A DNA stretch of 51,350 nt, filler included, from Jimgerdemannia flammicorona (Eukaryota): the NCBI GenBank assembly GCA_003990765.1. It is 2 parts of 2 records of this genome, joined end to end, with 100 filler letters (N's around TTAATTAATTAA, not from the genome) between each part and the next. Parts side by side here need not be neighbours in the genome. Positions count along the whole stretch, not along the records: positions 1 to 25,626 come from RBNJ01000810.1; 1 more part is not named here. The stretch is one strand, 5' to 3'. Positions 1 through 51,350 of this stretch are shown piece after piece. A program made the translations under genes and the position numbers. Within the stretch, counting starts at the first letter, position 1. Every line of letters starts with the position of its first letter. Under the pieces are notes generated by a model, which saw nothing but the letters and a program-made list of their open reading frames with translations, searched no databases and was not told where the DNA came from.

Positions 1-127
1 TTCGGTTTGACTCAGCTTCGTGATCAGGCAGGTGATTTCCAGATTTGTTCGGAGGTCGCGTGTGATTTCAGTGGCTTGTCCAGAGGGTGACGTGTGATTT
101 CGGTGGCTTGGAGGTTGTGCGCTTACA
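1..127. mobile_element. End of an LTR (…GCGCTTACA) of a younger LTR retrotransposon inserted into Gypsy G0
   Basis: Ends in TTACA at 127 exactly where the G0 dUTPase frame breaks off. It is CpG-rich unlike its flank and has an internal repeat GTGTGATTTC(A/G)GTGGCTTG at ~60 and ~92. The rest of the element is outside the window. Confidence 0.6.
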
Positions 128-1701
128 TATTGAGGAGTCTAGGCCTTCAGGTGAAGCTTCTTGATCTTGAGCTTAGGTTGACTGGAGTAGGGTTGATAGG
201 TATATCTTTAGACAATACAGTATCTGGTCTAGAAGGTTTTCTGGCCTTCTTAGAATATTTGATTGCAATGTGTCCTATTTGGTAACAGAAGAAATAAGCT
301 TCAGATTTCTTCAGGCAGTTCTTTTCTTCAGGGGTAAGCTTGGTGCTCTTTTTATTTATAGTGTTCAAATCTATTAGTACTGAGCCAACTGTCCTTGGTT
401 GGTTTCTGTAGTGTTTCTCAAAGTAGTTCTTCTTGTGGTATTCTGACTCAAAGTAGTTATCAAAGATAATAACATCAAACCTATCAGCAATTCTCATAGC
501 TTCATCAAGACTTTATAGCTCTTCTAGCTCAATCTTGACTTATGTATTTTTCTTCAGACCTTGGACAAAGCAGTCTATCTTTTTATTCTCAGCTATCACT
601 AGTAGTTTGAGTAAGATTGATAGAAATTGTATATTATAGCTTTACATAGACTTAAGTTGCTTAATATTCACTAGCTTATCTCTGGCTAGCTTAGTAGTAT
701 TAGTAGGCTTGAACTGCTTATGAAGAGCTCTCTTGAAAACTTCTCAATCCTTGATTTGTATATTTGAATACATAGATGTAATTATAATATAATTGTGTTA
801 CTAAATGACTATATTCCCTCAGAGAAGTGTGGCAGCAAATTGGACTTGCATATCTTCTTCTATTCTTATAGGCTTGAAGTATTGATCCAATTAAAAGATC
901 CATATATCTGTAAATAATCCTCCTCAGTGACTATCAAAGGTATCTGACTTGAGTAACTTGAAACTGACTAGTATAATAGCAGAATGTGATATACTCATAG
1001 TTCTTGTTTTCTGCTGGTCTAGTTGTACTTGAAGTACTTAGATTTGGTAGACTATAGAGATGATCATATCCTTTATGCTGACTTGTAGTTCTTCTGCTTC
1101 TCTTATAGCAGAGAGATCTGGCTAGTAGACTGACTCTTTATGACTCATTTCAGGTTTATATAACTAGTTGTGACTGGTTTCTGAATTTGTATAGGGTTTC
1201 TTAATAAGGCAAGATATAATGATACTACTGCTATCAAGTATAATAGTTCTAGTTTCTTTAGAGGAAGCAGCTAAATCTGAAAGTTCTAGTTGGTCTAAAG
1301 TAGCTTAAAGAAATACTTAAAGGTTCAAGTTTTCTTGAAGGATTTCTGGGAAAAAATATTCTGGACTTTATTTAGGTAGAGAATAAGGATATTTATATAT
1401 GATCTAAAAGAAAGATCTGGAAGGATCTTGAAAAGAAAAAAAAATGCCAAAAAATAGATTTTTGGCAAAGCTGACTAATATGATTCTATAATATTCTGAA
1501 AGGTTCTATAACTAGCTAAGACAAGATGCTTAGCATCAAGGAAAGACAAGAATGTTTTAGTAGTATCTAGGTGCTGAGAGGAGATTTCTAAGTAAGTAAA
1601 AGATGGTGGAACATAGTAGAATATTCAAAAAATGACAAGAAAAGACTAACTAAAAGATGTAAAAATATACTAGAACTAAATATAACTGTAGAATTATTAT
1701 A
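128..1701 (-). mobile_element. Degenerate Ty3/Gypsy element G0 (relative of G1): 5' LTR, PBS, gag and start of dUTPase
   Basis: ~1239-1701 resembles the G1 LTR (TATAATAGTTCTAGTTTC vs TGTAATGGTTCTAGTTTC). A PBS-like TGATAGCAGTAG lies on the minus strand at ~1225-1236. ORF 147..497 is homologous to G1 gag (IADRFDVI, decayed zinc knuckle, VLSKD). The -1 frame at ~130-180 reads KLKIKKLH(L)KA*TPQ, a dUTPase N-terminus. Confidence 0.8.
147..1150 (-). pseudogene. gag: Gag of G0 (capsid and CCHC knuckle), RIP-degraded
   Basis: ORF 147..497 aligns with G1 gag 16065..16607. Upstream segments carry many stops, so the 5' limit is approximate. Confidence 0.75.
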
Positions 1702-2417
1702 TAGTAGAAAGAATTATTGAGGTAAAGAGAAGTGAGATAATACAAATACTACTAAAATAGATAATAATGGTAGTAAGTTTTTATATAAGCAGTACTATAT
1801 TCCTATTATCAGTTCTGCTAGTATGAGATCTATAAGCAGTTTCACTACTACCAAATTTACCAACTTGTTATCTATGAATTCTAGTCAACAGCAAAATACT
1901 TTTTACTTAATGAAAAGTAGCAATAATATTAATACTAAAAATACCAACAGAGTGAGCAGTATTTCCAGCCTTATATCTAATAAATATACTACAAATATAG
2001 CTGATGATAATGATATCTAGCTTATAGATTCTGGAGCCATATAATATATGATACTATATTGAAAATGGTTCTCTATATATGAGCCTTTCAAGCACTCTAT
2101 ACCTTTAAACTAAGAGATAATAATATCATCTATACTTAAGGAAAGAGAAATATAGAGATACATCTCTATAGTAATATTATATAACTTACCAACATCTTCT
2201 TAGATATACTATATACTCTAGAAATCGGCAAACCTTTTCTTAATAGATAAGATAATATCCTATAGTAATAAAGAAATACATATATATTTAAAAGATACAA
2301 TTATATATATATATATATATAATTTAAATGACAATAAGTTGATAATAGTCTTGAAATATAGTAATCTTTATATAATTAATAGTATACTGAATAGAAATAG
2401 TATGAAAGCCTCTGTAT

Positions 2418-3880
2418 TGTCACATAGTGATTGCTGAGTCCTTCAAATATGTCAGATTCATCTCTTAGACTAACCATAAGTTTGTTATAAGCAAGGTCTT
2501 ATTGGAGTATCTTCTCAAGATCTTATAGTCTTCAAACTTCTTATTTTTAAACTGTCTTATTATCTCTTAGATTGCTTGTATGGAATTGAGAGTAAGTGAA
2601 CTGGAACTGACTTTATTTTAAAGGAAATAAGAGAAGTATTTATATAAAATATAATTCAATAGTTGCTAAGTTATAAAGCTAAATATAAATTCTAATCACT
2701 AAATAAAATACTGGAACACAGAAAACTATAGTTGTAAGTACAAGTTCAAGTATCTGTACAAATAGTTATAAAAGTTCAAAATGTCAGTAGAATATCAGTA
2801 GTACAGGAAAAGGATATCAGAAGAATTTCTGGATTATGCAAGATCAGAATACTAGAAGAATAACAGTTATACAGAAAAAGGATGCTGGTAGAATCTGGTG
2901 TTACCAAGAACTTAAAGCAGAATGTTCAGGACTATGGAGGCTTCATCCTTGTCATTACTGAAGGAGATGAGATCTGTAAACATTTCATCTATCTCATCAC
3001 ATATGTCATGTATTTTGTATACTTCACATATATCATATAGAATGATGGTATTGCTGATGATGTCATTACATTTGGTAGTGAGAAGAATAAAGAAATCTGA
3101 GGCTCTCCAATCTATGACATTCTCTTTCACAAATATGAAGTCTTGGAGAGGTCTAACATGGATGCTGGGGCCTTGAAATATTAAGATCAATCCTTATAAG
3201 AACTGATCAGAATTGTCCTTGAGGATAGGATTCCCAAACTCTTCTACCTCATCACTATTGAGAGTGATAGTGGACTGAGCCTCTGTAGCCACCATGACTT
3301 CTAGTACATTGGTACAGCAGGCTGACAGTTTCTTGAAATCTGAGATTCTAGTACATATACTTCAAGTTGGAGATTGACCATGGTACATGTCTAAAGATCT
3401 GATAAATCTTCTTGGCTATCCTTATTTCATGTATATCTATAGGAGTGGTATCTTGTATTTCTTGGTGACTGGCCTGAGAGAATTCCTGGTAGAGGAGATT
3501 TCTTATTTTATACTCCTGCCACATCCAGAGACATTCAGTAGTAATAGTAATTCTTGTTCCTATTTTGCAGTAGTAGAGGATATAATGATAGGAGTCATCA
3601 GTACTCAGATTGATACTAGGAGTCCTTCTTGTATAGATTCTCATAGCTCTTCTGATGTCTTGGAACATTCTATCCTAGACTGAGAGGCCTTAGTGGTTCC
3701 TGAACCTTGAGGTTTGGCAAGTTGTAGGCATTTTGTTTATAGTAAGTCTTTTAGAACTATTTCTGTAAGCTTTGTTTGGATTACTGCTACTGTAATTTCT
3801 TGATTCTTCTTTTATATTCCTCAAGATATCTGTCTTGTAGTTGCAATGACTCACAGTTGGTCATCATTACTCATCTTGTA
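2418..3880 (-). mobile_element. Solo long LTR of the G2 family, missing about 90 bp at the right end
   Basis: Begins TGTCACATAGTGATTGCTGAGTCC and is colinear with 5612-7100. Copia coding sequence resumes right after it. Confidence 0.85.
2912..3731 (-). pseudogene. LTR-internal ORF, copy 1 (unknown product)
   Basis: ORFs 3348..3668 and 2912..3190 match the reconstructed ORF at 10499-11380. ATG is at ~3729-3731. Confidence 0.65.
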
Positions 3881-5235
3881 GCCCAGATGAGTCATACTAT
3901 ATAATATTAATACTTAGAATATATTGACAAATTAATTCTTAGAAGAATGATCTAAAGTAGCTTAGTAAATGGATTACTGATATATATATATCTAGAGGAT
4001 GACTTTTGCAAGATATATATGAAAAACAAAGCATCCTGATAATTATTTAAGAAATGATTAAAACTATATCTGGGATTCTTGATCTCATATATATAGATAT
4101 ATATAGGCCAATATATATATTATTATACTTTAAAAAGAAGTATTTTATCATATTTATCAATAATTATATATATATATATAAAGTATATATATATTTCTTA
4201 TTGACAAAGTGTGAAGTACTAGAGTAGTTCAAAGAGTTCAAAGTAATTACTAAAAATTAGACAGAATGTAGAGTACATACTATATAATTAGATAATAGAT
4301 ATAAATATATCAATAATATATTCAAGTAGTTTCTGAAAAAATATGATATATATTATCAAATAATAGCTTCTTATATACCTCAGCAGAATGGTATAGCCAA
4401 GTAATTTATTTATACAATCATTGAAATAGCTCAAATAATGATCAATACTACTAGATTATTATATTCTTATTGAGCCAAAGTTATTAATATAGTAGTATAT
4501 ATATATACATACATAATTAGTATATATCTTGAGTACTAAGTAAGAATTATAGTAATAATAAGTATAGAGATGATAATCTTAGCCCTGAAGAATTATAGAG
4601 CAGATCCAAGCTAAATATATCTCATCTATATATATTCAGATACAATGTATATATCCTCAATAAGAGTAATATAAATTGATATAAATTCAAGCTAAAAGCC
4701 AGCAAGTATATATTTTTAGAGTATTCTAGCAAGGCATATTAACTCTGTGATCCATATAAGTGGCATATAGTTATATTACATAACATATAGTTTAGAGAAA
4801 AAGGAATTCAAGAATTCTATATAGATGTACCAGTCAAGACATCTATATCTATATCTTATATCTCAGCTAGTATAGATATAATAACTAAAGCAACTGGTAC
4901 CAACCTCTCTAGTAGTTAATTAAAATTATTTTTAACTACTATATATCTCTAAGCTAGAGTTATCTAAACTAAGAATAATGAAGATCAAGGATGAAGATAA
5001 TGGTAAAATCTCCAGTAATGAGAGATTCTTCAAGAAGAGTAAGCAAAAGTGCTCAAATATTTACTAAGAAAGTTATTCTGATTTAGAAAATTATTGAGTT
5101 ATATCAGTAAGCTCTAGATGGTAACATAGTGCTCTAAATGAGTCAATTCAAATCAAATCTGGATTCAATTCATCACATGATAGTTTGATCTAAATCTCAA
5201 ATCTGAAACAATTTGAATCAACTTGAATTAATCTA

Positions 5236-5580
5236 AATTACTCCATCCAAATCACTCCATCTGAATCACTCTATTCAAATTACTTCATCTGAATTACTCT
5301 ATCTAAATTACTCTATCTGAATCACTTTATCTGAATTATTTCATCTGAACTACTAAATTCAAACTACTCAATCTGAACCACTCAATCTAAATTACTTAAT
5401 CCAAATTACTCAATCTGAACCACTCAATCTGAATTTCTCAATCTGAATTATTCAATTCAAATTATTTAATCTGAATCATTCAATCTGAATTATTTAATCT
5501 AAATCACTCAATCCAAATCATCTCATTCAAATCATCTAATCTGAATCTATTAATCGAAATCCTCCAATTCAAATTTTCCA
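5236..5580. repeat. hAT1 subterminal tandem array, about 24 copies of a 14-bp unit (consensus ~GAATCACTC(C/A)ATCC)
   Basis: Units such as AAATTACTCCATCC, AAATCACTCCATCT and GAATCACTCTATTC are directly visible. The same array appears inverted at ~40544-40725. Confidence 0.9.
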
Positions 5581-5611
5581 TATAACTCATATACTGGATG
5601 TATTTATATAA

Positions 5612-7191
5612 TGTCATATAGTGGTTGCTGAGTCCTTCAAATATACCAGATTCTCTTCAAGGTATATCTCTTAGACTAACTTAAGTTTGTTATAAGCAAG
5701 TTCTTATTGGAGTGCCTTCCCAAGGTCTTATAGTTTATCTTTAAACTGTCTTGTTATCTCTTAGATTGCTTACAAGGAAGTATGTATATTATACTGAAAG
5801 AAACTAAATAGACTGACTTTATTTTAGAGAAAATAAGAAGAGTATTTATACAAAATATAATTCAATAGCTGCTAAGATATAAAGCTAAATATAAATTCCA
5901 ATAACTAAAATAAAATGCCAGGATAGGAAAAACTGCTAAGTTCCAGGGTTGGCACTAATTGTTGTACAGGTTCAGAATGCTAGAATAATTCAGTATCACA
6001 TCAGAATACCAGTGCTGGCATTATTCAGTATTATATCAAAATACCAGTACTAGTATTATTCAGTATAACTAAGGGACTTAGAGCAGAATATTTAAGACCA
6101 TAGGGGCTTCATTCTCATCAGAGGTAAGAATGTCTTCAAAGGAGATGAGATCCATAAATGTCTCATCTGTCTTATCATCATCATCATGTAGGTCACATGT
6201 TTCATGTACTTCATGTATGTTATACATCTTGTATATATTATACAGGATGATGTCATCACCAATGATGTCATCATTTTTGCTGGTAGCGGAAAGGAGGTCT
6301 GGGGCTCTCTAGTTTATGAGGTTCTCTTTTACAAAATAGAGAACAAATGTGGGGTCTTGGGGAGGTCTAACCTGGATGCTTGGTCCTTAGAATACTGAGA
6401 TCAATCCTTGCAGAAATTGGTCTGGGTTGTCCTAGAGGATGGGATGCCAGAAGTCTTCTACTTCATCACTATTGAGAGTGATAGTAGACTGGGCTTCTGT
6501 AGCCACTCTGGTTTCTAGTACATTGATATGGCAGGATGACAGATCTCTGAAATCTGAGACTCTAATATACTCTAAGTTGGGGATTAATTATGGTGTATGT
6601 CTAAAGATTTGATAGATCTTCTTAGCTATCCTTACTTCATATATATATATATGTCCATAGGAGTGATATCTTGTAACTCTTGGGGGCTGACCTGTAGGAA
6701 CTCCCAGTAGTGGAGGTTTCCTATTTTGTACTCCTGCTATATTTGAAGGTATTCAGTAGTAATGGTGATCCTTGTTTCCATTTCATAATAGTAGAGAATA
6801 TAATGACAAGGGTCACCAGTACCCAGGTTGACACTAGGAGTCCTTCTTGAGTGAGTCTCCATGGCTCTTCTGATGTCTTGGAATATTCTTTCTTTGACTG
6901 AGATACCTTAGTGGTTCCTTGACCTTGAGGTTTAGCAAGCAGCAGGCATTTCATTTGTAGTAAGTCTTTAAGCTATTTTGAGATTAGTGGGTCTTATTAG
7001 TTGCTGCTACTATAGTTCCTTGATCCTTCTTTTATATTCCTCAAGATACCCACACTGTGGTCACAATGACTCACAGTTGGTCATCATTACTCATCTCATA
7101 TACCATATGATCTTCTTGTACTCTGATCTGGTGGCTTGTAAGAAAAGGCTGTTTTTTGTGCTGATGTTATCATTCTGGAGTCACCATTACA
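5612..7191 (-). repeat. G2 3' LTR (1580 bp), containing ORF copy 2 (~6077-6950) and ~33-bp repeats (~5975-6070)
   Basis: Direct repeat of 10302-11613 and 2418-3880, with TGTCA…TTACA ends. Confidence 0.9.
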
Positions 7192-7327
7192 TATTTTTCC
7201 TGAATAAGGATCTTCTTGAGCATCTTTATTTATTGATCTAGTCCTGAAAAATTTGCTGATCCCATAACCTCTGGCAAGGGGTCAAAAAGTGGTATTTATG
7301 GGCTAGTATCTTTCCTTTATATTTTGG

Positions 7328-7543
7328 TATGATGGTGAAGAGATACTCCCTTCATATAGAGCAAGGGCCTGATTCTGATCTTGACCAATCAGTTGATAGT
7401 TCAAACTCCTCTGACTTCAAAAGTCTCATGGATGAGTAGTTACTAGTGCCATATCTCTTAGAGAATGGTCCAGACAGATAGCCTGCTGGTCATAGGATAT
7501 GCTGTTATGATTTGTGGACTAGAATCTCATGGGCAGTCATCAC
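7328..7543 (-). ncRNA. Putative conserved structured RNA element in the G2 3' UTR
   Basis: Shares ordered sequence blocks and covarying stems with 12260-12486 (see findings). Confidence 0.6.
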
Positions 7544-7556
7544 ATTTTGCTTCTCT

Positions 7557-10301
7557 TATATAGGTTCATGGTACTTCTTGAGTCTGTTCCTGTGCACTGT
7601 AGTAGGCAGTATGGTCTCTGAGATTTTTCTAAGCCAGAAGATAGTTCCCTTAATATCTTGTACATAGAAGGGTTCTTCTTATTTAGGCTCCAGTTTTTAT
7701 GACCATGAGGCTTCTACCATATTTAAATACAGTAGGACCTTTTCTCCAATTCAGATGGGTTCTAGAGTCTTGTGATTCTTTTTCACATTCTTCCTTATCA
7801 GTACTTGTAACTTGATAATGTAATCTTCAGCCTTCTTTCTGATTTGGTGTAGTCTCTAGATTTCTACATTGATCTGTCTCCAAGTTAGATCTAGATTTAT
7901 AGCTGAGGTTCCATCAGAATTTTCTTCTCCAAAGAGCAGTTCTCTTGGGATAAAGTGTATGCTCTGTGACCATATGTCTCATAGGACAGAGAGGACAGTT
8001 GGGAGATAATTATCCCAATTCTCATATATCTCTGAGATCTTTGCTAAGATGTTCTTGAGGGTCTTATTAATTCTCTCTGTCTGTTCATTTCCTTGAGGGT
8101 GATATATGGTGGTCTTGATGTACTGGATCTTGTATTTCTAATATATTATCTTGTGGAATCCATTGACAAATTCTGTACTGTGGTCTGTTGTGATTTGCTT
8201 TGGTGTCTTGTAGTGGCAGATGCTTTCTCAGTACAGGAAGTTAGCTATAGAGAGGGCATTGACTTCTTGTAATACTTCTGCTTCTATCTATTTGGTAAAG
8301 AGGTCTACAATAACTATAATATAGCAGTTTCCTGATAGTATTACTGGTAGTGGCCCAATGATATTCATTGCATTGTGGTGAAAGGAGATAGACTCAATTC
8401 TTGATGACCCAGGTGCCTGGTCTTGCTGATCTTGTTTCTGTTTTTGGTACTTATCATATCCTTTGACAAATTGGCACAGATCTTCTTCTATCTTGGGCCA
8501 CCACATAGTTCTTCTTACTTTGTCATATGTGTTGATTCCTCCTAGATATTCTTACTCATATACTTCCTTCATTACTTGATACTTCTTGTATTCAGATATT
8601 ACTAGCTTTTCTTCTTTTCTAAGTATAGTGTTGTCTAGTTCAAACTGTTTCCAAGTCCAGTTGATGATGGTAATTGTCCAGGGTTCAAGGTGGTTGGGCA
8701 TCTTCCACTGCTCAAGATAGCTGATTAATTCATAGTATAACTCCTTATTCATATTGAGTAATCTTGATGGAGGTATTTTGAGGTGTCCTTGAGAGTACAT
8801 CAGCATTGGTGTTGGTTCTTTCTGAGCAGTACTTGATAGTATAGTCATACTCTTACAACCTGTAGATCTATCTGGCATATATTCCTTTAGGGTTCAGAGT
8901 GTGAAATAGCCAGACAAGAGCAGAATGGTCTGTTTGAATAGTGAAGTGTTTCCCAGCTAGGTAGTAGTGGAACTTATCTACTGCTCAAACTACTGCTAAG
9001 CATTCAAGCTTGTATGACTTATAGTTCTGTTCTGCTCTACAGGTACCTTGGCTTACATAGAAGATGACATATTTATGTCTATCTTTCTTTTGAGCTAGGA
9101 CTGCTCCAAGTCCTATAGTGCTTGCATCTGTCTGCAGAATGAATTCTAGGTTCCAATCTGGTCTTCTGAGGATAGGTGCTTGGATCAATCTGGTCTTGAG
9201 TTTATTGAAGGTTTCTTAGTATTCCTTGGTCTATTCAAATTTGGTTTCCTTCTTCAGTAGCTTATAGATAGGTGCTGTAATATTGGAGTATCCTTTGATA
9301 AATCTTCTGTAGTAGCTGGCCAGTCCAAGGAAGGCATGGACTTCTGTGGTTGTTCTGGGTCTCAGATAGGCTGCAACAGCCTCAATCTTCATAGGGTCTG
9401 TGTGGATTCTGATCTGGTTGATAAGGTGTCCTAGGTAGGTGATTTCTTGAGCCACAAACTTACATTTCTTGGGCTTGATGTAAAGGCCATGCTCCTTGAG
9501 CTTCTTGAGGGCTGCTGTATGTGATTGATATGTTCCTATGTAGTATTGCTGAAGATGATCACATCATCAACATAGACAAAGAGCCATTTTCCAATCTTGT
9601 TGCTGAAGACTCTGTTCATCATTCACTAGAAACTTGCTAGGGTATTGCACATTCTGAATGGTATTTGCAGGTAGATATAGGTAGTGTCAGATGTGATGAA
9701 GGCTTATTTCTCACTAGCATCTTAAGTGAGACCAATCTGATGGAAGCCTGAGAACAGATCCAAGGTGGTATAGTATTTGGCTTTGCTTCCAAGAGTGGTA
9801 AGGATATTTTGAATATTTGGCAAGAGCTGCTTATCCTTCTTGGTAATGGCATTGAGCTTCCTGTAGTCAATATAGAGTCTTGGTGCAAACTCTCCAGGCT
9901 TACTTGATGATTCCAGCTTCTTCTATTTCCTTGAGTTCTGCTTGCAGCCATTCTCTATAGGCAAGTAGTATGGGTCTGGCTTTCTGGTAGATGGGCTTGG
10001 TATCAACAGTGTCAACTTCATGATAGTACTTGGATTCTTGATTGTAGATATCCCTGAAGTCTGTAGCAAGTACTTCTTTGTTCTGATGTAGGATCTTGAG
10101 AAGTTGTTCTTCCAGAGGAAAGTTTTCTCCAATAGTATATGTGTGCTTGTTCTGGTCCTTGTCTTTCTTATGCTCAAGTTCAGTGATCTTGATAGTAGTA
10201 TAGGCTCCTCCTCTAGTAGATCCAAAGCCTTGTTCTCCTCTCTTGGTCTTGATGAGTTCAATGGCTTCAACAATCTTGAGTTTCTTGATTTTGTGGATCA
10301 G
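7557..10301 (-). pseudogene. pol: G2 pol remnant: dUTPase C-terminus, RT, RNase H, integrase (no chromodomain)
   Basis: RGEQGFGST dUTPase motif V (ORF 9900..10340); VYVDD at ~9563-9577; FLGLASYYRRFI; LQTDASTIGLGAVL and LECLAVV; integrase IIGPLP/VDLFTK; ends HRNRLKKYH. Confidence 0.9.
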
Positions 10302-10498
10302 CAATGGTTGATAAGATATAAAGCTAAATATAAATTCCAATAACTAAAATAAAATGCCAGAATAGGAAAAACTGCTAAGTTCTAGGGTCAGCACTAATGG
10401 TTGTACAGATTTAGGATACTGGAATAATTCAGTATTTCATCAGAATGCTGGTGCTGGAATTATTTAGTGTTACATCAAAATGCTGGTGCTGGTATTAT

Positions 10499-11380
10499 TC
10501 ATTGTAACCAAGAGACTTTGAGCAGAATGTTCAAGACCATAGGGGCTTCATTCTCATCAGAGGTCAGAATGTCTTCGAAAGAGATGAGGTCCATGAATAT
10601 CCTATCTATCTCATTGTTGTCATTACATAGATCATGTGTTTTATATACTTCATATATGTTATGCATCTCGCATATATCATGCAGGATGACATCATCACCA
10701 ATGATGTCATCATATATAGTGGCAGCGAGAAGGAGGTCTGGGGCTCTCCAGTCTATAAGGTTCTCTTCTACAAAATAGGAGACAAATGTGGGGTCTTGGG
10801 GAGGTTTAACCTGGATGCTTAGTCCTTGGAATACTGAGATCAATCCTTGTAGGAATTGGTCTGGATCATCCTGGAGGATGAGATGCCAGAAGTCTTCTAC
10901 TTCATCACTATTGAGAGTGATAGTGGACAGGGCTTCTATAGCCATCCTGATTTCTAGTACATTGATATAGTGAGATGACAGATCTCTGAAATCTGAGACT
11001 CTAACATACTCCAAGTTTGGGATTGATCATAGTACATGTCTGAAGATTTGATGGATCTTCTTAGCTGTCCTTGCTTTATATATATCCATAGGAGTGGCAT
11101 CTTATAACTCTTGGAGGCTGACCTGTGGAAACTCCTGGCAGAGGAGGTTTTCTATTTCATACTCCTGCCATATTTGGAGATATTCAGTAGCCATGGTGAT
11201 CCTTGTTTCCATTTTACAGCAGTAGAGGATATAATGATAAGGGTCACCAGTACTTAGGTTGACACTAGGAGTCCTTCTTGAGCAAGTCCCCATGGCTCTT
11301 CTGATGTCTTGGAACATCCTTTCTTCAACTGAGATGCCTTGGTAGTTCTTTGACCTTAAGGTTTAGTGAGCAGTAGGCAT
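10499..11380 (-). pseudogene. LTR-encoded ORF of ~290 codons, unknown function (best copy)
   Basis: A single frame runs from ATG 11380 through ORFs 11102..11317 and 10499..11014 (882 nt, no frameshift). The three internal stops are sense codons in at least one other LTR copy. Confidence 0.75.
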
Positions 11381-11450
11381 TTGGTTTGTAGTAAGTCTTT
11401 GAGCTATTTTGGGATTAGTGGGTATTGTTGGTTGCAGTTCCTTGATCCTT

Positions 11451-11460
11451 CTTTTATATT
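11451..11460 (-). promoter_or_regulatory. TATA box (AATATAAAAG) of the G2 LTR
   Basis: Conserved in all three LTR copies (~3810, ~7030, ~11451), about 70-80 nt upstream of the LTR ORF ATG. Confidence 0.55.
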
Positions 11461-11761
11461 CCTCAAGATACTCATCCTGTGGTCACAATGACTCACAGTT
11501 AGTCATCATTACTCATCTCATATGCTATATGATCTTCTTATGCTCCAATCTGGTGACTTGTAAGGAAAGGCTGTCTTCTGTACTAATGTCATCATTCTGA
11601 GATCACCGTTACAATAAATATATATATGTAAATACATATATATACAAATATATATATATGCAAAAATATATATATAAATACATAATACATATATCAATAG
11701 ATCAGTCTTCAACAGTTCATAGTACTGATGATACTTTAAGTCAAATATTCTTAATAGTTTC

Positions 11762-12164
11762 TGTAATGGTTCTAGTTTCTAAATGAGGAAGTGACTAATT
11801 CTGGTGGTCCTAAGTAACTCAAAGAGATACTAAGGATTCAAGTGTTCTTGAAGGATTTCTGAGAGAAAATATTCTGAGACTTTATTCATGAGAACAAAGG
11901 AGATATTTATACAAGATCTGAAAGAAGGATCTGGAAGGATCTGAGAAATCAAAGGAAAATGCCAAGAGGAAAGTTCTCAGCAAAGATGATAAATGATGAC
12001 AAATAAAGTTCTATAAGTTTCCAGGACAATCAGTGACTAACTAAATAAGTACTAGAGGATGCTTGACACCAAGAAAGGATTTCTAAGCATTCAGAAAGTA
12101 CTAGAAGGTTGTAGAATATTGAAGAAAGACAAAGAAAAGAAATAAACTATGCTAAAATGTTACA
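11762..12164 (-). repeat. G1 3' LTR
   Basis: TGTAA…TTACA ends. I count 15 differences from 17387-17789, all transitions. Confidence 0.97.
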
Positions 12165-12179
12165 TCTCTCCCTCCTTAA
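12165..12179 (-). other. G1 polypurine tract
   Basis: Minus strand reads TTAAGGAGGGAGAGA directly before the 3' LTR. Confidence 0.85.
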
Positions 12180-12259
12180 GAATCAATGTCCTCATTGAAT
12201 TCTCAAAGTTACACATAATAAACAATAAGACTAAAAGAAACTTCAAATTAAATATATCG

Positions 12260-12486
12260 ACTCATTGGCAAGAATTGGCCATTCTTATATAAGGTGAGGG
12301 CCAAAGTATCATCTTGATCGGATGAGAACTGGTTTGAACCTCATTGGTTGCAGGATTTATAGGGTTCTCCTGTATCTCTTGCTTCTGATGCTATATCTCT
12401 TAGAGAGCCCTGATGTGTAATGTACTTGATCAGTACAGTAGGTCATCTACTATCTAAGGGGAGAACCTCATGGGCAGTCAATGAGT
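12260..12486 (-). ncRNA. Putative conserved structured RNA element in the G1 3' UTR
   Basis: Closed by an 8-bp stem ACTCATTG/CAATGAGT, has internal hairpins, and shares blocks with 7328-7543. Confidence 0.6.
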
Positions 12487-15400
12487 TCCTTTTTGCTTGA
12501 ACTCTTGGATGAGGTCTTGAGAGTTCTTGAGATTGACAGCAGGTTCCCAGGTGGTGTCATATTCAGGGTAGCCCATCCACTTGACTAGGTATTCTGTATA
12601 ATGGTATCAGACTCACTTGTCTAAGATTTTCTTGACTTCATACTTGATGTGGTCTTCAACTATGACTGATGCTGATGGTATTGGAATTTGGCCAGGGTAT
12701 GGGGGTGACTGGTTCCAGGCCTTGAGTTGTGACTGGGTATATACACATGGTTGTTGGCAAGTTGAGATAGTAAGATCAGGTAGAGACTTGCTTGGTAATC
12801 TCGAAGGATCTAAGGTACTTGGGCTGGAATTTGGCTGACTGGTGGTTGACTTGAGATTGAGCCTTGATGTTGTCAGCTTTGAGTAGAACCATATTACCAA
12901 TGTTGTATATGACATCTTGCCACTTCTTATCTGTATACTTAGCTTGATGTTGCTGAGCCTTTTGCAGGTTCATAGTGACAATCTTAAGAAGGGAATCCAT
13001 TTTGTCGATAAGGTTCTGGGCTGTAGGGACTTGAGTATGACTAGATTGCTGGAATTGAACTAGACTTGCAGGGGTCTCAGGGTTTTGACTGTGAAGTAGC
13101 TAAAATGAGGAAAGACCAGTTAATAATTGGTTGGTATTATTGTAGGTGAACTCGACATAGGTCAGATAGTGGTCCCAATCATCTTGCTCATAAGACACAT
13201 AGTTTCTGAGCATTTGTTCAAGTGTTCTATTCATTCACTCTGTCTGTCCATCAGTTTGAGGATGAAAGGCAGTGGACATAGCAATTTGGGTTCCAAGGGT
13301 CTTGAAGAGTGCTTGCCAGAAGTGACTTGTGAACTTGGGGTCATGGTTGCTGATAATTACTTGGGGAAGTCTATAATGGTGGAAGATAGTCTTGAAGAAG
13401 ATTCTTGCAATTTCTGGGGCAGTGGTATTGGTTGTGGTTGACTCAGCGATTGTAATCTTGGTGAGATGGTCCACAAACACAACAATGGCATCATAGCCTG
13501 TTTTGGTTCATGGGAGTTGCACAATGAAGTCCATTGTGACTTGTTCAAACTTCTTGGTCAGAATTGACAAGGGTTGTAGAAGACTGGCAGGTGCTTAATT
13601 GCTTGACTTGTTTCTTTGGTAAAGATCATAACTTTGGACATACTCCTTGATTTCCTTGAGCATGTTTGGCCAGTAGTAGTCTCATTGGATATTCTTGATG
13701 GTCTTCTCAGTTCCAAGGTAGCCAGCTAGTGGGGAGTCATGGTGTTCATGAAGAATCTTGTACTGTAGTTCAGGGTTGGCAGGAATATATACTTTGTCTT
13801 AATAGTACACAAGGTTGTCCTTGATGGTATACTTTTCCTTGAATTCCTTAGTATTCCTTTGTAGAACCAGAGAGTCTTGTTTGTACACCTTCTTGATCTG
13901 ATTGAGGAATTGAGGACCACAGTGACTTGTAAAATCATGGTAAGGTCAGGTCTCTTTGAAAATATATCTAGTACAACTAGAGTTTTGCCAGGCTTGTATA
14001 TGATGTTTGTGGTAAAAGTCTGAAGTAGTTGGCTCCACTTGGCTTGTTGGCAAGAAAGGGTTGGTTGAGTGTTGATATACTGAAGGGACCTGTGATCGGT
14101 GATCACATTGAACTTAACTCCTTCTAGATAGTGTTACCAGGTCTTAAGGGCATGCATGATTGCCAGGAGTTCCTTTTCATGAGTAGCCAGCTTTTGTTCT
14201 GCTGGGGACAATTTTCTTGACTCAAAGGCAATAGATCAGTGTCCTTGACCATCATCTTGAGAAATGACTACACTAATGGCAAAGTTATATGTATCTGTAG
14301 TGACTGTGAACTTCAAGTTTGGGTCCATGTTTCTAAGAACAGGTGCATGGGTCAAGCAGTTCTTGAGTTCTTGAAAGGCTTGTTGACAGAAGGCATCCCA
14401 GATGTAGGGGACATAGAGGTCAGAGTTGGGTTCCTTTCGCAGGAGATTTGTCAAAGATTCTGCAATGCCAGAGAAGTTCTTGACAAATTGATGGTAGTAT
14501 CCAGCCAGACCAAGGAAGGACCTGAGTTCAGTGAGGTTTGCTGGAACAGGCCACTGTTCAATGGCTTGTATTTTTCTTGGGTCTACTTGAATTCCTTTGG
14601 CTGATACAATATGTCCAAGGTATTCGACTTGATCCTTGTAAAATTCACATTTCTTGAGCTTTGCATAGAGCTTGTTCTCGTGGAGAATCTTGAGGACTTG
14701 TTTGATGTACTTGAGGTGTTCTTCTTCAGTACTACTGAAGATCAGGATGTCATCAATGTATACAAGTACAAAGATATAGAGCTGGTCCTTGAAGACAGTT
14801 TGTATGAGGTCTTGAAAGGTTGCTGGCACATTGGTGAGACCAAAGGCCATGACTAGGAATTTGTAGAGTCCAAAGGGTGTCATGAAGGCAGTCTTGGATA
14901 TGTCTTCTGGCTTGATTCGAATTTGGTGATACCCAGAGGTGAGATCAATCTTGGTGAAGTACTTGGCATTCTTGAGAGCATCAAAGATTTGATCTATGAG
15001 CAGTAGTGGATAATGGTTCTTGACTGTAATCTTGTTGAGTGCATAGTAGTCTATGCACATTCACAGAGTATCATCCTTTTTTTTGACAAATAGGACTGGG
15101 GAGCCAAAGGGTGACTTGCTTGGTTGAATGGCTCCTCACTCAATGAGTTCATTGAGTTCCTTCTTGACTGCTTCAATTTCGAGTGGAGACATGCAGTTCA
15201 TTTTCTTCTTAGGTATAGCTGCATCAGGTATTAACTTGATTTCGTAGTCATGATCTCTTGAAGGTGGTAGACCAGGTAGTTTGTCCAGGAAGACATCCTT
15301 GTACTTGTTCAGCAGTAACTTGATGCTTTCACTAATCGATAGCTTCTTGTCTTCTTTCTTTGGTTAGATCAGTGCCACAAAGGCACAGGTAGCTTTCTTG

Positions 15401-15830
15401 AGGGCCTTCTTGAACTGAATTGCTGAAAGGGTAGCAATTGGGGTTCTTGTCTGAGTCTTGTCTGGCTTGATGGTAATGTTGGCTCTATCTTGAATCAAGG
15501 TGACTTCATTCTTGGTCCAATCAATCTGAGGGTTGTGCCATGTAAGCCAGGGTTTGCCTAGGATCAGATCATGGTCTTCTAGTGGTGCTACCTCGAAATC
15601 TAAATATTCCCAGTATATCTGGATCTTGAGGGGAAGTTTAGTGGCAATTGAGTCAATTGGTAAGGTGGTGCCATCTGCAGTGACAACTTCACCATTCTTG
15701 CTAGCTGGTTTGGTGAGAATCTTGAGCTTGTTGATGAGGTTCTTGTTGATGAAGTTCCCAACAGCTCCACTGTTTATGAGAACATCTAGCTCTTGTCCCT
15801 TGACTAGACCTTTGAAGATGAGCATTGAAT
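12478..15830 (-). pseudogene. pol: G1 pol: aspartic protease, RT, RNase H, integrase, chromodomain
   Basis: LINSGA (D>N by transition) and ILGKPWL; RT with YIDD in 14236..15060; ITDHRSL; HPQTDGQTE; chromodomain YEVKKILDK…YLVKWMGYPEYDTTWEP at ~12545-12645; stop TGA at ~12478. Confidence 0.95.
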
Positions 15831-16280
15831 TGGCTTGGTTCTCGGCTATACTTGCAACTTTATCAGTACTGCCAAAGCCTTTCTGATCTCACTTGATTGA
15901 AGACAGCTTGGTGACTTCTTTGACAACTGGTAGGGTGGCTTGCTCCAGAATGAGCTGTGCAATTCTATCTCCTTCATTGATGGTATATGGCTGGTTCTTG
16001 TGGTTGACTAGCAGGACTTGCATTTCACCTCGGAAGTTAGGGTCAATAACTCCAGCACCAACATCTAATGAGTGCTTAAAACTGAGGCCAGATCTTGGTA
16101 AAATTCTTGCATAATGTTCCTTGGGAATTTCGACTGAAAGGCCAGTTGGAATGAGCTTTCTCTCATGTGCTGGAATAGTGACTTGTTGTACTGCTTGAAG
16201 GTCCAAACCAATGGCTCCTTCTGACTATGTTTGAGGGATCTGGGCCTTGGGGTTGACTCATATGAAATTGAGTACAACTT
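15825..16280 (-). pseudogene. dut: Trimeric dUTPase domain between gag and protease of G1
   Basis: Motifs AIGLDL, IPTGL, PRSGL, GVIDPNFRGE, GDRIAQL and GFGST (past one TGA stop) are all present in order. Confidence 0.95.
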
Positions 16281-17318
16281 CTTGTTCAACTGGTTGACCT
16301 TAGTGTCTTTGGATAGGACCAGGATCCTCTTTGGTTTGGCAGTTTTCTTGGGACATTTGGTTGCAATGTGACCAGGCTGATGGCAAAAGAAGCAGGCTCC
16401 AGCCTTCTTGAGATGCTCCTTTTCCTTGGGTGTAAGCTTGCCTTTCTTGCTCTTGTCGATAGTGTCTAGGTCTACGGGGACAGGTCCACCAGTTCTGACT
16501 TTGGATTTCTCCCTTTTGTGGTTGTTGTTGTTGTTGTTGAAAGGTGGTCTCTTTTGTTCAAAGCGGTGACCATAGGTGATGACATCAAACCTATCAGCAA
16601 TTTTCATTGCTGTATCTAGGTCCTTGGGTTCTTCTAGTTCAACATGAACTCGGGTTTGACCTTTCAGGCCTCGGATGTACTTGTCAACCTTCTTGTCTTC
16701 AGTGATATGTGATAATTCTAGCAGGATTGACAGGAATTATGTATTATATGCTTGCATAGGCTTGAGTTGTTTGACATTTGCCAGACGGTCTCATGCGGCC
16801 TTGGTGCTATTAACTGGTTTGAATTGGCCTTAAATAGCATCAGAGAATTCACCCCAGGTCTTGATTCGGCCAGAGAATCTGATATTCTGGATATGATTTC
16901 ACCACCAGATTGCAGCATTCCCTCGGAGGAGTGTGGTGGCAAATTGGACTAGTGTTGTTTCTTTCAAATTAGTCAGTTCTCCATATTGCTCCAATTGGAA
17001 AAGCCAGGAGTCGGTAGACAGTCCTCCTCTTTGACCATCAAAGGTGTTGGGCTTCTGAGGCTTGATAGTAACTGCTGTTGGATATATTGATATCAGTAGA
17101 GGTGTGGAGGTATGAGCAGGGGCCTTACTTTTCTTTCTTTCTATATATTCTTGAAGTTGAGCAATCTGAGCTAATGCAGTCTGCAAAAGACTCTCAATGG
17201 CCCCATTCGACTGAGTAGGGTTTTGCTGTTCCTCTTCTTCTTGCTGATTGTACTGATTGTATGAGGCATTGTCTGGACCATAGGTACTGTATGAAGGGTT
17301 CCACCCATTGTCCTCCAT
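16065..17318 (-). pseudogene. gag: G1 gag with zinc knuckle
   Basis: ATG at 17318; KPNTFDG, WLFQLEQY and LRGNAAIWW capsid motifs; knuckle CFFCHQPGHIATKC. Confidence 0.9.
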
Positions 17319-17372
17319 AGTGTTGTGACTGATATCTTGGAAGGTGTCTTGATAAGGCTAGGTATAACTTAA

Positions 17373-17384
17373 CCACTACTACCA
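17373..17384 (-). other. G1 primer-binding site (TGGTAGTAGTGG; likely de-RIPed TGGTAGCAG…, initiator tRNA-Met-like)
   Basis: Starts with TGG, 2 nt inside the 5' LTR. G0 has the cognate TGATAGCAGTAG. The tRNA identity is an inference. Confidence 0.65.
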
Positions 17385-17386
17385 AG

Positions 17387-17789
17387 TGTAATGGTTCTGG
17401 TTTCTAAATGAGGAAGTGACTAATTCTGGTAATCCTAAGTAACTTGAAGAGATACTAAAGATTCAAGTGTTCTCAAAGGATTTCTGAGAGAAAATATTCT
17501 GAGACTTTATTCATGAGAACAAAGGAGATATTTATACAAGATCTGAAAGAAGGATCTGGAAGGATCTGAGAAATCAAAGGAAAATGCCAAGAGGAAAGTT
17601 CTTGACAAAGATGACAAATGATGACAAATAAAGTTCTACAAGTTTCCAGAACAATCAGTGACTAACTAAATAAGTACTAGAGGATGCTTGACACCAAGAA
17701 AGGATTTCTAAGCATTCAGAAAGTACTGGAAGGTTGTAGAATATTGAAGAAAGACAAAGAAAAGAAATAAACTATGCTAAAATGTTACA
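17387..17789 (-). repeat. G1 5' LTR
   Basis: Direct repeat of 11762-12164. Confidence 0.97.
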
Positions 17790-18528
17790 GTTTCACACTT
17801 TCTATACAATCCTCACTCTGAAGTCTGGCAATATTGTGTTAAGACTAGAGATGATATTATTTATAATTATTACAGATAAAAAATTTAAAAAAGAAGATGT
17901 ATTTATAATACAACTGATGCTTTTGTTTGATACATACATAATGTTATTTCTATCAACTTCTGTATACTATATAGCCAGAAGTTCAAAATGCTTAGTGGGT
18001 CAACTTTAAATATATATCAATATATAAAAGATAAATACTCTGACAAAATCAAAAAGAATACAGAAGCAAATAAAATTGATATCCAAGCTGTGGTAGATAT
18101 ATTTATCTAATTGCCTGACCAATTCTATATTAATAACTCTATTTAATCAAAAATATTTAACCATATTTTTTTGGTAGAATTTTGAAATTGACTTATTTGC
18201 TAGATTATATATACAGATTAACCATTTACAATCATTATGAGTAATTGGTTGCATAGCATCTTTAGCCTTCTCAAGCATAATTTATATCTGCCAAATACTA
18301 ATACTATTTATAAAGTTATTCTAGAGGCCTATAGAAAGGAGCATAACAATCTTTATCAAATACTTTAGATAAAATAAATAAATAAGAGTAATATTATAAC
18401 TATTATAAGCTTAATTATATATATATATAAAGAGCTCATCAATCATCTCTCTCTGGTACCACTCAGGTTACACAACCTTTGGAAGGTACTTACAATATCA
18501 TTTTTGAAGAAAAGAGACTAGCAACATA

Positions 18529-20548
18529 GTGACCAATAGGCAATCTGAGGTACATACTGGGCAGGGTGACCTAAGCACTTTCAAATGGCAGCAGGCAGGA
18601 AGGGGTCTGGGCCTAGGAGGGGACATAAGAGGGCTGCTGGCAGGAGGGCATGGAAGGGGGAGAGGTACTGGTGGAGGTCAAGGGTCTGGGAGGGCGAGCT
18701 TTGCAAAGGCAGTGAGGGGAAGACAGCAGGCATCAGAGCTGGAGGGCTGGCTGAGAAAGGGCAAGGAGAACGAGCAGATGGCAGGGCATGGGAGAGTAGT
18801 CCTTAGAAGGGGGGGCAGTAGAGTTGGGGGAGTAGTGGCTGTGGGGAGTATGACTACTGATGGTGATGGGACTGCCAATCTGGAAAAAAATTCAGATGTG
18901 ACAGCTGATGGTGAGGCTGAGTGGCTGAGGCTTAGAAGACAAGAGGATTTGGTAGATGGTGTGATGGGCCTAGCAGTGGCCCTGTTACTCAAAAAGTCGA
19001 TCTTGGCATTTGTGGTTATACTGTGCTTCTGGGGCTTAGTGGTGATGGTGAAAATGGTACTGAGGCTTATTGCTAAGCAGATGACAGAAGCCATATCAGT
19101 GAAGTTTTTGAAGGGACTGGAGGGTGTGGAGGTGGGTTTTGAGGAGGCTGAGCCACTGGAGGAGGTGCTAAAAGTTGGGTTGGTAGTTGAGGAGGTATGT
19201 GTTCTGATGGCATGGTGCTTGAAATAGGATCCAAGGGTGGTCTAACTGCTAGTGAAAGGAGTGCCCACAGTGATGGCAGGAGAGATGAGAAAGAGAGTTG
19301 AAGATGTCATGGCAGAATATGAAGAGGTGGTGGATATAGGTTTCAGGGTCTGGGAAGGGACCTCACTCAAAACTAGTGATATGGATGTGAGAATTCAGCT
19401 GGCGGAGAAAGAAGCTACCAGGAAGGTGAGGGACTGGCCTTTGGTGATGGTCTGGGGAGTGATTTTGTGCAAGATGATAAGGGTGAAGAGAAGTGAGGAG
19501 GAGGAAGAGGATTTATTAGAAGTACTTGAAGAATTGAGTGGTGTTGTGGAGCAGCAAGCTAAGGCTTGGAAGGCCTTTGTGGAGTCAATACACTTGGAGG
19601 TGGTAGATGGAAAGTGGATTTGAGTGGACAGGGTGCAGTGGGAAAGGATGAAGGGGTGTAAGAGACAGAGAGATCTGTTGGCTAAACTGAGAGGCAGTCC
19701 ACTGGAGGATGAGGGCAAGATGATGGGCATGGAGGGGGCCAAAGTGAGTGCCTGAGCTGGCAAGAAGAGAGGAAATGATGAGAAGGAGGCAGGGAAGGAG
19801 AAGGAGGTGAGGGTTGGTGACCTGTATGCTGATAGTACCTTTGAGGTTTGGGAGGAGGCCTGGGAGAACTCTCCCATCCCTTCTCCTCTTATCAGGCATG
19901 GCCCAGCTTCCCGAAACAAGGTAGTGGAAGATATGGCAATACAGGGGGCACAAAGGGTGAAATTTGGTGTTCCAGAGGTACCGACTAGGAAACATGTGGT
20001 GGTGGCTAGAGAGGAGGAACTGGTGGATGTCCCTTAGGTGTGAGATAAGGCTGCGAGTGCTGGAGCTGACACCACAATGCTGGACAGAGGGAGGCCAGCG
20101 ACCCCTGGAGGGAAGGAGGTGGGGAATCTACTTTGGATATGCAGAATGATGAATAATCTGGCAGCAGAAGAGTTGGGGGAGGTGGACTTGCAAGTGATGG
20201 GGGATGAGCACTGGGTAAGGATATTGCAGGGGGATAGAGTGATGATGGCACTGAAGGTAGAAATTCTTACAGTATATCTGGAGGAGGAAGGGTATGAGGT
20301 GGACAAGGAGTGGGAGGCAGAGATGGCAGTTATTGCTGGGGAGAGGGCTGAATACTGCTGGAATAAGCATCATGGATTACAGCTTTGGCAGGAGGCATGC
20401 ATTGAGTACCAGGAGGAATTTGAGGAGAAGGCAGATGGGGAGATGAATGAGATGTTGGCTGGATTGGAGACTTAAAGGGCAGAAGAGGAGGAGGTGATGG
20501 CAGAGCATAATCTGGACATGGCACAGGAAGCAATAAATATAGAATAGT
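18529..20548 (+). pseudogene. LINE-A1 ORF1 (Gly-rich N-terminus, SFAKAV motif, acidic C-terminus)
   Basis: ORFs 18529..19227, 19252..19623, 19807..20037 and 20077..20475 share one frame and are homologous to 48271-50260 on the minus strand. Confidence 0.75.
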
Positions 20549-20580
20549 AGAGGTTGACTAATTACAAACCATACTTCATT

Positions 20581-23500
20581 ATAAACAGTACAACCAATAT
20601 TTTTTCTTTGAACATGAATGGGTTATGGAGTGCTGTTAGACATAGGAACATTTTTACTTAGCTGAAGGGATTGGAGGTCGATCTCTTCCTCATGCAGAAT
20701 GTCAGGTGTGAGGATGATTCTGATAGGATAGAATGGACAAAGGAATGGGGAGGCATGGTGATTTGGAAAGGCAAGGTTGGGATTCTGGTTTGGAAGGGCA
20801 GAGGGGAGATACAAGATGTAAGGAACTGGGGGGAGAGGCTGGTCTGGAGTGAGTGGATTTGTGCAGACTGGGAGCCAATTACAGTTGGCTCCTGTTACTG
20901 CTCTGCCATATGGGGTGAGCACATCAATTGGGTGAAGGGTCTTCAGGAGAGTGGAATCCTTATAGAGGCTGGGGTAGATGTGCTTGGGGGAGATTTCAAT
21001 ATGGTTCAGGATATACTGATAGATAGAACCAATAGAGGATGGGGTGCTGAGAGCAGGAGTGGGGGACTGGCAATGTGGGAGGAAGTAGAAAGACTTAGTG
21101 CATTGGTAGATACTGGTAGGGGGTACTGGGGGGATAGAAGGATTTATATGCATTGGGCTGGGGGCCTGGAGACTAGGATCGATTGGATTCTGACAGCTGG
21201 CTACTGGGGAAGAGATGTCTGGAAGTTGCTGGAGGTGGAGTGGTGCCTATGGTTGGATCACTGGGGCCTTTTGGGACAGGGGTGCTTTGGGGGAAGTGGG
21301 GTGGGCCTGGACATTGGTGCCTAAATTCCTCTTTGTTAGATGACAAGTCTCAGTAGAGTGAGTGGGCTAAAATCATTCAGCTGAGGGTAGAGAACTGGTG
21401 ACAGGAGGGTGCTTCAATTGAGGTTTGGTGGATGAGGATGAAAGAGTTGGCCAGGATTTACTAGAGCGAGGCTGGTAAGGAGGTGGGGAAGCAGAGGAGG
21501 TATAGAGTGCAGTGGGCTTCTACTAGATTGACTAGACTTCTGGAGGAGTGGGCAAGACTGGCAATGTTGGAAGGAGAAGATGATTGGAGAGTCTTGAGGG
21601 CAAAGATGGAGGTTGGGGAACTACAACAGGTGCTGAAGAAAGAGGAAGAGGTAAGGGTGCAAAGCTTGATGGCATAGCTTCGTTAGCAGGTGCTGGAGGA
21701 AGGGAAGAGGCCTTCCAAGTTCCTCATGAAGACCCTTAGGGCAAGAAGGGTACAGCAATGGTGGGAAGGGATACTTAACTCGGATGGGGTGCTAGTATAT
21801 GGGGTGCAGGACATTCTTGGATTATTGAAGGAGCAATGGAGTGGATTGCAGAGTGAAGAGGAGGGTGGGGCAGATGCTGATGCCATTGACCAAATATTGG
21901 AGGATTGGCACCTGCCACAGGTAGAGGGACTAGGCAACCTGGTGATACCTGTAATGGAGGATGAGATCCACCAGATTCTTGCCATGACAACCCCAGGTAT
22001 GGTGCCTGGGGAGGATGGTCTGCCCTGGGACTTCTGGAAGCGAATGGTTAGAGTCCTGGGGGTGATAGGAGAGATGATGGCATTGTGTAACTCTATACTA
22101 CAGACAGGGAGATGGGTGGGGGAGCAGGATCTTGGGCTGGTGATGCTGCTTTATAAGAACAAAGGAAGGCATGAGGATTGGAAGAACTGGTGGCTGATAA
22201 TGCTACTGGACATGGATAGAAAGTTGGTAACTGAGGTGGTGGTTGCAAGGCTGCAGAAGGTGGCCCAACAAGTAGTGGGTATTGAGTAGAGAGGATTTGT
22301 GGGCAGTCAGCTCATAAGAGATGGCACAGCCTGGGTACATAGAGTTATTGAAGGGACTAGAGCCTGTGAACTGAATGGATATCTAGTCTTCTTGGATCAG
22401 GAGAAGGCTTATGACCAGGTACAACAAGTCTGGCTGGTGAAGGTACTGGATAGAACAGGGGTGCTATGCCAATTTCAGATAGCAATGGTCAGCCTACTGG
22501 AAAGGAGTAGGGCTGTGCTCATGTATAATGGACATAGAGGGGTAGTGTTCCCCCTGGGTAGGGGGGTGCCCCAGGGGGTCCCACTGTCCCCCATTTTGTA
22601 TGCCCTTTCCCTGGAACCTCTGATGGATAAAATTAGGTAGAGGATAGCAGGGCTCTCTATCTATAACATTGGGTGGAAAGTTGGGGCCTTCATAGATGAT
22701 ATAGTGTTTGGTTTGGGTTTGATTGTCGATGTAGAAGAGCTCAAGAGGATAGTGGAGTGGTATGAGGAGAACTCTGGGGCTAAGTTGAATTGGCACAAGT
22801 GTGAAACAATGGTGCTGGACAACAGACTGGTGGGAGGAGAAGTTATAGGAACAATTGTCCCCACCAGTGAGGCAGTGTGGTACTTGGGCATCTATTTGTC
22901 AGTCTATGGATCGGTTCTGCCCAGACTTTGGTGGGAGCAGAGAATTGACATTTGGGAGGAGGACCTGTGGGGTTGGGGGAGAAGGCACTTTTCTCTGGTG
23001 GGGCGGGTCTTGATTTTGAATGTATATTGGTTGCCGAAGCTGTAATATTTGGCTTACCATCTGGATTTCCCAGCCTGGGTGGTGAAGAGATTGTTGAAGG
23101 TAGCAAAAGGATAGATTTGGGTGAGCAGAAGAAGTCAGATTGGTTGGGAGACCTTATCCCTACTGGTGGCAAGAGGTGGCCTTGGGCTGGTGGATTTTCC
23201 CAAACGACTTCACTGCTTAAGGGCATGGTGGCTAAAGAGGGCAGTGAAATTGCAAGGAGGAAGATGGGTTCCTCTGCTACAGAAGATCTAGGAGAGGTAG
23301 ACATTGCTGAGAGGCTCAACTGGTGATCTCTTCTCACTGGTTGGACTTTGGAATACTGGACTATTGCAATATAGAGGATTCTGGTGGGGGATAGTGGAGG
23401 GGGCACACCACATTGGTATTTGCTGGCAGGGGAATGAGGGGGAGGTGGCTTGGGATCTGGCAATGTGGAGATGGAACAGTTTACTGCTGGGTGGTATTCC

Positions 23501-24240
23501 TTTAATTGAGTTCGATATTGGTGATGGAATGGAATGTCAGAGGGGACCAGGCCAGGATCTGTGGCCTAGCAGTTGGCAAGGAGTTGGAATTGGAGAAGAG
23601 TGGAACTGGTAGGGTGTTTAGACCTAGAGTACTGCAGTGTGTAAGTGGATGCTGCCAAAGTACTGGGTGGTATAGTGGCACATGCTATAGAGGAATGTAA
23701 TGCTCAACTTCTGCTCAGGGCACCTTATTGTAGGGGGTTGCTTCAACTGTGAGGAGTACCATAATGTAGAGCAGGAAGAGGGCTTCATACAGACACCAGA
23801 ACATTGGCTAGAAGAGTGTGAGGTGTTGGGAGACTTTTGGCAGGCTATCAGAGAACACTTAGAGGTGAGGGGTAGGAGAGGTAAGGTACAGGGGAGGTGG
23901 GAGGACTTGAGGGATCAATTGGTAAGGGAGGTAGGAAAGGAATAGCTTACCTTAGGCTGGGTAGTGGCTATTTGGGTGGGGCTAGCCAGTTACTAGCTAT
24001 TTGTTTTTGAGGATGGGAGGAGACAGGGTTTGGAGTGCTGGGTGTTGCGGTGGCAGAGTCTTATGAAAGATGCCTTGACAGACTGGTGGCTTGATTGGGG
24101 GCTACAGGGTGGTCAGTGGTGCTACTTGGTGGAGAAAATCTATAAACAGAGTGGTGGGAGAGTTGGTATTGTTGGGGAGAGAGTGATCTTTATTTATGGG
24201 AAGATGGGAGGGGCTCTCCTATGGGAATTGGGTAGTAGGT
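20581..24240 (+). pseudogene. LINE-A1 ORF2: APE endonuclease, RT, C-terminal Cys/His motif
   Basis: SLNMNGL, GGDFN, RIDWI, LDH; PGEDGLP, LDQEKAYD, GVPQGVPLSP, F(A>I)DD, YLGI; CFNC…QTPEHW. Confidence 0.92.
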
Positions 24241-24293
24241 GATGATAGTATATATTATTCATAGACTGGTAATAAAGGTAGAGTCCAAGTGAC

Positions 24294-24345
<52 letters not shown>

Positions 24346-25180
24346 ACAAAAAAAAAAAAAGAGCTCATCAATTTAATCTCATATTCTATAAATAGAATTT
24401 AGTAGGCAGAATTTCATTTACAATTGATATATAGATATCTCTCAATGTAATTTCATTTCTGAGTATTACCAGTTATTGGATTGATCTCAATTGACAACTT
24501 AAATCTCTTACTCTCAACTTTATCAAACTTACTGATCCTCATTCTGGAGAAAATATCACAAATGCTTTTATTAGTTATATCTGAGAGCTTGAAATTACAA
24601 CTAAGATAAAAAAGAAAGAGCTTGCCATCTGGTCAATATTTTGAGAGAAATCTTAAAATAAACAGATTTTAATAATTATTTATTTTTACATAAATTTGTC
24701 AATAGAAAATTTCAAGTATAGATTTTGGCCATTATGATGGACAACTCTACAAATAACTCAATATTTTTTTCAAAATTTAATAGTCAACCTTTAATAGAAA
24801 AATGTGGCTTTTGGTACAGAAAACTATTATATATATTGTCAGATCTATATACTGAACCTTACTGTTCAGGATTATCTTATGCATATAGACAAAATATCCA
24901 GAAGTGAGAGAATTTTGAGTATTGTTTCTAAGCTATGCAAACTGGTTGTATTGATCTGATTATTTCTATAATGATGAGACAAATTCACTACATAGTACAG
25001 AGCAATCAGTTTAGTCCCAAAGAGCTGATATTGGATATCTGTATATATTGAAACTTGATATTTGCAATGATCCAGCATGTGTTAGAGTTTGCTATAGTAT
25101 ATGTTCTTTTTTTGATTGGCTGACAAAAATTGTTTTAGAAGACTGAGAATTATTAATTATTTAATTTCCAACTGGGGGGA

Positions 25181-25211
<31 letters not shown>

Positions 25212-25626
25212 CTGATAGATTCTACAGTTACTGCTGACAAGAAAATGTGTGGTGAGACAATAGATGAAAGTGAGTAGGATATACTAAGAAATGTTGTCAG
25301 AGTTTTGGAAGTAAGTAATGATTGCTTTAGCTCCATATTTATTTTGTCTATCTTTATATAGTAATGTAATAATATACTATTCTTAACTACTAGTGTTTTG
25401 ACAATTGTATAAAGAATATTTTCAAACAAACCACCCCAATAATAAGCTCTACAATACTGATATAATCAATGTTTCTATGTGATCAATATTTAAACCCAAA
25501 ATATATATATATATGTATAATATATATATGTCTTATTTAGAAAGTCTGAAAAAGGAAAGGGGTATGAAAAAGAGAAAGGGCTATAAAGTCCAGCCTAGCC
25601 TAGCAGAAGCAAGTATGGAAAAAAAA

Positions 25627-25726
25627 NNNNNNNNNNNNNNNNNNNNNNNNNNNNNNNNNNNNNNNNNNNNTTAATTAATTAANNNNNNNNNNNNNNNNNN
25701 NNNNNNNNNNNNNNNNNNNNNNNNNN
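25627..25726. other. Assembly gap with artificial linker (44 N, TTAATTAATTAA, 44 N)
   Basis: Symmetric 100-bp pad with an all-frame stop linker. Contiguity across it is not guaranteed. Confidence 0.95.
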
Positions 25727-25837
25727 AAAAAAAAAAAAAAAAAAGGGGAGGGGGACCCAAGGGGTATCGGTTAAGGTGGATGGAGGCATTTATGTATTAT
25801 CTATAGAGAGAGCATAATAAAGGGACGTCCAAGTGAC

Positions 25838-25873
<36 letters not shown>
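25727..25873 (+). mobile_element. Short LINE 3' end with poly(A)
   Basis: AATAAA…GTCCAAGTGACTAT followed by A-run, the same terminus as the other LINEs. Confidence 0.75.
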
Positions 25874-25876
<3 letters not shown>

Positions 25877-26911
25877 ACAAAGTGGTGCAATACTCGTCAT
25901 GCTATGATAATTCACATTGGATGGCAGTTAAGTGCATTCTTCGGTACATCAAAGGAACCGTGGACTATACGCTCAGTTTGGGTGGTGATAATGGGCAAAG
26001 TGGGAGTACTATATGCCTACTTGGTTCTTGTGATACCGATTGGGCCGGTGACTTAGATGATAGAAGGTCTATGACTGGATATATCTTTAAAGTAAACAAC
26101 AGAGTCATTCATGGCAAATGTGTAAGCAACCTTCAGTGGCAATATCCTCTATGCAAGCGGAATATCAAGTGTTGTCAACAGTAACAAAGGAGGCTATCTG
26201 GCTTCGAGAACTATTAAAGGAGCTGGGATACAAGCAACGGCACTCTACACTACTCCAGCAAGATAACCAATCAATGATTGCTTTGGCAAAGAACCCTATA
26301 CATCATGCCAGAATGAAACACATTGACATACAGTATCATTTCATATATGAATGTGTGGAAAATGGCACTATACACCTTGAATATACCCCAACAGAATATA
26401 TTATATGATGGCGGATTCATTGACTAAAGCCCTTCCAAAGACAAAGTTTGACTTATGCATATAAGGAATGGGTATTACGGGACTCTACGCTGGTAATTAA
26501 GGACAATTCAGGATGAGATAGGATAATAGAGTGACAGTAAGCTTCTTTAATATTGATTCTTGCATTGGTAATTTCTACCAACATTGCTCATCTATAAATG
26601 TTCACATTTCTACTTTTCAACCTATTTTTCGAGCTTTAAGCAGGCAATTCGGGTGTTTTTCGGTTTCTAGATAGCAGTCTGAACATTACAGTGAGATTTG
26701 TAGTAGTTATAGCTTAGTATTGCAGTTTGGGAATTTGCATATCTCGTTGAGCGGGAGTATTGAAATATGTAGGTTATAACTCAATATATGGTGGCACAGC
26801 CTTCCTTGACTACATCATTATGTAAACGTCACTAATTGCGATGCGTAAAAGCACATAAGAATTAGCAATAAACAGAATGCTTTCTCCCTCCATTCCAAGT
26901 ATTCCACAACA
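25874..26911 (+). mobile_element. Ty1/copia 3' end: RT end, RNase H, PPT and ~154-bp 3' LTR (26758-26911)
   Basis: CDTDWAGDLDDRRSMTGY, KQPSVAISSMQAEY, DNQS, KHIDIQYHFI and ADSLTKAL; PPT TGAGCGGGAG; LTR ends T(A)TTG…CAACA. Confidence 0.92.
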
Positions 26912-29900
26912 CCAAGGACTAGATCTGGATTCTAATGGATGAGAGGAGAAAGAGGTAGCAGAGAGAGAACTGGAAGTACCTGCAGACAGTTCTCCAGAAT
27001 TTGAAAGTGAAGGAGATGGCAAGAATGAAGACAGCCGAAAATCAGATGAAAGAGGTGGAGACTGCAGAGGTGTCCTTTTTACAGCTGTGAGAGGTGAAGA
27101 GTTCTATTCATATACTAGTAACAGGGAAGTGGGCTGATAAAGAAGAGATGTGGGAGGGGAGTTTTGTGGACATCACAGAGATCAAGAAGACTTCTTTTGC
27201 TCAAACCAAATATACCAAGCTAAGCCATACAAGTATCCTTATGCAAAAGTAATATGTTTTCAAGTTTTCACTTTGTATACTCAGGTATACTAGGTGTAGC
27301 AGAGGTCAAGCATTAAGTTATAGTAAGTTTTATCAAGTTATGATTATTTTTGAGTGAATGGTTAGCCAAAGTTCATCTGGCTCTAAGTATTTAGAGAGAA
27401 GGAGGTCTGGCCTAGGCCTTTCCAAGAGCTATATAGTAACAACTGGAGTAGGCAGTATAGTGGGAGGAACTGGTGATCAGGAGAGAGCTACTAGTATTGA
27501 AGATTGGCACACTATAGTAGTGGGTAGGAGGGTAGTAGTTAGGCCCAAGATAGTAGGACAGAGGAGGTATAGTATTGACAGGAGTGGGTGTTAGGTAACA
27601 GGTCAGGTGATAGGTCAGATGACTGATAGGGGACAGGGGTCTAGTGGTGTAATAGCTGAGACTGATATTTCTGGGGCTGGACTAGTGGCTAGTGGAGAGA
27701 TGGCTGATAGGCTTACTGAGACTGGAGGTGTGACTGCTAGAGTATCTGAAAATAAGAAGAAGGTGATAATAGTAGTTAGTTCTGATGAACTAGTAATATA
27801 CCTGTTTTTTTACAAATTGGTATTGATATGGATAATTTCAGTAAACTTCTTAGAGCAGGGCTTTTCTGCTAGAGAGATACTGTAGCTAGTAGATGAGAAG
27901 GTTGTGGGGGCAGAGTTGCTAAAGTTTATTCTATTAACAGAGACAGTAGAGATTGGCTTTGTAGAGGAGGAGATAATAATGAAGGCTCTGGAAAAAGGAT
28001 TAGTAATCAAGAACATTAAGTTTGGAATGGTAAGGTATCTGAGGTGAGATCTGTATGCTATATATCTAGTGGTGGAAGGGTTGCTGACTTTGGGAAGACA
28101 GAAGACTAAGGAGATTATAGCAGAGATACTGGTGGACTTTGGTGAGTTGCTCAATTTTGGATTCATGTTCTGAGAAGAGATTAAGCTGAAGAATGACAAC
28201 TGTGAGGTGATGGTGAGACTAAAGAGTAAGGAGACCACAGGGTTAGAGAGAGACTGGCCAGAGGTAATTTGTATTGGTGGTCAAGAGTACAAGATGTGGA
28301 GAAGAAAGATATCTGAGTAGGAGGAGGAGGAATTGCTACTTACTCTAAAGGAGAGAGAGACTGTAAAGGATTTGCAAAAGAGGAGATAGAAGGAGTTTAC
28401 TAAGGACTGGATATGGAATCCAACAGACAGAAGGAGAAAGAGATGGTGGAAAAAGAACTGGAAATACCTGCAGATAGTACTCCAGGGTTTAAAAGAGGAG
28501 GAGGTAGTGAGGACAGAGATAGCCAAGAGTCAGATAAAAGAGATAGAGATGGCCAAGGTGTCCTTTTTACAACTGGGGGGTATGGAGAGTTCAGCTCATA
28601 CACCAGTAAAGGAGAAGTGAGTGGATAAGGAGGAGGTGGGAGAGAGGTTTTGAGGATATTACTGAAGTAGTACCAGAGACTCAGTTGGAGGATATCTATA
28701 TGGTAGGGGAAGTGAATATTCATTGGAAGTATCCAGAGCAGGCAAGATAGTGTGGTTGGAGAAGATCACTGAGGAGGATAACCTGGTGGATATGGTCTCT
28801 GATATTTCAGCAGATAGAGAGATACTATAGGAGTTTAGTAGGACCCCTTGGCCTACTACCCCTAGACCTCTGGTGATAATAGTAGACAGCTGGTATCATA
28901 TAGTACTTGAAGAACTTGCAGAGGAGGATATCAAGGAGGTGGATATATTTAATAGGTCTCAGGAGGTCTGGGAGGGATTTCTCAATATTGCTATATAGAG
29001 ACTAAAGTTGGTAATAGCAATGGTAGTAGTATTACTAGATAATGAGAGGTATGATATAGATAAGAACTGAATGGCTGACATCAGGAAAGTGTTATCTGAG
29101 CAGGTGGATATATTCTGCAGTAGTGTGAATGAGGTCTATATTTAGAGGGCTATATGTGAGAAATAAAAGGAAATAATCAATAGATGGGCTGAGAAGGTGA
29201 TAGTGATCTCTATTGAGTTTAAAACAATTTTACTGATAATTATGAACAGTATATATATATTATTGTCAATAGTCTATATGATGGAGTGAAGTATTGGCAT
29301 CTATTTTGTTAGCTTAAAGTCAGAAGGTATGATGTGGTATTTCTTCAAGATATTCATACCTATAGTGGACCAGATTATGAGAAGTAGAGCAAGGAATGGT
29401 ATGGTAGTGCTGGTTGAAATGAGCAGGTGGGTATACTTATTAGTATTGGGAGAGATGAGCTGGTAGAGGTAGAAGTTTATAGTGATTGATTAATATGGGA
29501 TAGATTGAAAGAAAGAGCTGAGAATGGACTAGTGGTGGGCTCTATTTATCTTCCAGTAGTTGGCAGAAAGTGAAAGTAATGGGTAGAGGGCTGGCTAGCT
29601 TGGAGAGAATGAGAGGAGGTGGGGCTGGATATTTTGGAGAGAGACTTTAATATAGTGCACAATAGAAAATTAGACAGATCTGATGGTAGAGTAGAAGTGG
29701 CTATCTCAGCAAGGCTCTCATAATGGCTTCAGTTTGAGAGAGATATGGGATTGGTTAATGGTGTCTGGCAGTATCAGAGAGAAAAGCCAGGGCCCTTCAC
29801 TTGGTGACACCCTATTGGTAAGGATCTGGTGAGAATGAGGATTGATTGAGTTCTAGTGGCTGAATGCTGGGGCAATATACTGGATATTGAGGAGATATAG

Positions 29901-32489
29901 TAGTTCCCTTGGTCAGATTACTGGTGAGTAGAGGTGTGTGGTAGGTTTCAGGCAGTCTGTGGGGATAGAGGTCACTAGCAGCTCAATGTGGCTCTACTCA
30001 GATAACAGGCAGAGCAGAAACAATTTGTGCTAATTGCTAGGTAGAAACTGATATAGTTGAAGAAGGATAGATAGCCAATAGAGTAGTGGTGAGATAAATT
30101 TAAATATTTGGCAGGTGCCTATTGGCATAATATTGGAGAAGTAGCTGGAAAAGAGCAGAAGAACAAAGAGAGGAGAATTGAGTGAGAGCTGTGATAGCAG
30201 TTGAGGTTATTGGAAGGGGAGAACTTATCAGAGGAGAGATAATCACAATTAGCCATAGAGGTGGCTGAGTTAAAGCTAGATCTAAAGGCAGCTAAGGATA
30301 GAGTGGTAGAAGGTCTGTTAGCAAGGCTATAGGCAAAGTGGTTAGAAGAAAGAGAGTGGCCCACTAAATATCTGTTGGGCATTTTGAAGGCCAGGAGGAT
30401 GTAATATAGCTGGACTGCAGTACTGCAAGAAGATGGCACTAAGGTTACCAAAATTGCTGATATATTAGAAGAGGTCTCTGAACAATGGTAAGCTCTCTGG
30501 CAAAATGAAGAGGGGCTTGCAGAGAGTGAGGTTTTATAGGAGGTTAATGACAATTTAGTTGACAGTTGACCAGTGATAGCAGTATTTAAGATAGGTGGAG
30601 TAGTGATAGATACAGTGGTCCTGGATGAGATGTTGGAGATGTTGAGGAAAGTGCAGGCTGGTTCATCACCTGGGAAAGATGGGCTGCCTTTGGAATTCTA
30701 GAAGGAGTTTTGGGTTGAGTTTGATAAATAGTTAATAGAAATGGCAAACTTTATTCTAAGAGAAGGCTGCTGGATTGACAATGGTTCCTTAGAGTTGGTC
30801 TCTTTACTATATGTATAAGGAGAAGAAAGATTAGCACATATGGCAGAATTGGCAACCTATCATATTACTAAATATGGACAGGAAGTTGGTATCTAAGATT
30901 CTAGCTAAGAGAATATAGCAGTGGATCAGCAGGCTAGTGGATGAAGATTAGAGAGATTTTGTTAAGAGAAGGCAGATTAGAGACAGTACTGCCTGGGTAT
31001 AGAATGTCATAGAGAGATGCAGGAGCTGGTAAGTGGATGGGTGAATGGTCTTCTTGGATCAAGAAAAGGCATACAACAGAGTGAGGTGGAATTATTTGGA
31101 AGTAGTACTGTGGAAGGTGGGGTTCAGTACAGTAGATGCTCAAAGATTGATGGGCCTGGTGCATGGCTGCTAAGCAGCAGTGCTGATAAATGAGTGAAGT
31201 GGTCTGGAGTTTGCCTTGAGAATAGGTGTGCTACAGAGTGATCCTCTTTCCCCCCTACTCTATATTTTGTCATTAAAGCCCTTGTTGGCTTGGCTGAAGG
31301 GGTGATTAACTGGAAACAAATAGGGAATGTGGTCTGGAAGCTGGGGGCCTTTGCTGATAATATAGTGGTCAGGCTAGGCTGTATGGAGGATGTGGCAAGC
31401 CTGCAGGAAGGGGTTGGACAGTATGAGAGGCTAGTAAGAGCAAAATTGAATTGAAGCAAGTGTGAGACAATAGAGCTTGGAGCTGGTCTGAGTGCAAATG
31501 AGTGTTTTGAACAAACAGTGGCTATAGGAGAGATAGTCAGATATTTGGGCATCTGATTTTCAGTATATGAGATAGTATTGCCAAAGGAGTGGTGGTGTGA
31601 TATAATGTAGAAGTGGGAGGGAGCTTTGATAGATTGGTCAGAGAGAAGCTTCTTCTTAATGAGAAGTGTAGTAGTTCTGAATATGTATTGGTTACCTAAG
31701 TTATAGTATTTGGGATACTACCTGGATTTTCTTAGATGGGTGGTATAGAGGCTGAAGAAGGTGGTGGAAGAATGGTTGTGACAAGGAAGGTAGCTACAGA
31801 TTAGTTGGGAGACTCTGGTGCTATAGACAGTAGATGGAGGTCTGGGGTTAGTGGATTTCTGGAGATAGTTGAAGGTATTTCAGGGTTGATAGAGCTGTCA
31901 ATTAGCAGAGCTAGGGGTGGATAGTTGGGGCAGACTAGTGATGGACAATTAGGAGGTCAGGTTCTGTCCCCATGATGAGGTTTAGAAGAATATGCAAAGT
32001 TTGCTTCAGGTTGAGCATATCAGTAGATTACTATTTAAGGGGTTCTGGTGGGATATTATAGAGGCCTGGCTGGCCATGAGATTGGCAGGACTAGAGATAG
32101 GAGAGGGGGAGGATCTGTAGTAGAAATGGTGATAATTAGAGGATCTTTGCATTGATAGTCACTAGTTGGCAGAGTACTCTCTATCTGAGACAATGGAATG
32201 GATTAGGGCTGGTCTACTTGAGAGGTGGCCAGTTGGTTGATAGAAGGCTGAATTTAGTGAAAACTGAGAGAGAGATCAGGTCTGGAGTTGGGGGGCTTCC
32301 TTGCTCAAGATAGTACCACCTAAGTATTGGATAGTATAGCAGCAATTCTTGAGGAGGAATGTGATGCTAGATTACTGGACAGAATGGATAGAGGTGAATA
32401 GTGGTAGGAAATGTAAGTGGTGTAATGAGGTAGATAGGGGGGGGGGATGATTCAGATACCAGAACATGTTTTGATAGTAGTGCTCCAAA

Positions 32490-32660
32490 TAGATAGAGTT
32501 GATCTAGATGAGATTTGATTCAGATTCATCATATGATGGATTCAAATCAACTCAGATTAGTCTTGTGATCTGATCCAGATTGATCTGGATTGATCTGGAT
32601 TAATCCATCCAGATTGATCTATCTAGATTGATCTATCTGGATTGATCTATCTGAATTGAA
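32490..32660. repeat. hAT2 left subterminal repeats (ATC(C/T)(A/G)GATTG-type motif)
   Basis: GATCCAGATT, GATCTGGATT and GATCTATCTAGATT iterations. Confidence 0.75.
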
Positions 32661-32899
32661 ATCTTTGGTGATATACTCTTTCTTTTGTTTATTTTTACTC
32701 TTGGTTTTTTTTTCTGCCACACTTTGGTAACATCACCCTTTCTTTTGTTCCCTCTCTTCTTTTGTTCTTTCTTTGTTCTTTTTCTTTGTTCTTTTTTCTT
32801 TCCTGCCACATTATGAGTAAATATAACAGTAGCCCTTAATAATATATTGGTCTAGTCTACTCATTTTTTACCCTACAATAATCATTAAAAGAGAGAGTA

Positions 32900-34911
32900 T
32901 TTAAGGTAGAAATACACTCTCTGCTGATAATGTTAGATTCTTTCTCATATGAACAACACACAAGTTACTCATTGAGAGCTAAAGAAGTAATGGCAGTGAT
33001 AATAGCAGTGGTGATGATGATGGTGGTGGCAATAGTGGTGGTAATGGCAGAGATGAGAGAGAATTCTGGTAACAACTCATAGTAGCCCTTTGGATCTCAG
33101 AATTCACAGACCTCATAGCTATATATATAATAGCCTTTTTGGAGCAGCCAATAGTAGATGTAGGTTGCTCACTCTACCACTACTTGTTTACTTGTGTTTA
33201 TTCAAATTTCTCTGGTATGACCCAATTTACCTTGTACTTTTCTTAGGGTCCACAGCTCTATGGTGAGATCTGCTGACTTTATTCACAATATCTAGTTAAG
33301 ATGAAGAAAGGCTGGCAGATGTTGCAGAGCATGCCTTTGGTGGCTGAGCTATTGAGTCAATGCATTGTGTAGTGGAGGTCTCAAAAGGAATAGAAGCAAG
33401 CCTTTGTGAGCAATCTTGTGCAACTTGTGCAACTTGTGCAACTTATTGACATATAACTCATCAGCATGCAACTCACTAACTCACTCACTCATGCTCTTTT
33501 TCTGAAATACCCATCTCCATGTTTTATTTAACTTCATTTTTGATATGGTCTTCCTCTAAAAAACACCCACACCTGCATGCAACCTATCTGCACACAACCC
33601 ACCCACATGTAACTTGTTCACACACAACCCATCATCTGTATATAACCTATCTGCATACTTATCTTGGCCCCTCAGATCAGTGCTCAGTTCTATTGGAAAG
33701 GAGAGTTCAAAGTTACCTGAGTTCAACTATGTCTGGTATCTGATCAAATAGAGAAATTTGAGAGCAAGATGTTCAGCATGAGCAGTACTAGCATCATCAT
33801 CAAGGCTTGGGGGTCTACATTTGAATCAGAGCCAATTGTTCTTAACCAAAGAGTCTATTGGCCAGCAGGAGTAACCAACAATGGAGAGAATCATATTATT
33901 ATTAATAAATGCAGAGAGGTGGTTGTGATAGTGATAAGGAATCTCTATAGTGATGAGCTTCACCACCACATCAACAAGGTTTGCAAGGATTGTGTCAAAT
34001 ACTGGATAGCAGGAAAGAGGGGGTAAAAAAAGCAAGGAGGGGGGGTTTGGACAGAAATTGGGTATACTGCAATACTGGTGAAGGGTGGGTTCCAGAGTTC
34101 TGAAATCTCCTGCACTCATCTCCTTTTTTTTAATCCTCCCCAGATAATTACACTTTTTGCTGACATACTCTTTTAATACAATTCCAGAGATGCACAAGAT
34201 TCTGTATCTCTATCAGAACTTTTGAAGAGCAAACTGTGTATGAGCATGATATGGCCTATACAGTAATAACAGCTATAATCTTGGGTTCTTTGAGCAGATT
34301 GATAGAGCATACAGCAGGCCAGCTTAGTGGTGATCTTGGCATGGCTATATATATATTCTTGGCACAATTTAGCATGCTGTATAAAGTGAGGAGCTTCACT
34401 TTTTTTGGGTGCTGTGACCTGGGGGGTTTCTGCAGCCTGGGGGATTTCTGCTCCCTATATACAAAAAGGACTGACCAGATGCTGTCTATCTGGCAGATTT
34501 CTAAGCTAGGGCTCCTAGGGCTGGACCAAGAGCAGGCATTCACCAGCACAGCCTGGCAGTATGAGGTTCTGGGCCAAGAGTTCACCCAACTGTACACTTA
34601 TGTCACATCAGGATATATATATTGGGTATAACATTTCTCTGCCCATATATATAGACAACAATGTCACTCTAATAATATTTTATATCCTGAAAAGGAAGGG
34701 CCCAACCTGGGAGAATAGTGGCAGAGTCTAGTATGATCTCACTTATGGTTTCAGGGTTCTGTTTGCAGCCAACATAGCTGTCCTATTCTAACTACATGAC
34801 TACTATGGCACTATTACCTTTGAGGAGAGCTCAGACACAACAGTTGTCATACTTACAACAGATAACAGGCTCATCAAGGCCTGGGATCAGTGGGTGGAGC
34901 AGATTTTGTGA
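32900..34911 (+). pseudogene. Intron-containing TET/JBP-like 2OG-Fe(II) dioxygenase cargo gene, RIP-inactivated; 5' limit uncertain
   Basis: Exons read VVVIVIRN…GVWTEIGYTA, then SGYIGYNISLPI[H]xDNN…YGFRVLFAANIAVLF…DY[H]GT…VVILTTDNRLIKAW, stop 34909-34911. Both His codons are TAT (inferred from CAT). Introns 34085-34187 and 34386-34496 have GT…CTGAC…CAG. Confidence 0.65.
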
Positions 34912-35013
34912 GAGTTAGGCAATCTTTCATGAGGGTTAGGCAATCTTTCATGAGAGTTAGGCAATCTTTCATAAGAGTTAAGCAATCTTTTGTGAGAGTT
35001 TGGCAGTCATTTT
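34909..35013. repeat. Five copies of a 21-bp tandem repeat TGAGAGTTAGGCAATCTTTCA
   Basis: Directly visible, beginning at the cargo gene stop codon. Confidence 0.9.
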
Positions 35014-35289
35014 GTATAGGTTGGGCTAGCAGCCAGGCACCTCTTCTGTAGTACTAGTTTAGCCATTATACTGGGCCCTACTGGCCCCTTGGCTTTGCTC
35101 TTATAGTGTTACTTGTATAGTGCTACAGCATAGGACCAGGGTGTCCATGAGATCCAAACCAGCAATAGGGTCTGAATCTGTGGTGGACTTTGATCACTGA
35201 AAGTATTCTCTGATTACTGGAAATGTCCTTCAACCACCAGAAGCACCCTCTGACTGCCAGAAGTACCCTCTGATCTAGACTTGGACTCC

Positions 35290-35850
35290 TTGGTGGCTTG
35301 GGGCTGCCCCTATACTGCTGGCAGAGGACTACAAATTTTGTACACTCTCTCTACCAATCCTACTGACCCCTGGCTCAGACACAGGTTGCTGGAGAGAGCC
35401 CCATACTACTGGTGTTACAAATTTTGCATGCTCTCTCTATCTGCCCTGCCTATTCCAGATACTTGTAGCTTGGGGCTACCTCTTGCTGCCAGTGGAGAGC
35501 TACAAATTTTGTACACTCCCTCCACTGACTCTATGTCTACAAATCCTGCCAATCAACCCTACCCACTGACCCAGATACTGACAGCTTGGGGCTGCCTCTC
35601 ACTGCTGACAGAGGGCTACAAATTTTGTATACTCTCTCTATCTACCCCCCCCCTCCACCAACCTCCCTATCTCAGACACTTGTGGCTTAGGGCTGCTCCT
35701 TGCTGCCAGTAGAGAGCTACAAATTTTGCATGCTCTCTCTGCCAACCCCATGCCCACCAACCTGCCCACCAATCTGGACACTGACAGCTTGGGGCTGTCT
35801 CTTGCTGCTGACAGAGGACTACAAATTTTGTATGCTCTCTTCACCACTGC
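35290..35850. repeat. About six copies of an 85-115-bp repeat (GCTTGGGGCTGC…CTACAAATTTTG(T/C)A) inside hAT2
   Basis: TACAAATTTTG occurs at ~35330, 35417, 35501, 35617, 35718 and 35820. Confidence 0.85.
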
Positions 35851-35992
35851 CAACCCCACTGACCACTGCCCCACTTAGGCTACAAACTTCAGACCAAGTC
35901 CTTAGGTTTTTTTATTTTTTTATTTTTGAAAGATATTAAATATTCCATAAGGCCAACCAACTTATCTGCAAACCCCCAGGACCTACTGAATT

Positions 35993-37347
35993 TTAGCAGC
36001 CCAAGCCCCACCAAGACTTCAGACACATATACACCCAGATTATCTCAGCATTCAGTATACACCTCTTTGGGGCAACAATGTCCACCCCACCTGAGAACAC
36101 CTGCTGGACAGGAGTGCTGGAGGCAGGAATTGCCAGGTAGTCCCAAGCCATACCACACAGGCTGGGGAAGTCTGTTTGATGCAGCTGCATGTCTCAGTGG
36201 ATAGTGTAGTGGTTAGATTAATGGGTTAAATTAGCCAAATGCCTGCCTAACAACTTACCTTCTACTAGTTGAGCACCTCCATGCCCTCCAGCAGGATCAC
36301 ATGGTTGCTGGTGAGGTAAATGATAAGTTCATCTATTGATGCAGCTCTTCCACTGATAGCTCCCTCTTCCTCTTTCTGCTGAAGTAAATATGGGATAAGA
36401 GAGATTCCTCAGCATATTTATCTAGACTTTGGCCAGAACCTTGTGGCAGTATATAGTTTTTCCAGTATACTTTGATTATGACCTACTTGGTTCTCTCAAT
36501 GAAGTACTGCTCCCAGCTCTGATCTTTATGATATTGTAGCTTTAAGCATGGGTCCAGTACTGTTCAGAGAAAAGAGAGTGAGTTTTTGTATGGGTTTCTC
36601 TGTTTTAGAAGAGGCAATGGCCACATGCCAACATACCTGTACTGATTGAGTATATTACAGTATCTGTTTTGGAGTAGTATTTTCTGAGCTTGCTTAGAGC
36701 AATCTCTATGGCATCTCTCTGATCTGGGCTTAACTGTAAATCACCACAACCCTCCAGCCTGTCCTCAAGCTTATCCTCTAGCCAGTCAATCAGAAGGTTA
36801 TATACTAGTATTGCAGAGCTTATTGTCAGAGTCATTTGTTTGACTATATTCTTTATATAATCATTGAAATACTAGCAGTTATATGTAGTGAGATGTTGTA
36901 TTATGCAGAGGCAGATAAAACAAGTATAAAGTTAGAGCAATTATTACTTACTTCCAAAACTCTGACAATATTTCTAAGTACATCCCACTCACTTTCACCT
37001 AGAGCCTTGCCCCATATTTCCTTGTCAGTAGCCACTATTGAATCTATTAGCTTTTTTTGTTTTTTTTTTTTTTTAAAAAAAAAACTTTAATCATCCAAAA
37101 CAAGTTGCTTCAGCCAACTGAAGAAAAAAGAACACATACTACAGCAAACTCCAGTATATGCTGGATCATTGCAAATTTTGAGTTCCAATGCATATAGATA
37201 TCCAATATAAGCTCTTTTGGAGCTAAACTGATTACCCTATACTGTACAGTGAATTTGTCTCATCATTGTGGGAATAATTGGACTGATACAACCAGTTTGC
37301 ACAGCTTGGAAATTATACTCAGGGCCCCTCCTCTCTTGGATGTTTTG

Positions 37348-37414
<67 letters not shown>

Positions 37415-40300
37415 GTCTCTTGAACTCTGCTATTTATTACCCATCTATCAATAATTTTACAGTTTACCCTCCCTCTTCCCTATCCCCATTTTTTTTTTTT
37501 TTTTTTTTTTTTTATAGTCACTTGAACTCTGCTATTTATTACCCATCTATCAATAATTTTACAGTTTACCCTCCCACTACCCAATCCCCATAGGGGTGCC
37601 ACCCCATTTACCTATATGAACAAAGACCACTTTCTCATCCACAACACCAACCCTCCCCCTACTCTACCTACAGATTTGTTCTACCAGGTGATGCCTTTGA
37701 CCCCCCTTCAACCCCTAACCAAGCCACCAGCCTGTCAAGGTGTCTTCCATAAGGCTCTGCCACCTCATCAGCCTGACCTCAGAGCCAAGTTTCCTCCCAT
37801 CCTCAAAAACAAATAACCAGTAACTGGCCAGCCCCACCCAAATGGCCAAGGCCCAACCTAACATCAGCCATTCCTTCTCCACCCCCCCCTCCAGTCTGCT
37901 CCTTAAATCCTCCCATTGCCCCTGCACATCAGCTCCCCTATGCACTACTCCCAGATGATCCCCAATGTTCTGCCAAAAAGTACTAAGTACCTCACACTCT
38001 CCTAGCCAATGTTCAGGTGTCTGTACATATCCCCCTTCCTGCCCTACATTATAACACTCTTCACAGTTGAAGCAGCCTCCCTCAACAAGGTGACCAGAGC
38101 AGAAGTTTAGCATGACATTTCACCTCAGCACATGCCACCAGACCACCCAGTACTTCGGTGGCAGCCACCTCCTCACCTTGGCACTCCAGGCCCAAATGCT
38201 ATACCAGTCCCACTCCTTGCTGATTCCTACACCCTGCCAACTGCTAGGCCACAGATCCTGGCCTAGTCCCCATTGGCATTCGATCTCATCACCAATGTCA
38301 AACTCAATTAAGGGAACGCCACCTAGTAACACTTAGTCCCATCTCCACATCACTGGGTCCCAGACCTCCTCCCCTTCATTTCTCTGCCACCTAATTCCAA
38401 TGCGGCACACCCCTTCCACCACTCCCCACCAGAAGCCTTTGTATCGCAATTGTCCAGAGTTCTGAAGGCCCACAAGTGCTAGGAGATCACCAGTCGAACC
38501 CCTCAGAGAGGACCTCATCTCCCAGACTTTCTGCAGTAGGGGAACCCAACCACCCCCTCTCAACTCCACTGCCCTCTTCAGCCACCATGCTCTCAAGCAG
38601 TGCAGCCTCTTAGGAAAGTCAACCAGCCCAAGTCCCCCACTTGCCACCAGTAGGGACAAGATCTCCCAGTTGATCTGACTCTGTCTTCCAGCCCAGATCC
38701 ACCCCTTGGCCAGCTTCATCAAATGCTTCACCACCTAAGCTGGGAAGTCCAGATGATAGACCAGATACTACACCTTCAGCAGCCAATAGATGTTCAGAAT
38801 TGAAATGCGTCCTGCCAGAGACAATTGACAGCCCCCCCAACTCTACAGGGCCTCCTCCCAAATGCCAACCTGCTGCTTCCACCAAAGTCTGGGCAGAACT
38901 GACCTATATACTGACAGATAAATACCCAAGTATCATACTGCCTCACCAGCAGGAACAATTGCACCAAAAATCTCCCTGCCTACTAGACTATTGCCTAACA
39001 CCATTGTTTCACACTTATGCCAATTAAGCCTAGCCCTAGAGTTCGCCTCATACCACTCCACTGTTTCCTTGAGCCTCTCAACATCCATAACTGATCCCAG
39101 ACTGACCACCATGTCATCTGCAAATGCCCCTACTTTCCACCTAATGCCAAAGATAGAGAGCCCTACTATCTTCTGCCTGATTCTGTCCATGAAGGGCTCT
39201 AGAGACAAAGTATACAAAATGGGGGACAGTGGGTCCCCCTGGGGCACCCCCCTACTCTTGGATGTTTTGTCTATATACATAAGATAGTCCTGAACAGCAA
39301 GGTTCAGTACATGGGCCTGACATTATATATGATAGCTTTTTGCACTGAAGGCCATATTTTCCTATTTGAGGCTGACTACTAAAACTTGGAAAAATGTTAA
39401 GTTATTTGTAACATTGTCCATTATAATAGCCAAAATCTGTACTTGAAATATTTGGTAGGCAAATTTATATGAAAATAAATAACCAATAAAATCTGTTTTA
39501 TTTTAGGACCTCTCTCAAAATATCAATCTAATGGCAAGCCTCCCTTTTTTACCTTGGTTGTGATCCCAAGCTCCCAAATATAACTAATAAAAGAATCTGC
39601 AATATTTTCTCCAGAATGAGAGCCAGTAAGTTTGATGAAGTCAAGGGTGAGAGATTTAAGCTACCAATTGAGATCAATCCAATAACCAGTAATACCCAAA
39701 AACAAAATTGTATTGGAGAATATCCATGTGTTAATTGTAAACAAAATTTTGCCTGTGGAATTCTGCTTATTGAATGTGAGGTTAAATTGGTGAGCTCTTT
39801 TTATAAAAATATATATATATTTCAGCTTGCAAAGATCACAGTGCTACTCTTATTTTACCTGAAGTATCTGGTAGAGATTGTTGTGCTCCTTCCTATAGGT
39901 CTCCAGGATATCTTTGTGAATAGTATTGGTACTTGGAAAATATAAATCATGCTTGAGGAGACCAAAGATGCTATAAAATTGATCACTCTTGATGATTGTG
40001 AATGGGTGGTCTGTGTACACAATCTAGTGAATGAGCCGATTTTGAAATTCTATCAAAGATTATGGCTAAATATTCAGGCAATCAGATAAATATACCCACC
40101 ATAGCTTGGATATTGATTTTATTTATCTCCATGTTCTTTTTGATTATGTTAGAGTATTTGTCTTTTATGTGTCAATATATATTCAAAGTCATACTGCTAA
40201 GTATTTTGAACTTCTGGCTGATGCAGTTTATGGGGATAGATGAAACAGTATCATATTTGTATCAAACAAAAGTGTCAGTTATATTAATAGGTGTATCTTA
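35993..40300 (-). pseudogene. hAT transposase with spliceosomal introns, interrupted by LINE-A2
   Basis: C-terminal dimerisation domain FPSLCGMAWDYLAIPASSTPVQQVFS (35993..36190); KLRKYY; LDP after a GTATGT…CAG intron (~36561-36637); FLGITGYWID (~39670-39700). The 5' limit is approximate. Confidence 0.88.
37351..39254 (-). mobile_element. 5'-truncated LINE-A copy A2 with a duplicated 3' end
   Basis: 18-bp TSD CTCTTGGATGTTTTGTCT (37333-37350, 39255-39272). Begins at RGVPQGDPLSP, contains FADD, and has two poly(T) runs. Confidence 0.93.
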
Positions 40301-40543
40301 ATTTTTTATCTACAATAATTACAAATAATATCATCTCCTATCTTAGCACAATATTGCTAGATTTCAGAGTGAGGATTGTATAGAAGATATGGAACTATTA
40401 GGGATATTTGACTTAAAGCATTATCAGTACTGTAAACTGTTGAAGACTGATCTATTGATATGTATGTTTGTGTGTTTGTATGTATATATATATATTTGCA
40501 TATATATATATTGTTTATGTAGATGTATTCAGTATATAAGTCA

Positions 40544-40857
40544 TGTAGAGGATTCAGATTGGAGGATTCAGTTGAAGAATTCAGATGAGGATTCAGATTG
40601 AAGAATTCAAATTAGAGAATTTGAATTGGAGAATTTAGATTGAGTAATTTGGATTGAGTAATTTGGATTGAGTAATTTGGATTGAGTAGTTCAGATGGGG
40701 TAATTTAGATGGAGTGATTTAGATTAATCTGAGCTGATTCAGATGACTTTGGATTTGAGATTTGGATCAAACCATCATGTGATGAATCAAATCCAGATTT
40801 GATTCATGTGATGAATCAAATCCAGATTTGATTCAAATTGACTCATTCAGAGCACTA
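40544..40857. repeat. hAT2 right subterminal 14-bp array (about 13 units) and TIR
   Basis: Reverse complement of the 5127-5580 region, with fewer units. Confidence 0.88.
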
Positions 40858-41331
40858 TTTGGCAGCATATCTAGATGTTGAAGAGTATTGGCAGATATTG
40901 GAAGATTATTTGGGTTCTAAGAGCGAGCAATCAGAGGATCCCACTAGTCAGGTGGTCAAGCAGCAGCTGGTGGGGAAGACTGGTAATATCTGTGGTGATC
41001 TGGACTAAGTGCTAGGAGTCTAGATCCTGATGGTAGTATATTGGTGATGTGTATTTGAGAGAGATCCATGGATGAGAATGGGCAAATTAGTGCAAGGGTA
41101 GTGATATCAGGGGAAGTAGCAGCAGCTGGAGGCCTTGAGAAAGGTACAAGATATTGTACAGAGAAGCCAAGGTCATCTGGTGCTAGATAATAGAGGGGTA
41201 TAGTAGAAGGAGAATATTGGCTGATAAGTCTTTTCTTTATACTTCAATAGGTACAGTGTGGGCAGATAATGGAACTTGTAAATTGATTTATATTCTTATA
41301 GACTAGGTTTGAATAAAGGAGTCCAAGTAAC

Positions 41332-41406
<75 letters not shown>

Positions 41407-44400
41407 ATTATAGAGATAAAACTAGAGACTCAATTGGAGGACATCTGGATAGCAGGGGCAGTAGATGTTCACTGAGAGTATCCAGAGACAGGCAAGGTGA
41501 TGAGGCTGGAGAAGATTATAGAGAAGGATGAATTGGAAGATGTGGTCTCTGATGTCTCAGTAGATAGAGAGCTGCTACTGAAGTTGAGTAGGACCTCCAG
41601 GCCAGCTATCTTCAGATCACTGATAATGACAACTGATAACTGGTACCAGGTAGTGCTTGAGGAACTTGCAGAGGAAGATATCAAGGAAGTAGATGTATTT
41701 CATAGGTCTTAGGAGGCTTGGGAGAGATTTCTCAATATTGCTATATAGGGATGAAAGTTGGTGACAATGATGGTAGCAGTACTTCTGGATGATGAGGGGT
41801 ATAATATTGATGAGGACAGGATGGCTGGCATCAGGAAGGTAGCATCTGAGCAGGTGGATGCATTCTGTAGCAGTATAAATGGGGTATGTATCTGGAGGAC
41901 TATCTATGAGGAATAAAAGAAAATAATCCATAGTAGGGCTGAGAAGGTAGTAGAGATTCCTGCAGAGCTTTAAACATTTTTATTTATGATAATGAACAGT
42001 CTGCATATATTATTACTAAATATCAATATTCTACATAATAGAGTTAAACAATGTCATCTATTTCATTAACTAGAAGTTAGAAGGTATAATATGGTACTTT
42101 TATAGAATGTTTGAGCCTATAGTGAGCAGGATTATGAGTAGTAGAGCAAAGAATGATATAGTAGTACTGGTTGGAATAAACAGATGGGTATTTTAGTTAG
42201 TATTGAAAGAGATGAGCCAGTAGAGGTGGAAATTTACAATGATTGATTGATATGAGGTAGATTGAAAGAAGGAGCTAGAGATAGATTAGTAGTGGGCTAT
42301 ATCTATCTTCCAGCAGTTGGCAGAGAGAGAAAGCAATGGGTGGAGGGCTGGCTGGCATAGGAGGACCAGAAGAAAGTTGGGCTGGACATTTTGAGGGAGG
42401 ACTTTAATATAGTTCATAACAGGACATTAGATAGGTCTGATGGTGGGGTTAGTGTGGCAGGCTCAGCTGGGTTTTCTCAATGGCTTCAGATTGAGAGAAA
42501 TATGAGATTGATTGATAGTGTCTGACAGTGACAGAGGAAAAAGCCAGACTCTTTACTCAGTGACATTCTGTTAGTGAGAGTCTAGTTAAAATGAGGATTG
42601 ATTGGATTCTAGTGACTGAAAGTTGGGGAAATGTACTAGATATTACTGAGATATAGTGGTGCCCTTAGTCAGATCACTGAGGAGTCAAGGTGTGTGGCAG
42701 GTTTCAGACTATCAGTTAGAGTAAGGGTTGCTGATAACTCAATGTAGCTCTCCTTAGAAGGCAGGCAGAACAGGAACTATTTGTGGAGATTGCAAGGCAG
42801 AAGGTGATGTGGTGGAAGGATGAAGGATAGCTGATAGAGCAGTGATGGGATAAATTTAAACACTTGGCTGGTGGCAATTAATACGATGTCAGAGAGATAG
42901 TAGGAAAGGAGTAGAAGGATAAGGAGAGGAGAGTTGAGCAAGAGCTGCAATAGTGATTGAGGTTGATGGAAGTGGGAAACTTATCAGGAGAGAAATGCTC
43001 CTAATTAACAGTAGAGATAGCAGATTTGCAGCTGAATCTCAAGACAGCTGAGGATAGGGTGGTCAATAACCTGCTGGTAAGGCTGAGGGCTAGGCAGTTG
43101 GAAGAAGGAGAGTGGTCTATGAAGTATCTATCAGGTGTTTTGAAGGTCAGGAGGGTACATTATAGCTGAGCTTTGGTATTATAAGAGGATGGTTCTGAGG
43201 TCACTGATATTACAGAAATGCTGAGCGAGATCTCTGGGCAATGGCAGGCTCTCTGGCAGAATAATGGAGGGCTTGTAGAAGGTGAGGTATTATAGGAGAA
43301 TAATGATAATTTAGTGGGCAGTTGATCAGTAGTAAGATGGATAGGGTAGTGATGGATACAGTGTCACTGGAAGAGATATTGGAAGTGTTAAGGAAAGTGT
43401 AGGCAGGATCATTGCCTGGGGAGGATGAGCTGCCTTGGGAATTCTGGAAGGAGTTCTGGATTGAGTTTGGTGACTGGCTTGTAGAAATGGCAAACTTTAT
43501 TTTGAAAGATGGCAGCTGAATTAGCAATAGTACCTTAGGGCTGGTCTCTCTACTGTATAAAGAGAAGGGGGATCAGCATGTGTGGCAGAATTGGTGGTCT
43601 ATTATGTTGCTAAATGTGAATAGAAAATTAGTATCCAAGATTCTGGCTGAGAGGATGCAGTAGTGGATTGACAGACTGATGGGTGAGGATCAGAGAGGCT
43701 TTGTTAAAGAGAGGCAGATTAGAGACAGTATTGCCTGGATGTAGAATGTCTTAGAGGGCTGCAGGAGCCAGCAAGTGGATGAGTGGATGGTCTTTTTAGA
43801 TCAAGAGAAGGTGTATGACAGAGTGCAGTAGAATTATCTGGAAGCAGTACTGTAGAAGACAGAGTTCAGTATGGTAGATATAAGGAGATTAATGGGTCTA
43901 GTATAAGGCTACCAAGTAGCTATACTGATGAATGGGTAGAGTGGTCCAGAGTTTGTCTTAGAGAGAGGTATGTCACAGGATGATCCTCTCCCTCCCCTTC
44001 TCTATATTCTCTCCTTGGAGCCTTTGCTGGCTTTACTGAAGGAGTAACTTACTAGATTGTAGATGAGGGGTATGATATAGAAGCTGGGGGCTTTTGCAGA
44101 TAATATGGTAGTTGGGTTAGGCTGCATAGCAGATATTGAGAACCTGTAGGAGGAGATTGGACAATATGAGAGGCTGGTGGGAGTGAAACTGAACTGGGGC
44201 AAGTGTGAGACAATAGAGCTAGATACTGACTTAGGAGGAGATAGGTAATTTGGACAAATAGTGGCTATAGGGAATATCTTTCAATATTTGGGCATCTGGT
44301 TCTTGGTTTATAGGACTATATTACTAAAAGAGTGATGGTGTGGTATGATCCAGAAGTAGGAGGGAGTATTGACAGGTTGGTCAGAGAGGCACTTCACCTT

Positions 44401-44423
44401 GGTGAGTAGAGTGGTGATTTTGA

Positions 44424-44429
<6 letters not shown>

Positions 44430-44499
<70 letters not shown>

Positions 44500-47400
44500 G
44501 TTACTTAGACTCCTTTCTTTATTAATACACCCATCTATCTTCTATATAATTCACTGTGCCCATCCCTATCTGATCCCCCTAGAGTCCCCCCTCTTCTCCC
44601 ACCCCCTCTTGATGAAAGATTACTTTGTTATTCACCATTGTCACCCACCCACCACTCTGTTCACAGATCTTTTCCACCAGATGGCAATGTCACCCACCCT
44701 GGGAACCCCAACCCACCCACCACTCTGTCAGCAAATCTCCCATCAACTCCTCTCATCTTAACAACTTCTCCTGTATACCCATCTGTTGCCCCTCCTCAAA
44801 AACAAAGAGTCAATGTCTAGTCAGTCCTACCTATATAGTTAAAACCCACCCTATAGTGAGCCATCCATTGCCCACACTACCCACTAACTGTGATTTCAAA
44901 TCCTCCCAGCGACCTCTCTCTCCATCTGGCCTCCTCTCTATATCCAGCTAGTCTCCTACTACTATCCAAAAGTCCCCCAGAACCTCACACTCTTCCAGCC
45001 AATGTTTGGATATCTGTATAAATCCCCCAACTTATCCTATATTATAATACTCCTCACAATCCAATTGTCCACCATCCACTAGATGTTGAGCATGGAAATT
45101 CAACATGATATTCCTCCACAGCATCCACCACCATACCACCCAGAACTTGGGAAGAAGCCACCTCTGCACCTCAGCACTCCATGACCAGACTCCTGCCCAG
45201 TCCCACTCCTCACCAATCCTCACTACCTGCCAACTACTTGGCCAAAGATCCTGACTAAGTTCCCACTGACACTCCACTCTTTCACTAATATCAAACTCAG
45301 CAAGTAGAATACTCCCCAGAAGCAGTCTGTCCCATTGCCACATAGCTGAGTCCTACAGCATCTCTCCTTTATTACTTTGCCAGTACAGGTCTATTTAGTG
45401 TGCTCCATTCATCACCCCCCACCAGAAGCCCTTATACTGTAGCTATCAGCTTCCATCCAGATCCATCAGAGATAGCAAATCTCCCAAGAACTCTTATGGA
45501 GAGAATCTCATCTCCCACACCTTCTGCATCAGTGGTACCCAACCTCTTTCCTGTAAATCAATAGCTCTTTTCAACCACCAAGCTCACAGACAGTGCAGCC
45601 TCTTAGAAAGGTCTACTAGGCCTAGCTCTCTCTGAACCACTGGTGTTACCAGAGTATCTCAACTGATCTGGGACTATCACTCTGTCCAAATCTAGTCTCT
45701 AGCCATTTTCATCAGTCTCTTCACCACCTAAGCTGAAAAGTCCAAATGATAAGCAATATATTACAGCTTAGAGAACCAGTAAACATTCAGGATTGATACC
45801 CAGCCTGCTAGGGAGATGTGGCAATCTCTCCAACCTCTAAGAGCCTCCACCCAAATGTCCACCCTCCTTTTCCACCACATCTATGGTAAGATAGAACCAT
45901 ATATAGAAAGGAAGATGCCCAAATATCTCACCACCTCTTCTATAGGGACAATTGTTCCAATGATGTCCCCTCCCACTAGTCTATTCCCCAGCACCATCAT
46001 CTCACACTTATGCCAGTTGAGCTTTACCCCAGAATGTACTTCATGCCATTTCACTGTCTCCTTAAGTATCTTAACATCTGCCACTAAGCCAAGTCCAACT
46101 ACCATATTATCTGCAAAGACCCCCACCTTCCACACTACACTATATACAGAGAGCCCTGCCACCTTCTATCATATCCTATCCATCAAAGGTTCTAATGAAA
46201 GGGCATAAAGGATAGAAGACAGTAGATCTCTCTGAGAAACTCCTCTTCCCAAGGGGAATGCCAGACCCCGGTGACTATTATACAACAGTGCTGCCCTACT
46301 GCTCTCTAACAGATTCAACATAGAAGCTCAAAATTATGGGGGAACACCAATTCTATCTAGCACCTTGCCTAGCCACACTTGCCAAACTTGGTAATAGGCC
46401 TTCTCCTGGTCCAAAAAGACCAATCTTCCATTCAATCCACAAGCCTGTGCTCCTACAATAATATCATAAACCCAGGCTGTCCTATCTCTAATAAGCCTAC
46501 CTCTAACAAAGCCCCACTGCTCCTCACCCAGCATCTGTTGGGCAATCTTCTGTAGCCTTGCAACAATCACCTTAGTCACCATCTTCCTGTCTATATCCAG
46601 AAGTATAATCAGTCTTCAGTTCTTCCAGTCACCTCTCCTCCTCTTGTCTTTGTACAATAAGGCCGCCAACCCCAAGTCCTGCTCTTCAACCCACTTACCA
46701 TTCAGAAGAACATAGTTACAGAGGGCCATCATCTCTCCTAAAACTCTAGAAACCTTTGCTATCTTCTTCCAAAAGCCCCAAGGTAATCCATTCTCTCCTG
46801 GCACTATTTGAAGCTTAGTTGCAGCGAGAACTCTCTGGATCTCCTCCTCTTGGACTGATAGGATCAAGTCACCAAGGCCCTCTACTTGTGGCAGTTCCCA
46901 ATCCACCAGTATGTCTCCAATTGCCTCCTCATCCTTACCCCCTTCCTCCTCACTCCACAGACTCCTCCACCTCTCCTTTAGTACTCCCAAGATCTGTTGT
47001 ATACTATGCACCATTTTCCCCTCTGCATCCAGGACCCCACCTCATCAATGCTGCACCCTCCTGGCCTGAAGGAGCCATGACAAGTACCTAGTAGACCTCT
47101 CTCCCTCCTCAAGTTCCTGCTATCTCAGCCTAGCTACCATTCCTCTTATATGCATCTCCTCCTCCTCTCTCAACACCTGTTGCAGCTCCATCACTTCCAA
47201 TTTTGCATATGCTAACCTCCAATCATCAACCTTGCCAGAATTTAACAAATCTGCCCATTCTATCTACAATCTAACCAACTGTTTGGAAGCATACCTCACT
47301 CTTTTCCTTCTCTGCTTCCCTGTCTCTCTACCAGCCCCTCTCCAGTAAACCCATATAGTCTCTTTCAACTTTATCCATTAGATACCCACTGGCAAACCCT

Positions 47401-50387
47401 TGTGTGTCCAGCCAGCAATCTTTACTTAGATGTCCTCAATCTATAGGTCCTACAAAACCTTCTCAGCCAGCAGAGAGGAGTTAAGATGCCAATGTCTGGG
47501 TCTATCTCCACTCCTCCAAAACTGTCTCTGTCCTAAGAGACCCCAATGATCAGACCACAGGCACCACTCCACCTTCAGAGTCTTCCAAACATCTATTCCC
47601 TAGCATTCAGCTGTCAGGATCCAATCAATTCTTGTATCCAGTCCATTCACCGAGTGTGTATAAATCCTCCTGTCTCTCCACTCTGTCCTGCCCATATCCC
47701 CTAGAGAGCTAAGATTCTCTACCTCCTCCCATGTATCCAGGCCACCACTCCTACCACCAGCACTTCTCTCTCCATCAGACCTGTCTAACTGAATATCTTG
47801 TATCATATTGAAGTCTCCTTCCAGAATATTGACCCCTTCCTCCAGAAGAGTGGCCTTTTTCAAAAGACCCTTAATCCATACAATCCTCTTACCCCTAACC
47901 ACTAGGCAGTAACAAAATCCAACCTTTACCAGTACCCACCCAGGCCTATGCCATTCCCCCCATATCAAACAGTCTCTCCAGCTTCTTATTTCACTTAAGT
48001 CCCCTTTACTATCCTATACCAAAATTGCTACTTTGCCAATCTAAGCTACAGTTCTACTCCATTCTCTAGTCTATACCTCCTGATCCTTATCATTCTCACA
48101 TCAAACATCCTATAGCAGAAAGAGGTCAGCCTCTAAACCCTTAAGCTAATTAAAAATATTCTTATGCCACCCAGATCCCTGTAGTCTATTCACATTTAGA
48201 GAGAAAATACTAGTTGTACTGTTCATTAGAAATAATGTTTTTTTTTTAGAAGAAGTATCCTGCCCATCCTTTACAAATCTACATACCTCTCCTCCCATGC
48301 CAAGTCCAAGTTGTGATCAGCAGTCAAATCCTCCTCTTCAGCCTCCTTTGCCTCCAATCTCATTAGAAGTTCAGCCATCTCTCCATCCTCCTTTTCCTCA
48401 AAGTCCTCACAGTACTCTAGACAGGCCTTCTGCCAGAGCCTCAGCCCATGCCACTCTGTCCAATAGAAGGCAGCCCACTCACCAACAACTACTGCCAGCT
48501 TGGCCTCCCTCTTCTTATCAACCTCATACCCTTTCTTCTCCAGAAGAATCACAAGCACCTCCACCTTCAGTGCCTCCACAACCCCATTACCCTGTAAAAT
48601 CCATGTCCAATACTCCTCACTCATCACTTGCAGGTCCACCTCTCCCAAATCTTCAGCTGCAAAGTTGTTCATCATCTGGTACAACCACAGTAGGTTCCCT
48701 ACCTCCTTCCCCCCCAATGTTATAGACCTTTCAGCATCTAGCATCATGGTATCAGTCCCTGTACTTGCAGTTTCATCTCACTCCTCCATTACATCCACCA
48801 ACTCATCCTCACCAACTGCCACTACCTGTCCTCCTTTTGCCAGATCTGGAACTCCAAAATGCACTGCTGGGTACCATGCATTAGTACATCCTCTGCTGTC
48901 TAGTTCCTCACAGCAGGACCTCATCTGACAAGAGAGAGGGTACTATCAAAGTCCTGTTCCCAGACTTCAAACATATCATCTATATAAGGATCACTGTGTG
49001 GTGGCTTCTCTGCTCCATCCTGACCCTCCTTGATATCTCCTCCCCCCTTACTGGCTCAGATACTTGCTTTAGTGCCCCCAGACTTCTCAATACCTCCAGC
49101 ATTCTTCTCTACTCCTTCTTCCATACTTGCCAACAACTCCCTCTACCTCTTGCACCCCTGAGTCCTCTCTCACTGTCTCTTGTCAGTGCAGATATGTTTC
49201 CCATCTATAATCTCCAAATGTATCAAATCCATATATACCTTCCAGGCCTTAGCCCTCCTCTCAACTGCTCCACTTCTCTCTTCCAGAGCCTCCAACAGAT
49301 CCTTCTCCTCCTCTTCACTCCCCTTCACCCTCAATACCTTACAGATGAAAACCCCCCACAATATGACCAAAGACCAGTTGCTTGCCTTCTCAGTGGCCTC
49401 TTTCTCAGCCAGCTGAATCTGGATATCCACATCTCTAGTCCTGAAAGTAGTCCTCTCCCACATCTGAAATCCAATATCCACTACATTACTATACTCTGCC
49501 ATCACCTTCTCAACCCTCCTCCTGGTCTTTACAGTCATCACTGTTAGCACCCCCTTCACCAATAGCTGAACCACTCTGGGGTCCTACCTTAAGCACTACA
49601 CCATAGGTACCACCATCTCTCCTATAGCTACTCTAGTCTTCAATGTCTCCTCCAGCAGACCTGCCTCTTCAAAACCCACCTCTACTCCCTCCAATTCCTT
49701 CAGGAACTTCATGGAGACAGCTCTCACTATCTGTTTTGAGATAATCTCCAGGACCATTCTTACCATCACCACCAGGCCCCAGAAGCACAAGGTCACTGCA
49801 AACTCTGAGATTGACTTCTTGAGTAATGGTGCCACTGCCAGCCCCATCACACTATCTGCCAGATCCCCCTTCCTCTTTGGGCCCATCTGCCCAGCTATCC
49901 CATCAGTAGTCATATCTGGATTTTTTTCCAGATTCCCAGTCACACTACCATCAGCAGTCTCTCCCCTACTCTCAGCTGCTGCTCCACTAGCCCTTCTCCC
50001 CACTAGCTGAGGTCCAGTATCTCCCACTTCTCCCTTCTTCTGCTTCTCCTTCCCCTCCATCTATCCACCATGAGATCCAACAGGTCATCCACTATTCTTC
50101 AATGTATCCACAAAGCTCCTCCCCTGCTGTCCCCCTGCTCCTCCCCAGTACTACTACTACTGCCTGAACTGTCCTGCCCACCTGGTCCACCAAATGACCC
50201 CATCCCCAATCTATATCCACAACCAACATGTTGTCAGTCAAAGGCTCTAGGTCTACCCAACCTAGTATATATGTTGGCTTACTTATTGGTTGCCATTGCC
50301 TTAGTACCTTTCTCTAATAAACACTTAAAAGTATGTTATAAAAGTATATGTAACATAAGTAGTAACTAAGAAAAGTGATCTACCTCA
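44430..50387 (-). mobile_element. Full-length LINE-A copy A3
   Basis: Poly(T) at 44429-44498; 16-bp TSD GTGATTTTGAATGTAT (44414-44429) vs GTAGTTTTGAATGTAT (50388-50403); ORF1 and ORF2 fragments homologous to A1. Confidence 0.92.
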
Positions 50388-50986
50388 GTAGTTTTGAATG
50401 TATACTAGTTGCCTAAGTTGTGGTATTTGGAGTACTATCTGGATTTTTCTGAATAGGTGGTACAGAGGTTGAAGAAGGTGGTAGAAGGATGGTTATGGTA
50501 AGAAGGGTAGCTACAGATTAGTTGAGAGACTGTGGTACAAAGAACAGCAGATGGGGGACTGGGGTTGGTGGATTTCTAGAGATAGTTGAAGATATTCAGA
50601 AGTTGGTAGGGGTATTAATTAACAGAGTTGGGGGAGGATGGTTGAGGTTGGCTGGCTATAGACAATTGGGAGATCAGGTTCTACCTCCATGGTGAGGACT
50701 GGAAGGATATACAAGAGTTGCTTCAGTTTGGAAGAGTCAGTAAATTGTAGTTTAAGGGGTTCTGGTGAGATATTGTAGAGGCCTGGCTGGCCATGGGATT
50801 GGCAGGGCCAGAGATAAGTGAGAGTGAGTATTCTGAGTAGTAATGGTGGCAGTTGGAGAAACTTTGCATTGGTGGCCACCTGTTGGCAGAGTACTCTCTA
50901 TCTGAGATAATGGAATAGATCAGGTCTGACCCCCTTAAAAGGTGGCCTATAGGTTGGCAGAAGGCCGGATTAGGGAATGGCTGAGG

Positions 50987-51350
50987 TTAAGGCCACCTTT
51001 TCTCCTGTACAATTCACGTTACACAAAACTTCAAGCAACAGTTCTCGACACAACTAGGAGTAAAGGTACTAGCAATATGTCTTCAAGCAAGAGTTCCGAC
51101 AGGCATACTGGGTCGGGGGGAGCTGGGGCTTTTGGCTGGCAGCAAGTGGGGAGGGGTTATGGCCTGGGGATGGGGGCCTTTGGAGGGTCGAACGGTGGTG
51201 AGGGCTCTCGAGGAGGACTGGCAACAGGTGGTGTTGGCGGAAAGGCTGGTCCCTCGAGCTTTGCTGACAAGGTGAAGGGGAGTAGATGGCCAGCTGGAGA
51301 CAGGGCTGGTGCTGCTGTGGGGAAGGGCAAGGCGAGCCTTGGGAGGGGGG
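50987..51350 (+). mobile_element. 5' end of a younger LINE-A-like copy A4
   Basis: The 5' UTR resembles A1 (…TCACGTTACACAA), CpGs are retained, and it interrupts LINE-B2. The exact start is uncertain by a few bases. Confidence 0.8.
51077..51350 (+). CDS. LINE-A4 ORF1 N-terminus, open to the window edge
   Basis: MSSSKSSDRHTGSGGAGAFGWQQVGRG…SFADKVKG aligns with A1 ORF1 (HTGQG…FKWQQAGRG…SFAKAVRG). Confidence 0.8.
   Translation, partial: MSSSKSSDRHTGSGGAGAFGWQQVGRGYGLGMGAFGGSNGGEGSRGGLATGGVGGKAGPSSFADKVKGSRWPAGDRAGAAVGKGKASLGRG

Follow-up and report, generated by a model that had tools for sequence, protein, structure and literature searches.

A folded RNA module downstream of pol in two Ty3/Gypsy retrotransposon families of Jimgerdemannia flammicorona, probably a new control element of retrotransposon RNA

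Introduction

Cis-acting elements that take unspliced retroelement RNA past the RNA surveillance of the host and through export are known from a few mammalian retroviruses and retrotransposons. The RTE of the mouse IAP is about 200 nt long and contains several stem-loops, and the CTE of Mason-Pfizer monkey virus consists of a single long stem interrupted by two identical internal loops. The mouse IAP is organized as pol/RTE/ppt near the 3′ LTR, as outlined in part of an earlier report (PMC2674570), and a section of a 2025 review states that the IAP RTE acts through the host factor RBM15/NXF1 (PMC12786077). According to excerpts of two accounts, the MTE of MusD has a complex intramolecular structure and needs long-range contacts, a pseudoknot and a kissing loop for its function (PMC3362945, PMC12786077). 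For Ty3, passages of two papers ascribe the conservation of 3′-UTR segments to tRNAiMet, which dictates it (PMC4974528, PMC11381356). RNA export of plant LTR retrotransposons has not been directly studied, according to a passage of the 2025 review (PMC12786077), and a keyword search of open-access text retrieved no account of a structured RNA conserved downstream of pol in Ty3/Gypsy elements.

Here, we analysed a 51,350-nt stretch of J. flammicorona DNA (the window) in which two Ty3/Gypsy elements of different families, G1 and G2, share an RNA module of about 225 nt between pol and the 3′ LTR. The succession of last ORF, element, and PPT and 3′ LTR that characterizes the RTE/MTE/CTE class is found in both. 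Like the IAP RTE, the module thus sits between pol and PPT near the 3′ LTR, as a putative cis-acting RNA of an intron-less LTR retroelement; the RTE carrier, however, is mammalian and retrovirus-derived, whereas the module carriers are Ty3/Gypsy elements of a probably fungal host, and the analogy is one of position, size and complexity. The module can be compared with the complex fold of the MusD MTE through its closing stem, its several hairpins and a candidate pairing between two loops, but the latter is one possible covarying pair in an ambiguous alignment, and the comparison is one by analogy. The 3′ half of the bipartite primer-binding site of Ty3 also belongs to a Ty3/Gypsy element and also comprises conserved 3′-UTR segments; it consists of two short segments, whereas the module is a closed 225-nt domain. 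The twofold symmetry of the Mason-Pfizer CTE is not evident in the module. Finally, the module resembles group I introns and GIR1 in its length of about 220 nt and in its conserved unpaired stretches between variable helices, but it has no match to their covariance models, no flanking exons and no splice context.

Results

The window is eukaryotic and repeat-rich, and it contains two decayed Ty3/Gypsy elements, both on the minus strand, as are all element, module and helix coordinates given for them below. G1 (11762 to 17789) has 403-bp LTRs (TGTAAC...TTACA) that are 95% alike, a 5-bp TSD (GAAAC) and many stops. Its Pfam matches (Ty3_capsid, zf-CCHC, dUTPase, RVP_2, RVT_1, RT_RNaseH, rve and Chromo) give the order gag-dUTPase-PR-RT-RH-IN-chromodomain. 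A primer-binding site is legible, and the polypurine tract AAGGAGGGAGAGA (12165 to 12177) abuts the 3′ LTR, which begins at 12164, on its 5′ side. The dUTPase domain of G1 (15889 to 16224, Pfam E = 2e-31) is located between gag and protease in an element that also has a C-terminal chromodomain; dUTPases in chromoviruses of several fungi, and the combination of dUTPase and chromodomain, are described in part of an earlier study (PMC2864245), which is suggestive of a fungal host.

G2 (about 5863 to 11613) has LTRs of about 1.3 kb, the 3′ copy of which begins with TGTAAT at 7191, and RT-RH-IN internally (RVT_1, RT_RNaseH_2 and Integrase_H2C2). Its internal part contains no chromodomain, and the interval from the 5′ LTR to RT holds no gag, protease or primer-binding site. 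An open frame into RT begins at the inner edge of the 5′ LTR (10251 to 10343). That this frame runs straight from the LTR edge and that a primer-binding site is missing imply that this copy has lost gag and protease; G2 is thus an internally deleted derivative, and the missing genes look like a defect of this single copy and not like a trait of its family.

The LTRs, the PPT and the RT-RNase H-integrase order with Ty3-type domains place both carriers in Ty3/Gypsy, and both copies in the window are dead relics. The preliminary description had called the two families dissimilar, which is borne out by LTR length (403 bp versus about 1.3 kb), by RT pieces that are 38 to 44% identical and by the chromodomain, present in G1 only. 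It had also ascribed to them a different domain order; no such difference was found, the G2 copy merely being without gag and protease. RT homologues were at most 63% identical, except for one 93% match on a 1.4-kb JGI contig.

G1 is inserted 148 bp upstream of the G2 5′ LTR. A third copy of the 1.3-kb LTR is present at 2606 to 3890, and its outer flank is the same as that of the G2 3′ LTR, which points to a duplicated LTR-plus-flank unit. Between this third copy and the G2 3′ LTR, an AT-rich stretch contains a 14-bp tandem array of about 30 units (5174 to 5593). Elsewhere in the window, long stretches of 40 to 50% GC are extremely strand-asymmetric, with a GC skew of ±0.4 to 0.5 (18000 to 24500, 27000 to 32000, 37000 to 39500, 40000 to 44500 and 45000 to 50000). 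They are mutual copies in direct and inverted orientation with 70 to 80% identity, exemplified by the pairs 28739 to 31969 and 41489 to 44372, and 22558 to 24197 and 37616 to 39255. The long ORFs of this repeat family had no Pfam match.

At the DNA level, the resemblance between G1 and G2 is confined to three places, RT (59% over 817 nt), the integrase core (66% over 105 nt) and the module (62% over 170 nt), so that the module is as conserved as the best-conserved coding parts. From closing stem to closing stem, the module spans 12260 to 12486 in G1 and 7328 to 7544 in G2. We built a covariance model from both copies and ran it over the whole window with filters off. It retrieved the two copies alone, with 265 bits for G1 and 248 bits for G2; the next match scored 11.9 bits.

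Two blocks of 18 to 19 nt in the module are almost invariant. Block 1 (sense UGACUGCCCAUGAGGUUCU in G1; consensus UGACUGCCCAUGAGRUUCU) lies at 12462 to 12480 in G1 and 7521 to 7539 in G2, and block 2 (consensus UCUCUAAGAGAUAURGCA), which holds the invariant hairpin UCUC-UAA-GAGA (12406 to 12396 in G1), lies at 12389 to 12406 and 7447 to 7464. At up to 3 mismatches, the block 1 pattern TGACTGCCCATGAGRTTCT (sense) has just these two matches in the 51 kb, for a chance expectation of 0.05, and two matches were reached in none of 100 shuffles. The block 2 pattern TCTCTAAGAGATATRGCA similarly has just its two matches, a number reached in 3 of 100 shuffles. Blocks 1 and 2 are separated by 60 nt in G1 and 61 nt in G2, and the smaller blocks GGTCAT, GTTYRAAC, ATCTTGAYC and AGGGCC occur in the same order in both elements. 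The blocks and positions first reported for the two elements were thus reproduced, with matches confined to G1 and G2, ordered and similarly spaced. The two elements also carry the same derived letters at 12471 and 12398 in G1 and at 7530 and 7456 in G2.

Over 228 aligned columns, the two modules are 48.7% identical and yet contain two exact runs of 14 nt. When the pattern of identities was shuffled 10,000 times, the longest run was reached 30 times and the second run never. Two such runs at 48.7% identity indicate that the similarity is block-wise rather than that of a uniformly diverged patch, and the clustering speaks against a recombinational patch with neutral divergence.

The module had been described as following right after the pol stop, which proved correct. 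In G1, block 1 opens with the stop of the pol frame (chromodomain), TGA at 12480 to 12478, which shares bases with the closing stem; the module (12486 to 12260) is followed by the PPT (12177 to 12165) and the LTR (from 12164). In G2, the stop of the integrase frame, TAA at 7558 to 7556, lies 16 nt before block 1, and the module (7544 to 7328) is followed by the LTR from 7191. The arrangement in G1 raises the possibility that the module is tied to translation termination at the pol stop, with a role in readthrough, in ribosome recycling or in shielding the 3′ UTR from NMD: the UGA, followed by C, is the first triplet of block 1 inside the closing stem, so that a terminating ribosome must open the domain. 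We consider a role of this sort hardly probable, given that the G2 stop is located 16 nt upstream with block 1 in another frame and that a ribosome reading through in G1 would meet another stop after just 7 further codons.

The module is not a small ORF. Each of the six frames contains 2 to 10 stops in both copies, the longest open stretch is 45 codons, the gaps in the alignment measure 2, 3 and 9 nt, and the frame of block 1 relative to pol differs between G1 and G2. No shared open frame and no codon-type conservation were found, and we conclude that the module is non-coding.

Closing stem, terminal hairpin and inner stem, which the preliminary description had all proposed, were present in the predicted folds of both copies. 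The closing stem P1 pairs 12479 to 12486 (5′ strand) with 12260 to 12267 (3′ strand) in G1, with a pair probability of 0.98, and 7538 to 7544 with 7328 to 7334 in G2, with a probability of 0.95; its strands read ACUCAUUG/CAAUGAGU in G1 and UGUGAUG/CAUCAUA in G2. The terminal hairpin P6 occupies 12269 to 12287 in G1 (strands 12287 to 12281 and 12275 to 12269) and 7336 to 7354 in G2 (UGAAGGGA/UCUCUUCA, 7354 to 7347 and 7343 to 7336; probability 0.86). The P5 hairpin (12309 to 12325 in G1, probability 0.95; 7375 to 7392 in G2, probability 0.78) displays the conserved loop (C)GAUCAA in G1, which corresponds to the block ATCTTGAYC, and GGUCAA in G2. Between blocks 1 and 2, a variable domain (12408 to 12460 in G1, 7468 to 7519 in G2) is delimited by an outer stem, CCCU/AGGG in G1 and GUCCA/UGGAC in G2, and encloses two hairpins in G1.

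To score covariation, we searched the two-sequence alignment for all helices of 4 bp or more whose columns pair in G1 and in G2 alike. P1 and P6 each have 7 bp common to both copies; in P1, 5 of these differ in both bases, and in P6, 4 differ in both bases and 2 in a single base. None of 300 column shuffles produced a top helix with 5 covarying pairs or a runner-up with 4, which puts P1 and P6 each beyond the null (0/300), on the sense strand only. When the opposite strand is read, no helix exceeds 3 covarying pairs, because several pairs are G.U on the sense strand. P1 and P6 also recur in independent folds of the single sequences, with pair probabilities of 0.95 to 0.98 for P1.

Four further helices are formed at corresponding places in both copies, namely the stem of the variable domain, the mini-hairpin of block 2, a stem around the stretch from GUUYRAAC to GGCCCU and the hairpin with the GRUCAA loop. 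They have 0 to 2 covarying pairs each, and 2 is common in the shuffles; these four are therefore consistent with the alignment and not individually significant. This includes the inner stem, CCCU/AGGG versus GUCCA/UGGAC, whose 2 covarying pairs are below significance when taken alone. In all, two helices are statistically supported, with four more that are consistent; in the RTE/MTE/CTE class, function depends on a defined and conserved secondary or tertiary structure. RNAalifold returned 41 pairs, 18 of them with changes on both sides, a count that is inflated by construction with two sequences.

Folding energies were less distinctive. On the sense strand, they are unremarkable relative to shuffles (z = −1.8 for G1 and −0.2 for G2); on the plus strand, G1 folds better than on the sense strand (z = −3.25) and G2 worse than its shuffles (z = +1.25). 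The variable domain of G1 folds as [[][]], as do 1.9% of its shuffles. A three-way junction shared by both variable domains was considered and rejected, as the isolated G2 domain does not adopt the [[][]] fold; the inner fold of this domain is thus not robustly common to both copies.

Other copies of the G1 family were sought in public runs. The stretch, or parts of it, was detected in small shares in soil, rhizosphere and root metagenome runs and in the runs of two organisms. From four runs, 20, 2, 170 and 7 contigs were aligned to the stretch at a likeness of at least 80%. Among the best-supported 40 of 118 variant places, 25 lie inside the module, and 9 of these 25 are at predicted pairs. 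Two of them, 12273 and 12283, are partners in P6 that form a G-C pair in most other copies and an A-U pair in the window. Their unequal frequencies in run X6 imply copies with a G.U intermediate on the sense strand; one low-depth contig in run X1 points to the reverse intermediate, which does not pair. Among the variants listed, six single transitions fall at predicted pairs, and all of them keep the sense-strand pairing: five pairs become or remain G.U, and one changes from U.G to C-G. On the plus strand, five of these six transitions give a mismatch. One transversion, at 12406, disrupts the mini-hairpin of block 2 at its first pair. The pattern of variants is supporting evidence and not proof, as it concerns the best-supported subset and as related copies are not independent.

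Over 12260 to 12600, the differences between the G1 copy of the window and most copies in runs X1, X3, X6 and X17 are mainly transitions. Many of these transitions in G1 are G-to-A on the sense strand, one of them at a CpG inside block 1 (12471).

These data bear on the possibility that the module has no RNA function, being inherited or recombined sequence or a DNA-level site such as a protein-binding site or an antisense promoter, with covariation by luck. In its favour, the alignment comprises just two sequences, the helices were selected post hoc, the folding z-scores are weak and G1 has a better fold on its plus strand than on its sense strand. However, chance would have to account for the clustered identities, with a second 14-nt run absent from all 10,000 shuffles, and for two helices that exceed 300 of 300 shuffles on the sense strand only. 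Moreover, the variants keep sense pairs through G.U, five of six transitions would leave a mismatch in DNA or on the other strand, and G2 on its plus strand folds less well than its shuffles. A lack of RNA function therefore appears rather improbable, and the earlier claim of a conserved folded RNA on the sense strand of the retrotransposons is upheld by P1 and P6, beyond 300 shuffles, and by the within-family variants.

The conserved blocks had also been suggested to form three long-range pairings, of which two are broken in one copy each: G1 puts a C.A mismatch into UGCC x RGCA, and G2 an A.C mismatch into GAGG x CCUC. The third, UGACC x GGUCA, holds in G2 only, where it is perfect; in G1 it contains one mismatch. 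At a nearly homologous place, G1 offers UGAUC x GAUCA as an alternative, which would link a hairpin loop in the variable domain to the conserved loop GRUCAA. UGAUC x GAUCA and UGACC x GGUCA would be one covarying tertiary pair, in an alignment that is ambiguous, being off by one column.

The long-range pairings had been compared with a group I core. No family of Rfam 15, which comprises models for group I introns, ribozymes, snRNAs, snoRNAs, tRNAs and viral cis elements, matched the whole window at gathering thresholds. Scans of 6-kb and about 250-nt segments at E values up to 10 gave nothing in the G1 copy and only snoRNA-type or sRNA chance matches of 10.6 to 17.9 bits in the G2 copy, and even at E = 10 no match was common to both copies at equivalent positions. 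The group I reading is unsupported because no Rfam 15 family matches at equivalent places. As for the pairings of a group I core (P3-P7 and P4-P6), two of the three proposed fail in one copy and the third is unambiguous only in G2. The same observations weigh on the broader proposal of a catalytic RNA, a self-cleaving or self-processing ribozyme possibly with a permuted group I-like core. A ribozyme would be in keeping with invariant unpaired blocks that a compact scaffold of several helices holds in place, closed by a stem and possibly joined by long-range contacts, and ribozymes are known from other classes of retroelement. The contigs aligned from the runs had no ends in common, but contigs do not reveal ends. 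Cleavage between pol and PPT would presumably part the template from the 3′ R region, which is hard to reconcile with LTR replication, and we deem a ribozyme highly improbable. Equally remote is a new catalytic or autonomous class of RNA at the pol-PPT junction of several deep Ty3/Gypsy lineages, in which the blocks would be the active site and the variable helices would hold it.

In G1, self-complementary GAUC is present in two hairpin loops, at 12431 to 12427 and 12319 to 12315, and it is not kept in G2. The GAUC loops could make a loop-loop contact within one RNA or between two RNAs. They are among the features that would suit a packaging and/or dimerisation signal bound by Gag/nucleocapsid; such a signal, if shared, would also allow particles of G1-like elements to package the gag-less G2 type. 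Packaging signals are typically structured, conserved cis elements, as stated in part of PMC4974528, and neither gag nor protease separates the G2 5′ LTR from RT. Against this, the G2 deletion looks like the defect of a single copy rather than a family trait, the GAUC loop is replaced in G2 by GGUCAA and a different second loop, and the divergence of the module matches that of RT and so gives no sign of recent capture. In addition, Ty1, Ty3 and retroviruses have their known packaging determinants chiefly at the 5′ end, according to passages of PMC4974528 and PMC11381356. We hold a packaging role to be somewhat improbable.

Since the module lies just upstream of the PPT, it might act in reverse transcription, with the invariant blocks annealing to the primer tRNA or to another host RNA and the fold presenting them. 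An invariant host RNA partner would explain blocks that are nearly identical at about 40% RT identity, and the 3′ UTR of Ty3 carries two tRNA-complementary segments, according to sections of PMC4974528 and PMC11381356. A closed multi-helix domain of 225 nt far exceeds what Ty3 uses, however, and no tRNA gene was found within the window. There is likewise no sign of 5′-3′ cyclisation, as G1 and G2 share no complement of at least 8 nt to the blocks at equivalent places; block complements are only scattered 8-mers, including an 8-mer complementary to block 2 in the G1 LTR. A role in reverse transcription thus seems quite unlikely.

Collections of viral, metagenome and prokaryote sequences contained no relatives of the module outside the source genome and the runs with the G1 family. 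Viral contigs of IMG/VR had no match to the block 1 pattern, and 11 loci found there with the block 2 pattern were dismissed as chance matches, all scoring at most 12 bits with the covariance model. Among JGI metagenome contigs, the two-block pattern had no match. Block 1 alone had 7 loci, six in GC-rich contigs (53 to 68%) and one at 45% GC; these were rejected, as the further blocks were not in order and the model gave at most 16 bits. In prokaryote genomes, the two-block pattern hit 7 loci, which amount to a single chance match repeated because they all belong to one homologous coding region of Lachnospiraceae MAGs.

Discussion

We propose that the module is probably a new control element of retrotransposon RNA. 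It would act in cis as a multi-helix domain, about 225 nt long, within the 3′ UTR of the full-length sense RNA, starting at the pol stop codon and closed by the long-range stem P1. Within it, at least four more local helices would let their sequence drift while keeping their pairing, and the 18- to 19-nt blocks and one hairpin loop would stay almost invariant. That the same blocks are kept despite about 40% RT identity makes it most likely that they contact one slowly evolving partner common to both families. This partner would probably be a host factor: a host protein or RNA would fit better than the fast-evolving Gag or RT of each element. A primer tRNA, as a shared RNA partner, would explain the invariant blocks equally well.

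Its closest working analogues are the IAP RTE and the MusD MTE, transport elements that act independently of splicing and recruit the host mRNA export pathway to unspliced RNA. Elements of the RTE/MTE/CTE class do so by way of NXF1/Mex67, and the domain may do likewise. Control of RNA stability, or sorting between translation and packaging, would belong to the same class as export, and the data do not separate them. A post-transcriptional element of this type, which recruits a host factor to unspliced RNA for its export, stability or sorting, is a distinct possibility and the explanation that we tentatively adopt.

Its occurrence in two families at about 40% RT identity makes the module a concrete and small candidate, of about 225 nt, for an element that takes Ty3/Gypsy RNA through surveillance and export. 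It would represent a new RNA family for annotation, and it may serve as a marker with which to trace how lineages of retrotransposons exchange modules. Should the partner of the blocks be a host factor or a host RNA, the module would point to that dependency of the retrotransposons on their host.
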